DNA from: an uncultured bacterium
GTDB taxonomy: Bacteria; Patescibacteriota; Minisyncoccia; Phycocordibacterales; UBA9973
Length of the DNA: 64,000 bases
Direction of reading: 5' to 3'
Assembly (NCBI GenBank): GCA_937903035.1
Contig: CALCZP010000004.1
Span: forward strand, 181,506 to 245,505
Under the pieces are notes generated by a model. That model worked only from the letters and a program-made list of their open reading frames with translations, did no database searches and was not told the DNA's origin. This document shows, in pieces, positions 1 to 64,000 of the stretch. Each line of letters begins with the position of its first letter. Within the stretch, counting starts at the first letter, position 1. The translations under genes were made by a program, and so were the position numbers.

Positions 1-750
<750 letters not shown>

Positions 751-1091
751 GAAATCTAGAAATCATTTCCATTCTGATCGCATCACCGCTGACGCAATTC
801 AGAATACTCTGTCTCTCCCTACCTGCAGCATCTACTTGCATCCACATGCAAGAGATTTGTCTTTACTCAAGACTGCTACGAGAGGACAGGATTTACTATT
901 ATCAAACAACGCTCATCTATGATGTTCTGAACAAAAAACCGCCTTGCGGCGGGCTCCAAAGCTTAGGGCTTTAGGCCGCCGGGTTTGGGGTGTTTTTGTT
1001 GATACTTATCATAGGCTCGAGGATTATATACGACGACCTTTTCAAAGTCAACTACGATTCGTATACCCTTTTACAAGCAATACCAAATAGC

Positions 1092-1119
1092 AAAATACCC
1101 CTTCGAAAAGGGGTATTTT
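1092..1119. terminator. Bidirectional stem-loop with A/T runs; terminator for the 1144..1908 gene
   Basis: AAAATACCCCTTCGAAAAGGGGTATTTT is a perfect 9-bp stem flanked by A4/T4, 25 nt downstream of the minus-strand stop. Confidence 0.6.
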
Positions 1120-1143
1120 GTATCTATATCTATAGAGACAATC

Positions 1144-1908
1144 TTATTGATTGTGATGCTTGCTTGAGAGATCGTCTGAGAGACGGTTGATCCAACGAGC
1201 TGCAGCATCCTTGCCGCCAAGACCAAATGCCAGTCCGAAAGCGATAGCCATCATGACCACAAGTCCGGTAAAGATGATCTGCCCGAAGTATCCAAAGATA
1301 CCGAGTTTATCAAGTGCAGTCACGATAGTGAGGATCCAGATTGCGTAGTACGCAATTGAACCAAGCATGCGTGCTGAACGAACATTTGCAACAGCTGCTG
1401 AACCAGATACGAGCTTGCGAACAAAGTCAGCAAGGATTGTACCAGCAACCAAGATGAGTGCTGCGATAATCACCTGTGGGATGTATGCGAGTACTTGCTG
1501 GAGGAACATAGTCACTGCATCAAGATTTAGGATGTTGAGTGATGCAACAAGAAATACGATAACGATGAACCATTTCACGAGCTCCCCAAAGAACTTACCA
1601 ATGTGCAAGTGAATATTTGCACGAGCAAGTGCTTCCTCAGCACCAGCGTTCTTGAAGAGACGATCAAGCTTGAGTGCGTCAATAGCCATCATCACGAGCT
1701 TACCGATGGTAGTTGCAACGATCCAACCGATAATAAAGACAACGACAGCGAGTACGATCTTTGGGAACGTCTCAATGAATCCGTACCAAAGTCCTTGGAG
1801 TGAGAGCAGGAAGACCTGGCTCCATGATTGAATAAGCATAACGTAAAGCGCACATGCGCGGGTATCAAAATTGCTACTAAATATCGTACGGTACATGCTC
1901 GAGAGCAT
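1144..1908 (-). CDS. Multi-pass membrane protein, MscS-related / TM-helix-repeat family (mechanosensitive-channel-like)
   Basis: 254 aa and highly hydrophobic, with repeated TM-helix segments resembling the conserved TM helix repeats of MscS-like proteins. Clean ORF with a terminator downstream. Confidence 0.45.
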   Translation of the reverse strand: MLSSMYRTIFSSNFDTRACALYVMLIQSWSQVFLLSLQGLWYGFIETFPKIVLAVVVFIIGWIVATTIGKLVMMAIDALKLDRLFKNAGAEEALARANIHLHIGKFFGELVKWFIVIVFLVASLNILNLDAVTMFLQQVLAYIPQVIIAALILVAGTILADFVRKLVSGSAAVANVRSARMLGSIAYYAIWILTIVTALDKLGIFGYFGQIIFTGLVVMMAIAFGLAFGLGGKDAAARWINRLSDDLSSKHHNQ

Positions 1909-1938
1909 GATGTACTCCTCTAGTATACTCCTTTTGAA

Positions 1939-2568
1939 CTAGTTGGGTAAGACAAAGGTGGAAAACTCCTTGCCAGCGAGCAAGCGCTCATGGGGATACT
2001 CAAAGAAGTCGCGAAGGAGTTTGTCATACATTGAAACACGATACTTGAAGTCTGCAGTTTCAAACACTGCATACGCAAGCTCGTGGCCTAGCTCACTTTC
2101 AAGAACCTGGATTGTTTTACTGATATAACTTTTTTTGAGGTTGTCCCCCACAATCAATACATCGAGACGACTCTCACTATTTTGAATAAAGATACCTGAG
2201 ATAACGAGAAGCTGAATCCGACCTGCTGGCTTGAAACGCTTTGCAAGGTCAGCATGTTTGAAAAATTGTCCTTCAACCAACAGCAAGCGGAGTTCATTTA
2301 TGTAAGGAAATTCTGGATCAAGACAAAAGCCTTGAATACGCTTTTTGCGAAGCACGCCACGACCATCAACATCTTCACGGATATAGGATTTCTTGCGAAG
2401 GAGTGACATTGCTGCAAGCTCTCGAATAGTGCGACGCGCAATAGCAGCCTGCACTCGTGAGCGCTCAGAAACGTCGATTGCATCAAACGCCTGATCAGGG
2501 TTGAGGAGAAAGAGTCGCATGATTTTAACACGCGGCACTCCCCCGAGAAGTTTTCCGAGGATTTCCAT
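1939..2568 (-). CDS. Hypothetical protein, possible N-terminal winged-HTH
   Basis: 209 aa ORF. The N-terminus (RVKIMRLFLLNPDQAFDAIDVSERSRV) looks HTH-like. No confident family assignment. Confidence 0.4.
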   Translation of the reverse strand: MEILGKLLGGVPRVKIMRLFLLNPDQAFDAIDVSERSRVQAAIARRTIRELAAMSLLRKKSYIREDVDGRGVLRKKRIQGFCLDPEFPYINELRLLLVEGQFFKHADLAKRFKPAGRIQLLVISGIFIQNSESRLDVLIVGDNLKKSYISKTIQVLESELGHELAYAVFETADFKYRVSMYDKLLRDFFEYPHERLLAGKEFSTFVLPN

Positions 2569-2629
2569 AGATTCGTTCCACTTAGAACAGCTCTAGTATA
2601 TAGCCCAACAGACCTTGTATACAAACAAA

Positions 2630-2664
2630 AACCGTGTTCCTTTTACATAAAAAAGAAACACGGT
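2630..2664 (-). terminator. Intrinsic terminator after the 2688..3233 gene
   Basis: CCGTGTT...AACACGG stem followed, on the minus strand, by TTTTTGTTTG. Confidence 0.5.
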
Positions 2665-2687
2665 CGGGGGTTATGCGCTGTATATAC

Positions 2688-3233
2688 TTAGATATACATA
2701 CACACATTAAATTGTTGATCTGTGGGATTTGGTACATTAACCCATTCATTATTGAGGAACTCGTAGAGAAAAGATTTTTCACCACCAAGGTACGAACTTC
2801 GTATCTTGATGCCAATATACTTTTTGTTCTTACTGCCCGCAATAAAAGTAATTTTACCGTCTCCTGGCGAATCATAAGGTGCAATAAAATAAATTGATTC
2901 TACCCACCATGAAAGATTTGATGCTTTGGTATATACCACTACACCATTAACCCTAATATCCCAAGGAGCACCTGCTCTAAGGTTTGCACGATTGTGCATA
3001 ACAGCAATCCATTCTTGTTTTGCCTGAACAATACTATCACCCTCGTTAAATTGTTCTATAAACATCTTTCGAGAGCCCGTATACGGAAACGTTTTTGTTC
3101 CAGAACTTGCGGTGATAATAATATTGCCGTTTTTTGCAATTTGCTGTGCATACTGCACCCCAACAAATTGCTGCTTTTTCATTGCACTACAACTGCAGAG
3201 CAATGAAATAAATGCGATAACAGATTTTTTCAT
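2688..3233 (-). CDS. Secreted, possibly lipid-anchored, hypothetical protein
   Basis: The ORF-track start at 3305 is a TTG. An internal ATG at 3233 gives MKKSVIAFISLLCSCSAM, a signal-peptide-like N-terminus with Cys near the cleavage region. The region is AT-rich. Confidence 0.5.
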   Translation of the reverse strand: MKKSVIAFISLLCSCSAMKKQQFVGVQYAQQIAKNGNIIITASSGTKTFPYTGSRKMFIEQFNEGDSIVQAKQEWIAVMHNRANLRAGAPWDIRVNGVVVYTKASNLSWWVESIYFIAPYDSPGDGKITFIAGSKNKKYIGIKIRSSYLGGEKSFLYEFLNNEWVNVPNPTDQQFNVCMYI

Positions 3234-3252
3234 TGTACGTAATTTTTTACGT

Positions 3253-3280
3253 ATTATATATAATAATAATATTTTGTCAA
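3253..3280 (-). promoter_or_regulatory. Sigma70-like promoter (TTGACA-N16-TATAAT) for the 2688..3233 gene
   Basis: On the minus strand, TTGACA (3280-3275), a 16-nt spacer, then TATAAT (3258-3253), about 20 nt upstream of the ATG at 3233. Confidence 0.4.
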
Positions 3281-3307
3281 TATACTTATTCCCTATCCTC
3301 AACATAA

Positions 3308-3336
3308 CAAAACCACCCCATTGCGGGGTGGTTTTG
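3308..3336 (-). terminator. Intrinsic terminator after rplL
   Basis: ACCACCCC...GGGGTGGT 8-bp stem, followed on the minus strand by TTTTGTT. It lies 20 nt past the rplL stop. Confidence 0.6.
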
Positions 3337-3354
3337 TTTCGAAATGAATCGGTA

Positions 3355-3723
3355 TTACTTAAGTTCTACCTTTCCACCTGCTTCCTCAATAGCTTTCTTG
3401 AGGGCGTCAGCTTCGTCTTTCTTTGCACCGTCCTTTACGGTTGCAGGAGCGCCGTCCACGAGGTCCTTAGCTTCCTTGAGTCCAAGACCCAAAGCTTCTT
3501 TGATAACCTTCATAACTGCGATCTTCTGTTCACCAGCCTGTGCAAGCACCACGGTGAACGTGTCTTTTTCTTCAGCTGCACCCGCTGCTGCGCCAGCTGC
3601 TGGAGCTGCTGCGACTGCTGCTGCAGATACACCGAATTTCTCTTCGATCGCCTTTACGAGATCGTTGAGTTCGATCACTGATGCTCCTTCGAGCTCGGTG
3701 AGGAATGAATCAAATTTTGCCAT
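3355..3723 (-). CDS. rplL: 50S ribosomal protein L7/L12
   Basis: 122 aa: [32 protein letters not shown]...Ala/Gly hinge...[22 protein letters not shown]...KVELK. This is the canonical L7/L12 architecture. Confidence 0.95.
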
Positions 3724-3756
3724 AATAATTGTAACTATAAACGTACCTAATAAGTG

Positions 3757-4245
3757 CTAGCCCTGTTTCTTTGCAACTTCGTTGACTGCAATAGCCAAGC
3801 GCTGCATCGGACTCTTGAGGAGGAATGCAATCTGTGAGAGCAATACTTCCCTTGAAGGGATAGTTGCAATCGAGAGCATACTTTCCTTGTCTTTGTATTC
3901 TCCTTCGAATACGCCACCAACGATAGACACAATGTTCTTGTTCGCTTTTTGGAAGTCGTAGACCTCACGAGCAGGAGCAAGTGCATCTGTTGAATATGCG
4001 ATACCGATTTCACCTTCGAGCTCAGGGAGCGTACCGTTATAGCCTTTGTCGGCGAGTACGCGCTTGAGCAAGGTCTTCTTGCCGACTTTGTAGCCGACAC
4101 CACTCGCGCGAAGCTTGCGGCGGAGCTCATTCGCTGATTTAACGGTGAGCTTGTCGAACTGGACAAATACGACTGACGTCGCATCGGCGAGAATATCGGT
4201 GAAAGAAGAAACAATAGACTGCTTTTTCTCTTTTGATATTGCCAT
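3757..4245 (-). CDS. rplJ: 50S ribosomal protein L10
   Basis: Start moved to the internal ATG (MAISKEKKQSIV...). The protein has L10 family similarity and sits immediately upstream of rplL. Confidence 0.9.
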   Translation of the reverse strand: MAISKEKKQSIVSSFTDILADATSVVFVQFDKLTVKSANELRRKLRASGVGYKVGKKTLLKRVLADKGYNGTLPELEGEIGIAYSTDALAPAREVYDFQKANKNIVSIVGGVFEGEYKDKESMLSIATIPSREVLLSQIAFLLKSPMQRLAIAVNEVAKKQG

Positions 4246-4356
4246 AATAATTTTGATTGAACTGTGTAGAACGTAAACGATAGATTTCGACCTCGGCAGG
4301 AAATTGAGGCTTGCGCCACCTGCTGTCTGTGATCTACACGCAAACACTATACCAAA
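4246..4356 (-). promoter_or_regulatory. Putative rplJ 5' leader (L10-leader-like autoregulatory RNA) and promoter region
   Basis: A 110-nt untranslated leader between an upstream terminator and the rplJ ATG. It contains a GGC-GCAA-GCC tetraloop hairpin nested in a GCAGG/CCTGC helix. The position matches the known L10(L12)4-binding leader. Confidence 0.3.
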
Positions 4357-4386
4357 TGAAAAACGCCTGTCAACCAGGCGTTTTTC
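4357..4386 (-). terminator. Intrinsic terminator after the 4408..4908 gene
   Basis: AACGCCTG-loop-CAGGCGTT stem followed by TTTTTC on the minus strand. Confidence 0.6.
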
Positions 4387-4407
4387 AACAACTATTTTAG
4401 GATTTAG

Positions 4408-4908
4408 TTAGATTGCCTTGATTTCAGTAACTTTTCTTGCACCACAATACAATTCATAATTACCAACTGTTTTTACTGAAGCAGTGAAGTATCGAAGTGG
4501 ACGAAGCGTAACTTCTCGCCCATTAAAAGTAATTGTCATTGATGTATCACTGACATTCGTAAAGAGAATACGTGCGCCATGAGCAACTTCGAGTGTTTTT
4601 GGTGTGGGATCACAATTTTTATCAAATGCAATTGATCTTCCTTTATAGTCAATAATAGCCTGCTGATATCCGGGTGTTGCGGCAGAAGGAGCTTGAGGTT
4701 TTACATCTTTCGGACAAGGCTTACCAGTATTGATATCAAATAGATCCCCTGTCTTGCATGACTCAAGTACGACATCAGTAGCAGGTGCCGAAGCTCGATA
4801 CTTGCGCATGTATGATGTGCCGAGTGCAAGTGCTGCAACAATCACGATTGCGATTCCTAATATCCAGAAATTCTTGTACTTTTCGAAATTGTTCTTCAAT
4901 GTATCCAT
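4408..4908 (-). CDS. Hypothetical membrane-anchored, extracytoplasmic protein
   Basis: 166 aa with an N-terminal TM segment (FWILGIAIVIVAALALG), then a soluble domain containing Cys residues. No family recognised. Confidence 0.45.
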   Translation of the reverse strand: MDTLKNNFEKYKNFWILGIAIVIVAALALGTSYMRKYRASAPATDVVLESCKTGDLFDINTGKPCPKDVKPQAPSAATPGYQQAIIDYKGRSIAFDKNCDPTPKTLEVAHGARILFTNVSDTSMTITFNGREVTLRPLRYFTASVKTVGNYELYCGARKVTEIKAI

Positions 4909-4984
4909 AGTTTACTCATTACTCTAGCAATAGCTGTATCGTAGCCCTTTTGAGACATTTCGCAAACATGGACAAATATGAAAT

Positions 4985-6283
4985 ATGTCATATAGTTTAA
5001 CCATGTTTCGCACGCGCCAACTCATTCTCCTACTCGGCGACACCTTTGCATTTGTTAGTGCATTTCTCATCATGGCACTTGTTCGCTTTGACGAAGGACT
5101 CCTTACTGAAAATGCACATCTCCAAGCAAAACTCTTTGCAACAGTTTTTGTAGTATGGCTGGTTGTCTTTTTTGTTTTTGATCTCTACACCTACACCCGT
5201 ATCAATCCTACCCCTCGCACCATCGGTCTTATCATTGGTGCCATGATTACTAATATTAGTCTTTCAGTACTGATATTCTATCTATTCCCAACCCAAGGCA
5301 TCACCCCAAAGACTAACCTTGCTATCGTTGCAGTTATTTCCCTCACACTTGTTGTTGTATGGCGTCGAAGCTTCTACCAGCTATTTTCCCAAACATTTAC
5401 TCGACGTATTGGTATCATTGGCGCAAGCGAAAGTGCCCATTCACTCAAAGACCTTATTTCAGACCATCCTCATATCGGCACTATCAGCTTTCACAGTCAG
5501 GAACTTGGTGAACATCAAGGCGCAGATCTCATCATTGCCGAGAACATGTCAGCAGATACCTTTCTTGCGCTTTCACGATCACTTGGTACCGAGCGTATGT
5601 CAGTCATCCAGGCCTACCAGACACTCTTTGGCAAAGTCCCCCTATCACTCATGACCGATGAGCATGCACTATCTATCATTACCAAAGAGCGCTCAGGACT
5701 TTTTATATTCACCCGTATCGTTGAAATACTTGTAGGATTACTTGTACTTATTATCACCTCTCCAGTTCTTCTTATTGCAATTATTGCAAGATTTATTGAA
5801 GATGGACGACCTATCTTTATTAGACAGACACGCGTTGGAAAAGATGGCAACATATTTAAACTCTACAAACTTCGCAGTATGAAAGCTCTCAATACTGATG
5901 GCTCAGCAGAAATTGGTGGTGTGCAATGGGCAGAAAAAAATGATCCTCGTATTACCCCACTCGGCCGTATCCTTCGCAAAACGCATATCGATGAAATCCC
6001 ACAGATGTACAACATCATCCGTGGCGACCTCGCACTCATCGGACCACGCCCTGAGCGTCCAGAAATCGTTGCAGATCTTGAGTCACAGATTCCCTACTAC
6101 TATTTGCGTCATACCGTCCGTCCTGGATTTACCGGCTGGGCACAAATCAAGTTTCGTTATGCGCGTACCGTACTCGACTCACAAGAGAAATTTGAATACG
6201 ACCTGTACTATCTGATGAACAGACACCCAGTCCTTGATGTTGGCATTTTCATCAAGACGATTCAGATTATTTTCACCCATTAA
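4985..6283 (+). CDS. Polyprenyl-phosphate hexose-1-phosphate transferase (bacterial sugar transferase, WbaP/WsaP-like initiating enzyme)
   Basis: 432 aa with N-terminal TM helices. The C-terminal Bac_transf domain reads PVLLIAIIARFIEDGRPIFIRQTRVGKDGNIFKLYKLRSM...DEIPQMYNIIRGDLALIGPRPERPE. Confidence 0.85.
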   Translation: MSYSLTMFRTRQLILLLGDTFAFVSAFLIMALVRFDEGLLTENAHLQAKLFATVFVVWLVVFFVFDLYTYTRINPTPRTIGLIIGAMITNISLSVLIFYLFPTQGITPKTNLAIVAVISLTLVVVWRRSFYQLFSQTFTRRIGIIGASESAHSLKDLISDHPHIGTISFHSQELGEHQGADLIIAENMSADTFLALSRSLGTERMSVIQAYQTLFGKVPLSLMTDEHALSIITKERSGLFIFTRIVEILVGLLVLIITSPVLLIAIIARFIEDGRPIFIRQTRVGKDGNIFKLYKLRSMKALNTDGSAEIGGVQWAEKNDPRITPLGRILRKTHIDEIPQMYNIIRGDLALIGPRPERPEIVADLESQIPYYYLRHTVRPGFTGWAQIKFRYARTVLDSQEKFEYDLYYLMNRHPVLDVGIFIKTIQIIFTH

Positions 6284-6321
6284 ACCCTCGTAAAAATCGT
6301 ATAAAATGCTATTGTAGGAAG

Positions 6322-7146
6322 GTGAAAACACACAGTGTCACTATCCGACCAAAGAAGCTGTTTAGCTTTTCAGATCTCCAAGAAATTTGGGAATATCGAG
6401 AGCTTCTCTATTTCTTTGCATGGCGTGATATCAAGGTCAGATATAAACAAACGGCGATCGGCATCCTGTGGGCTGTCTTTCAACCCTTTGTCACTATGGT
6501 AGTGTTCAGTCTCTTTTTCGGATCACTCCTTCAAGTATCTTCTGATGGCGTTCCCTATCCAATCTTTGTCTATACCGGACTCCTCTTTTGGCAATTCTTT
6601 TCTACTGCACTTTCTGATACGAGTACTGTACTCATCACCAATCAACAAATCATTACCAAGGTATATTTCCCTCGACTTCTCCTTCCTCTTTCTTCAGTAC
6701 TCACAAAAGTGATTGACTTTGGGATTGCCGCAATCATCCTGGTTGGTATGATGCTCTATTATGGATTTACACCTCACCTTATATCACTTGTAGTACTTCC
6801 ACTCCTTTTGGTCATTACTTTTATGGCATCGAGTGGTCTCGGACTTATCCTTGCCGCAATCAATGTAAAGTACCGGGATGTTCGCTATGCATTGCCCTTT
6901 TTTATTCAAATACTGTTGTTTGTAACACCGGTGATATATCCGGCAAGTATTGCCGGCAAGTATTCATGGCTCCTTGCACTTAATCCAATGATGGGGGTTA
7001 TTCAGAGTGCTCGCGCATCGGTACTAGGTACAACCACCCTCAACTGGACACTTATTGGCATATCACTTGTTGCAACTTTTATCCTGCTCTTGCTAGGTAT
7101 CTACATTTTTAAAAAAACCGAGCGATATTTCGCGGATATTATGTAA
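6322..7146 (+). CDS. wzm: ABC-2 type polysaccharide/glycan export permease (Wzm/TagG-like)
   Basis: 274 aa with 6 TM segments. The N-terminal motif EYRELLYFFAWRDIKVRYKQTAIGILWAVFQP is typical of Wzm/KpsM/TagG. It uses a GTG start. Confidence 0.85.
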   Translation: MKTHSVTIRPKKLFSFSDLQEIWEYRELLYFFAWRDIKVRYKQTAIGILWAVFQPFVTMVVFSLFFGSLLQVSSDGVPYPIFVYTGLLFWQFFSTALSDTSTVLITNQQIITKVYFPRLLLPLSSVLTKVIDFGIAAIILVGMMLYYGFTPHLISLVVLPLLLVITFMASSGLGLILAAINVKYRDVRYALPFFIQILLFVTPVIYPASIAGKYSWLLALNPMMGVIQSARASVLGTTTLNWTLIGISLVATFILLLLGIYIFKKTERYFADIM

Positions 7147-7150
7147 TCTT

Positions 7151-8380
7151 ATGACACCTATCATTACTGCAAGCGGCATTGGCAAGAAATATACCTTGAA
7201 TAAGAACCAAGGAAGCTATGTTGCACTTCGTGACGTACTCACCTCTTTTGGAACAAGAGCGGCAGACATATTTCGCCGCACGAAAAAAAGTTCAACCAAA
7301 GAAATCTTTTGGGCGCTCCAAGATGTCGGATTTACTATAAACAAAGGCGAAGTGGTTGGCATCATCGGACGAAACGGTGCAGGCAAGTCAACACTTCTCA
7401 AAATACTTTCACAGATCACCCCACCAACAACCGGCGAGATTATGATTCGTGGACGAGTTGGGAGCCTTCTTGAAGTAGGTACCGGCTTCCATCCTGAACT
7501 CAGCGGACGTGAAAATATTTATCTCAATGGTGCAATCCTCGGTATGAGCCGCAAAGAGATCACTACAAAATTCAATGATATCGTCCAATTCGCAGACGTT
7601 GAAAAATTCCTTGATACACCAGTCAAATACTATTCAAGCGGCATGTACGTCAGACTTGCATTCTCAGTCGCCGCACACATGGAGCCTGATATTCTCATTA
7701 TTGATGAAGTCCTTGCGGTTGGTGATGCTGAATTCCAAAAGAAATGTATTGGTAAAATGGATGAGATTGCAAGAAAGGATGGTCGGACCGTTCTCTTTGT
7801 CAGCCACAATATGGCAGCAATCCAACAACTCTGCAAAAGCGCAATACTCCTAGAACAAGGACAGGTAAAAATGCAGGGACCTGTCAAAGAAGTCATTGAC
7901 GCATATATCGGCCTTGCGGAAAGTAGTGCCTATACAGACATATTATTTGAGCCTGATGCATCAAAAAAAATGGAGATTACCGCAATGAAAGTATCCAAAG
8001 ATGCTAATGAAGCGAGTATTGGCGTGATGAAAGATTTCATTATTGATATCGATATGACCCTTCGAGAAAAAGTAGAGGGTGCATTCATCAGTATTATTTT
8101 CTTTGACCAAGATGGGAGACGATGCGCTGACTTTATGGAAATAGATACTGACGAAAACGCTACCAAAGAACGCCTCGCCGGTGACTATACACTCTCAGTC
8201 ACCATTCCTGGCATTTTCAATGCAGGACTCTATACCGTCATGGTAGTGATCGAAAAAGGACAAGAAACACTCGACAAAAAAGATGGTCTCGTTATTCGTA
8301 TCACCGATACAACAGCGCATCCATACCCTATCCAAGGTAGAGCCCCTTTAATGCCACATGCGACGTGGAACTACCAATGA
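7151..8380 (+). CDS. wzt: ABC transporter ATP-binding protein with C-terminal glycan-binding extension (Wzt/TagH-like)
   Basis: Walker A is GRNGAGKST and the signature region is YSSGMYVRLAFS, as in Wzt/TagH. The nucleotide-binding domain is about 250 aa, followed by a 160-aa beta-rich extension consistent with a Wzt C-terminal carbohydrate-binding module. Confidence 0.85.
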   Translation: MTPIITASGIGKKYTLNKNQGSYVALRDVLTSFGTRAADIFRRTKKSSTKEIFWALQDVGFTINKGEVVGIIGRNGAGKSTLLKILSQITPPTTGEIMIRGRVGSLLEVGTGFHPELSGRENIYLNGAILGMSRKEITTKFNDIVQFADVEKFLDTPVKYYSSGMYVRLAFSVAAHMEPDILIIDEVLAVGDAEFQKKCIGKMDEIARKDGRTVLFVSHNMAAIQQLCKSAILLEQGQVKMQGPVKEVIDAYIGLAESSAYTDILFEPDASKKMEITAMKVSKDANEASIGVMKDFIIDIDMTLREKVEGAFISIIFFDQDGRRCADFMEIDTDENATKERLAGDYTLSVTIPGIFNAGLYTVMVVIEKGQETLDKKDGLVIRITDTTAHPYPIQGRAPLMPHATWNYQ

Positions 8381-11118
8381 ACATTCTCCTTTCGTACAGC
8401 AAAACACACTTTGATCCCAGCAAGCCTGCTGAACTCCATAAGCACTGGAACTCATCGGCAAGCATTCTCGCGCGCACACTCTACCACCTTCTCAAAGAGC
8501 TAGGCTCAGTAACCTATATCGACAAAAGTGAATACAAGGGTATTACCGGTCAGTCATTTGATCTCTTTGTTGGTATTACCGAACATTTTAGTGACATTCT
8601 TGATTCGTGCACCATCAAACAAAGCATTCTCTTTGCAGTAAACATGCACCCATATGAGCGCAATAAGCGTATTAAGTCATTTATGAGTCATGCACATATC
8701 CCACAAACAGCACTCGCTGGATATGAGCTTATCGAAAGCATCAATCCAACAAGTGCGATCAATCGTGCTAACTACATTCTCTGTGTTGGCAATACGGAGA
8801 CATATAACTCGTACATCACCCATGGTGTATCAAAGCAAAAAATCAAAATCATCAACTATGCCGCAGCTGACCTCATAGCACAATCCCCACTTGCGCGAAC
8901 AGCAGCAGCTCACTTTGTTCATGTCGGAAGCGAGATAGGAATACGGAAAGGATTTGATATTGTTGCCCAATTATTCAGCGACCCAAAAGTGGCCACGCAG
9001 GATATTCACCTTGATATCATTGGTACAACCACCTCCCCCTTTTACGAACAAAAACTTGCTGATCTGAAAACACTGCTCGGAGATAAGCTGACGTACCACG
9101 GATGGATTAATTCCAACGATGAACGTTACGCCAATATCATTGCACGAAGTGATTTTCTGGTATATCCCGCACTCGAGGAAGGTCAGGCAGGCTCAGTACT
9201 TGAGTCTCTCACGCTTGGAGTTATACCGATTGTGAGCAAAGCAACGGGTATTGATTTTTCACCACTTGGAACACTTGAAACAAGAATCTCGTCAGAAAAA
9301 AATATGTCAGTCTTGCAACATGCGATTTCATTACCCAAAGATGACATTGAAAAATTGAAACTAAAAACAAAAGAATACTACAACGAGCTCCATACTCCGT
9401 TCAAAGAACAACTCCGTCGCTCACTCAAAGATTCTATCAACAAAGAACTCTACCCGCGCGCAAGCATCGTACTTTCAATCTTTAACAAAGAAAAGACTAT
9501 TGTGTCTCTTCTAGAGCACCTCACCAAATCTTGTACTGCATACGGCAATACCGAAATCCAGATTATTTTTGATGGATGCAAGGATAAGAGCGAACACCTT
9601 GTGCGAGCATTTTTTGCAACCAGACCAGAGCATGATGTCACCTTTCATGTCACTGATAATATTTGGGAAGTAAAAAGTAACAATCTTGGTCTTCGATCAA
9701 GCACTGGTAGGTACGCAATCATTATCCAGGATGACAATTTTATCTACGATGAGAATTTTATTTTTGAAGTCGTTCACTTCTTTGAGAAAAATCCTACGGT
9801 CACAATTATTGGGGGGCTTGCGGGGGTAAACTTCTACCCACGAGGAACGACACTTTCACAGGGCCCAGGGCAACGGACATCAACCGCAGACGAAGCGTAC
9901 TGGCGACAAGATGCGGCAACAGACCCCGCGCTTAAAGAGCAGATTACAGAAGTTGATGCATGCATGCGTGGCCCCCTTTGTTTTCGAAAATCATTCCTTG
10001 AAACATATGGATATCTAGATGAAGTGTATGCCCCCCTTTATAATGATGATATGGATATTTGTTTTCGAGCAAAATCCCAGGGGTACAAAGTCTATACGAT
10101 ACTCCTTGATGTCGAAAACAGAAATGGTACGGTTGCAGGGTATGATGCAAAGAAAGCGGCTTTTTTCCAAAAGATGATCACTCGAAACTCGGATATTTTT
10201 TATCGAAGATGGAAACCGTCAACCACCAAAGACTATCTTCGCATCGTACGAATTCCTATTACAAAAACTTCCCGCAAACACTCTCTACATCCATACCTCT
10301 CTAGTATCAAAAAGCCATTCACAATCACCTCTCTCATTATGAAAAAAATCTACACCATGCTCAAAAAGAATATTACACAAGAAGGAATTGTAGGAGGTAT
10401 ACGCAAGACGTGCAGTGTGGCTATTCGCAAAACTGTCAGATATTGGCAGCATCTCCCCCACTACGTCATGCGTTTTGCGCGATTCGTTTATAGTAGTACT
10501 GAAGATAAAGAATACATCGAGCGAGAAAAACGTGAACGTCCATGGTACCAAATCAACGGTGATGAAACATTGCGAGTTGAGTATGACCTTGATCCTTCAT
10601 CTGTGGTTGTTGATGTGGGTGGATACAAAGGCGATTGGGCAAGTATTATCTCAAACAAATACAATCCAACCATTCATGTGTTTGAACCAGTCAGAGACTT
10701 TGCATTCAATATCAAACGTCGTTTCAAAAACCATGACAAGATCATTGTTCATGAAGCAGGACTTGGAGCAAAAGATGAAACTATTACCATTTATCTCGCT
10801 GAGGGCGGTACCTCTCTCATCAAGGAAGCGGCACAAGAAGTCGATGTCACCATCAAAGATGTCCATGCATTTATGACAGAACTAGGAACTCCTGTTGATC
10901 TGATGAAGATCAACATCGAGGGTGCAGAGTATGACTTGCTCAATCGCCTCATTGATACTGGTGATATCAAGAAGATCAACAACATTCAGGTACAATTTCA
11001 CAACTTTGTCCCCGATGCCAAAAAGCGTATGGAGGAACTTCGCACCAAGCTTTCCAAGACTCACCATGTTACTTATCAATATGAATTCATTTGGGAAAAT
11101 TGGGAGCGCACCATCTAA
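8365..11118 (+). CDS. Three-domain glycosyltransferase/methyltransferase: GT4-like (Glycos_transf_1), GT2, and a C-terminal FkbM-family SAM methyltransferase
   Basis: 917 aa. The N-terminal third has the GT1/4 signature EEGQAGSVLESLTLGVIPIVS. The middle has a GT2 fold (SIVLSIFNKEKTIV...IIIQDDNFI, a DxD). The C-terminus reads VVDVGGYKGDWA...MKINIEGAEYDLL, typical of FkbM methyltransferases. Confidence 0.75.
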   Translation: MELPMNILLSYSKTHFDPSKPAELHKHWNSSASILARTLYHLLKELGSVTYIDKSEYKGITGQSFDLFVGITEHFSDILDSCTIKQSILFAVNMHPYERNKRIKSFMSHAHIPQTALAGYELIESINPTSAINRANYILCVGNTETYNSYITHGVSKQKIKIINYAAADLIAQSPLARTAAAHFVHVGSEIGIRKGFDIVAQLFSDPKVATQDIHLDIIGTTTSPFYEQKLADLKTLLGDKLTYHGWINSNDERYANIIARSDFLVYPALEEGQAGSVLESLTLGVIPIVSKATGIDFSPLGTLETRISSEKNMSVLQHAISLPKDDIEKLKLKTKEYYNELHTPFKEQLRRSLKDSINKELYPRASIVLSIFNKEKTIVSLLEHLTKSCTAYGNTEIQIIFDGCKDKSEHLVRAFFATRPEHDVTFHVTDNIWEVKSNNLGLRSSTGRYAIIIQDDNFIYDENFIFEVVHFFEKNPTVTIIGGLAGVNFYPRGTTLSQGPGQRTSTADEAYWRQDAATDPALKEQITEVDACMRGPLCFRKSFLETYGYLDEVYAPLYNDDMDICFRAKSQGYKVYTILLDVENRNGTVAGYDAKKAAFFQKMITRNSDIFYRRWKPSTTKDYLRIVRIPITKTSRKHSLHPYLSSIKKPFTITSLIMKKIYTMLKKNITQEGIVGGIRKTCSVAIRKTVRYWQHLPHYVMRFARFVYSSTEDKEYIEREKRERPWYQINGDETLRVEYDLDPSSVVVDVGGYKGDWASIISNKYNPTIHVFEPVRDFAFNIKRRFKNHDKIIVHEAGLGAKDETITIYLAEGGTSLIKEAAQEVDVTIKDVHAFMTELGTPVDLMKINIEGAEYDLLNRLIDTGDIKKINNIQVQFHNFVPDAKKRMEELRTKLSKTHHVTYQYEFIWENWERTI

Positions 11119-11123
11119 TACTA

Positions 11124-11980
11124 TGAGACCCTCAATTGATGTCATTATCCCGCTCTATAACGGCGCAGCATTTATTGCTACAGCGATTGAGTCAGTTATT
11201 GCGCAAACCTACTCACCTACTCATATCATTATTATTAACGATGGATCGACCGATAAAGGACCCGAAATTGCAACTTCATACCAGACAAAGACATCAATCC
11301 CTCTTGTCATTATCAATCAGGAAAACAAAGGTCTCAGCGCCGCGCGCAATACAGGTATCAATACAGCAACCAGTGAGTACATCGCTTTTCTTGATGCAGA
11401 TGATGTATGGATCCCAGAGAAGCTTCAAAAACAAATAGGAGTATTCAATAAAAGCGATATCTCAAACCTCGGACTCGTGTATTGCTTGTATAACATTATC
11501 AATGCACAAGGACAGATTGACCCGCACGGCTTTGTCGTCCCACTCGACACATCAATCCGAGGTGCAGTGTTTAGCAAACTCCTCAAGGGCAACAAAATCC
11601 TCTCAAGTGGTAGTGGCGTATTGATTAAACGAACCGTATTTGAAACAGTCGGACAATTCAATGAAACACTTCGTTTTGGTGAAGACTGGGACATGTGGCT
11701 CCGTATCGCAGAACAATACGGAGTCGACTATAGCGATACAGTACTCGTTCATATCAGAAGGCACGGACAAAACATGACCACATCAAAGAAACGAGTGTTT
11801 CAGGGCGAGATTGCGTTTTATCGTGTATGGCTCCGTTATATGATCAACCACAACCGACGAGTACCGTTGAGATGGAAGCTGAAAATCATCTACAAAATAC
11901 TCACACTGTTTCCTCCTGTATCACTTATCAAACAGGCATTACCAGTGCTTTTTGTACCACGCAATACCTTTGGTAAGTAG
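11124..11980 (+). CDS. Family 2 glycosyltransferase
   Basis: Start trimmed to the ATG at 11124 (MRPSIDVIIPLYNGAAFIATAIESV...IINDGSTDKG...AFLDADDVW). GT2 fold with a DxD motif. Confidence 0.85.
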
Positions 11981-12784
11981 GAGTCGGAGTGGTGTACGCA
12001 ATACAAACCCATACATAAAGATACGAGCGTACGATCTCATAACTGCAGACCAGTATCCTGGGTATTGTGCTTTATATTTTTTAATAAGAGGAATGTTTTG
12101 AGAGAACTGAAGCTTTTTATTCCTTCCACTCAAGCTCCCGGCACGAAGAGTAAAATGAACAGAATATATCGAAAGATTTGCAAGCTCACCTACCATTCCA
12201 AGCTTGAGCCACAGATCGTAGTCCTCTATATGAAGCGAAGCCGGATCTTCATCATATCCTCCGACAGAGAGTACTGCATCTTTTCGAAAGACAACACTCG
12301 AATGAACAAAGCAATTCTTGCCAAGGAGCACTGATCGTATATGTGCATCTGTCTGAGGAACCAAATACCGAAACAACTCTTTTCCTACCTCATCAATCAT
12401 CACCACACCCGTGCCAACAAGAACAGTGTTTGGATGAAGTACCATATATGACACTTGTTTGGCGAGCTTCTCTGTATCAATCCATCGATCATCATCGTCG
12501 ATCCGGGCAATGAGATCACCCTGCGCAATACGAAGTCCTTTGTTCAACGTCTTTTGAATACCAAGATTTTTCTCGTTTTCAATAAAGTGGATTTTTGCAT
12601 CATGTTTCATAATTTCTGCCACGATCTCCTTAGTAGTGTCAGATGATCCATCACTGATAATGATCAATTCCCAGTTGTGGTACGTTTGCACCTGGACGCT
12701 TTCAATTGCACCTTTGATAAATGCAGCACCATTCCACGTAGGGAGAATAATAGAAACAAGCGGTGTACTCATATACGTATCCAT
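11939..12784 (-). CDS. Family 2 glycosyltransferase
   Basis: VSIILPTWNGAAFIKGAIESVQVQTYHNWELIIISDGSSD...RIDDDDRW. GT2 fold with a DxD motif. It overlaps the convergent GT2 gene by about 40 bp at the 3' ends. Confidence 0.85.
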   Translation of the reverse strand: MDTYMSTPLVSIILPTWNGAAFIKGAIESVQVQTYHNWELIIISDGSSDTTKEIVAEIMKHDAKIHFIENEKNLGIQKTLNKGLRIAQGDLIARIDDDDRWIDTEKLAKQVSYMVLHPNTVLVGTGVVMIDEVGKELFRYLVPQTDAHIRSVLLGKNCFVHSSVVFRKDAVLSVGGYDEDPASLHIEDYDLWLKLGMVGELANLSIYSVHFTLRAGSLSGRNKKLQFSQNIPLIKKYKAQYPGYWSAVMRSYARIFMYGFVLRTPLRLLLTKGIAWYKKHW

Positions 12785-13644
12785 TCTGGTGGAATAAGAC
12801 CACTCGTATCAATCGATGTATCGTTAAACCATTTTTGTGGTGCGACGACTATCTTATTAGTTGCTGTACCGAGCCATGCCGCCCACCATGAAAACGTACT
12901 GTTTGGAATAATAAAGTGCGTGCATGATTGCATCAGCGCAAAGTGCCCACTCTCGCGCTCACCTCGATAGATATCATCAACAAACGTTGCAGGGTGAAGA
13001 AATGCCAAGTTATTCTTGCACCACTCTATATCATCAGAAAACACATAGATATGATCAATAGTCGTCTTTGCTTCAAGAACATCAAGCGCCTGGTAGTAGT
13101 AGTCCTTGAACACGACTTCGTGATGGGTATTCCCGACATAATCCCCTCGTCTAACATGAAGACATACTGATGAATGATGCGACTGTACTTCTGTTTTAAC
13201 ACGCTGTATATGTGCCTGCAGTGGTTGTTGCAGGGTCAAGTCTTTTCGTATAGTGTCCGCAATAGACTCAAAGTATTTGTAGCTCTGCCAATAACCATCC
13301 AGATAGGTATCAGAACCGAGCGTAAGTATATCGGGATTGAAAGCGAATCCCTTTTCTTTTCCCCCAAACAGCATTCGTCGCAATTTGTTTAGATACAGCC
13401 CAAACTTACCCGATCCCCATGAGCGATACTTCCACCCTAGTTTAGATTGTGGAACTATTTCAGCAGCTATATTAAACAGATCGAGATCATACTCGCGAAA
13501 CGTAAATCCTTTGCGAGGAGTTCGATCAAGCAGATCATGTGTATCAAGTCCGAGTGTTGTATTATTTTTAACAGCAAGAGCGCGTCCAGCCGCATACTGA
13601 AACATCTGGTTACCCATTCCCCCTGAAAGTCGTGTGATGATCAT
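12769..13644 (-). CDS. Alpha-1,2-fucosyltransferase (GT11 family)
   Basis: Start at the internal ATG (MIITRLSGGMGNQMFQYAAGRALA). The GG(L/M)GNQMFQYA motif is diagnostic of GT11 FutC/WbgL-type enzymes. Confidence 0.8.
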   Translation of the reverse strand: MIITRLSGGMGNQMFQYAAGRALAVKNNTTLGLDTHDLLDRTPRKGFTFREYDLDLFNIAAEIVPQSKLGWKYRSWGSGKFGLYLNKLRRMLFGGKEKGFAFNPDILTLGSDTYLDGYWQSYKYFESIADTIRKDLTLQQPLQAHIQRVKTEVQSHHSSVCLHVRRGDYVGNTHHEVVFKDYYYQALDVLEAKTTIDHIYVFSDDIEWCKNNLAFLHPATFVDDIYRGERESGHFALMQSCTHFIIPNSTFSWWAAWLGTATNKIVVAPQKWFNDTSIDTSGLIPPEWIRI

Positions 13645-13645
13645 A

Positions 13646-15640
13646 TTATTTTTGGGACGTCCATCGTTCTTGCATCGCCAGAACATATGCACGATCTCGC
13701 GGAGACGCAGTTTGCATTATTTTTTCAGTGGTTCGATACCCTGGCTGATATTGTGGAGCAAGTGCAATACCAGCCCTGAGATACTGCCATGCATGACGAT
13801 AATCCTTTTCAAACAGATATGTCTGCGCGATATCGAAATATAGATTTGCATTCCTACTGTTTATCAAGCGTGCATCCTGAAGTCGTCCACGAGCATCCGC
13901 AAGCACTAGAGGATCTGGATTCCCTGCAAGTACGACACTGAGTGTCTTGAGTTGACCACTCACCCACCGAGCTCGAAATGTGTCTACATCAGTTGCAATA
14001 TCTTCATCAAGATTAGCAATAAGATTATTAACAATAATCAAGTGAGATTTTTTTTGATCATCATTCATTACTCCTAGCTTGCTTCGTATACTATCAAAAA
14101 CTTTTCCTGCAAAAAGAGCTGAGTCACTTGCGTATCCAAGAGATGAAATATGCTGAGGGTTTTTTTGATTAGATAGAATCAACATATCTCTTTTGGAGTA
14201 TTTATTCCATGCAACTGATTCTTGCCATGGCTGTACAAATGCAATCACCACAAAAATCAAACCTGCAAGAATTCCGCTAAAAGAAAGTATCTTATCTGGG
14301 AATGGGAATACTAAAGAATACTTATGAGAAACTATTCTCTGATACATACCGATAGTAGCGCCGACAATAACAAAAAAAATTAACAGTGTTCCAGGACTTT
14401 CAAATATAAAAAGATTTTGAATCACATATCCCACAAATGCACCAAGCATGGCAATAGCAACTATTCTATGTTCACGATCTCTTGTTGAAACTTGGTAGAG
14501 ATAAACAATTACCATACCAAGAAGACTTATATAAGCGAGCAGGCCTACAATACCCCCATTTACCAAATATTCCCAAAACATATTATGAGGATGATCAGTC
14601 CAAGGTTCATATGCATTAGTAGTTGAGAAAAATACTGGATCAAAATGTTTTTGGAAAACGTATGAATAATTATTAGCTCCCCATCCAAGGAAAGGTTTTT
14701 CAAGATACCCCTCTCTTGCTATATCCCAAAATATAAAACGGTTGGTATTTTTTTCTTGTACGTACGCCTGATGCAGTCGAGTGTTCGGATCAAAAAACTG
14801 CTTTCCGATCAGTAATCCGATTATGCCACCTACGAACAGTAATCCCATACCTCCATATTGCAACTTTTTTTTCTTTGCCGTGACTAAAAAAAATACACAC
14901 ATAGTACTCACTGCTGTCACCAGCCCCAAAAATGCTCCATCAGCAGATCCAGCGACGAGACTCGGATTTTGCATAATATCTTTAAATCCAATACTTCCAT
15001 TCAAAAGATCGTTGTTAAAAAAAATAGGTGAAAAAACAATCGGTACCACCCCGAGAGTAGTCAACACTTTATACATACTATCCTTTGATGAAAGGATAAG
15101 ATACAGACCAAAACAAACATGTACTAATAAATATGCCCCCACATATGAAGTGTTCCCAAATGTTGATCCACCATTTGAACTAATAAACATACTGTTTAGA
15201 TAAGTTCCACTAGCAACTACAATACTCGTGCAAAAAGATACAAGAATCATGCCACGCAAAAATGACACATCTTCTCTAATACAACGAGCGATAGCAAGCG
15301 CAACTATTGTAAGTGCAATGATAAGGTTGACTCCCACACCATCAACAAGACTTCCAAAAAACGAAAGTTTAGGGTCAAATCCGGCAAATGCACTCAATAC
15401 AAGTGTTACGAGATACACCAAAAGCATCAAATGAAGTGCTGTGACTTGTACTGTCTTTCGACTATTTACATACCGGTCATAGAACAACAGCATCCCGATC
15501 AGTAATCCTACCCCTGTAGAAATTAATGCTTTTGGTGTTGTATAAGGAAAAAAATGGCTGCTTCCTACATATAAAGGAACAATAACGAGCATACCGTATA
15601 TCATCCATTTTACAGTAAGCAGTGGCCAAGTAATTTTCAT
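13646..15640 (-). CDS. O-antigen ligase/polymerase family membrane protein (Wzy_C domain; WaaL/WsaB/PglL-like) with a C-terminal soluble TPR-like tail
   Basis: About 10-12 TM helices. The conserved loop reads WTDHPHNMFWEYLVNGGIVGLLAY. The C-terminal roughly 190 aa is soluble. The ORF-track start at 15667 is TTG, so I chose the ATG at 15640. Confidence 0.65.
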   Translation of the reverse strand: MKITWPLLTVKWMIYGMLVIVPLYVGSSHFFPYTTPKALISTGVGLLIGMLLFYDRYVNSRKTVQVTALHLMLLVYLVTLVLSAFAGFDPKLSFFGSLVDGVGVNLIIALTIVALAIARCIREDVSFLRGMILVSFCTSIVVASGTYLNSMFISSNGGSTFGNTSYVGAYLLVHVCFGLYLILSSKDSMYKVLTTLGVVPIVFSPIFFNNDLLNGSIGFKDIMQNPSLVAGSADGAFLGLVTAVSTMCVFFLVTAKKKKLQYGGMGLLFVGGIIGLLIGKQFFDPNTRLHQAYVQEKNTNRFIFWDIAREGYLEKPFLGWGANNYSYVFQKHFDPVFFSTTNAYEPWTDHPHNMFWEYLVNGGIVGLLAYISLLGMVIVYLYQVSTRDREHRIVAIAMLGAFVGYVIQNLFIFESPGTLLIFFVIVGATIGMYQRIVSHKYSLVFPFPDKILSFSGILAGLIFVVIAFVQPWQESVAWNKYSKRDMLILSNQKNPQHISSLGYASDSALFAGKVFDSIRSKLGVMNDDQKKSHLIIVNNLIANLDEDIATDVDTFRARWVSGQLKTLSVVLAGNPDPLVLADARGRLQDARLINSRNANLYFDIAQTYLFEKDYRHAWQYLRAGIALAPQYQPGYRTTEKIMQTASPRDRAYVLAMQERWTSQK

Positions 15641-15670
15641 GAGGCAATTGTAGCAAATACTACCCAAAAC

Positions 15671-15696
15671 AAAAAACCGCCCGAAGGCGGTTTTTT
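15671..15696. terminator. Strong bidirectional intrinsic terminator after the surface-protein gene
   Basis: AAAAAACCGCCCGAAGGCGGTTTTTT, a perfect stem with A6/T6 flanks. Confidence 0.7.
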
Positions 15697-15720
15697 GCGT
15701 ACGTATCTAAGTCAGGAGTA

Positions 15721-17613
15721 TTAGTCGAGCTTAGCGTCAGCTGTTTCGTAGTTCTGCGCCGGAGCGAGAGTGTATGAAGCAGGAGTACCTGACTGGTCAG
15801 TGTCATAACGAACTGCACCGAGTTGTACACGGTAGAATCCAGCAGTAGCTGAACCCTTTGTGAGTTCGAGAGTAACATTGAAGGTCTTAGTTTCACCATC
15901 AGCAACCTTGTAGTAGCCACCAACAGTGTCAGCACTTGAAGTAAGTGATGAAGCTGAAGCAGTTACAGAAGTATCGGTAGCACCAGCACTGGTTTCTACA
16001 GAGTAGATGAGACCAGCTGTTGAACCAGATGAAGCTACAGTCTTAGGAATGTAGTAGTCATTACCGAATGCAGTTACTTTGTAAGAAACTGTGTAAGTCT
16101 GCTTACTGAAGGTACCAGAAGTGTTTGAAGTTGCAGAAACACTTGAAGTGAATCCTGAAACCATAACGCCCTCTGAGTAGAATGTCTGAGTTTCACCAGT
16201 TACAGAACCAGTGAGATCACCAACAGAAAGGTTGTCACCATTCTCATCCTCAAAGCCAACAGCATTGCGCTCGTTTGAGCCAAATGTTACTGAAGCTGAG
16301 TCACCTTCGGTGAAGTTAACACCGTCGATTTCTTTGATCTTTGCTACAACCTTGAATGTTTCAACGTCGCCTTCACTGATAGTGAAGTCATCATCGAAGT
16401 CGAAGGTTACAGTACCAGAAGTACTTGAAGGAGCATCCTGACTGTCAATCTCTTCTGAGCCGTTCATAAGAGCGAGCTCATCAAAGATCTGAGTACCGTT
16501 AGCACCAGTAGTGTTTACCTGAACTGGGAGAGAATCAAAAGTAATATCTGATCCTTCTGCCTTGATCTTGAACTCAAGCATAGTAATACCTGAAGTTGCA
16601 CTAGTGTCAGATACTTCTACGTTCTGAGCTTCTGGGTTGTTTGAACCTTCAGTTACCTTAACCTTAACATCACCTGATGCTGAAAGGTCAGTGAAAGTGA
16701 AGTCTTCATCTGGAGCAGAAGTATCAGTCAATACAGCACCACCAGCGTCAGTGAAGCGGATTGTTGAAACTTCAACGTTCCAAGTAGCAGTAAGGTCAGT
16801 ACTATCGATGTTATCAATAGCATCAACTGCAACGTAAAGGTTTGCCTTTTCGTCAGCCTTGATTACAGCACCAGAGAGAGAAACACTCTTTGAGTAGACA
16901 TCTCCATCCTTGTTGAAATCATCAACACTTACTGAACCAACTTTCTTTGAACCGAGCCATACTGACACAGTGTCAACGTAACGGTTCAAGCGAGCTGAAG
17001 AAGAGTTGTTAGCAGTGTTTTCAAATGAAAGCTTCACGTTAGTGAGTGCTACATCTGAACCATTGTCAGCCTCAACCTTTGCACCGAGAACGATGTGGGT
17101 AGAGTCACCTTCTTTAACTTCACTGTCGCCTACACCATTTGAGGTAGAAGTAACAGTAATGTCACCTGCACCACCGGTAAGAGGGCCACTAGTTGAACCA
17201 CCAGAACAAAGAGCACCAGTAGTTGAACTGTACATAGCACCAGCTACGCAGCCAGCAGGAAGATTAGATCCACCTGTTGAACCAGAAGCCTGAAGTGCTA
17301 CAGCCTTAGCAGCTGACATTGGTCCGAAGACGCCGTCAGCAGTGAGACCGTTAGCAACCTGGAAGCGCATAACCGCTGCCTTTGTTGCAGAACCAAATGT
17401 TGATGTTTCCATTCCTGGAGCACCTGCACCTGATGTTGATACCTGAGTACCAGGCCACATGTTAAGGAACTTTTGGAGATCCATAACAGCAGCACCTTTA
17501 GAACCATATTTGAGAGTCGTTGACCAAGTGTAAGTTGCTGCACTTGCAGTTGATGCAAGAGTAACTACACCGAGAACCAACGCTGCTACAAAAAATTTAA
17601 ATTTTGAAGTCAT
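15721..17613 (-). CDS. Secreted surface protein: signal peptide, peptidoglycan-binding (PG_binding_1-like) domain, long Ser/Thr/Gly-rich beta-rich region; putative S-layer/cell-wall glycoprotein
   Basis: 630 aa. MTSKFKFFVAALVLGVVTLASTASA is a signal peptide. GSKGAAVMDLQKFLN...ATKAAVMRFQVANGLTADGVFGPMSAAKA matches the PG-binding repeat. The rest is S/T/G/V-rich. The gene is isolated by strong terminators and has a long upstream untranslated region. Confidence 0.65.
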   Translation of the reverse strand: MTSKFKFFVAALVLGVVTLASTASAATYTWSTTLKYGSKGAAVMDLQKFLNMWPGTQVSTSGAGAPGMETSTFGSATKAAVMRFQVANGLTADGVFGPMSAAKAVALQASGSTGGSNLPAGCVAGAMYSSTTGALCSGGSTSGPLTGGAGDITVTSTSNGVGDSEVKEGDSTHIVLGAKVEADNGSDVALTNVKLSFENTANNSSSARLNRYVDTVSVWLGSKKVGSVSVDDFNKDGDVYSKSVSLSGAVIKADEKANLYVAVDAIDNIDSTDLTATWNVEVSTIRFTDAGGAVLTDTSAPDEDFTFTDLSASGDVKVKVTEGSNNPEAQNVEVSDTSATSGITMLEFKIKAEGSDITFDSLPVQVNTTGANGTQIFDELALMNGSEEIDSQDAPSSTSGTVTFDFDDDFTISEGDVETFKVVAKIKEIDGVNFTEGDSASVTFGSNERNAVGFEDENGDNLSVGDLTGSVTGETQTFYSEGVMVSGFTSSVSATSNTSGTFSKQTYTVSYKVTAFGNDYYIPKTVASSGSTAGLIYSVETSAGATDTSVTASASSLTSSADTVGGYYKVADGETKTFNVTLELTKGSATAGFYRVQLGAVRYDTDQSGTPASYTLAPAQNYETADAKLD

Positions 17614-18152
17614 AATTGTTTATCGTTATTAATCGCACATACATTACATAATTGTAATTTTCAGTTCGACAAAACTGAGGCATGGCGTTGTCAGATACAT
17701 ATGAGATCTTTGTCATCTTATATATACCGACGAGTTCGCAGATGGCGTACGGTAACGAGCCGTACTGTATCTGCCGTGTCGACAGGGCCGATATCGTGTC
17801 TTCCGCCCGCTGCCGTTTGACCGGAGCGAGGCAGAACACAAATATTTTGGACGACCGCCGAAAATGAATAATCGTTATTGTGAACAATTTCGATATGCTA
17901 TTTTCAACGATCAATCCGTGCGTGGTTTACTTACATTACTGCAAGACATTTCACTCTTTCGAATGAAGTGCCCACTATTTGTCTTCTGGCTCCGCAACCA
18001 GTCTTGCGACAGATGGCGGACAGAAAGACAGTGATAATACTACCATACTAGCCCTTGTAGAGCTAGTGTTTGTGGTATCAAAACCATCAGACTTCAGAGA
18101 ACAAAAGAAGTGGTAAACCACCTAGTACTGAGACGCGTGTAGCGCACAAATC

Positions 18153-18764
18153 TTACATAGACATATAGACACTCCAACGTTTTGATCCTCGTTTGGTCAT
18201 CTTGCCCTCAGAGACAAGTGCACCGAGTTCGCGCTGTATTGTCTTCTCGGACAGCTCTGGAAAGATCGCAGCAATGTCCTTGATACCAGCACTCTTTCGG
18301 TCATTAATGAAGGACAAAATTGCTTGCTTACGATCAGTCTTTATTTCATTTGTTTTAGATATTTTTTTATCGGACAAACTGTTCTGAAGTGATGCGACCG
18401 ATGTACTAAAGGACGAGATTTTTTTAGCTGTACTATCGGACATTGTTGGGGTGGTTGCTGATACCGCAAATAGTGATCTGACGTCACTCTGACCATCGAG
18501 TACTGAAGTGACGAAATGTCTGACTTCGAGCAAAATGATGGACGCATTTTTCTCTGATACTAGACCTGCCATAACTGCCCCTCCAAGCAACATATCAACT
18601 CGATCACGAACGTGTGGGATTGCAGCAGCATCACTTCGGACAAGCGCGAGTGCCTCGGTTCTGATGGCGACCTTGAGTGGATCAGTATCAGACAAATGCC
18701 CGGTAACTAAATACAAGGCAGCTACAATTTTTTGTCCTTTTGTTTTGTCTATTAGATTTTCCAT
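18153..18764 (-). CDS. Hypothetical protein with a C-terminal winged helix-turn-helix (DeoR/MarR-like) domain
   Basis: 203 aa. The C-terminus reads KQAILSFINDRKSAGIKDIAAIFPELSEKTIQRELGALVSEGKMTKRGSKRWSVY. Confidence 0.45.
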   Translation of the reverse strand: MENLIDKTKGQKIVAALYLVTGHLSDTDPLKVAIRTEALALVRSDAAAIPHVRDRVDMLLGGAVMAGLVSEKNASIILLEVRHFVTSVLDGQSDVRSLFAVSATTPTMSDSTAKKISSFSTSVASLQNSLSDKKISKTNEIKTDRKQAILSFINDRKSAGIKDIAAIFPELSEKTIQRELGALVSEGKMTKRGSKRWSVYMSM

Positions 18765-18956
18765 ATGTTTTTAAACCTAAATTTAGATTGCGAGATTGTC
18801 TCTTATAAATACGTTCTTGTCCATGAGATTGTTCTTTCGGACATCAGTATAGAGGACAGGTGTCCCTTGTTGCAAGGTCATGTCCGTGTCCAAATTATCC
18901 TTATACTGTAATGGTTTTTCCCGATACGAGTGATATACTATGAGAGCATTTTCTGT

Positions 18957-21128
18957 ATGGCAAAGAAACCAAATCCCCCGAAAAAAAATCAGGCCTCAAG
19001 CTCAACAAACCATGTTGTTATCGGCCTTCTCCTCCTATTACTAGCACTGATTGCAGCAGGTGGACTCGTTGGTGCAGCAGGTATTGGAGGGCTTGTTATC
19101 GCCCGCGGTGCACGCATACTCTTTGGGTATGGAGAGGTGCTTCTCCCGCTGTCACTTGCGACTGCAGGCGTCCTGGTCATCCGCAAACGATCTCTTGGTG
19201 CAACTCCTCGTGAATATAGTAGTGCAGCAGTTGGACTCCTCTCACTCCTCGCGCTCCTCTCAATGGTAAGCGCTGTTGGTGGCGGACTATTTGGCAAGAT
19301 TCTCGCACTCCCACTCATGAGTGCATTTGATGCCACATTTGCAGGTATCGTACTCGCCTTTTTGACCGCAGGATCGTTCATCGTATTCTTTGACCAGACA
19401 CCAAATCTCTTCCCGTTTTTTGCGAAGGTTTGGGAACGTCTGAGTGGCAATACCTCACGCACAAGCGATGATGAAGATGAGCTCCTTGATGATGAAGAAG
19501 CACTCCCTGTTGCACGACCTGTTGCAGCGGCAATGGCAGAGGCTACCCCTAGAAAAGAAGTCCCTCGTGACTTCAAAGTAACCGACGGAAATACTGAAAA
19601 AGAAGAGTTCCAAATCGACACTAAAAAGAAGCGTGGCAATGGTACCTACACCCCTCCTCCGGTATCACTCCTCGAAGGTGATCGCGGTAAGGCAAATGTG
19701 GGTGATGTAAAAGCAAATGCCAACATCATCAGACGGACCCTCTCGAACTTCGGTATCGAAGTTGAAATGGACGAAGTCACCATCGGTCCGACCGTCACTC
19801 GATATGCACTCAAGCCGGCCCAAGGTGTCAAACTTTCTCGTATTGTCGGTCTCCAAAATGACCTCGCGCTTTCACTCGCAGCACACCCACTGCGTATCGA
19901 AGCCCCAATCCCAGGCAAGTCTCTCGTGGGTATTGAGATTCCAAACAAGAGCAAGGCAACCGTTGGTCTCGCAAGCCTCATTTCTGATCCAGCATTCCAT
20001 GTTGATGCGCCACTACTCGCAGCTATTGGTCGCAACATTGCCGGCAAGCCGGTGTACTACTCGATTGCAAAGATGCCACACCTCCTCATCGCAGGTACGA
20101 CTGGATCTGGTAAATCAGTGACTATTCATGCCATCATCTCATCCCTCATCTACCGCCATGGACCGGATGACCTACGCTTTATTTTCGTTGACCCAAAGCG
20201 CGTTGAGCTCACCCTCTACAATGGTATTCCACACCTCCTCACTCCAGTGATCACTGAACCAAAGAAAGCAATCCTCTCACTCAAGTGGGCAGCAACCGAG
20301 ATGAATCGCCGCTATGACATTCTTGAATCTGAGAGTGTGCGCGATATCGTCAGCTATCACAAAAAGCATGCTGCCGAGTTTGCAAAGCCTGCGACTGACG
20401 ACGCAGATGCGCACGACCGCATGCCATACATCGTCATCATCATCGATGAGCTCGCAGATATTATGCAGGCATATCCTCGTGAACTCGAAGCAGCTATTGT
20501 TCGCCTTGCGCAGATGTCCCGAGCTGTGGGTATCCACCTCATCCTCTCAACCCAGCGCCCTGAAGTGAACGTCATTACGGGTCTGATTAAGGCAAACGTA
20601 CCATCTCGTATTGCCCTTCGTGTGCCGACCGGTATCGACTCTCGTACCATTTTGGATACAACTGGTGCTGAAAAACTCCTCGGTCAAGGTGATATGCTCG
20701 CACTCGTTGGTACAAGCCAAGCAGAACGTATTCAATCAGCATTCATCACTGAAGATGAGGTCAAGAACGTCGTGAAGCACCTCAAGAACGCCTTTAAGGA
20801 CGAGCTCCCTGACATGATCGAACTCTCAGGCAACATTGCTGGTGAAAAGAGTATGTTCAGTGACGACATGGGCGAAGGCGGCTCTGATGACGATGCACTC
20901 TATGAGGAAGCTCGTATGATAGTGATTGAAGCAGGCAAAGCCTCTACCTCATACATTCAACGCAAGCTCAAAGTCGGCTATGCACGTGCAGCACGCCTCA
21001 TGGATATGCTTGAAGAACGTGGGATTATCGGTGCGTCAGATGGTGCAAAGCCTCGTGAGGTGCTCGATAGTAGTAATGGTCGTGGGTCATCAACTGTCGA
21101 CCAAGTAGCCGAAGACATGGGTCTCTAA
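18957..21128 (+). CDS. ftsK: DNA translocase FtsK/SpoIIIE
   Basis: N-terminal TM helices and a linker. The motor domain has Walker A LIAGTTGSGKSV, DEL Walker B and a C-terminal gamma-like wHTH (SYIQRKLKVGYARAARLMDMLEERGII). An alternative GTG start at 18930 is possible. Confidence 0.9.
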   Translation: MAKKPNPPKKNQASSSTNHVVIGLLLLLLALIAAGGLVGAAGIGGLVIARGARILFGYGEVLLPLSLATAGVLVIRKRSLGATPREYSSAAVGLLSLLALLSMVSAVGGGLFGKILALPLMSAFDATFAGIVLAFLTAGSFIVFFDQTPNLFPFFAKVWERLSGNTSRTSDDEDELLDDEEALPVARPVAAAMAEATPRKEVPRDFKVTDGNTEKEEFQIDTKKKRGNGTYTPPPVSLLEGDRGKANVGDVKANANIIRRTLSNFGIEVEMDEVTIGPTVTRYALKPAQGVKLSRIVGLQNDLALSLAAHPLRIEAPIPGKSLVGIEIPNKSKATVGLASLISDPAFHVDAPLLAAIGRNIAGKPVYYSIAKMPHLLIAGTTGSGKSVTIHAIISSLIYRHGPDDLRFIFVDPKRVELTLYNGIPHLLTPVITEPKKAILSLKWAATEMNRRYDILESESVRDIVSYHKKHAAEFAKPATDDADAHDRMPYIVIIIDELADIMQAYPRELEAAIVRLAQMSRAVGIHLILSTQRPEVNVITGLIKANVPSRIALRVPTGIDSRTILDTTGAEKLLGQGDMLALVGTSQAERIQSAFITEDEVKNVVKHLKNAFKDELPDMIELSGNIAGEKSMFSDDMGEGGSDDDALYEEARMIVIEAGKASTSYIQRKLKVGYARAARLMDMLEERGIIGASDGAKPREVLDSSNGRGSSTVDQVAEDMGL

Positions 21129-21133
21129 CTTCT

Positions 21134-21535
21134 ATGATGAACCGAATCAACCACCAACAACTCACCCTTCCAAAAATCCTGCTCTACACCGCAGGTATTG
21201 CGCTTGCTAGTCTCGTCTTCTACAACAGCAAGGATATGATCTTTGGTGCACCGCTACGCGTTGAGACGGTGGCAGATGGTACAACACTCGAAGATCCGTT
21301 TCTTCCGATAAGTGGTGTTGCAGGCCATGCACGAGAGCTTGCCATCAACGGCCGATCTGTGGCATTGGACCGTAAGGGTAATTTTCATGACGGCGTTCTC
21401 CTTTCCCCAGGGTATAATGTGGTAGAGGTAGCCCTCAAGGACCAATTTGGTAACCGAAAGGTCAAAACATACCACCTCGTCGTACAAGAGAGCGCATCGG
21501 TTGCAGTAGCGTCGAGCGAGCAGTATCAACAATAA
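21134..21535 (+). CDS. Hypothetical membrane-anchored protein
   Basis: 133 aa with a single N-terminal TM ([16 protein letters not shown]). It is tightly linked between ftsK and recA. Confidence 0.45.
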
Positions 21536-21545
21536 TTTCAATTTT

Positions 21546-22592
21546 ATGGCAGTCAAAAAAGCAAAAGCAGCAAAGGAAACAAACTCCTCTATCGAGGATA
21601 CTATTAAGAGTATTCAGACCAAGTTTGGTGAAGGTGCGATCATGAAGCTCGGTGAATCCCCAAAAGTCGACATCAGTACCGTCCCTACTGGGTCAATCGG
21701 TCTAGATATCGCACTTGGGATTGGTGGTATGCCTCGCGGCCGTATCATTGAGATCTTTGGCCCTGAATCCTCTGGTAAGACAACACTTGCGCTCCATGTT
21801 GTCGCAGAAGCACAAAAGATAGGTGGTATCTGTGCATATATCGATGCTGAACACGCAATGGACCCAGACTACGCTGGCAAGATCGGGGTGAATATCAACG
21901 AACTACTTATCTCGCAGCCTGATACTGGTGAGCAAGGGCTTGAGATCTGTGAGTCACTTGTACGCTCTGGCAAGATCGACGTCATTGTTGTTGACTCTGT
22001 CGCCGCTCTCACACCAAAGGATGAGATCGAAGGTGATATGGGTCAGCAGCACATGGGTAAACAGGCTCGTCTCATGTCCCAAGCGCTCCGCAAGCTCACT
22101 GCTATCGTCCACAAGTCCAAAACCATCGTGATCTTTATCAACCAGATCCGTATGCAGATCGGTGTCATGTTCGGTAACCCTGAGACGACTCCAGGTGGTA
22201 AAGCACTCAAGTTCTACACCTCGATCCGTCTTGATATCCGTCGTATTGCCCAGATCAAAAAAGGCGAAGAAGTTGTCGGCTCTCGCACACGCGTCAAAGT
22301 GGTCAAAAACAAGGTTGCTGCGCCATTTAAGCAGACTGAGTTTGATATTATCTATGGCGAAGGTATCTCTCTCGAAGGTGAACTCCTCGCACTCGGTGAG
22401 AAGCTTGGTGTGGTGACTAAGAGCGGTACCTCGTACTCCTACACCCCCGAAGGTAAAGAAGAGGTAAAACTCGGCCGTGGCTATGACGCTTCCCGTGTAT
22501 TCATGCGTGAGAATCCAAAGGTACGTGATGCCATCACCAAAGACGTCCGTAAGCGCATGAAGGACGTGGTAATGGAAAGCTCTGGCGAGTAA
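21546..22592 (+). CDS. recA: Recombinase RecA
   Basis: 348 aa: [19 protein letters not shown] (Walker A) and the [10 protein letters not shown] region; full-length RecA similarity. Confidence 0.95.
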
Positions 22593-22621
22593 TACCCAAC
22601 CCCCCTTTAAAATATTTGACA

Positions 22622-22646
22622 AAAAGCGCATAATATTGCGTTTTTT
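22622..22646 (+). terminator. Probable weak intrinsic terminator after recA
   Basis: AAAAGCGCATAATATTGCGTTTTTT is a short stem with a G-T wobble followed by T6. Confidence 0.35.
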
Positions 22647-22687
22647 GTATTTATATGGTTTACTTAGAGAAATAAAACGATAGTACT

Positions 22688-23221
22688 ATGACAATTGAAA
22701 AACCTCCGACAAGACTTGAACTTATGACAGCAGCAGCACATTTAGATTATATGGGATTTCCTGCTCGGTATATCCGATATGTGGAACCCTACGAATCAGT
22801 CGATGAGAAGCTCCAAGATGCACTCGTTGCTCATGGAGTAGTTATGGAATATGCAACAATGATCACTCGGATTATTGAATCATATCTTTCAAGAAGTTTC
22901 TTTATACCTCCCTTCTTTGAATTAAAAGATGAGAGAAGTGCATTTTATAAGAAACTTCCGGACAATGTGCTTGGTATAATCAACAATTCAAACACAAGAA
23001 AAAGTCAACAAGAACATGTTGTTTCTGCATTAAATTTTCTGCTAGAAAGCACTCCATCATGCCAGCAGCTTGCAAAAGAAATCAAACAAAGCTTTTACGA
23101 TTTTGAATGGGAAAAAGACACTAAAAACGCAAAAGTTTTAATTGCTCATACCGAATCATTTCGGGAGCATCTGTTAAAGCTATGCTTTATGTTTACTACA
23201 CATACTTCATTATTGGAGTAA
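22688..23221 (+). CDS. Hypothetical protein (at the position often held by recX, but no RecX repeats recognised)
   Basis: 177 aa in an AT-rich coding region. No motif recognised. Confidence 0.4.
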   Translation: MTIEKPPTRLELMTAAAHLDYMGFPARYIRYVEPYESVDEKLQDALVAHGVVMEYATMITRIIESYLSRSFFIPPFFELKDERSAFYKKLPDNVLGIINNSNTRKSQQEHVVSALNFLLESTPSCQQLAKEIKQSFYDFEWEKDTKNAKVLIAHTESFREHLLKLCFMFTTHTSLLE

Positions 23222-23302
23222 CACGACCAATCCCCTCTATAAATATATAGAGGGGATTTTTTTATTGGACTTTTAACGTTAATTTGGCTACAATCTCGTT
23301 CT

Positions 23303-23884
23303 ATGGCAATGCTTGAATACAGCGAAGTTCGCGAACACAAAATTATCCTTTGGGAAGGTCAACCGTACGAGGTCATTACTTCGCACGTCTTTCGCAAGCA
23401 GCAGCGCAAGCCGGTGAATGCGACCAAGCTCAAGAACCTTATTACCGGCCGTGTGGCTGAGATTTCATTCGCTTCATCTGACAAGGTTGAGGAGGCTGAT
23501 ATCATCACCCGCCCGATGATCTACCTCTACAAGACCAAGACTGAGGTCTGGATCTGCGATGTAAAGGATCGCAGTGCACGTTCATCGATCAAGATGGATG
23601 TGGTCGGCGACAAGCTGAAGTTCATCAAAGAAAACTCTGAGATCGAGCTCATCATCTTTACCAACGACGATGACGAAGAGCAGATCATTGGTATCAAAGT
23701 ACCGATCAAGGTAGAGCTCGAAGTCACCGAAGCTCCTCCTGCAATCAAGGGTGCAAGTGTCACTGGTGGCAACAAAGTCGCGACTGTTGAGACTGGTGCA
23801 AATGTCCAAGTCCCCCTCTTTGTGGAAGTCGGCGATCGCATCAAGATCAACACTGAAACTGGAGAATATACGGAGCGAGCATAA
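23303..23884 (+). CDS. efp: Translation elongation factor P
   Basis: 193 aa. The N-terminus reads KIILWEGQPYEVITSHVFRKQQRKPVNATKLKNLITGRV, with three OB-like domains of EF-P. Confidence 0.9.
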   Translation: MAMLEYSEVREHKIILWEGQPYEVITSHVFRKQQRKPVNATKLKNLITGRVAEISFASSDKVEEADIITRPMIYLYKTKTEVWICDVKDRSARSSIKMDVVGDKLKFIKENSEIELIIFTNDDDEEQIIGIKVPIKVELEVTEAPPAIKGASVTGGNKVATVETGANVQVPLFVEVGDRIKINTETGEYTERA

Positions 23885-23900
23885 CTCATATACATAAACA

Positions 23901-23925
23901 AAAACCGCCCGGATGGGCGGTTTTT
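23901..23925. terminator. Bidirectional intrinsic terminator shared by efp (+) and rpsR (-)
   Basis: AAAACCGCCCGGATGGGCGGTTTTT. Confidence 0.65.
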
Positions 23926-23934
23926 GTGTTTTGT

Positions 23935-24135
23935 TTAGTACGTTACAAATGGGAGGAGTCCCATGAAGCGAGAGCGTTTGACGGCTTCACTTACCATACG
24001 CTGATTCTTCGCTGACAAACCGGTGCGCTTGCGAGGCAAGATGCGGCCGTTTGGGTTGAGGAATCGCTTGAGGTTGTCTACATCCTTGTAGTCAACAAAG
24101 CGGATGTTGTTTGCGTTAAAGTAGTCGTTTTTCAT
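23935..24135 (-). CDS. rpsR: 30S ribosomal protein S18
   Basis: 66 aa: [59 protein letters not shown]. Confidence 0.9.
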
Positions 24136-24137
24136 AA

Positions 24138-24605
24138 TTAGAATGGGATATCTTCAAGGTTGATCTCTTCATCGGGGTACTCAATGGTATCGAGGTCTGC
24201 CGGAGCTTGCTTTTGTGGAGCTTCTGCGTCTGACACAGCACTCATTGGAGCCGCACTCGGTCCACCACCCATACCAGAAGACTTGGCGCCAAACTGGAAA
24301 GTATCGAGGATGATTTCGGTACGGTAGTTTTTCTTGCCGTCCTGACCATCCCAACTGCGCGTCTGGAGACGTCCTTCGATCATGAGTGAGCTTCCCTTGC
24401 GAGCGTACTGCGCAAGCGTTTCCGCCTGACGTCCGAATGCCACTACATTGTGATATTCGGTCGCTTCTTTGCGAGCGCCTTGGGCGTCTTTCCATACACG
24501 GTTGGTAGCGAGCGAGATGCTTGCGACTTTAGTGCCGGTTGCGATCGCCTTGAGTTCAGGATCACGAGTAAGGTTGCCGATGAGGAGTACTTTGTTGAGA
24601 TACAT
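24138..24605 (-). CDS. ssb: Single-stranded DNA-binding protein
   Basis: 155 aa with an OB-fold N-terminus ([16 protein letters not shown]...), a Gly-rich linker and an acidic C-terminal tip ending DIPF. Confidence 0.9.
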
Positions 24606-24614
24606 ATCTGATAT

Positions 24615-25127
24615 TTATGCTTCGGTTGAAGCGTTATCCGCTGCTACTTCTGCTTCAAGATCAGGAAGCTTTTCGTGGTCTGATTTCATGTCATCAGCAT
24701 CATCTGCTGCGACCTCTTCTTCGACCGCGAGTTCTTCTTCCACATCCATTGCAAAACCTCGCTTTGGTTCTACTTTTGGCTTTTTAAAGACAATCGTGTT
24801 TTCAGCACTTGTCTTCACTAGTATATACCGAACGAGTGGGATGATACCATCGAGGGTCTTTTTCAATGATTCAAGTGCACTTGGCTCAGCCTCAAATTTG
24901 AGTGAACCAAAGTATCCTTGGTTGTACTTGAATTTCTTGCTCGCAACATCCTTTTCCATGGTGTATGCAAGGTCGATGAATTCTGCTGTACCTTCGCTAA
25001 CTATGGTACCTTCGAGCGCGGTGATTGCACTTACGAGTGCTACTACCTGCTCTGACACTTCTGTCTCAACGACAGTCGGAGCAAAGATGTACCCAAGCTC
25101 GTACGTACGTGTGTTTTTTTCTGACAT
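24615..25127 (-). CDS. rpsF: 30S ribosomal protein S6 with an acidic C-terminal extension
   Basis: MSEKNTRTYELGYIF...KKFKYNQGYFGSLKFEAEP...VRYILVK, then an E/D/A-rich tail. Classic rpsF-ssb-rpsR order. Confidence 0.85.
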   Translation of the reverse strand: MSEKNTRTYELGYIFAPTVVETEVSEQVVALVSAITALEGTIVSEGTAEFIDLAYTMEKDVASKKFKYNQGYFGSLKFEAEPSALESLKKTLDGIIPLVRYILVKTSAENTIVFKKPKVEPKRGFAMDVEEELAVEEEVAADDADDMKSDHEKLPDLEAEVAADNASTEA

Positions 25128-25331
25128 CAGAATAAGAACTATTTCAGAACAAATTGAATATATGGTCGCGAGGACTGTCTGAGCCGAATGGCGACTTCCG
25201 CAGCGGACATATATTCAGATTTGAGAAGAAATAGGTTTGATTTACTTGTTAAAATGAGCCCGCTTCGGACCATGCATCCCAGGGACTGTGCCAAAGGACG
25301 AACGGGGGCTACCGGGCAATACTACCCCAGA

Positions 25332-26123
25332 TTAGGCGTTTTGTAAATTAAACAGGTTTTGGACGTTTTGGAGAAGTTGGACCTCGGTTTCCTCAAGTGA
25401 AATACCCTTGATTTCAGACACTTTTTTCACCACTTCGACGACATATGCAGGCTCGTTGCGGCGACCTCGATATGGGATTGGAGCTGCAAACGGCGCATCG
25501 GTTTCCGAGAGAATACGATCGATTGGGACATACCTTACTATCTCTTCATATTCAGGGAATATCGTAATCACACCAGAAAATGAAATGTGGAATCCCAGAT
25601 CAAGAAACCGCTTCGCAATCTCCGTACTACCCACAAAGAAATGCGCGGTGCCACGCATGGTCGGCCATACCTCCTTGTGTGACTCGAGCATATCAAGTGC
25701 ATCTTCGTAGGCAGTCATCGTGCCCTGCTCCGGTCTAATATGAAGCATAAGCGGTAGATCGAGCTCTACAGCAAGCGCGATCTGCGCAGCAAAGAGTCTT
25801 CGCTGCTCATCAATATGTGCACGCTCATCAGGTCGGAAATAGTCAAGCCCACACTCCCCAACTCCAACTACACGAGATTTAGTCGCAAGCTCTTTCATTG
25901 CCTCAGCATTCCATGGAGTTGCCCACTCAGTCGGATGCTGCCCGACGATTGCCCAGATAGTGTCATGAGTATGTGCGAGATCTACTGCAAACGCACTTGT
26001 TGCTTCATCAATACCGATACAAATTGTACCCACTCCAGCTTCTACCATTCGCGCGATTGCATCCTCGCGATCAGCATCAAATTGGGAGAGATTGAAATGT
26101 GAATGAGTGTCAATTACTTTCAT
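25332..26123 (-). CDS. tatD: TatD-family metal-dependent hydrolase/DNase
   Basis: 263 aa: MKVIDTHSHFNLSQFDADREDAIARMVEAGV...; the conserved His/Glu/Asp pattern of TatD. Confidence 0.85.
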   Translation of the reverse strand: MKVIDTHSHFNLSQFDADREDAIARMVEAGVGTICIGIDEATSAFAVDLAHTHDTIWAIVGQHPTEWATPWNAEAMKELATKSRVVGVGECGLDYFRPDERAHIDEQRRLFAAQIALAVELDLPLMLHIRPEQGTMTAYEDALDMLESHKEVWPTMRGTAHFFVGSTEIAKRFLDLGFHISFSGVITIFPEYEEIVRYVPIDRILSETDAPFAAPIPYRGRRNEPAYVVEVVKKVSEIKGISLEETEVQLLQNVQNLFNLQNA

Positions 26124-26202
26124 CTAATGATTGTACTATACATCATAAATATTGACATAATATATTAAATATGTATAATAATATCAAACAAAACTTACAA
26201 TC

Positions 26203-26763
26203 ATGTCACTTGAAAAGAAATTCGAGAAAAACGGATGGTTCCCTATTCTCAAGAAAATAGATTTTGAAACAAGGGATCGCTTCGAAAAATACATCATCAA
26301 ACAGGAAGATGACTTAAAAATATTCTTCAATACAAGTGGTGGCGATGTAAACGTTGCATTGTCTATTGTTGATCTTATGAATTTATGGAAAAAAGTAGAA
26401 GGGAAAAAAGTCAAATCCTTTTGCTTGGGAGAGTGCAGCTCGGCAGGCCTTACCATCCTATCGTCATGTGATAATGAATTTAGAGAATGTGCACCAAACA
26501 CTCGTTTTTTATTTCATAGCCATTTTTATCGAGTAAACCTTCGACACAACTTAGGTCTTGAGGCAAACCAACAAGCACTCCTAAAACAATGGCAATGGTT
26601 TGAAAAAGCCATTAAACAAGAATCTGACGGCTTTAAACTTTCAGATGAAAAAATTATGGAATTAAGACAATTTGGAGAAAATCATTCTTATTCTCTCAAT
26701 CCAAATGAAGCAAAGGAGTTGGGTATCATTGCAAAGATAACGGATATGCCAAGCATTCTGTAA
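26203..26763 (+). CDS. Divergent ClpP-family (S14) serine peptidase-like protein, orphan with no clpX nearby
   Basis: 186 aa. IFFNTSGGDVNVALSIVDLMNLWKK...GECSSAGLTILSSCD...RFLFHSHFY aligns to ClpP YINSPGG...GQAASMG...RVMIHQP. The catalytic Ser and His positions are retained. The coding region is AT-rich. Confidence 0.55.
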   Translation: MSLEKKFEKNGWFPILKKIDFETRDRFEKYIIKQEDDLKIFFNTSGGDVNVALSIVDLMNLWKKVEGKKVKSFCLGECSSAGLTILSSCDNEFRECAPNTRFLFHSHFYRVNLRHNLGLEANQQALLKQWQWFEKAIKQESDGFKLSDEKIMELRQFGENHSYSLNPNEAKELGIIAKITDMPSIL

Positions 26764-26766
26764 AGC

Positions 26767-26799
26767 AAAACCTTCAGAGTAATACTCTGAAGGTTTTTT
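26767..26799. terminator. Bidirectional intrinsic terminator between the clpP-like gene (+) and metG (-)
   Basis: AAAACCTTCAGAGTAATACTCTGAAGGTTTTTT. Confidence 0.65.
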
Positions 26800-26801
26800 A
26801 T

Positions 26802-28262
26802 TTATCCTAATCTCGCAAAGAGTGGTGTCTCTGGTTTTTTGTTTGAGCGAATAAGTTCGATAAGTTTGGTAGATGTCTCAGGCATGTATGGCGCGAGTAC
26901 GACTGCGATTGTGTAGAGCTCTTGGACGAGAGAAGTGATCATTCGCTTCCCTTCCTCTACATCAGTCTTGATAACTGAGAAGGGCTTTTCAAGTGCGATC
27001 TTTGTATCGAGCTCTCCAACTGATTCCCAGATTGTATTCATCGCCTTTTGGATATCAAATGCTTCCATTGATGCAGCAACTTTCTCCCCAAGCTCAGTCT
27101 TTGGTAGCCCCTCAAATACATCACAATGTGTTGCTGAAAGTGTCAGAATGCGAGATGCAAGGTTCCCAAGTCCGTTGGCAAGATGTGACTGATACGCATC
27201 CTTGATACTTTCCATGGTCATGTCCGCATCTTCAAATGAGTTCATGTGACGGAGTAAATAATATCGGAGCACATCATGAGACAAATCTCCTGCCACATCA
27301 TTGAACGCATCCACAACATCATACGGACTGATGACATTACCGAGCGATTTTGACATCTTTTGCCCACCTGAGTTGATGAAACCGTTTACGATGATGTGTC
27401 GTGACGTTGGGAGATCAGCAGCAAGGAGCATTGCCTGCCACATCGACGACTGCTGACGAGTATTGTCCTTACCACAATACTGCACCGGTGTGCCATCCTT
27501 CCAGTATTTCTCAAATGTTTCTGTATCCTCAGGCCAGCCAAGTGTTGAGATATAGTTGACGAGTGCATCAAACCACACATACATGACATGTGCTTCGTCT
27601 CCTGGAACTTCGATACCCCACGGCATTTTCGCCTTGAGGCGAGAGATGGAGAAGTCTTGGAGGCCTCGGGTGAGAAACGCTTTCATCTCATTGTAGCGGT
27701 AGTCAGGGATTACAAAGTCAGGTGTTGCATCATAAAAAGCCTGGAGCTTATCAGCGACTTTTGAATACGCGAAGAAATAGTTTTCTTCATTAATGATTTC
27801 AATATCTCGATCAGGATGAATCGGGCATCGTCCAGCATCGTTGAGTTCACTATCAGTCTTTTCGAGTTCACAGCCAACACAATACTTCGCTTCATAGTTT
27901 TTCTTGTAGATATAGCCACGATCAGCGCATCGCTTCCAGAACTCCTGCGCCGCAGTGATATGATGCGGGTCAGTTGTACGAATAAAATGTGCATCAGGAG
28001 AGATACCAAGGAGTGCTACGAGTCCCCGAAATGTTGTTGCATACCGATCAACATACTCCTGTACCGCAATTCCCTCCTTTGCGGCAGCTTGATAGAGCTT
28101 GAGTCCATGTTCATCAGTACCCGTATTAAAAAAGACTTCACAGCCCTGCTCTTTTTTGAAGCGAGCAATAGCATCTGCGCGAATAATCTCCATAGCAAAA
28201 CCAACGTGCGGATCATTGTTCACGTATGGGAGCGTGGTCGTTATATAAAATGGATTGTTCAT
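26802..28262 (-). CDS. metG: Methionyl-tRNA synthetase (short form)
   Basis: Start at the internal ATG (MNNPFYITTTLPYVNNDPHVGF...). KMSKSLGN is present and the anticodon-binding domain is recognisable. The HIGH-region reads HVGF. Confidence 0.85.
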   Translation of the reverse strand: MNNPFYITTTLPYVNNDPHVGFAMEIIRADAIARFKKEQGCEVFFNTGTDEHGLKLYQAAAKEGIAVQEYVDRYATTFRGLVALLGISPDAHFIRTTDPHHITAAQEFWKRCADRGYIYKKNYEAKYCVGCELEKTDSELNDAGRCPIHPDRDIEIINEENYFFAYSKVADKLQAFYDATPDFVIPDYRYNEMKAFLTRGLQDFSISRLKAKMPWGIEVPGDEAHVMYVWFDALVNYISTLGWPEDTETFEKYWKDGTPVQYCGKDNTRQQSSMWQAMLLAADLPTSRHIIVNGFINSGGQKMSKSLGNVISPYDVVDAFNDVAGDLSHDVLRYYLLRHMNSFEDADMTMESIKDAYQSHLANGLGNLASRILTLSATHCDVFEGLPKTELGEKVAASMEAFDIQKAMNTIWESVGELDTKIALEKPFSVIKTDVEEGKRMITSLVQELYTIAVVLAPYMPETSTKLIELIRSNKKPETPLFARLG

Positions 28263-28272
28263 AATAGAAAAA

Positions 28273-29349
28273 TTATTCAGGAAGGTTCTGGGTAACAGGG
28301 ATGAGTTTGCGCTTTTCGATATCACTCATATATTCAAGGACAAAGACTGCAACCGGCATTGCAATGATCGCCCCCCAGAATCCGGCAAGTGTAATACCAA
28401 TCAAGAATGCGAGCAAGACAACGAGTGGTGGAATACCGACCACACGACGAGCAACAACTGGTGAGAGTACGTAGCTCTCAAGCTGTTGAACAATGATATA
28501 AAATACCATCACTTTCACTCCTAGGAGGACTCCACCATCAATCACCGCAAAGAGTATTGCGGGTACTGATGCAAAGATGATACCAAACGGCACAAGCTCA
28601 GCAATCGCTGTAATAAGACCAATAAGAAATGCATACTGTACACCAAGGAGTGCAAACACCACAAAGGTGATCGCTCCCATGATGAGTGCAAGCAGGAGCT
28701 GTCCTTTGAACCAAAGACCGATCTTGTACTGCGTGCGAAGCCAGAGTCCTACCACATACTTCTCATGTTTTTTTGGCGTAAGAATACGCAGGAATGTTGC
28801 GAGACCGTCCTCTTGGATCGAGAGATAAAATGCCATCACAATCACAAGGATGGCATTCACTGCGCCGCCAAATGTTGAGCCGATCACACTGGTCGCGCCT
28901 TGTGAGAGGAGTGCTGTCGCATTTTTCACACTACCGAGCAAGTCAGTAAGTGATGACCCCTTGGTAATCGTTGAGACAAACTGTGTCGCCCCTTCGATTG
29001 ACTGTGTTGAAATTGATGATGTCTCTGGTAGGTAGCCGAGAAGGAGCGTAATCATTCCCGAGAGCTCACGAATCACAATCGGTACAAACGCATAGAAGAT
29101 AGCAGTGAGAAATCCTACTACGAGCGCAAAAATGATCGGGACGGAAAGTGACCGGTTCATCTTGTACTTCTTGAGCGCCTGGACACCTGGCTCAACAAAT
29201 GACGCAATGACAACCGCTACAATAATTAAAAGCAAAATATCACGTATTTTAAACAGGAGATATGCTCCAAACATGATACAGAGGGTACGGATGATTGTAT
29301 CATTGGTGATACGGATGGAGCGACCTTCAGACATAGTGATATGGTACAC
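28273..29349 (-). CDS. AI-2E family transporter (PerM/UPF0118-like permease)
   Basis: 358 aa with about 8 TM. The topology and overall pattern are consistent with AI-2E family permeases. Confidence 0.55.
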   Translation of the reverse strand: MYHITMSEGRSIRITNDTIIRTLCIMFGAYLLFKIRDILLLIIVAVVIASFVEPGVQALKKYKMNRSLSVPIIFALVVGFLTAIFYAFVPIVIRELSGMITLLLGYLPETSSISTQSIEGATQFVSTITKGSSLTDLLGSVKNATALLSQGATSVIGSTFGGAVNAILVIVMAFYLSIQEDGLATFLRILTPKKHEKYVVGLWLRTQYKIGLWFKGQLLLALIMGAITFVVFALLGVQYAFLIGLITAIAELVPFGIIFASVPAILFAVIDGGVLLGVKVMVFYIIVQQLESYVLSPVVARRVVGIPPLVVLLAFLIGITLAGFWGAIIAMPVAVFVLEYMSDIEKRKLIPVTQNLPE

Positions 29350-29363
29350 CGCAAACGTATCCC

Positions 29364-30641
29364 TTACAAGGAACTAAGTGGTGAAGTGTCCAAATCTGTT
29401 GATTCAAACGGGCCAACAAGTACAACAGTGGCATGCGTTGCTACAAAAAGCCTGCGAGCAACATGCTGGATCATTTCTGGGGTCACTGCCATATAGTGCT
29501 CAGTGATCATTTCAGGCGTTCGAAGTGGCTGCCCCAAGATGAGCTGTCCCCCATAGAAGCCAGCGACTTCATCGGTCGTCTCAAGCCCAATACGCATCAT
29601 AGAGAGCATGTACTCACGGGCTTTATTGAGCTCTTCTGTAGAGACTGACACTTCTTTGAGTAAACTGAATTCTTTTGCAAGAACCTTGAGTGTTTCATTT
29701 ACCCGAGTCTTGTCGATACCACAGGCAACCCCAAAGACACCATGATCAGTAAACCCTTCCTGCCCCGCCTCTACTGAATACGCAACACCGAGATCCTCAC
29801 GAAGAGTTTGAAACAGACGCGCACTCATACCACTTCCAAGGATTCCCCCGAGGAGTTGTGCTGTTGCATAATCTGGATGACCAAGTGGTACTGAGTGAAA
29901 TGTGATCGCAAGATGTGCCTGATCAATCGGACGTCTGACAACTTTCACTCGCAACGTATCCTGATCGATAGTGACAGGCTTTTTTGTGAGCAAGGGCTGC
30001 TGATTGATAGTTGAAAATACATGTTCAACATGTGCCTGTATTGCTGCCTCATCGATCAATCCTGAAACAACCACAATCGTATTTGCTGCATGATAGTGAG
30101 TATCTTTGTATCTGATAAAGTCAGCGCGAGAAAATGATGCAACCGTTTCTTTAGTGCCAAGTGTCGGCCACCCTGCTGGCTGGTCACCGTACATAAGTGA
30201 GATGACTGTCTCCGCTGCTTTGTAGCGATGATTGTCTTCATACATGTTGATCTCTTCAATAATGACACCACGTTCCTTTTCGAGCTCAGTTTCAGGAAAA
30301 GTCGCATTGAGGTAGATATCACCGAGAATATCAATAAAGGTTTTCACATGTTTTGGATTACCTTTTGCATAGTAGCCCGTGTACTCTTGTGAGGTAAATG
30401 CATTTGATACTGCACCGAGCGCATCAAGCTCAGAGCTTATAATCCGTGAGGTCGGACGAAGGACTGTCCCTTTGAAATACATATGTTCAAGGAAATGTGA
30501 AAGCCCTTTTTCTGATGCAGTCTCATACTCACTCCCCGTCCCAACCAATACAAGCACTGTTGCAGTGGTGGCTTCGGCACGTGGTGCAAGCACCATACGA
30601 AGACCAGTAGGAAGTGTGACAACGGTAGGCTGCTTCATCAA
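29364..30641 (-). CDS. M16-family zinc peptidase (insulinase-like)
   Basis: 425 aa with the inverted zinc motif HFLEHMYFKGT (HxxEH). Confidence 0.8.
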   Translation of the reverse strand: MMKQPTVVTLPTGLRMVLAPRAEATTATVLVLVGTGSEYETASEKGLSHFLEHMYFKGTVLRPTSRIISSELDALGAVSNAFTSQEYTGYYAKGNPKHVKTFIDILGDIYLNATFPETELEKERGVIIEEINMYEDNHRYKAAETVISLMYGDQPAGWPTLGTKETVASFSRADFIRYKDTHYHAANTIVVVSGLIDEAAIQAHVEHVFSTINQQPLLTKKPVTIDQDTLRVKVVRRPIDQAHLAITFHSVPLGHPDYATAQLLGGILGSGMSARLFQTLREDLGVAYSVEAGQEGFTDHGVFGVACGIDKTRVNETLKVLAKEFSLLKEVSVSTEELNKAREYMLSMMRIGLETTDEVAGFYGGQLILGQPLRTPEMITEHYMAVTPEMIQHVARRLFVATHATVVLVGPFESTDLDTSPLSSL

Positions 30642-31964
30642 TTAGCTCATTCGTTCGTTGAGATATGCAGGAAGAGCACTGATTGCAACACGCTCTTGGG
30701 TGCCAGTATCACGATCACGCACGGTGACCGTATCGAGGAGATCAGGATTCTCTCCGAGCGTATCAAAGTCAACCACAATACAACATGGTGTACCAATCTC
30801 ATCTTGGCGACGGTAGCGCTTGCCGATATTGCCGTTGTCATCCCATGCCACAGACCCCATTGATTTCTTGAGTGCACTATAGAGAATCCGTGCTTTCTCA
30901 ACGAGCTCTGGTTTGTTTTTCAACAGTGGTGAGACACATGCTTTGTATGGTGCAAGTACTACCGGAAGCTTGAGTACAATACGGGTATCAGCACCATCGC
31001 CTTCTTCGCGATATGCACTTGCAAGCACTGCAAGGACCGTGCGATCCACACCAAATGATGGCTCAATACAGTGCGGTGTCACCTTCTCACCTGTTTCATC
31101 TTCAACAACATAGAGCGGTACGGTACTTGCATCAGCATGGGTGTTCAAGTCAAAGTTGGTACGGTATGCAAGACCATAGAGCTCCTTGCGACCGAATGGA
31201 AAGTCGAACTCAAAATCAATCGTGCGCTTTGAGTAGTGTGCGAGATCTCCTTCGGAAACTTCGAGTTCATGCACTTTGTCAGCAGGAATACCGAGAGACG
31301 CGATCCATGCATGCACTGATACACGCCAGTCTTCAAACCGATCTTTCCAGTGTGCTTCATGCACGAAGTATTCAATCTCCATCTGTTCGAATTCACGAGA
31401 ACGGAAAATAAAGTCTCGTGGTGCGATCTCATTTCGAAATGCCTTACCGATCTGCGCGAGACCAAACGGAAGCTTGGGATGAATACTATCAACAACGTTT
31501 TTAAAGTTCACGAACATGCCTTGTGCAGTTTCTGGTCGAAGATATGCGATAGAGTCCGCGTCTTCGAGTGCACCCACTGTCGTCTTGAACATCATATTAA
31601 ACTGACGAGCTTCCCCAAGTGTCCCAGTTTTGTTGCAGGTTGGGCACGCATCACCTTCAAGATGATCTGCGCGAAACCGTGACTTACAATTTGAGCATTC
31701 AACCAACGGATCAGAAAATCCACCAACGTGACCTGATGCTTTCCAGACATTCTGGTTCATCAAAATAGCAGCATCCACACCATACATATCCTCTCGATCA
31801 GTCACAAAGGTCTTCCACCAGAGGTTCTGGATGTTGCGCTTGAGCTCGATACCGAGTGGGCCATAGTCCCACGTACCCGCAAGTCCCCCATAGATCTCAG
31901 ACCCTTGAAAAATAAAGCCACGGCGCTTGCACAAACTGATGAGTTGTTCCATTGATGCATTCAT
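30642..31964 (-). CDS. glyQS: Glycyl-tRNA synthetase (alpha2 dimeric class II type)
   Basis: 440 aa. The N-terminus is RRGFIFQGSEIYGGLAGTWDYGPLG, with class II motifs and a C-terminal anticodon-binding domain. Confidence 0.85.
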   Translation of the reverse strand: MNASMEQLISLCKRRGFIFQGSEIYGGLAGTWDYGPLGIELKRNIQNLWWKTFVTDREDMYGVDAAILMNQNVWKASGHVGGFSDPLVECSNCKSRFRADHLEGDACPTCNKTGTLGEARQFNMMFKTTVGALEDADSIAYLRPETAQGMFVNFKNVVDSIHPKLPFGLAQIGKAFRNEIAPRDFIFRSREFEQMEIEYFVHEAHWKDRFEDWRVSVHAWIASLGIPADKVHELEVSEGDLAHYSKRTIDFEFDFPFGRKELYGLAYRTNFDLNTHADASTVPLYVVEDETGEKVTPHCIEPSFGVDRTVLAVLASAYREEGDGADTRIVLKLPVVLAPYKACVSPLLKNKPELVEKARILYSALKKSMGSVAWDDNGNIGKRYRRQDEIGTPCCIVVDFDTLGENPDLLDTVTVRDRDTGTQERVAISALPAYLNERMS

Positions 31965-31969
31965 AGCCC

Positions 31970-33862
31970 CTATGGTAGCACACGCTCGCCCCCTGGGGTA
32001 TAGACGGGATCGCTATCAAGTCTTGTTGTGAGTGGAGGTCGAGTCGTGGTAAGTGGCGCATTTGCAGCAGTATCAGTGGCAGTGACCATCGTCTCCCCGA
32101 GAAGCATAATGTCACTATCAATAGATGCCCGTGTCGGTCGAGCTTTGACCTGGAACGAAACAGTCTTCTTTTGGAGTGCTGAACCGTTTGCCTTTGGTAA
32201 TGTCCCAATATTCCAAGTCACAACTTTGCTCTCAGTGTTGTATGTAATCAACTCAGACTGCGGTACGACAACACCTGACCAGATAACTCCATTTGGAAGT
32301 GCTGCCGTTGCTTGAACATTGGTAAGTGCGTTCTCAGAAGGTCGGACAGTCCAGGTCAATGTATAGGTTGTTTCAATATCAGCCTTTGGTGGATATGGAC
32401 CAGTATTTTTAATAGGACCAATTGAGTACAGTGACTGGGCGGCAAACTGCAACGTCGAAGCAAATCGAACGGTCTTTTGGTCGATCATATCGATTGTTTG
32501 TTGGAAATAATCACGATCAGGAAATACGCCTGACACTGATAGTGAGAAAACCATATCAGGAGCACCTGGTCGAACTTGCTTGGTTGGGAATGTAAACATC
32601 AAATCTCCTTCCTGCCCTGGAGCAATAACAGTAAGTGCATTGTCAGACTCTGGTGTCCAAGTAATGGTGTGATCAAGGGCATTGTAGTAGCCATTGTCGA
32701 CCTTAAGCGCATTTACATCGATACCCTCTCCACCAAGCAAAAGCGTAAAGAGTGGCTTCACGACCGAAAGTGGTGAGTTGTTTTTCCAATGAATAGTACC
32801 CGTTACGGTAGCACCTGTTGAAATAGGAACAACATCATTTTTATCTCCATTAATCGCAATCTCTGCACTGATAAATGGCTGAGCGAGTATTATTGGATGA
32901 AGTACTGAGTTAAAGGTAACTGCAAGTCGCCGATCCGTAGCACTCTCGGGTGTTCCCGTATAAATACGAAACGACTTTTCATCATTTTCTTCACCCATGA
33001 GACGTCCTTGGATTTTAATGATGCGCTCAGTTCCTTTTTCGAGATCACCCAGTGACCACACGTTGTTACCAGATACCGGAGCTGGGTCTGCAGACTTAAA
33101 GACAAATCCGTTTGGATATTCAACACGAGTGATTACATCATTGAGTGCCTTGTCACCAGTGAAGTTGTTGCGAATAGTAAGTGTGAAAGGCTGACTCGAA
33201 ACAATAGCTGAGGGACCATCCGCAGTAAGTGTCACCGGAGATGAACTAATGATAACTGCAAAGTCTTGTTCACGCTGAAATGTTGAGCTTGAACCTGCAA
33301 GCTGATAACTAACACGCGCTTTAATACTCCTACTAAGGCCCTGCTCACCATACAGCACAACAGTAACTTCTTCACTTTTTGTTTTACCAGATCCGATCGT
33401 TCCAAGCTGTTTTTCGATATGCATCACATCGCTACCACTCTGATCAGTGGCACCTCTTGGGTAGTCAATTGATAGGATTGTATTGGTGAGGTCAACGGCA
33501 TTCTTGTTAGTAATCTCAATCTGTATAGGAAGCTCCTCTCCCCCACCTACGAATGAATTGCCGAGGATCTTTACTTCAACATTCTTGCTCGAAAGCGTAA
33601 TCGAGCCATGGTAAATAGAGTACAGAGCAATGCCAAGTCCAATGATGAAAAAGATGAATGAAAAAATGAAAAAACGTTTGTATCCAGCAGAGAGTTTTGG
33701 GTGACGAGCACGCTCATGTGGCACCTCAGCTTCACCCCATGTTGAGGAAATATTTTGCTTAATCGGCCGCAAGATACCAAACTTCCGCTTGGGAATGTTT
33801 TCGGGGTCGCGCGCATAGAGGCGCTGCTGCAAGTCACCAATATGATCTATTTCATCAGCCAT
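31970..33862 (-). CDS. Hypothetical membrane-anchored protein with a large extracytoplasmic beta-rich domain
   Basis: 630 aa. The N-terminus is cytoplasmic, followed by one TM (FFIFSFIFFIIGLGIALYSIY) and a large extracellular region. No family recognised. Confidence 0.45.
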   Translation of the reverse strand: MADEIDHIGDLQQRLYARDPENIPKRKFGILRPIKQNISSTWGEAEVPHERARHPKLSAGYKRFFIFSFIFFIIGLGIALYSIYHGSITLSSKNVEVKILGNSFVGGGEELPIQIEITNKNAVDLTNTILSIDYPRGATDQSGSDVMHIEKQLGTIGSGKTKSEEVTVVLYGEQGLSRSIKARVSYQLAGSSSTFQREQDFAVIISSSPVTLTADGPSAIVSSQPFTLTIRNNFTGDKALNDVITRVEYPNGFVFKSADPAPVSGNNVWSLGDLEKGTERIIKIQGRLMGEENDEKSFRIYTGTPESATDRRLAVTFNSVLHPIILAQPFISAEIAINGDKNDVVPISTGATVTGTIHWKNNSPLSVVKPLFTLLLGGEGIDVNALKVDNGYYNALDHTITWTPESDNALTVIAPGQEGDLMFTFPTKQVRPGAPDMVFSLSVSGVFPDRDYFQQTIDMIDQKTVRFASTLQFAAQSLYSIGPIKNTGPYPPKADIETTYTLTWTVRPSENALTNVQATAALPNGVIWSGVVVPQSELITYNTESKVVTWNIGTLPKANGSALQKKTVSFQVKARPTRASIDSDIMLLGETMVTATDTAANAPLTTTRPPLTTRLDSDPVYTPGGERVLP

Positions 33863-33900
33863 AGTAGTTCAATTATACCAGAGAAGACCTCAATCGCGTG

Positions 33901-34476
33901 CTACAACTGACTTTCTTTGATCGACGCGTTCACCACTGTGATGAATGATCTGATATGTGCGTCATCCATCATGCCGATCGCTTCATCAAATGGAGCATGT
34001 AGAAGCTCTTCGTCCCCTTCTTCGACTGCAATATAGCCAAGAATCGCGATCGCTCGCCAGAGCGAAAGTGTATCAAAAAGTCGCTCATCGATATCCGTAC
34101 GCGAGATAAGCGTCGATATCTCCGTCACATGCGCATAGAGCTCGACATGATCACCCTCTCCCAAGAGAAATCGTTCAAGCAATGTCAGAGTGCGGACGTA
34201 GCTCCGTGCAAGTGGAAGCTTGGGATTTCCTTCAAGGGGGTTGTGCAGGAGCTCACAACTAATGAGCCGCCACACTTCCTTGCCTCGCACCAGATCTGCA
34301 TTGATGAATGCGTAATCTACAAGATGTCCCTGAAGTTTTGCACCTACCTTACGCACCCCCTGCACCGCAGCAACAATCAACCCAAATTCTTTGGTCAGGA
34401 GCCAGACGCGCTTGTTCGCCTCGCCAAAATGTACGCTTTTGAGGATAACTGCGGGAGTGTGATGAATCGTGTGCAT
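33901..34476 (-). CDS. recO: DNA repair protein RecO (short form)
   Basis: Start at the internal ATG (MHTIHHTPAVILKSVHFGEANKRVWLLTKEFGLIVAAVQGVRK...). This is a RecO N-terminal OB-fold pattern. Confidence 0.6.
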   Translation of the reverse strand: MHTIHHTPAVILKSVHFGEANKRVWLLTKEFGLIVAAVQGVRKVGAKLQGHLVDYAFINADLVRGKEVWRLISCELLHNPLEGNPKLPLARSYVRTLTLLERFLLGEGDHVELYAHVTEISTLISRTDIDERLFDTLSLWRAIAILGYIAVEEGDEELLHAPFDEAIGMMDDAHIRSFITVVNASIKESQL

Positions 34477-34543
34477 ACCTGTGAGTATAGCAGTATTGAC
34501 GAATAGGATTTGATAAGTATAGTAATCACAAAAACAACTACAT

Positions 34544-34855
34544 ATGAGCAAGGTAAAGTTAAAAATCTTTTATGATGAACGTAATCACTACTCAACACTT
34601 ACACTCTCTAGTGAACAAGGTGCATTTTTGAAACAAGTGAAAAGTATCCTCAACAAACACTTTGGTAAAACTACCTGTGACACATTCTTTATTGGATGTA
34701 GACCCAAAAAAGCAAACAATGTCTTGATTGAAATATCAGTACAGAAACAAGTTGGGATGATCCACATGGAAGCCGCAACCAAAGAACTTCATGCATTGAG
34801 TACTAAAACACAACTGATTGGAGTAGAGATGAGACCAATAGATATCATCATCTAA
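34544..34855 (+). CDS. Small hypothetical protein
   Basis: 103 aa ORF, AT-rich, with a strong terminator immediately downstream. Confidence 0.35.
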   Translation: MSKVKLKIFYDERNHYSTLTLSSEQGAFLKQVKSILNKHFGKTTCDTFFIGCRPKKANNVLIEISVQKQVGMIHMEAATKELHALSTKTQLIGVEMRPIDIII

Positions 34856-34857
34856 CT

Positions 34858-34885
34858 AAACAGCCGACATACGTCGGCTGTTTTT
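34858..34885. terminator. Intrinsic terminator
   Basis: AAACAGCCGACATACGTCGGCTGTTTTT. Confidence 0.65.
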
Positions 34886-35447
34886 ATTTCTCTATTTCTG
34901 CAAGAAGTTCTGGAAATTTATCCATACCATCCCCGGAAGTAAAATGTCCTTTGTCGGAAAATTCTCTAAACGATATAGCAGGAAGTACTGACCTGATCTT
35001 CTCTATACTTTTTAGAATACCATCTTCGTCATCGGTCGAATAAAAGACCGTGATACCAGTGGTTCGACTTTCAAGAGTGGGATCAATATTATATTCAGAA
35101 AAGCCGGTCACCACTCCAGGATTCGCAAGTATTGATGGTGCAACGAGTACTACTTTTCCAACAGTAATCTTTGTCTCACTCAACCACCGCAACAGAAATC
35201 CTCCTCCCCTGCTATGCCCAACGAGTATAGTATTTTCATCAACTGCAAACTGTTCAAATATGTTTTTCCATTCATCATAGTCAGGTGCAAATGCACGAGG
35301 CAGTTCTGGAGTCTGCGTCAAAGTGTCTCGACAGAGCAATTCCTTTTGCAGCCATGGCAACCAATGACTGTTTGATGGTGATGGAAAGCTCGTATCATAA
35401 TACTCATCTTTTTCGGGACGTCCGTGAATAATGATCGCTGTTTTCAT
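34884..35447 (-). CDS. Alpha/beta-fold serine hydrolase (YdeN/RBBP9-like)
   Basis: Start at the internal ATG (MKTAIIIHGRPEKDEYYDTSFPSPSNSHWLPWLQKEL...LVGHSRGG...). GHSRG is the nucleophile elbow. Confidence 0.6.
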   Translation of the reverse strand: MKTAIIIHGRPEKDEYYDTSFPSPSNSHWLPWLQKELLCRDTLTQTPELPRAFAPDYDEWKNIFEQFAVDENTILVGHSRGGGFLLRWLSETKITVGKVVLVAPSILANPGVVTGFSEYNIDPTLESRTTGITVFYSTDDEDGILKSIEKIRSVLPAISFREFSDKGHFTSGDGMDKFPELLAEIEK

Positions 35448-35448
35448 A

Positions 35449-38400
35449 TTAGCTGAGTGTAATAGCTTCTCCACCAATCGCAACACTAGTGGCACCCACG
35501 GTCTTTTTCAGTTCCTCACCAAAACTATCAACGACTGATTGATACTGAAATGGAAGTGTAAGAGTGATGATATCAGATGGTGCAAGACCTTTGTCTTTGC
35601 GCATGTCTTGGACCGTACGTACAAGCTCACGGTACTCACCTTCGAGTTTAAGTTGAAGTGTGATCGTTGTATCAAGCTTTGTTTCTTCACCTGCGATCAC
35701 TGACTTCACATTGAGTTCCTGCATCACAATCGCTGCGTATTGGTCGCTGAGATTCCAGTTTTTGACATACAGTGCCTGGAGTGGCTGACGGACTGCGATA
35801 CCCTCTTTTTTACGAAGTGCATTTCCTTGTGTACAAACCTCGCGCACGGTAGCCATATCTTTCAATAGCTCATCACTCACTGGCATTACTGCTGGCCAAG
35901 TACTCAAGTGCACACTCTCCTCGTTTGATAAGGACTTCAATTTCTGCCAGATATCTTCTGCTGCAAATGGTGCAAATGGTGCCATGAGCTGTGCGACTGT
36001 TTTGAGTACGCGGTAGAGTGTCGCTTTTGCGGCAACATCACCATCCTTGATGCGATCGCGACTCCGACGCACATACCAGGTCGAAAGGTCATCAATAAAG
36101 TCACGAAGTGCTCGTACCGGCTCAAGTAGCTTGTAGGTATCGAGACTTTCAGTCATCAGACTCGTGAGTTGATCGAGCCGAGTTGTAATCCATGCGTCGA
36201 GCACATTATCACCACTTGGATCTACCTCTTCTACGTTTGGATCTCGATAGAGGTCGTAGAATGAGAGCACATTGTAGAGCAATCCGAATACCTGACGTTG
36301 AAGCTCGACGACTGTTTTCTCATCATAGTTCTTGCTATCACCTGGCTGGTTGACTGAGTACATCCAGAGACGGAGTGTATCGACACCGTACTTCTCCATT
36401 TGCTCCCATGGGTTCACGATGTTGCCAATAGACTTACTCATTTTCTTACCTTGTGCATCAAGAAGATGTCCAAGACAAATGACGTTTTTGTATGCCTTGC
36501 CACGCCCAGTGAGCAAGCCAATCGCATGGAGTGTGTAGAACCATCCACGAGTCTGATCGATAGCTTCGGAGATAAAGTCAGCTGGATATGCAATCTCTCC
36601 ATCAAACGGATAATGATCCTGTGCAAACGGCATCGCTCCTGAGTCAAACCACACATCCATCACCTCTTTGGTGCGGCGATATTCCTTGCCATCTTTGACA
36701 AGCACTACATCATCGATGAACGGACGGTGGAGATCAAGCTCAAACTGCGCATTATGTGGAAGTGGTACAAAGTGAAGCGGACGGACTTCGGCATTACTGA
36801 AGTTCACATAGTCGCGCGTTTCTTCAAAGAGACGATCAAAGCTAATCCCTCGCGCTACAAGCTCAAGTGCGCGCGTTGATGCACCATGGGCAACGATCAA
36901 AATATTCTTGCCCTGGTAGCGAGATTCAATATCGTAGAGCGCCTCACCTGCACGCTTGATCACATCGGCATATGATTCACCATCAACAGTCTTGAACCCA
37001 TAGCGATCAGCTGCCTTGTTGCGCATTTCAAAGTATGACTCGATCGGCTTTCCTTCAAATGCACTACCCACATTCCACTCCCCGAGACGAGCATCGGTCA
37101 CGATAGCTTCGGCAGCTAATCCAAGCTTCTCAGCGACAATACGCGCTGTCTCTTGGGTACGAGCAAATGGTGACGCGATGATGAGATCGATCTGTTTGTC
37201 AGCGAGCGCAGTCGCACTTTGAATTGCCTGCTCTTTGCCACGAGTGGTGAGTGGATTTGTGGTTGCAGTATTCACATTCCAGTTCCCTGCAACGTTAAAC
37301 TCTGTCTCGCCATGCCGCATGACAAAGTACTTGTTGTTATTATGCTTGGCATATTTCTTGAGCATATCGATCGAGTCGACAACCATGCGGTCAGTATCTT
37401 CTGAAATCCAAATCGGAAGCGGTGTGCCCCAGTAGCGCTCGCGTGAGATCGCCCAGTCCTTGATACCGTCGAGCCATTCGCCAAAGCGCCCTTCTTTGAT
37501 ATGTGACGGCTCCCAGTTGATGCTTTCATTCTCAGCAACAAGTGTGTCACGAAGTTTCGACATAGCGATATACCATGAGTCACGCGCGTAGTAGATGAGC
37601 GCAGTTTTACAGCGCCAGCAGTGCGGGTATGAGTGTTCGTACTTTTCTTTCTTGAAGAGGAGTCCGCGATGTGCGAGGTCTTTGATGATGTCGACTGCGA
37701 CTTCTTCGTCTTTGACAAATCTTCCTTCAAGAAAATCAGTGCCTGCAATAAACTTTCCTTCGACATTCACCGTGTGGAATTTCGGAAGACCAACCTTGGT
37801 ACCAAGCTCAAAGTCCTCTGCACCATACATTGGTGCAATATGGACGATACCACTACCATCAGTCGTTGTGACAAAGTCAGCAGTATAGACCTTATACGCA
37901 TTGGTAAGTTTTTCTTTTTCTGTACCAGTGATCTGTGCGGCAAGGTATGGATAGAGTGGCTCATACTGCATATCCGCCAAATCTTCTCCAAAATCTCTTC
38001 GCACTTCTTCATAACCATCACCAACCAAATCTTTTTTATCTTCAGCAACAATTAAAATTTCATTCTCTTTTTTGAGCCAAAGATATGTAATATTAGCACC
38101 TACCGCCAGTGCAACATTCCCTGGCAATGTCCATGGTGTTGTTGTCCAAGCAACAATATAAACATTCTCAAAATCCTTAACTTTTGCCTTAAACTTTGCG
38201 TATACTGTCAGATCTTTATCATCCTGATATCCTTGCGCAAGCTCATGGGTCGCAAGTGTTGTTCCGCATCGCGCACACCATGGTGAGACTCGATAGTCCT
38301 TGTAGAGGAGACCCTGATCGTTGACCTTACCGACAATATTCCAGAGACTCTCCATATAGCGAGGATTGAACGTGTAGTACGCCTTGTCCTTGTCGACCCA

Positions 38401-38823
38401 GTAGCCAATACGATCGGTGAAATCTTCCCAGTCTTTAATATAGGTAAAGACGCTGTCCTTACATTCTTTGTTAAATTTTTCGATACCGTAGGCTTCGATG
38501 TCTTTTTTTGAAGCAAGTTCCAATTTCTTTTCGATCTGAAGCTCGACCGGAAGTCCGTGAGTATCCCATCCGGCACGGCGCGGTACATGGAAGCCCTGCA
38601 TGGTCTTGTAGCGAGGGATCACGTCCTTGAATGCACGTGCGAGCAAGTGATGAAGCGCTGGCTTTGCATTTGCTGTTGGCGGTCCTTCAAAAAAGACAAA
38701 CTCACCCTTGGTCGCAGGCTTCTCAAGTGTTTTTTTGAATATGTCATTATCGCGCCAAAAATCGAGCATTCGCTCTTCACGAAGTGCCGACTCGCTTTTC
38801 TGTTGGTTTGTTGATTCATTCAT
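35449..38823 (-). CDS. ileS: Isoleucyl-tRNA synthetase carrying an in-frame histidine-phosphatase (PGAM-like) domain insertion
   Basis: 1124 aa. IleS catalytic core, CP1 editing domain (AWTTTPWTLPGN), KMSKS (KMSKSIGN) and anticodon-binding region are all present. Between ISRERYWGTPLP and DVWFDSG there is an extra ~200 aa with RHGETEFN...LIVAHGASTRAL, the two catalytic-His motifs of the histidine phosphatase superfamily. The HIGH-position reads ALHH. Confidence 0.85.
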   Translation of the reverse strand: MNESTNQQKSESALREERMLDFWRDNDIFKKTLEKPATKGEFVFFEGPPTANAKPALHHLLARAFKDVIPRYKTMQGFHVPRRAGWDTHGLPVELQIEKKLELASKKDIEAYGIEKFNKECKDSVFTYIKDWEDFTDRIGYWVDKDKAYYTFNPRYMESLWNIVGKVNDQGLLYKDYRVSPWCARCGTTLATHELAQGYQDDKDLTVYAKFKAKVKDFENVYIVAWTTTPWTLPGNVALAVGANITYLWLKKENEILIVAEDKKDLVGDGYEEVRRDFGEDLADMQYEPLYPYLAAQITGTEKEKLTNAYKVYTADFVTTTDGSGIVHIAPMYGAEDFELGTKVGLPKFHTVNVEGKFIAGTDFLEGRFVKDEEVAVDIIKDLAHRGLLFKKEKYEHSYPHCWRCKTALIYYARDSWYIAMSKLRDTLVAENESINWEPSHIKEGRFGEWLDGIKDWAISRERYWGTPLPIWISEDTDRMVVDSIDMLKKYAKHNNNKYFVMRHGETEFNVAGNWNVNTATTNPLTTRGKEQAIQSATALADKQIDLIIASPFARTQETARIVAEKLGLAAEAIVTDARLGEWNVGSAFEGKPIESYFEMRNKAADRYGFKTVDGESYADVIKRAGEALYDIESRYQGKNILIVAHGASTRALELVARGISFDRLFEETRDYVNFSNAEVRPLHFVPLPHNAQFELDLHRPFIDDVVLVKDGKEYRRTKEVMDVWFDSGAMPFAQDHYPFDGEIAYPADFISEAIDQTRGWFYTLHAIGLLTGRGKAYKNVICLGHLLDAQGKKMSKSIGNIVNPWEQMEKYGVDTLRLWMYSVNQPGDSKNYDEKTVVELQRQVFGLLYNVLSFYDLYRDPNVEEVDPSGDNVLDAWITTRLDQLTSLMTESLDTYKLLEPVRALRDFIDDLSTWYVRRSRDRIKDGDVAAKATLYRVLKTVAQLMAPFAPFAAEDIWQKLKSLSNEESVHLSTWPAVMPVSDELLKDMATVREVCTQGNALRKKEGIAVRQPLQALYVKNWNLSDQYAAIVMQELNVKSVIAGEETKLDTTITLQLKLEGEYRELVRTVQDMRKDKGLAPSDIITLTLPFQYQSVVDSFGEELKKTVGATSVAIGGEAITLS

Positions 38824-38829
38824 AGGTAT

Positions 38830-39052
38830 AAAAAATAAAAAGACACTCGCTCATGCACGACAACATTGTCATGCAAGGACGAGTGTCTTTTTCACTGCGT
38901 GGTACCACCTTGCTTTTCGCCGCACCGAAGTCCAAATGGACGAAGGTGGGCACTCATTACCGCTATAACGGGCATACCCGTTGGGATTTACTCTCTGTTC
39001 AGATTTCTCCCCAAAGCTCAGGAGTGATAGCTCCATCAACGCTTATAAAAAC
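38830..39052 (-). promoter_or_regulatory. T-box riboswitch leader (Ile specifier AUC) with intrinsic terminator, upstream of ileS
   Basis: On the minus strand there is a stem I with an AGAGAG GA-motif and a loop GAAAUCUGAAC containing AUC. The conserved T-box sequence AGGUGGUACCACG is present. A terminator follows: AGACACUCG...CGAGUGUCU then UUUUUAUUUUUU, ending 10 nt before the ileS ATG. Confidence 0.7.
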
Positions 39053-39055
39053 ACT

Positions 39056-41596
39056 TTAGCATAAAGCCTGTGCTGGTTCCAGTACATTGTTCTTTTTGGA
39101 ACGATAAAAAAAGTGCTTCACAATTTCAACTACGAGGAAGTAGCACAGCGTAATACCCACAAGTGAAAGTACGATTGTGAGCGGGATTGGTATGAAGCCA
39201 AATGTTGTACCGAGGAATGAGAGTGCGACACCCCACGCAACAGTAGTCGCAATAAGTGCTGAGAGTATCACCGCGAGATGTGGCTTGCGTGCCTTCCAGA
39301 TACTACGAGCAGATCGGATCAAAAAGATTACAAAAACTTGCGAGAGGAATGACTGGATAAACCATCCTGTTTGAAATCCAGAAGCCGAAAGATGAAATAC
39401 AGCAAACAGTACATAGAACGTTACGAAATCAAACACTGAACTAATGAGACCAAAAACAATCATGAAGCGTTTGATATGACCGATATTCCATGGCGTTGGA
39501 CGATCAAGAACTTCAGGATCGACATTGTCTGCCATAAGTCCCAGCTGTGATGTTTCGTAGAGTAAGTTATTCAACAGTATCTGTGCAGGCAACATCGGGA
39601 GAAATGGAAGCACGAGAGATGCAACCGTCATTGATATCATGTTGCCAAAGTTTGAGCTGATCGCCATTGAGATGTACTTCATCGTATTTGCAAATGTGCG
39701 ACGACCCTCTGCCACACCACTCACGAGCTGATCGAGGTCTTTTGTGAGAAGTACAATATCAGCACTTTCTTTTGCAACATCAGTCGCATTCTCTACTGAA
39801 ATACCGACATCGGCAGTCTTGAGTGCGGGTGCATCATTAATACCATCCCCCATATATCCGACGACATGTCCTCTGGACTGCAATGCTTTGATAATGCGAT
39901 TTTTCTGCACTGGCGTAACACGCGCAAATATCGTCGTCTCTTCTGCACGAACTGCGAGTTCAGTATCAGTGAGTGCGTCGACTTCAGCTGCATCCAATGT
40001 ACCGAGTGAGACAATACCGACATCACGGACGATTTTCTCAGCCACAAGCTTATGATCCCCTGTCACAATCTTGATTGCGATCGATTTGTGACACAGCTCA
40101 TCGAGCACTGCCTTGACCGATGGCTTTGGTGGATCAATAAATGCAATGAATCCTGAGAACATGAGACCTACCTCATCGTGCGTACTGTAGCTCTGCTGTG
40201 GTGTCTGAAAGATACGACGTGCTACCCCAATCACTCGATAACCTTCGGACGAGAGTGACTCAAAGAGTGCGAGTGCTTTGGCACGCTGCTCAGGTGCGAG
40301 TGTGCTTGCATCCATTACTCCCTCAGGTGCACCTTTGGTGATAAGCATATCAGTGCCATTGGGCAAACTTACAATCAGACTGTCACGACGTCGCTCAAAG
40401 TCAAATGGTATTTCATCACGCTTTTTATAGTGTGTAATCGGAAATGCTTGAAACTGCACGATCGCCTCATCAAGTGGCGTGCGCACTCCACCGCGCATAC
40501 TTGACGTTAGGTAGGCAGACTCAATCACTTCTTCGGATCGATGTGCATCAATGTTCACATACTTCACAACACTGATCTTGTCTTCGGTGAGCGTCCCTGT
40601 TTTGTCAGTACACAAAATATCCATTGAACCAAAGTTCTCGATTGCAGAGAGCTTTTTCACAATCACTCCTTTCTTCGACATACGAATCGATGCCCATGAA
40701 AGATTGACCGCAATAATCATTGGCAACAGCTCTGGGGTAATACCCACTGCAAGCGCAAGCGAAAACGTGAGCGACGACACGATGTCATGTTTAAAGACGA
40801 CATTTACAATAAAGATACAGATGGTGAGTACGAGTACAATGCGAGTGATGAGCAAACTGAATGATTTGATACCGGCCTCAAACTCACTTGCTGTTTCTTT
40901 GACCGAAAGGAGTGACACAATATCAGCAAATTTTGTATGACGACCGGTTGCAGTCACTTGGAGCAGTCCGTCTCCACTCACGACCCCACTTCCCATGTAC
41001 ACTGTCATTTCAGTTGGCTTTTCAACAGGGAGTGACTCACCGGTAAGAGATGACTCGTTTACAAAGAGCTGACATGATCTCACCATTATCCCATCTGCCG
41101 GGACAACATTCCCTGCTGCAAGCATAACAATATCCCCAAGTACCACATCCTGACTTTCAATCAGTACCTCTCTACCATCACGAATAACACGGACTTTTGG
41201 TGATACTCGTTTTGCTAATGTCTCTGCTGCTTTTTGTGATTTGTACGAAACAGCAAAATCAAGCACCGCACTGATGATGACGATTGTAATAATCAACACA
41301 CCACTGATAGTTGCCCCCGTCACAAGCGCAATACCTGCTGCGACCAGGAGTATGATCATGAGCGGACTTTTGAACTCTTGGAGAAATGTCGCAAATGCAG
41401 ACTGCTGCTCACGTGCAACCAGGGTGTTTTTGCCGTAGCGAACCTGAAGCCCCTCTACTTGAGATTGACTGATACCGGTGAACCCTGCGCCAGTCACCTC
41501 CATATTAGATATGAGGATTAGCCTCCTTGAGCGCTTGCTTATTTGCCTCAACCATCGCAATAAGCTTTTGTACGAGACGTTTTGGATCTTCATCAA
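39056..41596 (-). CDS. mgtA: Mg2+-importing P-type ATPase (MgtA-like)
   Basis: 846 aa with DKTGTLT, TGDH and GDGINDAPAL motifs and strong overall similarity to MgtA. An alternative ATG at 41503 would remove the overlap with the upstream gene. Confidence 0.85.
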   Translation of the reverse strand: MMKIQNVSYKSLLRWLRQISKRSRRLILISNMEVTGAGFTGISQSQVEGLQVRYGKNTLVAREQQSAFATFLQEFKSPLMIILLVAAGIALVTGATISGVLIITIVIISAVLDFAVSYKSQKAAETLAKRVSPKVRVIRDGREVLIESQDVVLGDIVMLAAGNVVPADGIMVRSCQLFVNESSLTGESLPVEKPTEMTVYMGSGVVSGDGLLQVTATGRHTKFADIVSLLSVKETASEFEAGIKSFSLLITRIVLVLTICIFIVNVVFKHDIVSSLTFSLALAVGITPELLPMIIAVNLSWASIRMSKKGVIVKKLSAIENFGSMDILCTDKTGTLTEDKISVVKYVNIDAHRSEEVIESAYLTSSMRGGVRTPLDEAIVQFQAFPITHYKKRDEIPFDFERRRDSLIVSLPNGTDMLITKGAPEGVMDASTLAPEQRAKALALFESLSSEGYRVIGVARRIFQTPQQSYSTHDEVGLMFSGFIAFIDPPKPSVKAVLDELCHKSIAIKIVTGDHKLVAEKIVRDVGIVSLGTLDAAEVDALTDTELAVRAEETTIFARVTPVQKNRIIKALQSRGHVVGYMGDGINDAPALKTADVGISVENATDVAKESADIVLLTKDLDQLVSGVAEGRRTFANTMKYISMAISSNFGNMISMTVASLVLPFLPMLPAQILLNNLLYETSQLGLMADNVDPEVLDRPTPWNIGHIKRFMIVFGLISSVFDFVTFYVLFAVFHLSASGFQTGWFIQSFLSQVFVIFLIRSARSIWKARKPHLAVILSALIATTVAWGVALSFLGTTFGFIPIPLTIVLSLVGITLCYFLVVEIVKHFFYRSKKNNVLEPAQALC

Positions 41597-42152
41597 AAAT
41601 CACATGTGGTGCAGGACGATTACCATTTTTGATCAGTGTACGAAAGTCATTTGCGGTCGCCCATGGCCCATCCAGAATACCAATTGGCTTGGTATCTTCA
41701 AATGCAATTGTAAACTCATGGATTGTCCCAATACGTCCACATCCAATCAAGAGTGCGTCACATGAACGAGTAAACAAAAGGTCGCGCCCCGGAAAACCAA
41801 AGCCGGTATAGATGATGAGATCCATGTAGTCGATCGGTAATCTCCAGTTCTCAACGTGATCCTTTTCATCAGTTGCTGGCGAAAGTCCGATAGAGACACC
41901 ACGCTCTTCTTTTGCACCCATCGCTGACCAGAGTGGAAAGCCTGTTGTCGCACCGGTGATGATGATACCTCCTTGACGTACGATCTCACGACCGAGCTCC
42001 TGCGCTTTCTCAAGTGCATGAAGTCCGCAGTGACTGGTCTCTGCTGCACCACTCACACCAATTTTGATTTTCAGATGCGCATGCTTCTCATTATTATCGA
42101 GCGGCCCGTTGTAACAGACATATTTATCAGTTGGTTGTACTGGTTCGTTCAT
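41505..42152 (-). CDS. LOG/TIGR00725-family Rossmann-fold nucleotide-binding protein
   Basis: 215 aa: GVSGAAETSHCG...GGIIITGATTGFP...GFGFPGRDLL, a LOG-family glycine-rich pattern. Confidence 0.55.
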   Translation of the reverse strand: MNEPVQPTDKYVCYNGPLDNNEKHAHLKIKIGVSGAAETSHCGLHALEKAQELGREIVRQGGIIITGATTGFPLWSAMGAKEERGVSIGLSPATDEKDHVENWRLPIDYMDLIIYTGFGFPGRDLLFTRSCDALLIGCGRIGTIHEFTIAFEDTKPIGILDGPWATANDFRTLIKNGNRPAPHVIFDEDPKRLVQKLIAMVEANKQALKEANPHI

Positions 42153-42183
42153 AAATAAGAACTATAAAAAATTATCGAGACTA

Positions 42184-43551
42184 TTAACACTCCAATTCTA
42201 CCACATCGCCTTTCTCAGGAGCGACAGCACTGACACCTAGATAGTCACGCAGACGTTGCGTGAGATAGAGCGATGACTTTGGCTCGCCCATCACGACAAA
42301 TGCTTTCTTGAGATTGTCCGCAATATCACCCACAAATTCAATCAAATGATCGGAGTCTTTGTGACCTGAATATCCATCAATAAACACGATGCGTGCTCGC
42401 ACTGGCACCGTCTGGCCATTAATACGGACTTCTTTCATACCATCTTGGATCAAGCGGCCAAGTGTGCCTTGCGACTGATAGCCGGTGAGGAGCAGAATAT
42501 TGTTAGGGTCAGGGAGATAGTGCGCTTCATGATGCAAAATACGCCCACCGTTGCTCATACCACTTCCTGCAATCACAATCTTTGGATTTGGTGCACGAAC
42601 GATCTGTTTAGACTCTTCAGTGAGAAGGGTTGACTTGAGCCCTGGAAAACTAAAAATATCATCCCCTTCTTTGATTTGTGACTGTGCAAAGTCATTAAAG
42701 TATTTTGAGTACTTGTGATAAACGGACGTGAGTTTGATCGCAAGGGGTGAGTCAAGAAAGATCGGCATCTGAGGTACACGATCATGTTCTACCAACTGAT
42801 CAATCTCAAACAATAGCTCCTGTGCACGCTCGAGTGAAAATGTTGGAATAATGAGCGCCCCCTTTCGTTTGAAGTTATCCTCAATCGTTGCTTCGAGTCG
42901 TGCACGACGTTCTTCACGCGCAATGTGATTGCGATCACCATAGACACTTTCCATAATGAGGTAGTCGACGTTCGCGAGCTTCTCCGTATCACGTAACAAT
43001 GGCGATGGACTGTTGCCAAGATCTCCGGTAAACACAATTTTTTTGTTGTTGTAGATCACCTCAAGCATACCAGATCCAAGGATATGCCCTGAGTCTCGAT
43101 AGCGGAATACAAAATCCCCGATTCTGAAGTCCTGATGATAGTCAACGACTTTCCAATTTGAAAACACTTTTTTGAGGACACTGGGTGCATAGATCTTGGA
43201 CAGGAGCTCATTCTCCGACTTTGACATGATATTCGCAGTGTCATCAAGCATGAGCTCGGTGATATCCTTGGTTGGTATGGTTGAATAAATCTCGCCTTCA
43301 AATCCTTCGTACACGAGCTTTGGAATGAGCCCGATATGATCGATGTGTGCATGGGTGATAAAGAGTGCATCGATCGACTTCACATCATACGGAAACGGCT
43401 GCCAGTTGTTCTCATCAGCCATTTTAGTCCCCTGCTCCATACCGCAGTCCACCAAAAAATGTTTATCATCTCCTTCAAATAAAAAGTTGGCACCGGTTAC
43501 ACTTCCAGTACCGCCAACGAACGTGAGTTTGAGTTTTTTTGATTGCATCAC
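42184..43551 (-). CDS. MBL-fold metallo-hydrolase of the beta-CASP RNA-processing nuclease family
   Basis: 455 aa with FITHAHIDHIG (HxHxDH) and downstream beta-CASP Asp/His motifs. Confidence 0.75.
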   Translation of the reverse strand: MMQSKKLKLTFVGGTGSVTGANFLFEGDDKHFLVDCGMEQGTKMADENNWQPFPYDVKSIDALFITHAHIDHIGLIPKLVYEGFEGEIYSTIPTKDITELMLDDTANIMSKSENELLSKIYAPSVLKKVFSNWKVVDYHQDFRIGDFVFRYRDSGHILGSGMLEVIYNNKKIVFTGDLGNSPSPLLRDTEKLANVDYLIMESVYGDRNHIAREERRARLEATIEDNFKRKGALIIPTFSLERAQELLFEIDQLVEHDRVPQMPIFLDSPLAIKLTSVYHKYSKYFNDFAQSQIKEGDDIFSFPGLKSTLLTEESKQIVRAPNPKIVIAGSGMSNGGRILHHEAHYLPDPNNILLLTGYQSQGTLGRLIQDGMKEVRINGQTVPVRARIVFIDGYSGHKDSDHLIEFVGDIADNLKKAFVVMGEPKSSLYLTQRLRDYLGVSAVAPEKGDVVELEC

Positions 43552-43946
43552 TTTACAGTGTAGCGCTTCTTGGCACGAAGTACAAAAATACTGCCGAGTA
43601 TACCACCCACCATATCGCAGATGAGATCAGATATCGAGTCATCAATGTCTGCAAATGGCACCGGCTTGGTCAGCCACTGCACGATATACTCATACCATTC
43701 CCACAATAGTCCAATAACAAACACTGCGAGCAGTACAATAACGATCGTATTCCACCAGCCGAGGCTTTTGATCTCTCGGTGTGCCAACCCTCCTATGAAA
43801 AGCGCCAGAAATATTCCACCAGCCGCATGCATGATCATATCGAAATACCATATCGATGAGTACCAATAAAACTGGTATGCCAAAAGATTCACAACAAAGA
43901 TTACTGCTACCAGCATGAGCGCTTTTTTGAGAAGTGATCGACGCAT
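43548..43946 (-). CDS. VanZ-like small membrane protein
   Basis: 132 aa with 4 TM. EWYEYIVQWLTKPVPFADIDDSISDLICDMVGGILG resembles the VanZ family E..Q...R...D..D..N..G..G motif. It overlaps the previous gene by 4 bp. Confidence 0.45.
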   Translation of the reverse strand: MRRSLLKKALMLVAVIFVVNLLAYQFYWYSSIWYFDMIMHAAGGIFLALFIGGLAHREIKSLGWWNTIVIVLLAVFVIGLLWEWYEYIVQWLTKPVPFADIDDSISDLICDMVGGILGSIFVLRAKKRYTVK

Positions 43947-43978
43947 ATATCTGCATTATCGCAGATAATTCCAAATAG

Positions 43979-44152
43979 AACATACCCCTCTCGTGGAGGG
44001 GTATGTTCTTACGGCTATTTAGATCATAGTGCCTTAGCGTTAAAGCTAAGTGGGGCACGCGGTACTAGGAGATATCTCATAAAAAATTCGATATCGCATA
44101 GTACACAACGGTTCCCCGTACAAATCTTGTTCTAGGCACTATGAACAAATAG
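43979..44152. repeat. Compound structured element: perfect 13-bp hairpin plus a ~21-bp imperfect inverted repeat enclosing a 95-nt core
   Basis: GAACATACCCCTC-TCGTG-GAGGGGTATGTTC (43979-44009), then TTACGGCTATTTAGATCATAGTGCC ... GGCACTATGAACAAATAGCCGTA (44011-44152). The core contains a CTTAGC-GTTAAA-GCTAAG hairpin. Confidence 0.5.
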
Positions 44153-44234
44153 CCGTACTTGCAGTATAGTCCCCTGTTGTATCTTTTCAAGATAGACAGC
44201 GAGAAAAAATACTGTCGAACGAGTGTGCTCTCTG

Positions 44235-44720
44235 TTATACCATCAAATCATCAGAGAAAATGAAGTGGGTGTCAACCTTATCATAGTCCACAATTTCATC
44301 TTCTTTGAAAAATCGCTTGATCTCAGCCACACCATTTTCTACTGAGTCTGATGCATGCACGATATTTGACTGCATTGAGAGTGCATAATCACCACGAATA
44401 GTACCCGCAGCGGCTTCAAAGCTCTTGGTCGGACCAACAATGATACGAATACTATCGATCGCTTTGAGACCTGCGACCGCCATCACCACCACCGGTGCTG
44501 ACATCATAAACTTTTGGATGCGAGGAAAGAATGGTTTGTCAGCAATATGTGCATAATGCTCCTTGAGCACAGCTTCTTCAAGCTGCATCATCTTCATTCC
44601 AACAACCTTGAGACCCTTGCGTTCAAAACGAGTAATGATTTCCCCTACCAATGAACGTTGGATTGCGTCAGGCTTAATAATGATCAGTGACCGCTCTTCA
44701 GTTTCGTGAATTTTTTTCAT
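44235..44720 (-). CDS. ndk: Nucleoside diphosphate kinase
   Basis: 161 aa: RSLIIIKPDAIQRSLVGEIITRFERKG...NIVHASDS (active-site His). Confidence 0.9.
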   Translation of the reverse strand: MKKIHETEERSLIIIKPDAIQRSLVGEIITRFERKGLKVVGMKMMQLEEAVLKEHYAHIADKPFFPRIQKFMMSAPVVVMAVAGLKAIDSIRIIVGPTKSFEAAAGTIRGDYALSMQSNIVHASDSVENGVAEIKRFFKEDEIVDYDKVDTHFIFSDDLMV

Positions 44721-44759
44721 ATGGAGATGACTATACCGCGCCAGGAAATGAAGCGCAAA

Positions 44760-46430
44760 TTACATCTTTTCAGGTACTGTACTACCAAGCAGTGCGAGAC
44801 CTTTTGTCATCGTCCTATAAAGTGCATGCGTAATACCAAGTCGATACGCAGATGCTTCAGTATTGTCATCAATAATCTTCTGCTGCCCATAGTAGCTATT
44901 GAATGCCTGTGCGAGCTCCATAAGATAGGTCACCAGGTAATGCGGTGTCCATTCAGTCTGACAGCGAATCACGATATCCGGGAAACGTGCAATCATACGC
45001 TCAAGGATTTCAGTACCCACGATCGGTTTTTGCATACTTGGAGCAATACCTGCTTCTTCACCTTTCTTCACAAGCGACATCGCGCGCACTGCGGTGTATT
45101 GGAGATAGGGACCACTATCCCCTTCAAATGACAATGATGTTTCAGGATCAAAGTTGATATCCTTGCCTGGCATTGCGCGCAAGATTACCAGCCTGATCGC
45201 AGCAATACCAATCATCTCTGCTGACTCCGGAGTGATATCAGCATTCTTTTCTTTTACTTCCTCAACAACGGTTGCAAGCACATCCTCTGCAAGCGGTACC
45301 CCACCAAGTCGTGATGACATTTTTTGACCCTTGAAGCTCATGCGACCGTGATACCGATGGAGACTATGTTGCTTCCAGAGAGGATTGATATGCATCGCTG
45401 CATCCAGAACGACGTTGAAGTGCGACACCTGTTGCGCATCGGTAATAAAAATAGAGAGATCAGGATTGTGTTTTGCAAATTTGAGTTCAAGTAGTCCGAG
45501 GTCTTTTGCTTCATACGTCGGATTGCCTTTGCTGTTGATAAAGACTGCAGTATGAAGCTTTTGGGACTCGTCCGGTGTGTACACAATCGCCCCTTCACTC
45601 TCGGTAAAGACTTTTGGTGTATGTGCAAGCACGAGCTTCTTGCCATCAACTCCTGCTTCACTTTCATAGATATAAGAGTCAAAGTGTGAGCCGAGTCGTG
45701 CGACGATTGTTTCAAAGTACGCGATATTGAATTCTTTGCAGCGCTCATAGAGTGACCATTCTGGTGATGATGTTTGTGCATAGAGGTTGTCAGCAATTTC
45801 CTTTACTCGCGTCTGCACTGATTCATCATCCTCGTATCGCTTTGTCCCCTCAACATATGCATCACCGAGTATTGAAACCTGCTCTGGTGCAAAGTCTGCA
45901 CCGTATTTCTCAAGGAGTATAAACACCGCCTTTGCCACACCAAGTGACACATCAGATGGAAATGACATCGTAGACACATCAGCGCCAGAAGCTTTGGCAA
46001 GACGAGTGATCGACTCCCCTACAGTGTTGTTCATGAGGTGTCCAATATGAAATGGCTTAAAAAGATTTGGAGATGAATGCTCCACGAGAATTTTCTTGCC
46101 TTCATACACGGTTGTCTGCCCCCATGAGTCTTTATTCACATCCGCAAGAATATCGAGGATCACCGAGCGATCAAGTTCAAAGTTGATGAAGCCGGGCGCC
46201 GCAACACTCACTGATGCGATGCGACTATCTGCGGACTGGAGTACCTGCATGAGCTCAGTCGCGATCTCGGTCGGATTTTTGCCGAGCTGCTTTGAGGCGA
46301 TCAGCGCAACATTAGTCGCATAGTCACCATGCGAGAGATCCTTGGGACGCTCGAGACTAAACGCCACATCAGCTATGCCAAACTTCGCCTGAAGCACGTC
46401 TGCAATGAGTGTTCGGATGGTGGATTCCAT
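44760..46430 (-). CDS. argS: Arginyl-tRNA synthetase
   Basis: 556 aa with an N-terminal Arg add-on domain, HIGH (PFHIGHLMNNTVG) and a C-terminal DALR anticodon-binding region. Confidence 0.9.
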   Translation of the reverse strand: MESTIRTLIADVLQAKFGIADVAFSLERPKDLSHGDYATNVALIASKQLGKNPTEIATELMQVLQSADSRIASVSVAAPGFINFELDRSVILDILADVNKDSWGQTTVYEGKKILVEHSSPNLFKPFHIGHLMNNTVGESITRLAKASGADVSTMSFPSDVSLGVAKAVFILLEKYGADFAPEQVSILGDAYVEGTKRYEDDESVQTRVKEIADNLYAQTSSPEWSLYERCKEFNIAYFETIVARLGSHFDSYIYESEAGVDGKKLVLAHTPKVFTESEGAIVYTPDESQKLHTAVFINSKGNPTYEAKDLGLLELKFAKHNPDLSIFITDAQQVSHFNVVLDAAMHINPLWKQHSLHRYHGRMSFKGQKMSSRLGGVPLAEDVLATVVEEVKEKNADITPESAEMIGIAAIRLVILRAMPGKDINFDPETSLSFEGDSGPYLQYTAVRAMSLVKKGEEAGIAPSMQKPIVGTEILERMIARFPDIVIRCQTEWTPHYLVTYLMELAQAFNSYYGQQKIIDDNTEASAYRLGITHALYRTMTKGLALLGSTVPEKM

Positions 46431-46512
46431 ATGGTGATTCTAGCAGAAAACGCCTAAATCGCGAGCGTTGACTTTCCCCCACTTTGGAGTACTCTACTGA
46501 AAAACTACAACT

Positions 46513-47094
46513 ATGAACCAAGAAAAATCAAATAAGCAGTACGATACAATCATCGCTGACTGCAAAAAAGAATTCATTAAAAAAAACAAAAAATACGGAA
46601 ACAGTCTCGATAGCTATGACGCAATGGGTGTCCTTTCAAAAGTTTTTATCAAGCTGTATCGCATTGCCTCAATCCAGGAAGCTGGAGAATATAAAGTTGA
46701 AGGCGAACCTATTGAGAAAGAACTTCCCGGCATTATCAACTATTGTTTGTTTGGCATCACTGTCGCAAACCAAATAGCAAGCGGAATAAGAGTATGTTAT
46801 AGCAGCGATGCACTCTTTCAAGAGTATGACCAAGCAGCAGCATCTACGAGAAATTTATTTCAAAAGAAAAATCATGATTATGGTGAAGCATGGCGACAGC
46901 TCTCAATAAGCTATATGACACAGGAATGCCTGGTAAAGTATAATCGCATGCTTACGATGTACGCCGGATTAAAATTCAAGCCTGAGAATCGACAAGAACT
47001 TCAAAAAGAATTCATCGAAGTGTTCTCTGACATTTGCAACTACTGTATTTTTTGTTGTATTCGTATTTCAGAAGGCGCAAACGCTATGGTGTAG
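46513..47094 (+). CDS. DUF1599-like protein with two tandem repeats, each carrying a K-x-x-(D/K)YG..W motif
   Basis: 193 aa. KQYDTIIADCKKEFIKKNKKYGNSLDSYDAMG...IINY and again NLFQKKNHDYGEAWRQLSISYMT. This resembles the DUF1599 family, which is often found next to thymidylate synthase and folA genes. The region is AT-rich. Confidence 0.5.
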   Translation: MNQEKSNKQYDTIIADCKKEFIKKNKKYGNSLDSYDAMGVLSKVFIKLYRIASIQEAGEYKVEGEPIEKELPGIINYCLFGITVANQIASGIRVCYSSDALFQEYDQAAASTRNLFQKKNHDYGEAWRQLSISYMTQECLVKYNRMLTMYAGLKFKPENRQELQKEFIEVFSDICNYCIFCCIRISEGANAMV

Positions 47095-47097
47095 CAC

Positions 47098-47131
47098 AAA
47101 TTCCCGACCAGAGATTGGTCGGGAATTTTTA
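47098..47131 (+). terminator. Intrinsic terminator (or attenuator) between the DUF1599-like gene and thyX
   Basis: TTCCCGACCAGAGATTGGTCGGGAATTTTT. Confidence 0.6.
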
Positions 47132-47199
47132 TTTGACTTCCTTACTATTTAAGGTAATGTAAGCTCAAACAACATTTCGTCATTTAAAAACAACTCAAT

Positions 47200-48648
47200 A
47201 TGACTCAACAAAACGAAACATCTTCTAATGTCATCATTATCGATGGACTATCACCAGAAGAAGGGGCAATGTCCCAAGCCTTGTACTCCAGACGACCACA
47301 GAGCATTCTCAGCCATTTGGAACAAATATGGAAAAAAGGTGCTCAAGGTTTTATGGAAACATGGTACACAGGGTACGGACATAACAGTATTGGCGATTGT
47401 GGTTCAACAACGCTTTATTTTGAACATGTAAGCATGCTGGCCGCAAAAGCAATCCAAAACAATCCGCTCTACAACGGACAAGAAGCGAGTACTCGTTACT
47501 TGGATTTCGCCGGTAGAATGATGGTTAATCCCCTCGCGGGCTTACCAAATGCAAAGTATTTGTACATACCAAAAGAAAATTTGAATGCTGCATCTCTAAT
47601 TGATGCTCCATCATTTTTTTCAGAAAAGTACAAAAAGTTTGCAAACGAGTCCGCAAGCGAACAAGGAAAAATTATCCAAGAAACATGGATGGCATTTTAC
47701 GAAAAAAGCATGCCGATTGTTAAAAAATATGTTGCCGAACTCAATCCAAAAAGTGATGACCAAACAGATTCTCAGTATGACAAAGCTGTAAATGCCCGTG
47801 CATTTGATATCATGCGAGGATTTATCCCCGCAGGTATGACAACTCTTGTGAGCTGGCATAGCAATATCAGGCAGCTGCGTGATAACCTTGCAATCTTGAA
47901 GTACCACCCAAGTACTGAAGTTGCGCGAATTGCAATGACTGCACTTGCCGGACTCAAAGCAGTCTATCCAGCAAGCTTTGACAAAAAAGTGTATGACAAA
48001 ACTGAAGAGTATTATCAAATGCTTGCAGAAGAGTTTTCTTATACAGAATGGGCCCTTGAACCAGAATATATAAGCAAAGGCTTTGAAATCATCGGTAATT
48101 TTGATACTGAGATAATCAAAAAAGATTTTAGGAAAGTTCTTGAAAACAGACCAGAAAAAACAATCCCACCACATCAACTAGGTAGGGCTGGTGAGATAAA
48201 TGTTTCTTTCATGATTGACTTTGGTTCATTTCGTGATGCCCAACGCCACCGCAAGGGTGTATGCATGATGCCGCTTTTGACAACAAAGTATGGATTCCAT
48301 TCATGGTATCTCGAACGACTGCCACAAGAAGTTCGTATCGAAGCTGAAAAGCTTATCGCTGAAATGGATATACTTATCAATGCTCTTCCCTGCGCAGACG
48401 TTGAACGACAGTACTATATTCCAATGGGATATAAAGTTCCTGCAGATTTTACCTGGTCATTTGATCAATGTATCTATGTTGCAGAACTCCGCAGTGCGAC
48501 AACAGTTCATCCAACATTCCGTATTCACGCTCAAGCTTTGGGTAGATGGATTGAAGAAACAGTTCCTTACGCAAAACTCTATGTTGATTATTCAGAAGAC
48601 ACCTGGAGCTACAAACGAGGCTCACAAGACATCACTGAAAAACAGTAA
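47200..48648 (+). CDS. thyX: Tandem-duplicated FAD-dependent thymidylate synthase ThyX (pseudo-dimer); the first repeat lacks the RHR signature, the second keeps it
   Basis: 482 aa, roughly twice the ThyX length. Both halves contain the ThyX C-terminal block: WHSNIRQLRDNLAILKYHPSTEVARIAM and FTWSFDQCIYVAELRSATTVHPTFRIHAQALGRWI, matching the [24 protein letters not shown] block seen in Thermotoga ThyX. Half 2 has FRDAQRHRKG (RHR). At the equivalent position half 1 has AIQNNPLYNGQEASTRY (RHR replaced by NNP). Confidence 0.7.
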   Translation: MTQQNETSSNVIIIDGLSPEEGAMSQALYSRRPQSILSHLEQIWKKGAQGFMETWYTGYGHNSIGDCGSTTLYFEHVSMLAAKAIQNNPLYNGQEASTRYLDFAGRMMVNPLAGLPNAKYLYIPKENLNAASLIDAPSFFSEKYKKFANESASEQGKIIQETWMAFYEKSMPIVKKYVAELNPKSDDQTDSQYDKAVNARAFDIMRGFIPAGMTTLVSWHSNIRQLRDNLAILKYHPSTEVARIAMTALAGLKAVYPASFDKKVYDKTEEYYQMLAEEFSYTEWALEPEYISKGFEIIGNFDTEIIKKDFRKVLENRPEKTIPPHQLGRAGEINVSFMIDFGSFRDAQRHRKGVCMMPLLTTKYGFHSWYLERLPQEVRIEAEKLIAEMDILINALPCADVERQYYIPMGYKVPADFTWSFDQCIYVAELRSATTVHPTFRIHAQALGRWIEETVPYAKLYVDYSEDTWSYKRGSQDITEKQ

Positions 48649-48649
48649 A

Positions 48650-48677
48650 ACAACCCCGCACTAGTGCGGGGTTTTTA
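48650..48677. terminator. Bidirectional intrinsic terminator between thyX (+) and the NDT-like gene (-)
   Basis: AAAACAACCCCGCACTAGTGCGGGGTTTTT. Confidence 0.65.
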
Positions 48678-49163
48678 TTACTCATGAATGAATTCAGACT
48701 CTTCAATATTTTTCTGAACAATCTTAAGTTCTTCAAGAAAAAACGGGATAAGTTCCTCAATAGATTCTTTGTATCGAATAAAAGAAGTACTTCTTTTATT
48801 TACATCATACAAGGATGCACCTATGGGCAAGTGCGAAACCAGTGCATCCTTGTGGGCACACATCAGCACCCTGATACCATGCTTCTCTATTGACGTAGCA
48901 AGCTCCCACCCTAACCCGGTTGAAGGATACGATAACTCTCCAATCATGGCATGAGCATTACCAACGCATTCATGAATATCTGTGCAATATATTTCGTGCG
49001 AATCAGGCTGCTTTCCGTTTGATGCAGAATTTGCATTCCAAAAATCAAGCACCTCTATCCACTCAATGGAGCGAAGTTTGTTTTTAAATGATGCAATTTG
49101 ATCTTTGTATTCTTGTGGGGCATACGTTAATCCGCAGCCAACATACAGTTTTACAATTGTCAT
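48678..49163 (-). CDS. Nucleoside 2-deoxyribosyltransferase-like protein (NDT/DNPH1 fold)
   Basis: 161 aa. The N-terminus is VKLYVGCGLTY. STGLGWELATS matches the NDT catalytic motif DVGLGMELGYA with its Glu nucleophile. Confidence 0.6.
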   Translation of the reverse strand: MTIVKLYVGCGLTYAPQEYKDQIASFKNKLRSIEWIEVLDFWNANSASNGKQPDSHEIYCTDIHECVGNAHAMIGELSYPSTGLGWELATSIEKHGIRVLMCAHKDALVSHLPIGASLYDVNKRSTSFIRYKESIEELIPFFLEELKIVQKNIEESEFIHE

Positions 49164-49247
49164 AATGTATAGTTTTAGTTTAGAGGCATACTATCCTTAA
49201 TCCAAAAAAAGTCAAAGAAAAACCCCACAATAACGCGGGGTTTTAGT

Positions 49248-49622
49248 TTACTTTTTTTCTTCATACAAAAAGAACTCTTTGTTATGGAAAACCCATACTG
49301 GAATTTGAGTTTTCTGGCTATCATACTTGCTATACCGTGAAAGCTCTGTTCGTACAATGGTTAGGCATTGTTTAATAAAAGGCTCAAGCTCGACACGGAA
49401 CACGTTTTTAGATGAACTGATTTTTATCTCCATAGATAACGTATCAGGATGCGGCATGTCACCTTGTTGAAAAACGAGGTAGATCGGACTTTTGTGTTCA
49501 ACAGCAAAGAGTGCTACCGCCATCTCGAACAACTGTTTTACAAGTGCAGCTCGCAATATCTCACGTGCCTTACTACTCATCAATACAGCGTACTTTCCGT
49601 ACGTAATTGTTATGTAGATCAT
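49248..49622 (-). CDS. Hypothetical protein
   Basis: About 124 aa from the internal ATG (MIYITITYGKYAV...). No family recognised. It is divergent from the DHFR-like gene. Confidence 0.35.
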   Translation of the reverse strand: MIYITITYGKYAVLMSSKAREILRAALVKQLFEMAVALFAVEHKSPIYLVFQQGDMPHPDTLSMEIKISSSKNVFRVELEPFIKQCLTIVRTELSRYSKYDSQKTQIPVWVFHNKEFFLYEEKK

Positions 49623-49724
49623 AGTCCTAGGTTTTGTTTGTCCAGATACTACGCTTTGTGGGGTAAAAGTCAAAGCTCTTTACTTTCCTATAGTTTACTG
49701 TAGTGTACATAAAAACACTTAACT

Positions 49725-50234
49725 ATGATAACAATACATGTTGTTCTTGGGAGAGAAAATCGTATTTATGGACTACCCTGGATTCCAAACCTTGCAGTAT
49801 CAGAAAAGCACTACATACGACAAACAAAAGGCAATGTAGTCATTCTTTCCTACAAAATGTGGGAGTTATTTAGTAAACAAGAAAAAATCTTTAATGAAGC
49901 AAAACCTGTATTTGTCTTTGGTAAAGGCAAAGTTCCTCTACCAGAACTTCCTAAAGATGCTTCGCATTTTGAAAACATTATCCATGCTATATCTCCCTAC
50001 TACGGACTCAAAAATACAGAAATTTTTGTTCTTGGTGGAACTGAATTTTTTGAATCATTGATCCGTGATAGTGCAGTAAAGCGAATCTTCATAACTCGAA
50101 TAGATGAAGATCTTGAATCTCCTATGACGTTTGATAAGGGTCTCCTTTCAAGCTTTAGGCAGTATTATGAAGATACATGGCGTGAAAGAACTAATGAAGT
50201 ATCTGCCGTAGAATTTCAGGTCTGGGCAAAGTAA
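49725..50234 (+). CDS. Dihydrofolate reductase-family protein (divergent)
   Basis: 169 aa aligning to DHFR blocks: RIYGLPW (IGxxNxxPW), VVILSYKMWELF (VIMGRKTWES), FVLGGTEFFESLI (VIGGGxxYExxL) and IFITRIDED (LYLTHID.E). The usual catalytic Asp position seems to be Asn, but the alignment is uncertain. Confidence 0.5.
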   Translation: MITIHVVLGRENRIYGLPWIPNLAVSEKHYIRQTKGNVVILSYKMWELFSKQEKIFNEAKPVFVFGKGKVPLPELPKDASHFENIIHAISPYYGLKNTEIFVLGGTEFFESLIRDSAVKRIFITRIDEDLESPMTFDKGLLSSFRQYYEDTWRERTNEVSAVEFQVWAK

Positions 50235-50245
50235 GTACCTCTCCA

Positions 50246-50275
50246 CAAAAAACCGCATCATCATGATGCGGTTTT
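50246..50275. terminator. Bidirectional intrinsic terminator (DHFR-like gene + / rplK -)
   Basis: AAAAAACCGCATCATCATGATGCGGTTTTT. Confidence 0.65.
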
Positions 50276-50286
50276 TCTTTTTGGCA

Positions 50287-50712
50287 TTAGCCGATGATTT
50301 CGATTCCAGCTGAGCGAGCTGAGCCTTCGACGATCTTCATCGCTGCCTCAATATCGTTTGCATTGAGGTCGGGCATCTTGCGCTCTGCAATGGTGCGAAC
50401 CTGATCGCGGGTAAGCTTGCCTACCTTTGAAGTACGAGCTTTACCTGAACCTTTCTCAACACCTGCTGCTTTGAAGATGAGTGAGGTCATCGTTGGTTCG
50501 GTCACCCGAAAGTCGTATGAACGGTCATCGTAGACATCGATCTTGACACCGAGGGTTTCGCCACGCTTGTCAGCAGTCGCTGCGTTGAACTTCTGGACGA
50601 AGTCACTGATGTTTACACCAGCCTGACCGAGTGCGGGACCAAGTGGAGGCGCAGGAGTAGCCATGCCACCCATTGCGCGAAGTTTGATACGTTTGGTAAT
50701 GTTTTTTGCCAT
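50287..50712 (-). CDS. rplK: 50S ribosomal protein L11
   Basis: 141 aa: KLRAMGGMATPAPPLGPALGQAGVNISDFVQKFN... Confidence 0.95.
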   Translation of the reverse strand: MAKNITKRIKLRAMGGMATPAPPLGPALGQAGVNISDFVQKFNAATADKRGETLGVKIDVYDDRSYDFRVTEPTMTSLIFKAAGVEKGSGKARTSKVGKLTRDQVRTIAERKMPDLNANDIEAAMKIVEGSARSAGIEIIG

Positions 50713-50909
50713 ATAAATTGGGGGTTAGTGCTAATGTAGAAGCATAGCGTAACAGGGACACTATAGCATAAAAGACGTAGGTGTAAATACGACATTCCTT
50801 GCCGCAGTAATACTCCTGCCTGCGGAACTCGCCTATCAGCTCAGACAGTCCTCGTCAGCAGTATTACTGCGCTTCGTCGTTTATACGAGATACCTGAGCA
50901 CAAACGAAA
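50713..50909 (-). promoter_or_regulatory. rplK promoter and structured 5' leader
   Basis: A 200-nt leader containing an 11-bp inverted repeat GCAGTAATACT...AGTATTACTGC (about 50806-50872) between the nusG terminator and the rplK start. Confidence 0.3.
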
Positions 50910-50990
50910 CAAAAAGCCCGTTCCATATTGTTTGAGAAAGGGGTTGGGTGGGACTGGCCTTTCGAAGACAATATGGAACGGGCTTTTGTG
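50910..50990 (-). terminator. Large stem-loop terminator after nusG
   Basis: A perfect 17-bp inverted repeat AGCCCGTTCCATATTGT ... ACAATATGGAACGGGCT with a structured 36-nt loop, followed on the minus strand by TTTTTGTTTCG. Confidence 0.6.
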
Positions 50991-50996
50991 AGTGAT

Positions 50997-51545
50997 TTAG
51001 AGTTTCTTGACCTGGAGGAAGTCGAGCTCAACAGGGGTCTCGCGACCAAAGAGTGATACCATGACTTTGACCTTGCCGCGCTCGCGATCAACTTCTGATA
51101 CGCGACCTTCTGAGTCCTTGAACGGACCATCATTGATAATAATGATTTCCCCTACTTCAAGGTCGATTGTGTGCTTTGCATCACCAGTATCTTCCATCTT
51201 GCCAAGGAGGTAGTCGATCTCTTTCTGCGTCAGTGGCACTGGAGTTACACCTGCACCCACAAATCCGGTCACCCGAGGCGTGTTACGAACGATGTACCAT
51301 GTATCCTCGTCCACGATCATATCCACGAGAATGTATCCAGGATATACCTTTTCTTCAACTTCAACGCGCTTGCCGCCTTTGATCTTGATTTTCTTTTCTA
51401 CGGGAACGACAACATTAAAGATTTTTTCTTGGACGCCAAGACTTTCGATACGCTGCTTGAGATTGCGAAGCACCGCATTTTCATAGCCTGAGTACGTGTG
51501 AATCGCGTACCAGTGTCGTTCACCTGTGTGTTCTTGTTTAGACAT
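50997..51545 (-). CDS. nusG: Transcription termination/antitermination factor NusG
   Basis: 182 aa. The NGN domain (WYAIHTYSGYENAV) and the C-terminal KOW (GEIIIINDGPFKDSEGRVSEVD) are both present. Confidence 0.9.
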   Translation of the reverse strand: MSKQEHTGERHWYAIHTYSGYENAVLRNLKQRIESLGVQEKIFNVVVPVEKKIKIKGGKRVEVEEKVYPGYILVDMIVDEDTWYIVRNTPRVTGFVGAGVTPVPLTQKEIDYLLGKMEDTGDAKHTIDLEVGEIIIINDGPFKDSEGRVSEVDRERGKVKVMVSLFGRETPVELDFLQVKKL

Positions 51546-51550
51546 AGTTG

Positions 51551-51730
51551 TTATTGAATAAGACTTCGGAGCAATGCTTGGAACATGAGATCAAATCCCC
51601 CGAGCATATAGCCGAGTGCTACTGAAAATAAAATGACGACCAATGCGTACAGCAAGGCTTTGTTGCGGCTTGGCCACGTGACCTGCTTCATTTCCGCTTT
51701 TGTTTCTTTGAGAAATTGTAGTGCTTTCAT
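51551..51730 (-). CDS. secE: Preprotein translocase subunit SecE
   Basis: Start at the internal ATG: MKALQFLKETKAEMKQVTWPSRNKALLYALVVILFSVALGYMLGGFD. This is the canonical short SecE, upstream of nusG. Confidence 0.85.
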   Translation of the reverse strand: MKALQFLKETKAEMKQVTWPSRNKALLYALVVILFSVALGYMLGGFDLMFQALLRSLIQ

Positions 51731-51812
51731 GGTGATTAAATCGCTCTTACTAAAAACCGCCCCGGAGGGCTGAATACACACATCATACCCTGTGTATTCT
51801 TTTTAGTCAAAT

Positions 51813-51845
51813 AAAAATCACCCTTCTACGGAAGGGTGATTTTTG
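51813..51845. terminator. Bidirectional intrinsic terminator after the SIMPL gene
   Basis: AAAAATCACCCTTCTACGGAAGGGTGATTTTTG. Confidence 0.65.
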
Positions 51846-51862
51846 AGTAGAAAACTTAGAAC

Positions 51863-52660
51863 TTAACGAATTTCGTAGACTACACTTACGGTAGTTTGTA
51901 CGTTCTGCACACCAACAGGAATACTTGGTGCAGCACTTCCCGCTACAGCGTCACGAGACATTTCAAGTTTTGCTGCATACGGCATTGGATAGCCACTACC
52001 TTGTTCACTAAATGACACGATACGTACAAGGTGCACACCGAGCGCTTTTGCGAGCTTCTGTGCTTCATCTTTTGCATCATCGATGGCTGCGTTACGAGCT
52101 TCACGAGCAACAGCCTTATCATCTTCAAATCCAAATGATGGACCACTCATGTCGGTTACACCGTTTGTTCCGAGGATACCAAGGACAGTCTCAACCTTGT
52201 CGAGATCTTTGATTGCAAGTGAAATGTTTTGTGACACTTCATAGCCACGAAGACTTGGATTTGACTGTGGGCATGGTGCACGGAAGCACTGTATCTGAGG
52301 ATAGTCGTACTGTGGGTATGATGTATAAGATTCAGTCTTGATGTATTTTTCTTCAAGCCCTGCATCCATCAATGCTTTTTTGATAGCATCGACTTTAGTA
52401 CTCACCGTACTCTGTGCAGTCTTGAGATCCTTTTGTTCGTTGCGAATAGAGAATGAGATCTTTGCTGTGTCAGGAGCTTTTTCTACCTTACCCTGTCCAG
52501 TCACCGTGATGGTATTCGTCGCGGAAAGACCACTTCCAATAAAGCGATGTTCCTTAAACGCATTGAGTGTAAGACCAAGGAACAAGAGTCCAAGCAAAAT
52601 GCCAAGACCAACGATAACTCTAATAATGATTGTTTGATATTTTTCGATAAATGGGTGCAT
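51863..52660 (-). CDS. SIMPL/DUF541-domain secreted protein (YggE-like)
   Basis: 265 aa with an N-terminal TM/signal segment. It has a SIMPL-like repeat pattern, e.g. KISFSIRNEQKDLKTAQSTVSTKVDAIKKAL. Confidence 0.6.
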   Translation of the reverse strand: MHPFIEKYQTIIIRVIVGLGILLGLLFLGLTLNAFKEHRFIGSGLSATNTITVTGQGKVEKAPDTAKISFSIRNEQKDLKTAQSTVSTKVDAIKKALMDAGLEEKYIKTESYTSYPQYDYPQIQCFRAPCPQSNPSLRGYEVSQNISLAIKDLDKVETVLGILGTNGVTDMSGPSFGFEDDKAVAREARNAAIDDAKDEAQKLAKALGVHLVRIVSFSEQGSGYPMPYAAKLEMSRDAVAGSAAPSIPVGVQNVQTTVSVVYEIR

Positions 52661-52681
52661 CTGCCTAGTATACCAGACTAC

Positions 52682-53365
52682 CTAGGCTTTTTTGTTGAGT
52701 TCGTCACCTATAAGTCTCCCATCAGCTAATGTAATAATCCGGTGACACATTGCTGCGTAGTCAGGCTCGTGGGTTACCATCACAATCGTCTGTCCATGCT
52801 TGTTGAGCTCAAGAAAGGCTTCAAGTACCGTGTGTGATGTCTCAGAGTCAAGGTTGGCGGTCGGCTCGTCAGCAAAGACAATCTTGGGGTCATGACCGAT
52901 CGCACGCGCAATGGAAACACGTTGTTGTTGTCCCCCAGAGAGCTGACTCGGAAGGTTGTGCATGCGATCAGAAAGTCCGACACGTGAGAGTGCATAGGCA
53001 GCTTTTTCGGAAGCTTTTTTCTCATCAAGACCCTGCATAAGGAGTGGCACCATAACATTTTCAAGTGCAGTAAGTGTCGGCAGGATTGCATAGTCCTGGA
53101 AAATATACCCAAGCGAGTTGAGACGAAGTCTCGTACGATCATGCTCAGAGAGGTTCACACTTTCAATACCGTCGATATAGACCTTCCCCCCAGTCGGCAT
53201 ATCAAGGAGTCCAAGCTGGTACAGGAGCGTACTTTTACCTGAACCACTACGACCAGTGATCGCCACAAACTGTCCTTCGGGAATATCAAATGAGACATCC
53301 TCCACTGCATGGATTTCAGCGTCTCCTGTTTTAAATGTTTTAAATAGATGTTCAACTTTAATCAT
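52682..53365 (-). CDS. ABC transporter ATP-binding protein (MacB/LolD/FtsE type)
   Basis: 227 aa with GRSGSGKSTLL, LSGGQQQRVSIARA and Walker B FADEPTANLD. Confidence 0.9.
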   Translation of the reverse strand: MIKVEHLFKTFKTGDAEIHAVEDVSFDIPEGQFVAITGRSGSGKSTLLYQLGLLDMPTGGKVYIDGIESVNLSEHDRTRLRLNSLGYIFQDYAILPTLTALENVMVPLLMQGLDEKKASEKAAYALSRVGLSDRMHNLPSQLSGGQQQRVSIARAIGHDPKIVFADEPTANLDSETSHTVLEAFLELNKHGQTIVMVTHEPDYAAMCHRIITLADGRLIGDELNKKA

Positions 53366-53390
53366 AAAAGTATTACTTCAAAAAAATATA

Positions 53391-54668
53391 TTATCTACCT
53401 AAAATAGCACTAAGCGTATTTTGTCTAATAACGATACGCGCCGGAATATATCCTGCGACAATCGTCGCGACGAGCAAGATCGCAGTGCGGATCAACGTAC
53501 CCGATACTGTCGCAACAAGGATACCATCAGAGAATGGAAAGTCGATCGGATGTGCAACAAAGAGCGGTTTCAAAAAGAGAAAGACAACCGCAATACCGAC
53601 CCCTGATCCTGCAAGTGCATAAAAAATAGACTGGAGTATGTATGAGACCGTGATTGCACGAGGTGTAATACCAATACCTTTCAAAATACCGATGAAGCGA
53701 CGGCGTGTGATGGCGTTCACAAAAATCACAATAAAGATTGTGATGGCAGCAACCACAAGACCGATTGATGAAATACCATTTCCAAGGATTGCAAACGTTG
53801 CTTGAATATCTTTGAGAAATTTTGGCATCGCTTCGTCATGCGTTTGCACACGTGCATGTTCACCCACCCCACTTGCAATAAGTGATGCCTTGGCAACAAT
53901 AGGATCAACCCCTGGGAGTAATCTGACAGCAATCTGGTTGGCATCGTAGTCACTACGTCCGATGAGTTTGCGGGCTTCACTATCGAGCATGATGACCGAC
54001 TGATCAAAGGTATCCACCTTGCTCGAAATGATGCCTTTCAAATAATATTCTTTGGTAATATCTCCCACTGTGAGCCTGATGCGTGAGCCTACGGTCACAT
54101 CTTTGAGTGTTTGAAATCCTGGCGCTTCGATCGGGGTGTATTTGTAGATTAAGTTCTTGCCAAGTACGATCTGGTCGCTATCTCCTGGTTCGATAAATGA
54201 ACCTTCCACCATGAACTTTGCAATATCAGAAAACGCTGCTTCGGTATCAGGATTGATACCGAGGATTGAGCCGCCTGCACCATCACGAATCTCACCTGGC
54301 TTGATCGTCGTACGGTAGTTGCTCTCAATACGAGCACTCCCTGTATACCGCACAGCGAGTCGTGAAAAGCCTGGCAATGTTTTAATGGTTGCTACCACGT
54401 CTGGTGTCTGCTCGATGTAAGGCTTATTGAGAAATGGTGAAATCAGGATATCACCGGATGAGTATTGCTTGTCCGCACTGACCGATCCTTCGATGAGACC
54501 CACCAAAATACCGGAGACCACTACGAGGTTCAAGAACGTGAGGAGCATCACAAAGATAATGAGTGATGTCGTCCAGAGACTTGCACGCTTGAGCTCACGC
54601 TTCGCAAGAAATGCCCCGACCCGGAAGTCGATCATGAGTGTCTGCCAGAATGTTCGGTGTGCTCCCAT
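53391..54668 (-). CDS. ABC transporter permease, MacB/FtsX type (1 TM, large extracytoplasmic domain, 3 TM)
   Basis: 425 aa with FtsX-like topology. The C-terminal segment reads LKGIGITPRAITVSYILQSIFYALAGSGVG. Confidence 0.8.
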   Translation of the reverse strand: MGAHRTFWQTLMIDFRVGAFLAKRELKRASLWTTSLIIFVMLLTFLNLVVVSGILVGLIEGSVSADKQYSSGDILISPFLNKPYIEQTPDVVATIKTLPGFSRLAVRYTGSARIESNYRTTIKPGEIRDGAGGSILGINPDTEAAFSDIAKFMVEGSFIEPGDSDQIVLGKNLIYKYTPIEAPGFQTLKDVTVGSRIRLTVGDITKEYYLKGIISSKVDTFDQSVIMLDSEARKLIGRSDYDANQIAVRLLPGVDPIVAKASLIASGVGEHARVQTHDEAMPKFLKDIQATFAILGNGISSIGLVVAAITIFIVIFVNAITRRRFIGILKGIGITPRAITVSYILQSIFYALAGSGVGIAVVFLFLKPLFVAHPIDFPFSDGILVATVSGTLIRTAILLVATIVAGYIPARIVIRQNTLSAILGR

Positions 54669-54680
54669 TACGTGGATTAA

Positions 54681-56120
54681 TTATTTTGTACTCCAGACTA
54701 CCTGGTCACCATCAGTGAGACCGCTTTTGATTTCAACCACATCACCGTCTCCACGAAGACCAACTTCCACCGTACGAGTCTCCGTTTTCTTGTGACGAGC
54801 ATCAACGAGCACATCCACGGTATAGGCACCCTCTGGTGTATGCGTGAGTGCGCGACCAGGAATGGTCAGTACTTGGGTGAGGTGCGCCGCACTGATCGTC
54901 ATATTCGCTGTCATGCCAGGACGGATGTTTTCACTGTCACGAAGGAGTGCTTTGATCTTGTAGTTGACAATACTGTCCACAATAGTAGCTGAGGGATCGA
55001 TCGATGAGATCGCCGCCTGGTACGGCTTGTTGCTGCCAAATGCATCAAACGTCACTGCCACTGGCTGCTCAAGTGAAAGCAATGCAACCGATGTTTCATT
55101 AATGTTTGCTTCGAGATAGAGGTTGGATACATCCTGAAGAACAATGACTGGCTTGAGTGCATCAGGCACTTCACCTACTTTCACATCCACCCGAGTGATC
55201 GTACCGTCTGCAGGTGCACGAAGAATAGTCTTCTCAAGCGACGCATTTGCCGCATCAACTTGTGCCTGTGCGCTCACGATATCTGCAAGCGCTGCATCAA
55301 TCTCTGGCTGACGTGCCGTTGCACGAGTGAGTGCGAGCGCTGCTTCCTTTTCTTCGACGAGTGCTTTATTGGCAGTGTAGTTTGGACCACTTTTGTTTGG
55401 GATCAAAACCTTCCAGCTTGCATCAGCATCATTTGTTTTTGATGGAAATGCAATGCGGAGTCCTTTGGCACCAAGCGGTTGTGGCAAGACATCCACATCA
55501 GCGGTTCCCTTTTCAAGACCAGTAAAGCGGACATCAGTTTTCGTAAACGTATCAAATGAAATACGATATTCCCCTTCAACATCACCCGTATACGTACCAG
55601 TGATCACCGGAGCCTGCGCTGTATCACTCGCATCCTGCGGATCAGCGATGAGATCATCGCTGTAGAGTTTGCGAAGCGCATTTTGGAGCTGCACCTTTGC
55701 AAGTGCGACTTCTTCGTTTGAATTACCCTGGAGTACCTTATCATAGCGTGCTTGTGCCGCAAGAAGTCCGCCGCGCGCACTCTGATACGTTGCACGCTCA
55801 CTCGCATTCTTTTGCGTTGCGATGATGTCACCTTTTTTAACCTTGGTGCCAACCACAACACGAAGACTATCCACCATTTTGGTTGATTCAAATGAGAGTG
55901 AGAGGTCGGTCGAACTTACGACCACTCCACTTGCTGCAACCGTGCGATCAAGATCCTGACGCTTTGCTGTCTCAGTCACAAAGTCAGCATCAGCCTTGCC
56001 ACCACCGAGGAGCACGATGAGTGCAATACCAATGAGCGCAATGATGAGTACTTTGACGCGAAGGCGACGAGCGCTCCACCATACCTTGAATCTGTTCCAG
56101 AATTCTTTGACCTTTTGCAT
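54681..56120 (-). CDS. Membrane-fusion/periplasmic adaptor protein (HlyD/MacA-like)
   Basis: N-terminal TM, then biotinyl/lipoyl-like and coiled-coil regions and a beta-barrel domain. The start is set to the ATG at 56120, since the ORF-track start is TTG. Confidence 0.7.
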   Translation of the reverse strand: MQKVKEFWNRFKVWWSARRLRVKVLIIALIGIALIVLLGGGKADADFVTETAKRQDLDRTVAASGVVVSSTDLSLSFESTKMVDSLRVVVGTKVKKGDIIATQKNASERATYQSARGGLLAAQARYDKVLQGNSNEEVALAKVQLQNALRKLYSDDLIADPQDASDTAQAPVITGTYTGDVEGEYRISFDTFTKTDVRFTGLEKGTADVDVLPQPLGAKGLRIAFPSKTNDADASWKVLIPNKSGPNYTANKALVEEKEAALALTRATARQPEIDAALADIVSAQAQVDAANASLEKTILRAPADGTITRVDVKVGEVPDALKPVIVLQDVSNLYLEANINETSVALLSLEQPVAVTFDAFGSNKPYQAAISSIDPSATIVDSIVNYKIKALLRDSENIRPGMTANMTISAAHLTQVLTIPGRALTHTPEGAYTVDVLVDARHKKTETRTVEVGLRGDGDVVEIKSGLTDGDQVVWSTK

Positions 56121-56121
56121 A

Positions 56122-56664
56122 TTATTTAATACCCACAAGCTCTACTTCAAAGACAAGTGTTGCATTCGGAGGAATCACCCCGCCCGCACCAGCTGCTCCA
56201 TAGCCGAGCTCTGGTGGAATAGTGAGCATGCGAACTTCGCCAACTTTCATACCGAGCACACCTTCGTCCCATCCTTTGATCACCTGACCTGCGCCAAGTT
56301 TGAATGAGAAGGTACTGCCGCGAGGCTTGCTCGCATCAAATGTTGTGCCATCGGTAAGCTTGCCGACATAGTGGACTTCTGCGGTCTGTCCGTTGGTAAT
56401 GGCTGGGCCAGTGCCCTCTTTGGTGGTTTGAATAGTCATTTTTTTAGGATTAGATTGATTGGTAGTAGTTGGTGATTGTGGCTGCTGTTGTTGCTGCGTG
56501 CCTTCGATCGATGTTGGTTTTGACTCAGTAGATTCAGTAATCGATGGCGGCGGTGTCGTGGTATCTGATACCTGCACATCCTTTGGTGCTCCACCTAGCC
56601 ACCATATCAGAAGACCGATGCCTCCTGCAAGAATGATTCCTATAATGTATTTTTTCATATCCAT
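56122..56664 (-). CDS. Membrane-anchored FKBP-type peptidyl-prolyl cis-trans isomerase
   Basis: 180 aa with an N-terminal TM and a Thr/Pro/Gln-rich linker. The C-terminal FKBP domain reads VHYVGKLTDGTTFDAS...GWDEGVLGMKVGEVRMLTIPPELGYG. Confidence 0.9.
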   Translation of the reverse strand: MDMKKYIIGIILAGGIGLLIWWLGGAPKDVQVSDTTTPPPSITESTESKPTSIEGTQQQQQPQSPTTTNQSNPKKMTIQTTKEGTGPAITNGQTAEVHYVGKLTDGTTFDASKPRGSTFSFKLGAGQVIKGWDEGVLGMKVGEVRMLTIPPELGYGAAGAGGVIPPNATLVFEVELVGIK

Positions 56665-56736
56665 CTATCATACCACACCGCTATATATGAACGGTTTAGG
56701 ATTTCATACTATATATATGTATATAAATCAGAGATA

Positions 56737-58518
56737 TTAATTTGCAATGAACCGATACCCTGTACGAGGTGACCATGGAAGAGGTGTCGGTGATTGTATC
56801 CAGACAATACCATCAGTTGATGTCCAAATCTTATTGCCGAATGATCCGACATTTCGACTATCACCCACTACCATGGTTCCCTGTACTACCACCGCGTCCA
56901 TTTCTTGAAAGAGACCAATAGACGACGGGAATGTTGTACTCAGTAATGTCCATGAACTTCCGTTTGTTGAAGTATAAATTGAACGAGAAGATCCTCCTGA
57001 TACACCGCTCCATGCAACACCGCCCATGAAATACATTTTGTTGTTGTAGTTGAGGATTTTTGCATCGCTTGTGGTTCCAAGGATAGATGTGTCCGCAACT
57101 TTTGACCATGATATGCCGTTGATACTTTTCCATATATCTGACTGCGCATAGCTACATGGCAGACCTGATGTCGTACTATACCCCATTGGCACCGTGCACC
57201 CTGAAGGTAATACGCCCTGCACGCCACCAATCACATAGAGCGATCCATTAAATACTCCAAGTGTCGGATTTTCTCGCGCGAAAAACGGGAGTTGCACAGT
57301 CGTCCAATTGATACCATCAGTTGTTGACCATGCCTTTGCATATTCGATACCTCCCATATAATTTGAACGACCTCCAATAACGTAGATTTTGTTATTAAAC
57401 ACGATCGATTTATATCGATAATAATCAGCAAATGGTACTGTTGATGCAACCTGACTCCACGTCGTACCGTTAGATGAGTTCCATATATCAGTAAGACGCG
57501 GCACAAACGGCGTACCACCACCGAATACCCAGTATTTATTATTAAAAGAAAGTGCTTCGAAACTTCGACGGCCCGACCACATTGATGAAGCAGCAGTATT
57601 TGTAGACATTAATGACCACTGCTGAAGATTAGACGAAGAAAAAATGTCATTAAATGATGCATAAGGTGTTACGTCATTCCCACCCCCAAGAAATACTAGT
57701 GTACTAGAAGTAACAGATGGTGGGATAATTGCTGGACCAATAGTAAAGGTATTCCCTACAGGAGCAACACTTCCTATACCAGCCCACGTATACTGACCGG
57801 GAAAATCATAGTAGGTGTCTATTTGTACATTAATTTGAGCACCAACAAATGCAGTAGTTCGTATATCACCGTAGATTGCAAATTTCTTTGTCTCACCTGC
57901 AGTAAACGACAACATGAGTGGGATAAATTTATTTTCAAACGAAGATCCGATGAGTGGATCTACGATCGTTGTTCCGATCTGTACATTATCAGCACGAAGA
58001 AGCAGATTGGTAACCGTTGAAGAAACGACCGGACTTTGCGGTATGGTGATAGATATTCCATAGAGCGTGAGCGGATTATTAGCAGTGAAATCAAATTCCG
58101 CCAATTTCACGTTTGTAGTTCCCGCAGGAACTGTCTGAGCAGGAGGATTATCGATAGAAATAGTGGTTGTCAGGGTCGGAAGCGGATCATCCAAACATTT
58201 TTTGATCTTACTTATCCCCTTTTGTCGACACAATGGTGTTGCAACAATCTCGGGAGCTACTTCAAGTTGTGGCAACACTTGTCGTGGTGGTTTGATACCA
58301 CCTGTTTGAAAGGTAGGAATTTCAACGGTATCAATATCTTTTATATCGCGAGAAGGACGAATAGTCTCCCCTTTCGTAGGTACAACAGTCTCGATTTCAG
58401 CTATTTCTGATAGAGCAGAAAGGCTCTCAAGTGAGCGTCCAAACAGACGACTATTGTCGTTTTGTACTGGTACAAATACTCCAATACAAATCATTACTAC
58501 GGCGATATATCTATTCAT
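56737..58518 (-). CDS. Secreted Kelch-repeat beta-propeller protein
   Basis: 593 aa with a signal/TM N-terminus. The C-terminal half has repeated Kelch-type blades: NNKYWVFGGG, NNKIYVIGG, NGSLYVIGG and NNKMYFMGG. Confidence 0.65.
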   Translation of the reverse strand: MNRYIAVVMICIGVFVPVQNDNSRLFGRSLESLSALSEIAEIETVVPTKGETIRPSRDIKDIDTVEIPTFQTGGIKPPRQVLPQLEVAPEIVATPLCRQKGISKIKKCLDDPLPTLTTTISIDNPPAQTVPAGTTNVKLAEFDFTANNPLTLYGISITIPQSPVVSSTVTNLLLRADNVQIGTTIVDPLIGSSFENKFIPLMLSFTAGETKKFAIYGDIRTTAFVGAQINVQIDTYYDFPGQYTWAGIGSVAPVGNTFTIGPAIIPPSVTSSTLVFLGGGNDVTPYASFNDIFSSSNLQQWSLMSTNTAASSMWSGRRSFEALSFNNKYWVFGGGTPFVPRLTDIWNSSNGTTWSQVASTVPFADYYRYKSIVFNNKIYVIGGRSNYMGGIEYAKAWSTTDGINWTTVQLPFFARENPTLGVFNGSLYVIGGVQGVLPSGCTVPMGYSTTSGLPCSYAQSDIWKSINGISWSKVADTSILGTTSDAKILNYNNKMYFMGGVAWSGVSGGSSRSIYTSTNGSSWTLLSTTFPSSIGLFQEMDAVVVQGTMVVGDSRNVGSFGNKIWTSTDGIVWIQSPTPLPWSPRTGYRFIAN

Positions 58519-58559
58519 ATATGATGAATATTGTACATATTATATGAATAATGTCAATA

Positions 58560-61500
58560 TTACTCCCCTTCACTTGGTGCAGGAGCAGATGCTTCGCCGC
58601 TTCCTTCATCAGCCGGAGCACTTTCACCACCTTCATCCACAGGAGGTGTTTCTTCACTTGGAGATGTCACCTCACCCCCTCCGTCATCTGCAGGTGGTGG
58701 TGTCTGTTCATCACCTGATCCATCATTACTACTTCCTCCACTTGCTCCCCCTGCATTTGCTGCACCATTTTGAAGGAGCTGCTGGAGCTGATCTTTGCTG
58801 ACACAGACCTGATCTTCATCAGTACCGACACAGAGCTCTTCAGTCGTGACTTTCTTGGTCTTTACACTGTCCACGAGTGCTTCGCCACGCTCTGCAATAC
58901 CCTGGAGGAAGGTCGCGACTTTCTCGGCAAAGGTCTGATCTTCAAATACTGGCAATGCCTGTACCTTTATATCCATCTCTTGAATAGCTTTAATCGTATA
59001 AGGGATAAATCCGCCATAACCAACTGACTTGAATCCAGTAAGTGGATCAGTCTTTACAAGCTCAGGAAAGAGCTGTTCCACTTCCTGTGCAATGAAGCCT
59101 CCATGCGCTGGATCACTATCATCCTCTTTATTCCAGTTGTAGGTTACAGCACGAAGCTGAAGAATACGACCAAGAATACCATCTTCAACGCTTACAATAT
59201 TTTTCTTAAGCCGCTCATCAGAACTACAACTAAGAACTGCATTATCTACATCAATATCACAATGACCGTTTTGGTTTTCAAATCGAGCAACAACACCATC
59301 AGTAAGACTTCCATCACCAACATCCAATGTAAAATTGGCACCCGTATTCATAATACCCAATTTAAAGCCTGACTGATAGTTAGGATCACCGATAAATGAC
59401 GAGTTACCTGCAGGGTTAGAATCGAATCTCATAAACGGATCCCCTCCTGAAGCACCTGCTATATTAAGCTCACTATTCGTTGCATTAATACCATAGGTGA
59501 ACGCATCACTTCCAAGATGGTCATAGAAATAAAATCCGTTATCTGACGTACCACCTCCAATATTAAGGATTCGCTGGTTGGTTGAAGGATTTCTAAAATC
59601 TATCTCTGCGGTTGAAGGGTTTGCCTCTACATAGAAAAATGCAGTGTTGCTTCCTGATTCCTTAAGTCTAAGGAAACTACTTGATGAAGAAGTGTTAGCA
59701 ACAAAGAAGTCAGTATTTATAGGACTTCTTATATTAAATGCAGAACCAGTCGAATACGCCTCCATTAACATCGATTGATATCCTGTTATTGGATTAGTGA
59801 GACTCATTATGGCCTGCCCGGAATCCCCTTCCAGATGGAAGAATTCATTACCAGTTATTTCAGTTGCAGTAATGATAGTATCACTACCAGTTCCATACAT
59901 TTTGAAAAGTTCATTACCCTGTCTTTGGAAAGAAATTGATGCAGTCGTTGAATTTCCATATCCGGTGAAATATGTATCACCATTTTGATCAGACACATTA
60001 AAAGATGATCCTGTTGTTGAGGCAGATATACCAAATGCCTGATTTCCATTCGATGGTTCGGAAATAGTAAATGAACTAAAATTTGTACCACCAACAGCAT
60101 TCAAGAAGTTGTTACCATCACGATTGGAAGCCGAGATATAGTTGGTAGTCGTATTTCCTGATGCACTAAACATGTCATTTCCTTGGTATCCACTAAGACT
60201 CATGCCCCAGTATGTTGAAGCACCATAGAGATTGAACAAACCGTCACCTGTTGCACTATTGGAAACACTTATCCCGCCATTTACAGAAAGTTGGTTACTA
60301 CCATTATTCCAGACAAAGTTTGAACTCGCGCCGAATGCACCAGAGTTGTTGAACTGAATCTGGGTATTTGATCCTGCAGGAGTTCCGCCACCACTGCCAA
60401 TGTTTGTCCATGAGCCAGCACTGTTCTTGTACTGCATGGTGCCACTATTGTCGCGGATACCGTATCCAGATGAACCAAGTGTGCCAGTGAAGTTCAAATA
60501 GCTATTAGAAGGGTTGAGTGCAAGACCATTTCCAGTGAATTGAGCATATTCAGTAGCAGCATCACCAAACGAGACCTTCCCAGCATTTGGATATTGTTTG
60601 ATCCATGAACGAAGCGTTGAAGGTGTGAGGAATGACGCATCAACCGAAACACCACGAACATAACTTGTACTTTGCCAGTCAGTACCAGTGCTTTCGCGAA
60701 CAAGAAAGTCATTGATCATGAAGCTATTGGTCTGACCATTACCAGTAACACGGTTGAGTGTTTTGTAATTTCCAGTAGTTCCTCCTAGGTTGCCATAGAC
60801 AGTATTTTGAACAGTTCCACTCACATATACTGGCTCATTTACGTTCAAGCCAGCACCGTTGCTTGTAAACTGACCTCCGGCAAACACATACTGTCCATCA
60901 CCATAATCATACGATGCGATAGAAGTACCATTATAGTCTTCATACAGACCAGTCTCATCACAGGTACCAACGCATCCATTACCGATAAATGCACGACCAC
61001 TACCACCACTACCCATGATAATACTGTCTGAGTAAATGGCCGAACTTGCATGAACGTTTCCATTCACATCAAGGTTATAGCCAGGCGCTGGTGTGCCAAT
61101 ACCAACCCTTCCATTAGTATCAATTCCCATTCGAAAAGTATTACCGGTACCAAACTGAAGACCTTTACTTCCAGTTGTAGTAATATATGCAGTTTCCCCA
61201 TTCATACCTCCTGAAATAAGTGCAGATGCGTATGCGGAACCACCGTATCCAATTTCCAAAGCACGACTCGAACTATTTTGATCATTATAGATCCGGAGGC
61301 TTCCATAACTTGATGATGTAGGAGCTCGCAAAATAATACTATTAGCATCACCAACAATTTCAAGTTTTGCACCTGGTGCTTTTGTACCAATACCGATACT
61401 ACCTGAACTTATGGTTGTTCCCGTACCGTCAAGACCCGTACCATAAATCAAGTTTCCAATACTAAGCTGATTTGATCCCGTTGCTGAAGCAACATATGCA

Positions 61501-64000
61501 GCCTGACCAATAGCGATATTCCCCGAACCTGAAGTGAGATTGTTTAATGTTGCAGGACCAATCGCAACATTGTTTGAACCTGTTGAAAGCGAAGTGAGTG
61601 TATTGTATCCAATACCAAGGTTGTAATTACCAGAAGTAAGCGATGGGACTGCGGCATCACCCACACCAACGTTACCAGTACCAGTACCTAATGATTGCAA
61701 TGCAGCAGCACCAACTGCAACGTTCCACTGTGCTGTAGTACTTGTTGAAAGCGCCGCATTACCCACCGCAACGTTGTCTGATCCGGTTAAATTTGATTGA
61801 AGCGCAAACACACCAATGGCAGTATTTGTCGCACCATCAGTATTTGAGATGAGTGCATTGTAGCCGAGTGCTGTATTTCCTTCAGATCCACCACTTACAT
61901 TAGTTTGTTGAGAGCCGATAATGAAGATGTCGTTAGAACCTGAATATGCAATTGCGTAGTCTTGGATATTAGTGAGTCCTCCACCATTACCATAATATGT
62001 ACCAACTGCATGTATATCTCCATTAACATCAAGAGTATATGACGGCATAGTACCAATACCGACCTTACCTGCAGTTGGCTGAAGGATGAGATTTTCCCAT
62101 GCAACACTTTGGTTTACTGCTTCAATGAAGCCAAAGTTGCTGGTCGTATTATATCCAATGTTGAGTTTATGGCTTGTACTACCTGTACCACGTATCGACA
62201 TTTGAGAAGCACTTCCGCTCGTATTATTAACCAGATTTCCTGCTATCTCAAATGTTCGTGTTGGACCAGTGGTACCAATACCAATACCTGAACCGTTGTC
62301 ATATATAAGACTATTACCAATCGCTGAACCACTTGTGAACTTTGGAATATAATTTGTTGTACCTAAAACACTTGCTGAAGTAAGGACAGGATTACCACCT
62401 ACATACAGATCACCGAAGTATCCAATGTTTGCATTAACTTCATTCCAGCGATACGTTGTAGTACCAAGACTGCCTCCAAAATCATTTGTCGGAACGATGT
62501 TACCGTTTGCTTGCAAGACACCTTCAAAGTTATCACTCGTACTGCTAAGGAGCACGTTTCCTGTATTACCTTTGATATGGAGACGATCCACAAAGCCACC
62601 GATATCAGGCTGCATCACATTGATTGCAAAGTCACCAAAGCGGCCATATTGATCGTAGTTTGGATCTTGAATCGTACCGTCAAGGCGCACGACCTCAATA
62701 TCATTGTTATCAATATCAGCACTCTTAAAGAGAATCGATGCACCAGAGTTGTCACTGTTTGAACTGTTGTCATCACTGCGACGTGTAAGGGTGAGCATTG
62801 TGGTTGGATCACTATAGTTACTATTCACCTGATCAGCCATTAATGACTTGGTTCTGAGGTTACCATTCATATCAAGCTCAAGGAGATTTGCCGGTGCAGA
62901 CCATCCACCAATACGAAATACGTTGTCATAATCAAGCCCCATATTGATTGCAAATGCGCCCCCTCGATGGAATGACATAAACGCTGGTCCTGTGTCATTT
63001 GAATATGCTTGCAACGATGGTGTATCACTTGCATTGAGACTGACAACACCTTTATTACTGTAAAAATGAGTAGCACCATTCACATCTCCACCACTAAGCG
63101 GCAAGTATGAACCGAGTGATGAAGCGGTTGCGAAGTATGACGTGTCATGACCATCAAGCAGATCAGCATCAAGCAAACTTCCTGACCCATCATTACCCTG
63201 TGTCCAAATATTGCTACCGTTTGCAGTAACTGATGTTCCGTACAAATCAAGGTTTGTAATCGTAAATCCTGAACGAGTGACGTTCATAAAGCTATTTGCA
63301 TTACTATATGCATCATTAATAGCACGGAATTGTAATGTCTTGCCGGTTGCATTTTGCTCGATATCCCATCGCTTCTCATTGGTTCCACCACTTGATGCAT
63401 TGGTACTCAAAAGTCTGATTACATTTGCACCATTTTCGACAATACCACCGTAGTCGCTAACATTAACATTCACACTTGATCCAAAGGTAGTTATACCTGA
63501 GGTATCAATCGTTACCCGCGCAACACCACCAGTAACAAGAGAAAGTGGGCTTGCATTTTGTGTTCCTATAATACCTAAATATCCAACGGTTGGGTTGAGA
63601 TAGAGTCGTGCAGTATTCGATGCACCAAGAGCATTAATCGTCACAACAGGCTCGACATCAGTAAATGTTGCATAGGTTGCACTGAGTGATCCACTAAACA
63701 CACCATCTCCTGATCCACCATAGAGTGCTATCTTTTGTGTTCCAGATGCATTATTAACCTGGACGACCCCCTCATTACTCGCATTTGCATACACATTGTA
63801 AATAATATTGCCTGCTGATTGGTTGAGAATATACTGACCAGTTCCATTTGTTGCAGCAACTGTTCTAATTGAACCACTTGAAACTATTGCTCCATTGTTA
63901 TCAACATACAATTTATCAGTACCACTTTTTGCAAGTTGTAATAGATTACCTGAACCAGTTGTGGTCGCGTATATAACTGGTGTGTTGTTTGAAGTAGATA
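58560..64000 (-). CDS. Giant (>1800 aa, 5' end outside the window) surface-fibre / phage-tail-fibre-like protein with a C-terminal Peptidase_S74 intramolecular-chaperone autoprotease domain and an acidic Pro-rich tail
   Basis: The ORF stays open to the window edge. It has repeated (V/I)GIGT..P....L(D/E)V.G motifs typical of tail-fibre/beta-helix repeats. The C-terminus reads LSCSSDERLKKNIVSVEDGILGRILQLRAVTYNWN...GGFIAQEV, matching the SDxRLKxNI...YNW signature of the endosialidase/tail-spike chaperone domain. Confidence 0.7.
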   Translation of the reverse strand, partial: STSNNTPVIYATTTGSGNLLQLAKSGTDKLYVDNNGAIVSSGSIRTVAATNGTGQYILNQSAGNIIYNVYANASNEGVVQVNNASGTQKIALYGGSGDGVFSGSLSATYATFTDVEPVVTINALGASNTARLYLNPTVGYLGIIGTQNASPLSLVTGGVARVTIDTSGITTFGSSVNVNVSDYGGIVENGANVIRLLSTNASSGGTNEKRWDIEQNATGKTLQFRAINDAYSNANSFMNVTRSGFTITNLDLYGTSVTANGSNIWTQGNDGSGSLLDADLLDGHDTSYFATASSLGSYLPLSGGDVNGATHFYSNKGVVSLNASDTPSLQAYSNDTGPAFMSFHRGGAFAINMGLDYDNVFRIGGWSAPANLLELDMNGNLRTKSLMADQVNSNYSDPTTMLTLTRRSDDNSSNSDNSGASILFKSADIDNNDIEVVRLDGTIQDPNYDQYGRFGDFAINVMQPDIGGFVDRLHIKGNTGNVLLSSTSDNFEGVLQANGNIVPTNDFGGSLGTTTYRWNEVNANIGYFGDLYVGGNPVLTSASVLGTTNYIPKFTSGSAIGNSLIYDNGSGIGIGTTGPTRTFEIAGNLVNNTSGSASQMSIRGTGSTSHKLNIGYNTTSNFGFIEAVNQSVAWENLILQPTAGKVGIGTMPSYTLDVNGDIHAVGTYYGNGGGLTNIQDYAIAYSGSNDIFIIGSQQTNVSGGSEGNTALGYNALISNTDGATNTAIGVFALQSNLTGSDNVAVGNAALSTSTTAQWNVAVGAAALQSLGTGTGNVGVGDAAVPSLTSGNYNLGIGYNTLTSLSTGSNNVAIGPATLNNLTSGSGNIAIGQAAYVASATGSNQLSIGNLIYGTGLDGTGTTISSGSIGIGTKAPGAKLEIVGDANSIILRAPTSSSYGSLRIYNDQNSSSRALEIGYGGSAYASALISGGMNGETAYITTTGSKGLQFGTGNTFRMGIDTNGRVGIGTPAPGYNLDVNGNVHASSAIYSDSIIMGSGGSGRAFIGNGCVGTCDETGLYEDYNGTSIASYDYGDGQYVFAGGQFTSNGAGLNVNEPVYVSGTVQNTVYGNLGGTTGNYKTLNRVTGNGQTNSFMINDFLVRESTGTDWQSTSYVRGVSVDASFLTPSTLRSWIKQYPNAGKVSFGDAATEYAQFTGNGLALNPSNSYLNFTGTLGSSGYGIRDNSGTMQYKNSAGSWTNIGSGGGTPAGSNTQIQFNNSGAFGASSNFVWNNGSNQLSVNGGISVSNSATGDGLFNLYGASTYWGMSLSGYQGNDMFSASGNTTTNYISASNRDGNNFLNAVGGTNFSSFTISEPSNGNQAFGISASTTGSSFNVSDQNGDTYFTGYGNSTTASISFQRQGNELFKMYGTGSDTIITATEITGNEFFHLEGDSGQAIMSLTNPITGYQSMLMEAYSTGSAFNIRSPINTDFFVANTSSSSSFLRLKESGSNTAFFYVEANPSTAEIDFRNPSTNQRILNIGGGTSDNGFYFYDHLGSDAFTYGINATNSELNIAGASGGDPFMRFDSNPAGNSSFIGDPNYQSGFKLGIMNTGANFTLDVGDGSLTDGVVARFENQNGHCDIDVDNAVLSCSSDERLKKNIVSVEDGILGRILQLRAVTYNWNKEDDSDPAHGGFIAQEVEQLFPELVKTDPLTGFKSVGYGGFIPYTIKAIQEMDIKVQALPVFEDQTFAEKVATFLQGIAERGEALVDSVKTKKVTTEELCVGTDEDQVCVSKDQLQQLLQNGAANAGGASGGSSNDGSGDEQTPPPADDGGGEVTSPSEETPPVDEGGESAPADEGSGEASAPAPSEGE

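Follow-up and report, generated by a model that had tools for sequence, protein, structure and literature searches.

A probable resident thymidylate-synthesis module with an aberrant DHFR-fold protein in the rplK-argS slot of a Patescibacterium

The question raised by this locus is whether an AT-rich group of nucleotide-metabolism genes between argS and rplK was acquired from elsewhere or belongs to its host, and what its members, among them a DHFR-like protein accompanying a ThyX, would do there. Our view of the genome, for thymidylate synthase and folate genes as for all others, is the 64 kb stretch of DNA that was analysed (the window). The first-pass annotation had given the coordinates of the block (46513-50234) and its gene set correctly, and its identities for the four recognisable genes were upheld by Pfam and profile searches. 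In our best reading, the host is a Paceibacteria/Nomurabacteria-like Patescibacterium, a very small bacterium of the candidate phyla radiation, and the block is a resident thymidylate module in the rplK-argS slot. We estimate a probability of roughly 0.68 that the block is a native dTMP module and that its DHFR gave up the canonical function after ThyX had become established. The features of the region are as follows.

44760..46430, minus strand: argS, left anchor of the slot (Pfam families of the identical gene in L007)
46513..47094, plus strand: DUF1599 (NMAD1) protein, 193 aa, two repeats, the first degenerate (Pfam PF07659, PHROG 1485)
47098..47128, plus strand: terminator-like hairpin, 14-bp stem and T run, immediately 3' of the DUF1599 gene
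47200..48648, plus strand: tandem ThyX, 482 aa (Pfam Thy1, PF02511)
48652..48673, both strands: bidirectional terminator-like hairpin between the convergent ThyX and DNPH1-like genes
48678..49163, minus strand: DNPH1-like (NDT-superfamily) predicted nucleoside 5'-monophosphate N-glycosidase, 161 aa (profile against PDB)
49215-49188, minus strand: promoter-like site upstream of the DNPH1-like gene, past the 49219..49244 hairpin
49219..49244, minus strand: terminator-like hairpin 3' of the orphan ORF
49248..49622, minus strand: orphan ORF, 124 aa from ATG (141 aa from TTG at 49673; codon score)
49673-49646, minus strand: promoter-like site at the orphan ORF
49725..50234, plus strand: DHFR-fold protein, 169 aa (Pfam DHFR_1, PHROG 316, AF2 model)
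50248..50276, terminator-like call on the plus strand: perfect palindrome I12, 14-bp arms, between the convergent DHFR-like and rplK genes
50287..50712, minus strand: rplK, right anchor of the slot, followed by nusG and secE

The 3.7 kb of the block are the most AT-rich in the window: their GC content is 0.3885, the mean across all 3722-bp windows being 0.4435 (sd 0.021), and only 0.07% of these have a GC as low. The GC of all five block genes lies 0.8-1.9 sd under the per-gene mean and their codon-usage scores are 0.02-0.20 per codon against 0.32 ± 0.10; the compositional shift claimed earlier is thus confirmed by quantitative scans of both GC and codon usage across the window. The GC dip (-0.055 or more) exceeds that in relatives (-0.003 to -0.049; positive in two), and 7 of 9 relatives likewise show a slot with more AT than its flanks, irrespective of its content. 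The AT-richness and weak codon adaptation would reflect fast-evolving, often exchanged slot genes amid conserved, GC-richer housekeeping genes, and composition would not mark a recent foreign insertion. Terminator-like sites in the region number 8, compared with 4.1 ± 2.1 in shuffles.

Genes for dTMP synthesis fill the rplK-argS slot across Patescibacteria (for example in L001, L012-L014 and L104-L106), and argS borders it in these loci, in L017, in L019 and in others. The gene order of the window recurs in L017 (Wolfebacteria), which reads rplK, DHFR(-), DNPH1-like(+), ThyX(-), DUF1599(-), argS, and DUF1599 and ThyX stand at the equivalent place in L001, L105 and L106. Among close relatives the slot holds ThyA, short ThyX or tandem ThyX, with DHFR, dCTP deaminase, dUTPase and Tmk variably present. 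The type of thymidylate synthase differs even where ArgS is 59-66% and rplK 84-87% identical to the window's (the rplK range of L001 and L012-L016), and tandem-ThyX identity (64% to L001, 38% to L014) is discordant with the housekeeping genes; there is turnover inside the slot. DNPH1-like identity follows ArgS, rplK and NusG, at 56-61% in close relatives and 32-45% in distant ones, and this protein would be a vertically inherited member of the core module.

The fused tandem architecture previously proposed for the ThyX holds, as the N and C halves each align to a short ThyX profile (hhalign 96.6% and 94.3%), and the whole protein matches Thy1 with an E value of 6.3e-11 (42.8 bits against a cut-off of 24.8). 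Its motif is split between the domains: the N domain (about aa 1-285) keeps S-x-R-Y, as S-T-R-Y, and the 'NIR' arginine, with NNP in place of RHR; RHR and the 'ELR' arginine are found in the C domain (about aa 286-482), from which SxRY is absent. Homologues number at least 2749, Patescibacterial in every named case, and the family is labelled FAD-dependent thymidylate synthase wherever sources name it; the window's subclade carries an additional insertion of about 39 aa. The protein falls short of the NCBIfam thyX equivalog model (13.9 versus 87.9 bits), no PDB relative was detectable by sequence, and no paper on the tandem form was found in the literature searched. As a member of this family, it would convert dUMP to dTMP using methylene-tetrahydrofolate and reduced FAD, and we infer that a dimer of the fusions would stand in for the usual tetramer, with half its number of complete active sites. 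The DUF1599 protein matches PF07659 in two stretches (E 7.6e-24) and PHROG 1485 (E 9.6e-15); a profile search of PDB gave no relative. Of the two K..YG..W repeats previously described, the second has the motif, but in the first the Trp is replaced by Leu (KKYGNSL). The suggested link between DUF1599 and thymidylate synthase is upheld, the two being adjacent in 6 of 11 tandem-ThyX loci, in 3 of 56 viral loci and in Asgard wyrdviruses, and DUF1599 would be a co-inherited accessory of ThyX.

The family profile of the DNPH1-like protein finds DNPH1/Rcl structures in PDB at E values of 1.8e-7 to 2.4e-6 and true NDTs at 0.009-1.7, which sharpens the original NDT/DNPH1-like identity to DNPH1-like; the Pfam Nuc_deoxyrib_tr match (E 0.044) is below the cut-off. 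By alignment, a DNPH1-like triad of Tyr7, Asp62 and Glu87 and the phosphate-binding serines Ser81 and Ser110 are predicted, residues whose roles in DNPH1 have been described (PMC3834327, PMC10603095). Tyr, Asp and Glu are kept in 26 of 26 members, Ser98 in 24 of 26 and Ser128 as Ser or Thr in 25 of 25 (DNPH1 numbering), and His56 is replaced by Phe in all 26. The enzyme would split the N-glycosidic bond of a (deoxy)nucleoside 5'-monophosphate via a covalent Glu87 intermediate. In the base pocket, Tyr, His or Asn stands for Arg30 and there is no conservation of Asp73, so that a specificity for hmdUMP is not to be presumed; because the pocket is unlike that of the human enzyme, the sequence suggests a probable task in editing or recycling the dNMP pool around dUMP and dTMP. 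A thymidylate synthase (ThyA or ThyX) lies within 8 kb in 24 of the 32 genome loci that the DNPH1-like protein retrieved, mostly directly after rplK. The deoxynucleoside salvage first suggested for the block is upheld in part: the predicted substrates of the DNPH1-like enzyme are 5'-monophosphates, not nucleosides. The 124-aa protein listed as unknown is indeed present and has no match in Pfam, NCBIfam, PHROGs or PDB; scans of 106 loci, of viruses and of metagenomes yielded no relative either. Among the six frames, its own has the highest codon score (0.07 versus -0.31 or lower), and it is probably coding; of the 7 SNPs in a 99.4%-identical variant, 5 lie inside it and change four codons non-synonymously.

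The DHFR-like gene, whose GC3 (0.253) is the minimum for the window, encodes a protein that scores 27.6 bits against DHFR_1 (cut-off 25) and matches PHROG 316 (E 1.1e-8). Its AF2 model (pLDDT 78, pTM 0.75) retrieves DHFRs from PDB with Foldseek (E about 1e-11, TM 0.63-0.75), a match that is partly circular, the model having been built on a 9-sequence alignment that includes canonical DHFRs. The catalytic acid is absent, as had been suspected, E. coli Asp27 being aligned to Ser26. Gly43-Arg44 (Ser42-Tyr43), Thr46 (Met45), Arg57 (Ala59) and Ser63 (Phe65) are also missing and Phe109 stands for Tyr100; LPW and the Gly-Gly motif are retained. Of the ligand-contacting positions, the protein matches E. 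coli at 1 of 16 for folate and at 4 of 24 for NADPH, and it would no longer have the canonical acid or the contacts to the folate tail and the 2'-phosphate. Its sole relative among 1.8 billion representatives, P0136, has the same residue losses. DHFR occurs at 16 of 19 ThyA loci versus 1 of 9 ThyX loci (Fisher p = 4e-4), and slot DHFRs keep Asp27, Gly43, Arg57 and Thr113 in all 16 examined (15 beside ThyA, and that of L017 beside ThyX). The most likely ancestor of the gene is the DHFR found with ThyA in the slot of most relatives, a descent that rests on position and orientation, the sequence being too diverged for phylogeny (BLASTP against the DHFR of L012 was not significant); it may alternatively be a fresh acquisition of an already aberrant DHFR. 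With ThyX present, thymidylate synthesis would no longer yield dihydrofolate. L017 retains a canonical DHFR beside its tandem ThyX, and therefore ThyX does not force DHFR decay; in the ThyX-linked L105, the same position is taken by a DHFR-like gene of 218 aa that has degenerated independently.

It is unlikely that the DHFR-like gene, perhaps together with the orphan ORF, is a relic without function, in decay since ThyX replaced ThyA. Nearly all conserved polar active-site residues are gone, GC3 is at its minimum in a near-orphan gene, DHFR is missing from most ThyX loci with the L105 copy differently degenerate, and non-synonymous SNPs accumulate in the orphan ORF, all of which would fit decay. 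Against this, the window gene and P0136 each retain an intact frame although they diverge by 57% at the amino-acid level, pN (0.35) lies well under a saturated pS (0.76), substitutions in the former active site are common to the pair (Ala59, Met45, Phe/Tyr65, Lys44), the motifs LPW, KHY, KMWE, AKPVFV and TEIFVLGG are conserved between them, and the 510 bp of the gene are unchanged in the 99.4%-identical population variant. Because the gene is kept under purifying selection, we consider its product a non-canonical DHFR-fold protein, not a classical DHFR, with dinucleotide binding probably retained. The E. coli mutants D27S and D27N of Howell et al. (1986) reportedly retain some DHFR activity, and by analogy the window protein may therefore have some residual activity of this kind.

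Acquisition of the island as one unit from an AT-richer donor, a form of the horizontal acquisition suggested in the first-pass annotation, appears distinctly improbable. The low GC, the atypical codon usage, the variable slot content with its discordant ThyX, and the near absence of relatives of the DHFR-like gene and the orphan ORF speak for it; yet like genes occupy a like slot phylum-wide, in identical order in L017 and with DUF1599 and ThyX at the equivalent place in three further loci, DNPH1-like identity follows the housekeeping genes, the top matches of ThyX, DNPH1-like and DUF1599 are Patescibacterial, and no direct repeats, tRNA genes, integrase or transposase were found flanking the block. 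The AT shift, too, recurs in most relatives whatever the slot holds. Hardly probable at all is a base-modification or nucleoside-antibiotic-type pathway like MilA/MilB, in which the synthase-like enzyme would make a 5-substituted pyrimidine nucleotide, the NDT-family hydrolase would free the base, and DUF1599 ('nucleotide modification associated domain 1') would be a modification factor. The Pfam name of DUF1599, the pairing of a thymidylate-synthase homologue with a DNPH1/MilB-type N-glycosidase and the low NCBIfam thyX score are in its favour. However, the neighbours in relatives are those of the ordinary dTTP pathway (ThyA with DHFR or short canonical ThyX, Tmk, dUTPase, dCMP/dCTP deaminases), the large tandem family bears the thymidylate synthase name, the substrate-binding arginines are preserved between its two halves, and no glycosyltransferase, kinase or DNA-modifying gene adjoins the block in the window; the nucleotide or DNA modification module once suggested is thus not borne out.

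Within the native dTMP module that we favour, the unusual parts are the DHFR look-alike without the standard catalytic residues and the DNPH1 relative that travels with thymidylate synthase genes phylum-wide. Compared with canonical ThyX, both halves are homologous to the short enzyme, and the protein taken whole has RHR, S-x-R-Y and both downstream arginines, but two domains lie in one chain and divide the motif. Asgard wyrdviruses carry DUF1599 beside ThyX in a dUTPase-ThyX-DUF1599 block, read as belonging to dTMP synthesis (bioRxiv 10.1101/2021.07.29.453957), and dUTPase is likewise in the block of L017, L105 and L106; the window differs in its cellular, chromosomal setting, its two-repeat DUF1599 with a degenerate first repeat and its tandem ThyX. 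DNPH1/Rcl (2'-deoxynucleoside 5'-phosphate N-hydrolase; 5-hydroxymethyl-dUMP N-hydrolase) is the best structural-database relative of the N-glycosidase (E 2e-7), with the Tyr/Asp/Glu triad and both phosphate-binding serines conserved in the window family, whereas the window protein is bacterial, tied to thymidylate synthase genes and different in its base-recognition residues. The phage protein DmtZ, a dAMP-specific DNPH1-like N-glycosidase of Z-genome phages (PMC12884076), is also a microbial DNPH1-like dNMP-pool editor with its gene beside dUTPase-type genes, a likeness drawn by description; its context is 2-aminoadenine DNA synthesis, not thymidylate synthesis. Finally, the DHFR-like protein shares with FolA (PF00186, type I DHFR) the fold, LPW, Gly-Gly and the hydrophobic core, and its gene has the rplK-adjacent position of the canonical DHFR of L017; unlike FolA, it is without Asp27, Gly43-Arg44, Thr46, Arg57 and Ser63, has Phe for Tyr100, and is paired with ThyX, not ThyA.

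The block at 46513-50234 is neither a foreign island nor a new kind of system: it is a dTMP module resident at this site, of a type already known. Its five ORFs lie between argS and rplK, as follows.

Genes of the block and its flanks (scores against the Pfam cut-off)
44760-46430, minus strand: argS, flank of the block
plus strand: DUF1599 protein, 193 aa; E 7.6e-24, 84.3 bits against 25, in two stretches
plus strand: ThyX homologue, 482 aa; Thy1, E 6.3e-11, 42.8 bits against 24.8
minus strand: NDT-superfamily protein, 161 aa; Nuc_deoxyrib_tr (PF05014), E 0.044, 14.4 bits against 28.8
minus strand: orphan ORF, 124 aa from ATG or 141 aa from TTG; no match
plus strand: DHFR-family protein, 169 aa; DHFR_1, 27.6 bits, barely over 25
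50287-50712, minus strand: rplK, opposite flank of the block

Pfam and profile searches agree with the gene identifications of the first-pass annotation, and GC and codon-usage scans of the window bear out quantitatively its remark that the block is AT-rich. The GC content of the block is 0.3885, against a mean of 0.4435 (sd 0.021) over all 3722-bp windows, of which 0.07% are as low. GC is 0.8-1.9 sd under the gene mean in all five genes, no gene of the window has a lower GC3 than the DHFR-like one (0.253), and codon-usage log-odds per codon are 0.02-0.20 in the block genes as against 0.32 +/- 0.10 in the training genes. In every block gene, the orphan ORF included, the annotated frame is the best of six by codon score. 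The block is unchanged in several other assemblies, and the window lies within a 405-kb ENA metagenome contig (ERZ650244 NODE_1). Isolated genes of similarly low GC (0.35-0.36) occur elsewhere in the window, at 2688-3305, 22688-23221, 26203-26763 and 34544-34855; Pfam searches of the first three gave no match for two and a divergent ClpP-like assignment for one. It seems a general feature of this genome that low GC accompanies orphan or fast-evolving genes.

The rplK-argS interval carries thymidylate genes throughout the lineage, as seen in the neighbourhoods of ThyX and NDT-like homologues.

Gene order in the same slot of relatives' genome loci (double slashes mark the slot ends; tandem ThyX is a fused two-domain ThyX)
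L001: argS // DUF1599, tandem ThyX, long dCTP deaminase // rplK
L014: rplK // dUTPase, NDT-like, tandem ThyX, DUF1599 // argS
L013: rplK // NDT-like, short ThyX, Tmk // argS
L012: rplK // NDT-like, DHFR, CTP-transferase-like, dCMP deaminase, ThyA, HIT-like // argS
L104: argS // Tmk, tandem ThyX, NDT-like, DCD // rplK
L105: argS // dUTPase, DUF1599, tandem ThyX, DHFR-like // rplK
L106: argS // DUF1599, dUTPase, 91-aa ORF, tandem ThyX, then contig end
L017 (Wolfebacteria): rplK, DHFR (minus), NDT-like (plus), DCD-like (minus), tandem ThyX (minus), DUF1599 (minus), dUTPase, argS

Order and orientation in L017 are those of the window. A scan of the NDT-like family at one genome per species gave 32 loci from Nomurabacteria, Wolfebacteria, Pacebacteria, Gracilibacteria, Saccharibacteria and a few others; in 24 of them ThyA or ThyX is encoded within 8 kb, usually directly downstream of nusG-rplK and often together with DHFR, dCMP deaminase, dUTPase or Tmk. 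This distribution bears on the proposal, made from the sequence alone, that the compositional shift marks a horizontally acquired island. Among the marks of a genomic island, the shifted composition alone was found; presence/absence polymorphism, foreign affinity and mobility signatures were not. The slot is AT-richer than its flanks in seven of nine relatives regardless of what it contains, the named relatives of ThyX and of the DNPH1-like (NDT-like) protein are Patescibacterial, and no insertion repeats, tRNA genes, mobility genes or integrase were found at the block borders. A module of the same function occupies the slot across the phylum, and the island proposal is not supported. Nor is the other suggestion, a modification module.

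Within the slot there has nevertheless been turnover. L014, L013 and L012 are 84-87% identical to the window in rplK and 87-90% in NusG, with ArgS at 66%, 64% and 42% respectively, and despite this housekeeping similarity they have three different types of thymidylate synthase. The window tandem ThyX shares 64% identity with the L001 protein and only 38% with the L014 protein, unlike the NDT-like protein, whose identity tracks the housekeeping genes. Horizontal acquisition is therefore a correct description only in the sense of cassette exchange inside a resident module. No gene remnants turned up in 48600-50300 when tblastn was run with ThyA, dCMP deaminase, Tmk, dUTPase, DCD and HIT proteins as queries. 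The picture of thymidylate metabolism is unchanged by this locus, whose value is as a small-scale natural experiment in non-orthologous gene displacement: one conserved chromosomal slot houses ThyA plus DHFR, a short ThyX or a tandem ThyX in ultra-small bacteria that are close relatives.

Further genes were observed in and around these loci. In L027, L028 and L044 (at about 8400-9500) a 210-aa ORF, distantly dUTPase/DCD-like (E about 1e-5), directly adjoins ThyA at the place taken by DHFR in most other loci, and there is no DHFR within the L027 and L028 loci. Directly 3' of ThyA in L012 (9621-10073, minus strand) and L032 (11145-11597, minus strand) is a HIT-like protein, about 150 aa long and with an HFHAQLI motif identified by eye; DUF1599 has the corresponding place next to tandem ThyX. 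Elsewhere in the window, three further genes were noted.

35449-38823, minus strand: 1124-aa class I aminoacyl-tRNA synthetase, IleRS-like (tRNA-synt_1, Anticodon_1, DUF5915), with a His_Phos_1 histidine-phosphatase domain (E 5.6e-34) inserted within the synthetase body at residues 500-674
56737-58518, minus strand: 593-aa Kelch-motif protein, adjoining the next
58560-63911, minus strand: 1783-aa protein whose C-terminal domain is Peptidase_S74 (endosialidase chaperone); comparable giant S74 proteins are encoded close to the slot in L012 and L013

The less ordinary components of the module are the split-motif tandem ThyX with its DUF1599 neighbour, a phylum-wide DNPH1-like enzyme and a constrained DHFR-fold protein. 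The tandem ThyX belongs to a family of at least 2749 proteins, those with a named source being Patescibacterial and several being annotated as FAD-dependent thymidylate synthase. When the protein is split at residue 285, both halves match the same template core of a short-ThyX profile in hhalign (probability 96.6%, E 6e-10 for the N half; 94.3%, E 1e-7 for the C half). The motif RHR(x)7-8S(x)RY is whole in neither domain and is complete only over both. In the N domain NNP replaces RHR while S-T-R-Y (STRY) and the SWH..R arginine are kept; in the C domain RHR and the ELR arginine remain, and S-x-R-Y has been lost (TTKY). These split-motif residues are invariant in a 16-sequence alignment. We infer that the protein would act as a dimer of fusions, in which complete active sites would be half as many as usual, and by Thy1 homology it is a putative FAD- and methylene-THF-dependent enzyme converting dUMP to dTMP. 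It misses the NCBIfam thyX equivalog cut-off (13.9 bits against 87.9), that model having been built on single-domain ThyX. Sequence search of the PDB found no relative, and a literature search found nothing useful on tandem ThyX or on ThyX in Patescibacteria. The family also contains larger fusions, such as a 777-aa ORF in a Saccharibacteria locus (L033, 6413-8746) and a 625-aa protein (P0086) joining dCMP deaminase domains to tandem ThyX.

Repeat 2 of the DUF1599 protein has the full DUF1599/NMAD1 (PF07659) signature, K..DYG..WR / D..IK..R / DI.NY. Repeat 1 keeps only part of it, the signature Trp and Asp being gone in both the window and L001; both repeats are still recognisable. The gene adjoins tandem ThyX in 6 of 11 loci (the window, L001, L014, L017, L105 and L106) and is absent beside it in L003, L005, L019, L033 and L104, while short ThyX, detected with a small reference set, is next door in 3 of 56 viral DUF1599 loci. 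The association is thus real and not obligatory. A dUTPase-ThyX-DUF1599 block is also known from Asgard wyrdviruses (bioRxiv 10.1101/2021.07.29.453957). A DUF1599 profile search of the PDB gave no match; a weak single-sequence match to a dimeric phage dUTPase (E 0.46) is not evidence and was set aside. A terminator-like hairpin lies 3' of the gene. Two further such hairpins, at 48649-48675 and 49218-49244, flank the DNPH1-like gene and are 81% identical to each other (core AACCCCGC...GCGGGGTT). The search for riboswitches or leader RNAs returned only sub-threshold leader-peptide matches, positioned on the terminator hairpins.

The assignment of the 161-aa protein as a nucleoside 2-deoxyribosyltransferase (PF05014) is not supported, its score of 14.4 bits being under the Pfam gathering score of 28.8. 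A 13-member family profile searched against the PDB matched DNPH1/Rcl structures at E 1.8e-7 to 2.4e-6 and genuine nucleoside deoxyribosyltransferase structures only at E 0.009-1.7. The catalytic triad Tyr7, Asp62 and Glu87 (human Tyr24, Asp80 and Glu104) is invariant in all 26 Patescibacterial members. The residues with which human DNPH1 reads the base of hmdUMP are not kept: His56 is replaced by an invariant Phe, Arg30 by Tyr, His or Asn, and Asp73 is variable, in an alignment that is tentative because it uses what we take to be the human N-terminal sequence. The serines that bind the 5'-phosphate in human DNPH1 (PMC3834327, PMC10603095) are largely retained, Ser81 (human Ser98) in 24 of 26 members and Ser110 (human Ser128') as Ser or Thr in 25 of 25. 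From the retained triad and phosphate serines without the base readers, we predict that the protein is a nucleoside 5'-monophosphate N-glycosidase whose base specificity is its own. Phage DmtZ provides a precedent for DNPH1-like pool editing (PMC12884076). The consistent association with thymidylate synthase genes suggests that the role of the protein lies on the dUMP/dTMP side of the pool. We found no published description of this Patescibacterial family. As a companion of thymidylate synthase genes across Patescibacteria it is a testable enzyme family, with a bearing on how dNMP pools are balanced or cleaned in organisms that lack de novo nucleotide synthesis. L017 has a second, degenerate DNPH1-like paralogue between rplK and DHFR (6879-7331, plus strand; hhalign 86%, E 5e-6), whose catalytic Glu is replaced by Val (GWVVET versus GWELAT).

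The orphan ORF has its own promoter-like site and its own terminator-like hairpin. No relatives were found in Pfam, NCBIfam, PHROGs, the PDB, all fetched loci or the viral and metagenome scans, and hhalign comparisons with the DNPH1-like family and the L017 paralogue were negative. In one diverged population variant, five of the seven SNPs fall inside this ORF and change four codons non-synonymously. It is probably a real, fast-evolving, lineage-specific gene.

The DHFR-like protein has almost no relatives in sequence. A word-index search of 5.8 billion clusters returned the query itself only, and no relatives were found in JGI metagenome contigs or viral contigs. An exhaustive search of 1.84 billion representatives gave eight weak DHFR matches (E no better than 4e-6) and one true relative, P0136, 43% identical and carried on a 657-bp contig without context. 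A single-sequence AlphaFold model was unusable (pLDDT 38.6) and was replaced by one built from a 9-sequence alignment (pLDDT 78, pTM 0.75), with which the top Foldseek matches were all DHFR (E about 1e-11, TM 0.63-0.75), a match with some circularity, DHFRs being among the aligned sequences. Replacements were read from an alignment to E. coli DHFR and Patescibacterial DHFRs, using what we take to be the E. coli contact residues.

Replacements in the DHFR-like protein (E. coli; window; P0136)
Asp27 (human Glu30; catalytic carboxylate); Ser26; Thr
Gly43-Arg44 (NADPH phosphates); Ser42-Tyr43; Cys-His
Thr46 (NADPH phosphates); Met45; Met
Arg57 (folate glutamate carboxylate); Ala59; Ala
Ser63 (NADPH phosphates); Phe65; Tyr
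Tyr100; Phe; Phe

The suspicion that the catalytic acid had been substituted was correct, Ser26 standing at the Asp27 position. LPW and Gly-Gly are kept. For Arg57, model strand 60-65 supports Ala59 and one alternative alignment differs. Each of the 16 further Patescibacterial slot DHFRs examined keeps Asp27, Gly43, Arg57 and Thr113. For the window gene compared with P0136, pS is 0.76 (saturated) and pN 0.35; the two proteins have derived residues in common, and in a 99.4%-identical variant the DHFR-like gene is unchanged. The low pN, the shared derived residues and the unchanged variant argue that the gene is not simply decaying.

ThyX yields tetrahydrofolate, so that the thymidylate cycle no longer needs DHFR. 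In agreement with this, DHFR is present in 16 of 19 ThyA loci as against one of nine ThyX loci (Fisher p = 4e-4). Beside tandem ThyX, a canonical DHFR persists in L017, and DHFR has been lost in L001 and L104. L105, a close relative, encodes a differently degenerate, 218-aa DHFR-like protein at the position of the window gene (6557-7213, plus strand); it is without LPW, has Ala at the Asp27 position, lacks Thr113 and carries a large insertion, and keeps Gly-Arg, Arg57, Gly-Gly and Tyr100. What became of DHFR after the switch of synthase is directly visible at these loci: it was kept, lost, or remodelled, the last in two distinct fashions. On the simplest reading, DHFR in this ThyX-bearing lineage would have been freed from its canonical role and diverged differently by genome; in the window lineage it may have come to rest in a state both conserved and non-canonical. 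Only position and orientation point to descent in place of the DHFR-like gene, the sequences having diverged too far to bear on the question.

More tentatively, and with a chance that we put at roughly one in five, the DHFR-fold near-orphan and P0136 would be a neofunctionalised reductase or ligand binder and not a relic. They and the DNPH1-like N-glycosidase found across the phylum would then belong to a Patescibacterial branch, so far undescribed, of deoxynucleotide-pool editing attached to thymidylate synthesis. One possibility is that such editing removes aberrant or surplus dNMP imported by scavenging cells. If the proposal is true, this branch would be a bacterial counterpart of pool sanitising by human DNPH1, with a different base specificity.

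Follow-up and report, generated by a model that had tools for sequence, protein, structure and literature searches.

A double-length ThyX-like protein of CPR bacteria with two predicted ThyX-fold halves that keep complementary parts of the active site

The question raised by this locus is whether one gene can carry two ThyX units in a single chain and, if so, how the catalytic residues are shared between them. ThyX is a drug target with a well-studied active site formed by three identical subunits; the canonical enzyme has four identical subunits arranged as a 222 homotetramer, with four active sites to which three subunits each contribute. In the window, by which we mean the whole 64-kb stretch of DNA analysed, a complete ORF on the forward strand (47200..48648) encodes 482 amino acids plus a stop codon. 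This is about twice the length of canonical ThyX (220–250 amino acids), as an earlier note on this DNA had recognised. That note read the gene as a tandem-duplicated, pseudo-dimeric ThyX with a degenerate first repeat, a reading of which one part stands and another has to be replaced. The gene product is a fusion of two ThyX-fold halves between which the catalytic residues are divided, those kept by the first half complementing those kept by the second.

By sequence comparison, the link to ThyX is found in the first half. The count of Thy1 domains, on which the earlier note had staked its claim, came to one: Pfam PF02511 matched the whole protein with 42.8 bits (gathering cutoff 24.8) in a single stretch (residues 39–257, E 6e-11), which lies in the N-half (residues 1–262, 47200..47985, forward strand). 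The NCBIfam thyX equivalog TIGR02170 gave a sub-threshold score (13.9 bits, where the cutoff is 87.9; E 0.03). For the N-half, the family profile retrieved M. tuberculosis and C. glutamicum ThyX chains from the PDB (E 0.003). Alignment of each half to a T. maritima-type ThyX profile by hhalign, also proposed in that note, worked for the N-half (E 1e-3, 165 columns) but not for the C-half (residues 281–482, 48040..48645, forward strand), which aligned collinearly and without significance (E 0.084, probability 0.7%). Moreover, the C-half alone had no Pfam match even at E ≤ 10, its family profile gave one chance match only against all PDB sequences, and none of the sequence methods tried linked it to ThyX. 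The two halves did not match each other by BLASTP, nor did global or local hhalign of their profiles give anything significant.

The second ThyX fold appeared in the predicted structures. The AF2 model of the full-length protein (pLDDT 89.7, pTM 0.90) had only ThyX or PolB among its Foldseek matches in the PDB, with 12–16% identity to the solved structures. The model of residues 281–482 alone (pLDDT 87.9) gave 148 PDB matches at E ≤ 1e-3 (E about 1e-6, probability 1.00), the best 50 of which were all ThyX, at TM 0.5–0.63 and with about 200 of the 202 columns aligned. By Foldseek, both models belong to the ThyX fold as predicted structures, and in the AF2 model the secondary-structure elements follow in identical order in the N-half and the C-half. 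Between them lies a linker (residues 263–280, 47986..48039, forward strand) that is variable in the family alignment and partly helical in the model (helix H266-279). The tandem pseudo-dimer is thus upheld as two predicted ThyX folds, and holds only through structure prediction. Since domain searches show one Thy1 domain followed by about 220 'unknown' residues, pipelines miss this architecture; public ones label the family FAD-dependent thymidylate synthase.

The single Thy1 match and the lack of detectable similarity between the halves would also suit an artefact, in which two neighbouring genes, one of them perhaps a pseudogene, were joined by an assembly or frameshift error, or in which the C-half resembles ThyX by chance. 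There is hardly any room for this explanation. A protein 100% identical to the 482-residue ORF (P0001) is present on 6 independent contigs, and collinear full-length homologues are found in at least 583 species-level genomes, in 1398 representative clusters recovered by the C-half profile and in completely sequenced, isolated phages; the identical contigs and the widespread full-length homologues effectively refute an assembly or frameshift error. As for chance, the best 50 of the 148 PDB matches of the C-half model contain nothing but ThyX.

The wide distribution also removes the idea that the gene is a peculiarity of one genome, since several hundred ultra-small bacteria of the CPR, together with a small number of large phages, have the same architecture. 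The 80 relatives kept for inspection are all from metagenome-assembled genomes, mostly labelled as CPR/Patescibacteria lineages, and the ThyX-type protein usually present in this group appears to be the fused form. In full-length relatives the C-half is always located at about residues 240–480, and no convincing stand-alone C-half gene, as expected of a split form, was present among the short matches examined: some were contig-end fragments (L143), and another came from a contig of 1.9 kb in which the N-half has an internal deletion (L142). Full-length homologues were found in jumbo Vibrio phages and in Microcystis phages as well, and the two halves are about equally conserved throughout CPR bacteria and phages.

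Conservation was counted in 187 unique family sequences. H61, S63, K83, E95, S97, R99, D203, R206, R224, R345, R349, R351 and R431 each occur in 186–187 of them, and most of the conserved active-site residues persist in the Vibrio and Microcystis phage homologues. In the N-half, the GH-x-S motif (H61-N62-S63, 47380..47388, forward strand; H61 and S63 in 186/187) aligns with H53/T55 of T. maritima ThyX and with S71 of the M. tuberculosis enzyme, the latter being a 'subunit B' FAD contact (PMC6514825). The dUMP-binding loop Q94-E-A-S97-T-R99-Y100 (47479..47499, forward strand) corresponds in the alignments to N85-E86-L-S88-G-R90-Y91 of T. maritima; Q94, E95, S97 and R99 are present in all 187 sequences and Y100 in 184, and the loop persists in the phage homologues. 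Furthermore, hhalign equates D203-I-M-R206 (47806..47817, forward strand; D203 and R206 in 187/187) with E144 and R147 of T. maritima. It likewise equates N222-I-R224 (47863..47871, forward strand) with T. maritima N163/R165 and M. tuberculosis R190, another 'subunit B' FAD contact (PMC6514825). R224 is found in 187/187 sequences and is not kept in the homologues from Vibrio phages, and N222 is not among the invariant or nearly invariant residues of the family. At the position of the RHR motif, the alignments place N87-N88-P89 (47458..47466, forward strand), as the earlier note had seen; the family as a whole mostly shows D-W-P here, and no residue tallied at this position is R or H. The position of T. 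maritima R74 is taken by K83 instead of Arg, and that of R174 by L233. In addition, the N-half has an insertion of about 39 residues (112–150, 47533..47649, forward strand) that, in the family alignment, is confined to this protein and its closest relatives (57–65% identity) and is modelled by AF2 partly as strands (E117-123 and E141-144).

The C-half has the opposite set. The segment D340-FGSF-R345-D-A-Q-R349-H350-R351 (48217..48252, forward strand) contains the RHR flavin/dUMP motif together with a putative equivalent of T. maritima R74. R349-H350-R351 lies within DFGSFRDAQRHRKG and is found in the second half only, in agreement with the earlier note. D340, R345, D346, R349 and R351 are present in all 187 sequences, position 350 holds H in 159 sequences and Q in the other 28, and the RHR-containing motif is invariant in the phage homologues. 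R431 in E-L-R-S (48490..48492, forward strand), also in 187/187 sequences and invariant in the phage homologues, is the candidate equivalent of the uracil-binding R174 of T. maritima and R199 of M. tuberculosis. As hhalign reached only E 0.084, these C-half equivalences rest on a non-significant collinear alignment together with the predicted fold.

The statement that both halves carry the C-terminal block of ThyX therefore has to be divided. The N-half does have N-x-R (N222-x-R224) and lacks the Arg at the R174 position, while the C-half has L430-R431 at the position of T. maritima L173-R174 and lacks N-x-R. The 'HAQ' noticed in the second half falls away, because its H lacks conservation in the family consensus and, in the non-significant hhalign alignment, it is not equivalent by position to H178-A-Q of T. 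maritima.

The meaning of this distribution becomes clear when it is placed on the site of the M. tuberculosis enzyme, in which subunit A gives RHR (95–97) and R199, subunit B gives S71 and R190, and subunit C gives R87, S105, R107 and Y108 (PMC6514825). The partition was obtained by combining the hhalign alignments to the T. maritima-type profile with this subunit assignment. The residues of subunit A, namely RHR and R199 of M. tuberculosis (R174 of T. maritima), are left in the C-half alone, which retains R345, R349-H350-R351 and R431. Those of subunits B and C (the Ser of GH-x-S, R190/R165, S105/S88, R107/R90 and Y108/Y91) survive only in the N-half, which retains GH-x-S, E95/S97/R99/Y100, D203/R206 and N222-x-R224. 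The uracil Arg (R431) and the FAD residues N222/R224 thus fill their positions in opposite halves, with the C-half placement resting on the non-significant alignment. The contiguous motif RHRxxSxxxxSxR is not present within either domain and is split across the halves: the N-half stretch N87-N-P-L-Y-N-G-Q-E-A-S97-T-R99 has no RHR, and the C-half stretch R349-H-R-K-G-V-C-M-M-P-L-L-T has no S..S.R. As read from the alignments, the loss of residues is reciprocal and the two retained sets are complementary. To call the first repeat degenerate is misleading, as the residues lost from the two halves are complementary; by sequence it is the N-half that comes closer to canonical ThyX, and conservation is strong in both.

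From this pattern we infer the following scheme for the origin, the dimeric assembly and the number of sites. A ThyX gene would have been duplicated in tandem and fused, and the two copies would then have lost complementary sets of active-site residues. The C-half would contribute only the 'subunit A' residues, namely R349-H350-R351, which by analogy may bind the phosphates, ribityl and isoalloxazine of FAD as well as dUMP, and R431, which by the same analogy may bind uracil. The N-half would contribute only S63 and R224 as 'subunit B' (FAD), and likewise only K83, S97, R99 and the lid Y100 as 'subunit C' (dUMP). Given this partition, two chains should assemble round one two-fold axis into a pseudo-tetramer, in which the axis would relate the two C-halves to each other and also the two N-halves. 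Such a C2 homodimer with pseudo-222 symmetry would have two complete and two vestigial (dead) sites, every complete site being formed by one C-half and both N-halves. The suggestion that an asymmetric fusion would leave half as many competent sites agrees with the residue map on the three-subunit site (PMC6514825). Some observations speak against the two-site model: the invariant R345 and D346 are given no role (the R74 position of canonical ThyX acts in the 'C' role), K83 is not Arg at the R74 position of the N-half, and R224 is not conserved in the Vibrio phages.

The same residues could be explained in another way, with one half catalytic and the other a structural or regulatory pseudo-enzyme, working in a larger assembly (for example, a tetramer of fusions with eight domains) or together with a separate canonical ThyX. 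Neither half has the full contiguous RHRxxSxxxxSxR, and besides R345 and D346 the C-half holds the invariant H437, R441, W369 and Y370, to which no role is assigned. We regard this as improbable, because the retained sets are exactly complementary and jointly make one full site, no canonical thyX is present in the 64-kb window, and both halves are similarly conserved in CPR bacteria and phages. Furthermore, the catalytic set is incomplete in each half, so that catalysis 'in the usual sense' is beyond either of them alone.

For the function, the neighbourhood in related genomes is informative. In the 80 related CPR loci, the genes near the fused ThyX encode a P-loop nucleotide kinase (63/80), SHMT (22/80), dCTP deaminase (13/80, 11 of them within 300 bp), MazG (11/80) and DHFR (7/80), and one relative (P0086) is fused to a dCMP deaminase. 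These neighbours and this fusion make dTMP synthesis the most likely function. In the 64-kb window itself, NDK and a DHFR-like gene occur near the fused ThyX, and SHMT, dCTP deaminase, MazG and the kinase are absent as neighbours. The DHFR-like gene (49725..50234, forward strand, 169 amino acids) scores 27.6 bits with Pfam DHFR_1 (cutoff 25) and matches PHROG 316 (dihydrofolate reductase), and is a possible functional partner in folate cycling. Searched by tblastn with ThyA of E. coli and ThyX of T. maritima, the window gave neither thyA nor a canonical thyX. Downstream of the fused gene, a pattern scan found a bidirectional terminator-like hairpin (48652..48673, both strands) between it and a convergent gene for 161 amino acids. 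Upstream lies a gene with two repeats of DUF1599, 'nucleotide modification associated domain 1' (46513..47094, forward strand; Pfam PF07659, E 7.6e-24), separated from the thyX-like gene by another terminator-like hairpin (47098..47128, forward strand; a 14-bp stem followed by a T run, a consensus match in the pattern scan). DUF1599 adjoins the fused ThyX in just 2 of the 80 other loci, and was thus set aside as a conserved partner.

Taken with the residue pattern, this leads us to propose that the protein is a functional FDTS, converting dUMP to dTMP with CH2-THF, FAD and NAD(P)H, which arose by tandem duplication and fusion followed by complementary loss; we put the probability of this at roughly two in three. 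What weighs against it is the TIGR02170 score far below the cutoff, and the absence of another thymidylate synthase covers 64 kb. The low score and the 12–16% identity, which place the protein far from canonical ThyX, would also be expected of a ThyX-derived enzyme with changed chemistry or substrate that serves nucleotide or DNA modification rather than bulk dTMP synthesis, such as a PolB-type UMP/dUMP methylase, an enzyme that modifies dCMP or CMP, or one that makes a hypermodified pyrimidine. The presence of PolB among the structural matches, the DUF1599 gene upstream and the full-length homologues in jumbo Vibrio and Microcystis phages point the same way. Nevertheless, we consider such a change unlikely, and the diverged deoxynucleotide-modifying enzyme offered by the earlier note is disfavoured with it: the uracil and dUMP-phosphate residues S97, R99, Y100, R349 and R431 are all retained and invariant (Y100 in 184/187), the recurrent neighbours elsewhere and the dCMP deaminase fusion belong to the dTMP pathway, the DUF1599 gene is rarely adjacent and is set off here by the hairpin, and the spread over at least 583 species-level genomes is consistent with a housekeeping role. 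It is also doubtful that the reciprocal loss itself created a new asymmetric site for another flavin- and folate-dependent pyrimidine modification, or for dCMP, UMP or a nucleic acid as substrate, so that the protein would not be (only) a dTMP synthase and DUF1599 might be its partner.

If the proposed FDTS with a split site is true, it has consequences beyond this locus. CPR/Patescibacteria make up a very large share of bacterial diversity and have a minimal nucleotide metabolism. Heteromers of two inactive ThyX mutants reportedly regain activity, and the single-chain split site would be the evolutionary counterpart of such subunit-mixing experiments. It would also offer a defined asymmetric system for assigning roles to the ThyX subunits. 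Moreover, phylogenies and structure-based inhibitor designs built on the homotetramer would not apply to the fused family.

Among known systems, the chlamydial ThyX (C. trachomatis CT632) is about 530 amino acids long, which is also about twice the canonical length, and the C. trachomatis enzyme has FDTS activity and has served in inhibitor screens. It is mentioned in PMC3498832 and PMC6514825, and chlamydial ThyX was omitted from earlier phylogenies for lack of sequence identity (PMC6171736). No chlamydial sequence was among the matches listed in the three protein searches. In the literature searched, including PMC10733785, PMC6514825, PMC6171736, PMC3498832 and PMC5954106, we found no description and no solved structure of a ThyX that is fused or duplicated. 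PolB (4P5A, 4P5B), the UMP/dUMP methylase of polyoxin biosynthesis, has the ThyX fold and matches the full-length model; however, it is a single-domain homotetramer, its structural match (E 6e-3 to 7e-2) is weaker than that of true ThyX, and the context of the fused gene is dTMP metabolism and not an antibiotic biosynthesis cluster.

Canonical ThyX/FDTS (PF02511, EC 2.1.1.148), represented by T. maritima TM0449 (1O26), M. tuberculosis ThyX (2AF6, 3GWC) and PBCV-1 A674R (2CFA), shares with the fused protein the predicted fold of both halves, the genomic association with SHMT and dUMP-producing enzymes, and every FAD/dUMP-site residue named in PMC6514825, each present somewhere in the fused chain except for Lys (K83) in place of Arg. 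The differences are that the fused chain has double length with two non-identical ThyX-fold domains, that it splits the motif into RHR in the C-half and S-x-R-Y in the N-half, that the R174 equivalent is found in the C-half only and N163/R165 in the N-half only, and that two sites per four domains are predicted instead of four. The architecture resembles that of the double-length ThyX-like proteins of phages (PHROG 36506 'thymidylate synthase', 491 profile positions), for example those of Microcystis phages LMM01 (491 amino acids) and Mvi-JY20 and of Vibrio phages BONAISHI (ORF269) and vB_VmeM-Yong. Their annotations read 'hypothetical' or 'thymidilate synthase-like', and the literature searched yielded no functional study of them. 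They differ in their phage rather than cellular genome context, in having 23–33% identity to the fused protein, and in that K83 and R224 are not conserved. However, they are collinear over both halves, with PHROG 36506 matching the C-half at profile positions 344–471, and they show the same partition of motifs, with GH-x-S, QE-x-STRY and FD..R in the N-half and D-x-G..RD..RHR and LR(S/T)G..H in the C-half. Furthermore, the BFVD model of the Yong-type protein superposes over the full length with TM 0.71–0.75.

The thyX-like gene lies at 47200-48648 on the forward strand, exactly the position given by the earlier note, and in the ORF list it starts with ATG and encodes a protein of 482 aa (here called fused ThyX). 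Six metagenome contigs in public data, up to 405 kb long, encode the identical protein (P0001 in our protein searches). Since canonical ThyX is 220–250 aa long, the claim of a double-length protein stands, and the alignments also bear out that RHR is confined to the second half (R349-H350-R351, 48244-48252, forward strand, inside DFGSFRDAQRHRKG), with N87-N88-P89 (47458-47466, forward strand) at the equivalent place in the first half. After the dUMP loop, the family alignment shows an insertion of about 39 residues (residues 112-150, 47533-47649, forward strand), which is present only in fused ThyX and its closest relatives (57–65% identity); in the predicted structure, part of it forms beta strands.

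By sequence only one ThyX domain is recognised. Pfam Thy1 (PF02511) matches residues 39-257 only (E 6e-11; score 42.8 bits, cutoff 24.8), and residues 265-482 scanned separately gave zero Pfam matches even at E<=10. The earlier note had named the Pfam domain count as the test that could refute its two ThyX domains, so by that measure alone the claim would fail; moreover, the half that it called degenerate is the one that Pfam recognises as Thy1. No similarity between the N-half (residues 1-262) and the C-half (residues 281-482) was found by BLASTP or by hhalign of half-profiles built from 48 family members, and a C-half profile of 20 sequences retrieved no ThyX from all PDB sequences. The predicted structure supports the other part of the claim, namely that there are two folds. 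The AlphaFold2 model of the full-length protein is confident (pLDDT 89.7, pTM 0.90), the order of strands and helices is repeated twice in it (E8-15 to H239-255, then E295-301 to H438-454), and its Foldseek matches in PDB are all ThyX or ThyX-like PolB. The C-half modelled alone (pLDDT 87.9) matched PDB structures 148 times at E<=1e-3, and the 50 top-ranked matches are all ThyX (PBCV-1, T. maritima and T. thermophilus) with probability 1.00, TM 0.5–0.63, about 200 of 202 columns aligned and 12–14% identity. Therefore, despite the failed sequence searches, the model assigns to the C-half a ThyX fold that has diverged past sequence detection. Sequence-level support for this is weak: the hhalign alignment of the C-half with a T. 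maritima-type ThyX profile is non-significant (E 0.084), though collinear over 119 columns, and it sets RHR on RHR and E-L-R431 on L-R174. In addition, PHROG 36506, a phage 'thymidylate synthase' profile of 491 positions, matches both halves collinearly.

The residues kept by each half were mapped by aligning the N-half with PDB ThyX and with the T. maritima-type profile, and the C-half with the same profile; the TM0449 query sequence and the PDB chain of T. maritima ThyX agree at 100% identity. In the N-half, H61-x-S63 corresponds to T. maritima H53/T55, E95, S97, R99 and Y100 to E86, S88, R90 and Y91, D203 and R206 to E144 and R147, and N222-x-R224 to N163/R165; N-N-P takes the place of RHR, and L233 stands at the R174 position. 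In the C-half, the non-significant collinear alignment equates R345 with R74, R349-H350-R351 with R78-H79-R80 and R431 with R174, and GH-x-S, the S..S-x-R-Y loop and N-x-R are absent, with Q404 replacing R147. Among 187 unique family sequences, H61, S63, K83, E95, S97, R99, D203, R206 and R224 of the N-half and R345, D346, R349, R351 and R431 of the C-half are each present in 186–187, position 350 carries H in 159 sequences and Q in the other 28, and neither R nor H is among the residues tallied at positions 87-89. The retained residues thus argue for a reciprocal degeneration of the two halves, not for the one-sided loss in the first repeat that had been proposed. The C-terminal block described for both halves is half right for each, because each keeps only part of it (N222-x-R224 in the N-half and R431 in the C-half), and the 'HAQ' of the second half is neither conserved nor equivalent.

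In M. tuberculosis ThyX three subunits contribute to each active site: RHR 95-97 and R199 of subunit A contact the FAD phosphates, ribityl and isoalloxazine as well as dUMP, S71 and R190 of subunit B contact FAD, and R87, S105, R107 and the Y108 lid of subunit C contact dUMP (PMC6514825). Mapped onto fused ThyX, the A-role residues occur only in the C-half, and the B- and C-role residues only in the N-half. The four sites of a 222-symmetric tetramer would use the subunits (A;B;C), (B;A;D), (C;D;A) and (D;C;B). If A and D were C-halves and B and C were N-halves, sites 1 and 4 would be complete, sites 2 and 3 would be without RHR and R174, and the sole symmetry left would be a two-fold axis that exchanges A for D and B for C. 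Exactly such a layout would result if two fused chains paired, which is why we propose that fused ThyX forms a C2 homodimer. This pseudo-tetramer would contain two active sites, each made of one C-half and both N-halves. The earlier suggestion that fusion would halve the number of competent sites is thus plausible and now has a residue-level model, in which we infer the assembly itself from the sequence. Three loose ends are the invariant C-half R345/D346, which have no role in the two-site scheme, the Lys (K83) instead of Arg at the R74 position of the N-half, and the lack of conservation of R224 among the homologues in Vibrio phages.

Among 8000 candidates, the first protein search gave at least 2749 relatives at E<=1e-3, and the best 120 are nearly all 420–500 aa long and cover almost the entire query. 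At least 583 species-representative genomes carry fused ThyX; 80 loci from these are all in metagenome-assembled genomes, and the specifically labelled ones belong mostly to CPR/Patescibacteria lineages (Paceibacteria, Gracilibacteria, Peregrinibacteria, Saccharibacteria, Falkowbacteria, Uhrbacteria, Komeilibacteria, Taylorbacteria and Nomurabacteria). Many automated bins with the CPR-type gene (L006, L008, L009 and others) are titled 'uncultured Gammaproteobacteria' or 'Bdellovibrionales', names that are probably either placeholders or taxonomically wrong. The C-half profile collected 1398 clusters at 50% identity, and in full-length proteins its match always lies at about residues 240-480. 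Full-length homologues with 23–33% identity are found in the isolated phages Vibrio vB_VmeM-Yong and BONAISHI and Microcystis phage Mvi-JY20, and a 491-aa protein of Microcystis phage LMM01 is a structural match; the motif partition in the Vibrio and Microcystis phage proteins is the same as in fused ThyX. In IMG/VR, 55 contigs, many of 100–360 kb, encode full-length relatives (24–42% identity), and these could be huge phages or CPR fragments filed as viral. One 1.9-kb Logan contig (L142) has the C-half only, with a 26-residue N-terminal remnant in another frame; this probably reflects a deletion or a pseudogene and not a genuine split form.

Public pipelines label the family 'FAD-dependent thymidylate synthase'. 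When ORFs within 5 kb on either side were clustered in the 80 CPR loci, a P-loop nucleotide kinase was found in 63 (AAA_17/AAA_18, about 190 aa long, weakly matching deoxynucleotide monophosphate kinase and often in two copies), SHMT in 22, dCTP deaminase in 13 (11 within 300 bp) and MazG in 11, along with conserved synteny to L11 (32), NusG (31) and ArgRS (15). DHFR adjoins fused ThyX in 7 of the 80, although the ThyX cycle itself does not need DHFR. A 625-aa relative on a Logan contig (P0086) has a dCMP/cytidine deaminase domain (PF00383, PF14437) fused N-terminally to the two-domain ThyX. Jointly, the neighbour enzymes serve dUMP production, CH2-THF regeneration and dTMP phosphorylation. 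The reading with the best support is that fused ThyX acts as a dTMP synthase. In the window, NDK and ArgRS lie upstream, and a DHFR-like gene follows 1 kb after the thyX-like gene (49725-50234, forward strand; Pfam 27.6 bits against a cutoff of 25; PHROG 316). As for the thyA check proposed earlier, neither thyA nor a canonical thyX is present in the 64 kb. Directly upstream is a DUF1599 gene (46513-47094, forward strand; 'nucleotide modification associated domain 1' in two repeats, PHROG 1485), separated by a terminator-like hairpin with a 14-bp stem (47098-47128), and a pattern scan found a second terminator-like hairpin downstream of the thyX-like gene (48652-48673). An altered substrate or chemistry, such as the deoxynucleotide-modifying enzyme offered by the earlier note, is possible but disfavoured. 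DUF1599 adjoins fused ThyX in only 2 of the 80 other loci. Convergent with the thyX-like gene is a 161-aa gene (48678-49163, reverse strand) with no PDB-sequence or PHROG match; the one clue to its nature is that it weakly resembles nucleoside 2-deoxyribosyltransferase (E 0.044). Elsewhere in the window, a 1124-aa isoleucyl-tRNA-synthetase-like ORF (35449-38823, reverse strand) has in the precomputed Pfam data His_Phos_1 (PF00300) between two tRNA-synt_1 matches, which could be an inserted domain, and a very large ORF (58560-63911, reverse strand) runs off the window and is on the parent contig part of a 3457-aa product with Peptidase_S74.

The thyX-like gene belongs to a large family that pipelines annotate routinely and is in no way exceptional within it; it is the family's architecture and the implied half-of-sites design that appear undescribed: no solved two-domain ThyX structure is among the PDB matches listed, and no description of fused ThyX was found in the literature searched, including field reviews of 2018 and 2019. 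Chlamydial ThyX, an enzymatically active protein of about 530 aa, may share the two-domain architecture; no chlamydial protein is among the protein-search matches listed. Compared with known ThyX, two features fail in fused ThyX, namely the contiguous motif RHRxxSxxxxSxR, which is absent as one block and split between the N-half and the C-half, and the cutoff of the ThyX equivalog NCBIfam TIGR02170 (13.9 bits against 87.9). Fused ThyX is nevertheless a member of Pfam Thy1 and probably works like ThyX.

Follow-up and report, generated by a model that had tools for sequence, protein, structure and literature searches.

A giant fibre gene with an allele-variable tip-and-chaperone cassette on a Patescibacteria contig

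The giant gene and its mosaic stalk

At the end of the 64-kb window (the whole stretch of DNA that we analysed), one minus-strand frame is free of stops over 1,812 codons, terminates with TAA at 58560-58562, and runs past the window edge. The translation agrees with the preliminary description, which had reported an open reading frame of more than 5.4 kb and more than 1800 aa. The other two minus-strand frames contain 57 and 205 stops (window positions 58560-63998). The ENA contig ERZ650244 NODE_1 (405 kb) is identical to the window, and the fibre gene called there encodes 3,457 aa. Counted from an upstream in-frame ATG, the gene has 3,469 codons instead of 3,457, and its N-terminal part lies beyond the window edge. 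NODE_1 is a Patescibacteria contig, and the giant gene is set among housekeeping genes. Residues are numbered below from the start of the window part.

58560..63998 (-), giant fibre gene, C-terminal 1,812 codons plus stop (translation)
62814..63266 (-), knob domain with the LDADLLDG motif, residues 245-395 (profile A3, homologues)
62208..62822 (-), later copy of a module duplicated within the protein, residues 393-597 (copies 82% identical in their first 120 aa)
62238..62285 (-), capping-loop motif 1, IGIGTTGPTRTFEIAG, residues 572-587 (motif scan, MAT consensus)
62019..62063 (-), capping-loop motif 2, VGIGTMPSYTLDVNG, residues 646-660 (motif scan, MAT consensus)
61452..61904 (-), NTAIG/NVAVG-type repeats with a regular period of 17 residues, residues 699-849, predicted beta-solenoid (AF2, tblastn, profile)
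61350..61397 (-), capping-loop motif 3, IGIGTKAPGAKLEIVG, residues 868-883 (motif scan, profile A1 alignment)
61059..61106 (-), capping-loop motif 4, VGIGTPAPGYNLDVNG, residues 965-980 (motif scan)

Measured over 3,318 aa, the protein consists of 14.4% G, 11.0% S, 10.7% T, and 9.6% N (46% in total), as expected from its earlier characterization as Gly/Ser/Thr/Asn rich. Its relatives comprise 41,504 representative proteins at E<=1e-3 and are present in Patescibacteria, Bacteroidota, and Bdellovibrionota genomes. Scans of genome contigs and metagenome contigs returned distant relatives only, and whole-protein scans of NCBIfam, PHROGs, and the PDB gave no match beyond the S74 end. We found no paralogue of the giant fibre elsewhere in the 64-kb window.

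The recurring (V/I)GIGT.xP....L motifs noted previously are far more frequent than chance would give. The [VIL]G[IV]G[TI] motif occurs four times in the window part (residues 572, 646, 868, and 965) versus an expected 0.11 from 2,000 shuffles (maximum of 2 in any shuffle), and the longer form with P and L/F (VGIGTxxPxxxL type) occurs four times versus none in the shuffles. These motifs agree with the capping-loop consensus V-G-G/N-pi-x-x-P-x-x-x-L of the "mosaic adhesive trimer" (MAT) fibres of Bdellovibrio bacteriovorus, which include an S74 subgroup (e.g., Bd3182) (Caulton et al. 2024, PMC10769870).

An AF2 monomer model of the 17-residue repeats has a strand every 17 residues (pLDDT 84-96). 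By tblastn, the repeats are 35-52% identical to tail fibres of cyanophages, pelagiphages, and roseophages, and a profile of the repeat region (A1) matches the Bdellovibrio MAT structures 8ond (Bd2133, E=1.6e-7) and 8ojn (E=2.9e-5) in alignments that pass through the capping loops. The best Foldseek matches of the repeat model were left-handed beta-helices, none of them significant; we do not rely on that assignment because a monomer solenoid may misrepresent an intertwined trimer.

The first copy of the duplicated module lies upstream of the window (L001 residues 1081-1312), and the stalk modules DWNTFNNK and GNAGKFLTTDG are common to the giant protein and Bdellovibrionota proteins. Rather than repeating a single unit throughout, the protein strings together different modules in a mosaic that includes a few internal duplications. 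The preliminary description in terms of beta-repeat units is thus oversimplified.

The knob domain is covered by approximately 45 homologues and is the last domain before the S74 site in most relatives. Its profile (A3) matches the tail fibre gp47 of phage Pa193 (PDB 9b45, E=2.5e-21), which carries three tandem copies of the domain (FHRxGxxAxxxGLDxDNxxxxGGWS). Unlike the giant protein, gp47 belongs to a myovirus baseplate, measures 962 aa, and has no reported S74 domain; its solved model was built for the first ~350 residues only, so that the knob structure itself is not in the model (PMC11456595). Together with the phage-fibre and Bdellovibrio structure matches of the repeats, the gp47 match bears out the tail-fibre/beta-helix similarity proposed earlier.

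Distal tip, chaperone domain, and the allele-variable cassette

60279..60521 (-), conserved junction module, residues 1160-1240, SYLNFTGTLGSSGYGIRDNSGTMQYKNSAGSWTNIG...GSNTQIQFNNSGAFGASSNF (about 80 homologues, this stretch only)
58770..60366 (-), allele-variable cassette, residues ~1211-1743 (blastn between alleles)
59223..60266 (-), distal tip, beta-rich, residues 1245-1592 (homologue search, AF2)
59052..59222 (-), Peptidase_S74/intramolecular-chaperone core, residues 1593-1649 (Pfam, AF2, Foldseek)
58770..59051 (-), post-S74 helices and a Cys pair (Cys1723, Cys1732), residues 1650-1743 (AF2 helices)
58563..58769 (-), low-complexity G/E/S/A/D/P tail of 69 residues (1744-1812), identical in both alleles

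The intramolecular-chaperone domain reported at the end of the protein is confirmed. Pfam PF13884 (Peptidase_S74) matches residues 1593-1649 over its full model (1-58) with E=6e-16 (58.9 bits versus a cut-off of 22). The AF2 model of the domain (pLDDT 92-98) has the fold of solved IMC/ICA domains, with the MyRF ICA domain 7dc3 as the best Foldseek match (E=1.8e-4, probability 1.0), alongside 3gud and 3gw6. A Ser-Lys dyad lies in an S-D-x-x-x-K motif that aligns with SSDRRIKK of T5 pb1 (6f45) and reads CS/SDERLKK in the window allele and CS/SDMRLKK in the sister allele, the slash marking the predicted self-cleavage site before Ser1593. The helical extension after the S74 core is confined to signal-peptide-bearing relatives. 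It is followed by the tail that had been described as acidic and Pro rich, and the make-up of the C-terminal 95 residues (G 17%, E 14%, S 12%, A 11%, D 9%, P 9%) fits that description.

The distal tip has recognisable homologues at its N-terminal end (where it overlaps the junction) and in its last ~48 residues only; none were found for residues ~1340-1545. The AF2 monomer of the tip reaches a pLDDT of 40-55, and domain and PDB scans detected no adhesin or lectin domain in the giant protein. The tip could belong to an enzyme-bearing spike, that is, a tailspike-like depolymerase acting on host capsule or cell wall, with adhesion secondary. The earliest S74 domains to be described came from endosialidases and other tailspikes (PMC10769870), and a model of such low confidence leaves room for a cryptic active site. 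We nevertheless consider a depolymerase improbable, given that 3,318 aa gave no hit to glycosidase, lyase, or esterase families at E<=1, that there is no PDB sequence match outside the modules described here, and that a stalk of 3,200 residues is typical of fibres rather than of compact spikes.

Comparison with a sister allele revealed that the distal tip, the S74 core, and the first post-S74 helix are replaced as a block. Upstream of this cassette, 8,152 nt are 100% identical between the alleles, as are about 5 kb downstream of it, and blastn finds no match across the ~1.6 kb in between. Within the cassette, the tips are 27% identical and the IMC (S74 chaperone) domains 60% identical. The left boundary, where the first allele differences appear, falls inside the conserved junction module. 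We found no silent copy of the alternative cassette in the window.

That exactly the tip-plus-chaperone cassette is replaced, with identical sequence on either side, suggests that a recognition surface has been under selection. The replacement also argues against a passive coat or spacer without a specific partner (an S-layer-like fringe, an anti-phage decoy, or an anti-grazing structure), as does the fact that the closest characterised relatives, the MATs, bind prey cell-wall ligands (PMC10769870). A passive role would suit the low-complexity G/S/T/N-rich composition and the large parts without conserved homologues, but we give it little probability.

Genomic neighbourhood and the upstream fibre gene

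All genes called downstream of the giant gene (window positions 1 to 58.5 kb) are housekeeping genes, including those for tRNA synthetases, ribosomal proteins, RecA, FtsK, ThyX, and glycosyltransferases. No tRNA was found in the 64-kb window.

58530..58557 (-), TTGACA-16-TACAAT, promoter-like (11 of 12 positions), within the 41 nt that separate the giant gene from the next one
56737..58518 (-), downstream neighbour of 593 aa, hydrophobic N-terminal segment plus Kelch-like propeller, identical in both alleles

Such promoter-like sites are no more numerous in the region than in shuffled sequences. The downstream genes (Kelch-like, FKBP, and MacAB-like transporter) were not found beside relatives and are identical in both alleles, and we saw no evidence that ties them to the fibre.

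The N-terminus and the upstream DNA were read from the sister allele (P0233; contigs L244 and L245) and not from the window's own contig; downstream of the N-terminal part, 2,716 residues are identical between the sister-allele and window proteins. The sister allele has an in-frame ATG 12 codons before the called start and 3 nt beyond the stop of the upstream gene. Translation from this ATG begins with MKNSITFNRIVAMLAVASTVSIFSWQAASA, in which charged n-, hydrophobic h-, and A-S-A c-regions can be discerned by eye. The search for an N-terminus beyond the window edge thus yielded a candidate Sec-type signal peptide.

The 4.1 kb upstream of the giant gene in the sister strain contain a partial gene for a membrane protein and, directly adjacent, a second fibre gene, whose 1,085-aa product also has a signal peptide. 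All 21 MATs of strain HD100 carry a conserved, beta-rich N-terminal domain of ~130 aa after the signal peptide (PMC10769870). The N-domain of the 1,085-aa protein matches Bdellovibrionota N-domains in hhalign (probability 98.2%, E=5.6e-14). The match was obtained by profile comparison alone; BLASTP of a relative's N-domain against a Bdellovibrio protein gave no significant result. The giant protein itself does not carry the MAT N-terminal domain, and no homologue of its residues 19-110 turned up among the sequences retrieved. In 11 relatives, the MAT-type N-domain and the S74 domain are on one chain. The locus shows that MAT anchor domain and S74 fibre need not be encoded by a single gene but can reside on two translationally coupled ones, and the giant fibre and the 1,085-aa protein are probably produced together.

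No PHROG or Pfam phage match was found in the 58.5 kb downstream or, when the search was extended beyond the window, in the 4.1 kb that precede the giant gene in the sister strain. The earlier statement that no phage structural genes are visible nearby is therefore upheld. Relatives with the same long C-terminal tail are placed between housekeeping genes, which lie on both sides in one of them (P0014), and no close relative of the window part was found in IMG/VR. Three modules are shared with phages: among 50,697 phage records, S74 occurs in 312, the 17-residue repeats in 90, and the LDADLLDG motif at the knob start in 2, with no match to the remaining ~80% of the giant protein. In addition, IMG/VR contigs abound in the DWNTFNNK stalk module, which one of them has in a 2,793-aa open reading frame beside an endolysin gene and a tail-fibre gene.

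Virion fibres are assembled in the cytoplasm, and the signal peptides on both fibre proteins (a candidate read by eye for the giant protein) therefore speak against a virion fibre. Together with the housekeeping surroundings and the missing IMG/VR relative, they make it very improbable that the gene belongs to a prophage or tailocin (a phage-tail-like particle) integrated in a CPR genome and encodes its tail fibre, even with the shared modules, the gp47 match of the knob profile, and an upstream view limited to 4.1 kb. The preliminary description had proposed a domesticated fibre rather than part of a prophage. A cell-encoded protein in a housekeeping context fits that proposal, but with three shared modules and relatives this numerous, domestication from a phage is only one possible direction of transfer.

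A candidate attachment fibre and its known counterparts

We consider it likely that the giant protein is a very long, exported, trimeric surface fibre of a Patescibacteria (CPR) bacterium, resembling the MAT/S74 fibres and phage tail fibres, that cleaves itself, presents an exchangeable target-recognition tip, and is no part of a prophage. The protein would be exported by Sec via its N-terminal signal peptide, and three chains would form a mosaic stalk, in which beta-helical segments with capping loops are combined with an internal knob and a solenoid of 17-residue repeats. The C-terminal S74 domain is predicted to serve as an intramolecular chaperone for trimer folding and then to cut itself before Ser1593 (Ser-Lys dyad, SDERLK), which would free a 220-residue fragment and expose the distal tip. 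The exposed tip may bind a target on another cell or surface, and specificity could be altered by swapping tip and chaperone as a single cassette. The 1,085-aa protein, with its MAT-type N-terminal (cell-proximal) domain, would probably be produced along with it. We infer a plausible adhesin role, for which the allele-specific tip cassette is the best indirect support.

A more specific and rather unlikely version is a two-part host-recognition fibre of an epibiotic CPR bacterium, with the 1,085-aa protein as a MAT-type anchor, the giant protein as the distal part, and the cassette as the host-range determinant. Its length of ~0.2 micrometre is a rough scaling from ~550 Å for the 922-aa Bd3182 (PMC10769870). 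If this is true, the giant protein would dock on the anchor like the proximal and distal half-fibres of T4, and the cassette would set which host cells can be attached to, differing between co-existing strains.

The literature that we found on how ultrasmall Patescibacteria find and hold their hosts centres on type IV pili and unnamed "adhesins," and our literature search found no paper tying S74 or MAT-type fibres to Patescibacteria. The locus offers a concrete candidate for host attachment, a giant and probably exported fibre related to the prey-recognition fibres of Bdellovibrio, and its tip is a good candidate for how Patescibacteria choose attachment targets. Two otherwise identical strains that differ in the tip-plus-chaperone cassette constitute a natural experiment by which host specificity becomes testable.

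Several known systems share parts of this design. In YadA-like heads, short NxAxG-type repeats form a beta-solenoid in a trimeric surface fibre, and the repeats of the giant protein resemble these. However, their period is 17 rather than 14, no Hep_Hag/YadA Pfam match was found in the giant protein at E<=1, and the C-terminus consists of S74 and tail instead of a membrane-anchor barrel. We therefore do not assign the protein to the trimeric autotransporter adhesins. The L-shaped tail fibre pb1 of T5 (6f45/4uw8) and the K1F endosialidase (3gw6) likewise have a C-terminal S74 domain with a Ser-Lys dyad directly after a receptor-binding tip, but they belong to virions, lack signal peptides, and come from phage structural modules, and their similarity to the giant protein is confined to the last ~170 residues before the tail. 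MyRF, whose ICA domain is the best structural match, is a eukaryotic membrane-bound transcription factor with the trimerise-then-cleave module alone in common; Caulton et al. noted the same capping-loop motif upstream of that domain (PMC10769870).

The closest described kind is the MAT fibres of predatory bacteria (PMC10769870). Like these, the giant protein is cell encoded, has a candidate signal peptide (read by eye in the sister allele), and combines mosaic stalk modules common to Bdellovibrionota proteins with a beta-helical stalk bearing VG(G/N)xxxPxxxL capping loops (8ond/8ojn profile matches). As in the S74 subgroup, a variable tip is followed by an S74 domain with SDxxxK, and the "tip swapping" proposed for MATs (PMC10769870) is seen here between alleles. 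Unlike MATs of ~1,000 aa, the giant protein is about 3.5 times longer and has an internal knob, the conserved N-terminal domain is on the adjacent upstream gene and not on the giant chain, and the predicted post-cleavage fragment, which contains a Cys pair and the acidic tail, has 220 aa versus a median of ~98 aa. The host also differs, with no Patescibacteria in the table of MATs from other organisms (PMC10769870), and the locus shows that the MAT building plan reaches a group outside those listed so far.

The giant gene and its upstream partner

The minus-strand frame at 58560-63998 runs for 1,812 codons without a stop to the window edge, as the preliminary description had it, and closes with TAA at 58560-58562; the other two frames of the same strand contain 57 and 205 stops. 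The window is identical to a stretch of ENA contig ERZ650244 NODE_1 (405,211 nt), on which the called gene encodes 3,457 aa; L001, the locus on the window's contig, holds the C-terminal 3,318 residues. An exhaustive HMMER search returned the sister allele P0233 (3,439 aa), with 2,716 residues identical to the window's protein; its first 139 residues plus the L001 part give exactly the recorded 3,457 aa. We read the N-terminus and 4.1 kb upstream from the sister-allele contigs L244 and L245, where the giant gene is preceded by the gene of a 1,085-aa protein and, further upstream, by that of a partial membrane protein. An in-frame ATG lies 3 nt past the TAA of the upstream gene, 12 codons ahead of the called start. 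From there, the giant protein begins MKNSITFNRIVAMLAVASTVSIFSWQAASA, which by eye is signal-peptide-like for Sec (charged n-region, 14-residue hydrophobic core, A-S-A).

L244:802-4059, plus strand: 1,085-aa partner protein, directly upstream of the giant gene, beyond the window

The partner has a signal peptide, an N-terminal domain of the type found in the "mosaic adhesive trimer" (MAT) fibres of Bdellovibrio and a Cys-rich beta domain at its C-terminus; it lacks the Peptidase_S74 (S74) chaperone domain. Its domain after the signal peptide (INYHSRLRDSNGDPV...PRVKFNPAPYALNA) is also N-terminal in 20 giant relatives, and the profile matches the N-terminal domains of three Bdellovibrionota proteins (probability 98.2%, E=5.6e-14). 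In 11 relatives, the MAT-type N-domain and S74 occur together on a single chain.

Modules of the giant protein

The protein is rich in G (14.4%), S (11.0%), T (10.7%) and N (9.6%). The VGIGT-type motif does recur: the window part contains [VIL]G[IV]G[TI] four times, where 2,000 shuffles give 0.11, and the extended motif with P and L/F four times, where shuffles give none. The description as beta-repeat units needs one correction: rather than repeating a single unit, the sequence is a mosaic of differing modules, a few of them duplicated internally.

Residues 245-395 (62814-63266, minus strand): internal knob, profile match to phage Pa193 gp47
Residues 699-849: 17-residue repeats, a regular solenoid in AF2 (pLDDT 84-96)
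Residues 1160-1240: junction module, about 80 homologues
Residues ~1245-1592: distal tip, AF2 pLDDT 40-55

N-proximal stalk modules such as ATTSTNGYLSATDWNTFNNK are present in Patescibacteria, Chitinophagaceae and Bdellovibrionota genomes and on many IMG/VR contigs. The knob matches the Pseudomonas phage Pa193 tail fibre gp47 (PDB 9b45; E=2.5e-21) in three tandem copies, and in most relatives it is the final domain ahead of the S74 site. Where these relatives have ...AYSDxRLK, the S74 site, the giant protein has ...NSNYSDPTTMLTLTRR, followed by a module with a duplicate 800 residues upstream. From its sequence, this arrangement looks like an end-to-end fusion of once separate fibres.

The 17-residue repeats are 35-52% identical to tail fibres of cyanophages, pelagiphages and roseophages. 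A profile of these repeats plus the VGIGT loops matches Bdellovibrio crystal structures (Bd2133, 8ond, E=1.6e-7; 8ojn, E=2.9e-5). Foldseek gave only non-significant matches, to left-handed beta-helices, for a monomer model of the repeats that may misrepresent an intertwined trimer. Homologues of the tip centre (residues ~1340-1545) were sought and none were found.

The intramolecular-chaperone domain noted earlier at the C-terminus is Peptidase_S74 (residues 1593-1649 of the window part, E=6e-16), the sole Pfam family matched, and the final 69 residues form a G/E/S/A/D/P tail. The domain carries an SDERLK motif and aligns with T5 pb1 (6f45); the structures closest to its predicted model are the MyRF ICA domain and phage IMC domains. 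The fragment after the predicted cleavage is 220 aa, versus a median of 98 aa among 54 S74 hits. Those of the 54 whose fragment is long and includes a Cys pair and a low-complexity tail are mainly signal-peptide-bearing proteins, and one of them has housekeeping genes on either side. Another signal-peptide S74 relative, P0006 (1,812 aa; contig L243), adjoins two TraG/TrwB-type coupling-protein genes.

Downstream genes and the allele cassette

58530-58557: near-consensus promoter-like site beside the 593-aa Kelch-like gene
56737-58518, minus strand: 593-aa neighbour, a Kelch-like propeller preceded by an N-terminal hydrophobic segment
51863-56664, minus strand: directly downstream, FKBP isomerase, HlyD-type membrane-fusion protein, FtsX permease, ABC ATPase (MacAB-like exporter) and SIMPL protein

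The 51863-56664 genes were not found beside the fibre's relatives. Comparison of the giant gene between samples gave two alleles, one in L001 and L003 and the other in L002 (also L245) and L244. They are 100% identical over L001 nt 1-8152, and identity resumes near nt 9760 and extends 5 kb across the Kelch-like, FKBP and membrane-fusion genes. The Kelch-like protein has the same sequence in both alleles and is split as 342 + 260 aa in low-coverage contig L244. Every difference falls within a stretch of about 1.6 kb, window 58770-60366. On the left it is bounded within the conserved junction motif, the earliest changes there being mostly synonymous, and on the right within the helix behind the S74 core. 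Between alleles, the tips are 27% and the S74 cores 60% identical. The alternative cassette has no silent copy in the window.

Joint replacement of tip and chaperone between identical flanks is the pattern expected when diversifying selection acts on a recognition surface, and "tip swapping" has been proposed for MAT fibres by Caulton et al. (PMC10769870). We consider the giant protein likely to be an exported, self-processing recognition fibre. Going by its families, it would be exported by Sec and assemble as a trimer, with the S74 domain acting as chaperone; self-cleavage ahead of Ser1593 would then expose the tip, which may bind a target cell. That it is instead a depolymerase spike is improbable, and a passive coat is an equally doubtful reading. 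As a putative recognition fibre, the locus makes host recognition by Patescibacteria directly testable.

Cellular context and comparison with MAT fibres

The called genes in window 1-58.5 kb are housekeeping throughout, including 23S rRNA, tRNA synthetases, ribosomal proteins, RecA, FtsK, ThyX, SecE-NusG-L11 and a polysaccharide cluster; the window contains no tRNA and no paralogue of the fibre. Its NusG belongs to a cluster (90% identity or more) with an NCBI protein labelled "Patescibacteria group bacterium". In the 4.1 kb checked upstream in the sister allele, neither protein, the second fibre included, gives a PHROG hit or an above-threshold Pfam match. A prophage or tailocin fibre is very unlikely, in keeping with the initial view of a cell-encoded protein.

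Other features of the window are a 1,124-aa isoleucyl-tRNA-synthetase-like protein (35449-38823, minus strand) with a histidine-phosphatase (PF00300) inserted between tRNA-synt_1 segments, and the 5' 721 positions of the bacterial 23S rRNA gene (1-749, minus strand), cut at the window edge. The polysaccharide cluster (~5000-17600) comprises Bac_transf, an ABC2 exporter, several glycosyltransferases (one multi-domain, 913 aa) and Wzy_C, and adjoins a 630-aa PG_binding_1 protein.

Among 50,697 phage records, similarity was confined to S74, the 17-residue repeats and the LDADLLDG motif starting the knob module; the rest of the protein had none. In IMG/VR, the window part has no close relative. 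A 63-kb IMG/VR contig encodes a 2,793-aa ORF with the DWNTFNNK stalk module (L217:7736-16117, plus strand) beside genes for an endolysin, a tail fibre and GroEL-like and GroES-like proteins; phage-like contigs therefore also encode giant fibres built in this way. Metagenomes are very rich in relatives, with 41,504 representatives at E<=1e-3.

That the fibre was domesticated from phage is not shown; among described fibres, those of the MAT family come closest. In B. bacteriovorus HD100, each of the 21 MATs has a signal peptide and, at the N-terminus, a conserved domain of about 130 aa (Caulton et al. 2024; PMC10769870). Their beta-helical stalks carry capping loops (consensus V-G-G/N-pi-x-x-P-x-x-x-L), their tips vary, and members were found on the predator surface (PMC10769870). 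Thirteen of the 21 end in S74 with SDxxxK, and self-cleavage was demonstrated in Bd3182, whose 922 aa span ~550 Å (PMC10769870). Scaled from this length, the roughly 3,200 residues of the mature chain could, as a rough estimate, reach about 0.2 micrometre. Patescibacteria are absent from that paper's table of MATs in other organisms (PMC10769870), and our literature search found no paper connecting S74 or MAT-type fibres with Patescibacteria.

The giant protein shares capping loops, stalk homology, a variable tip and the S74 end with MATs, but the N-terminal domain is found on the neighbouring upstream gene instead. Full MAT membership was rejected, and we do not file the protein as a MAT, because this defining feature is missing from it. 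We regard it as a variant of this fibre type, most likely with the same working mode. The novelty here lies in the host group and the size, in an anchor domain and an S74 fibre encoded separately by two coupled genes, and in the natural swap of tip plus chaperone between alleles.
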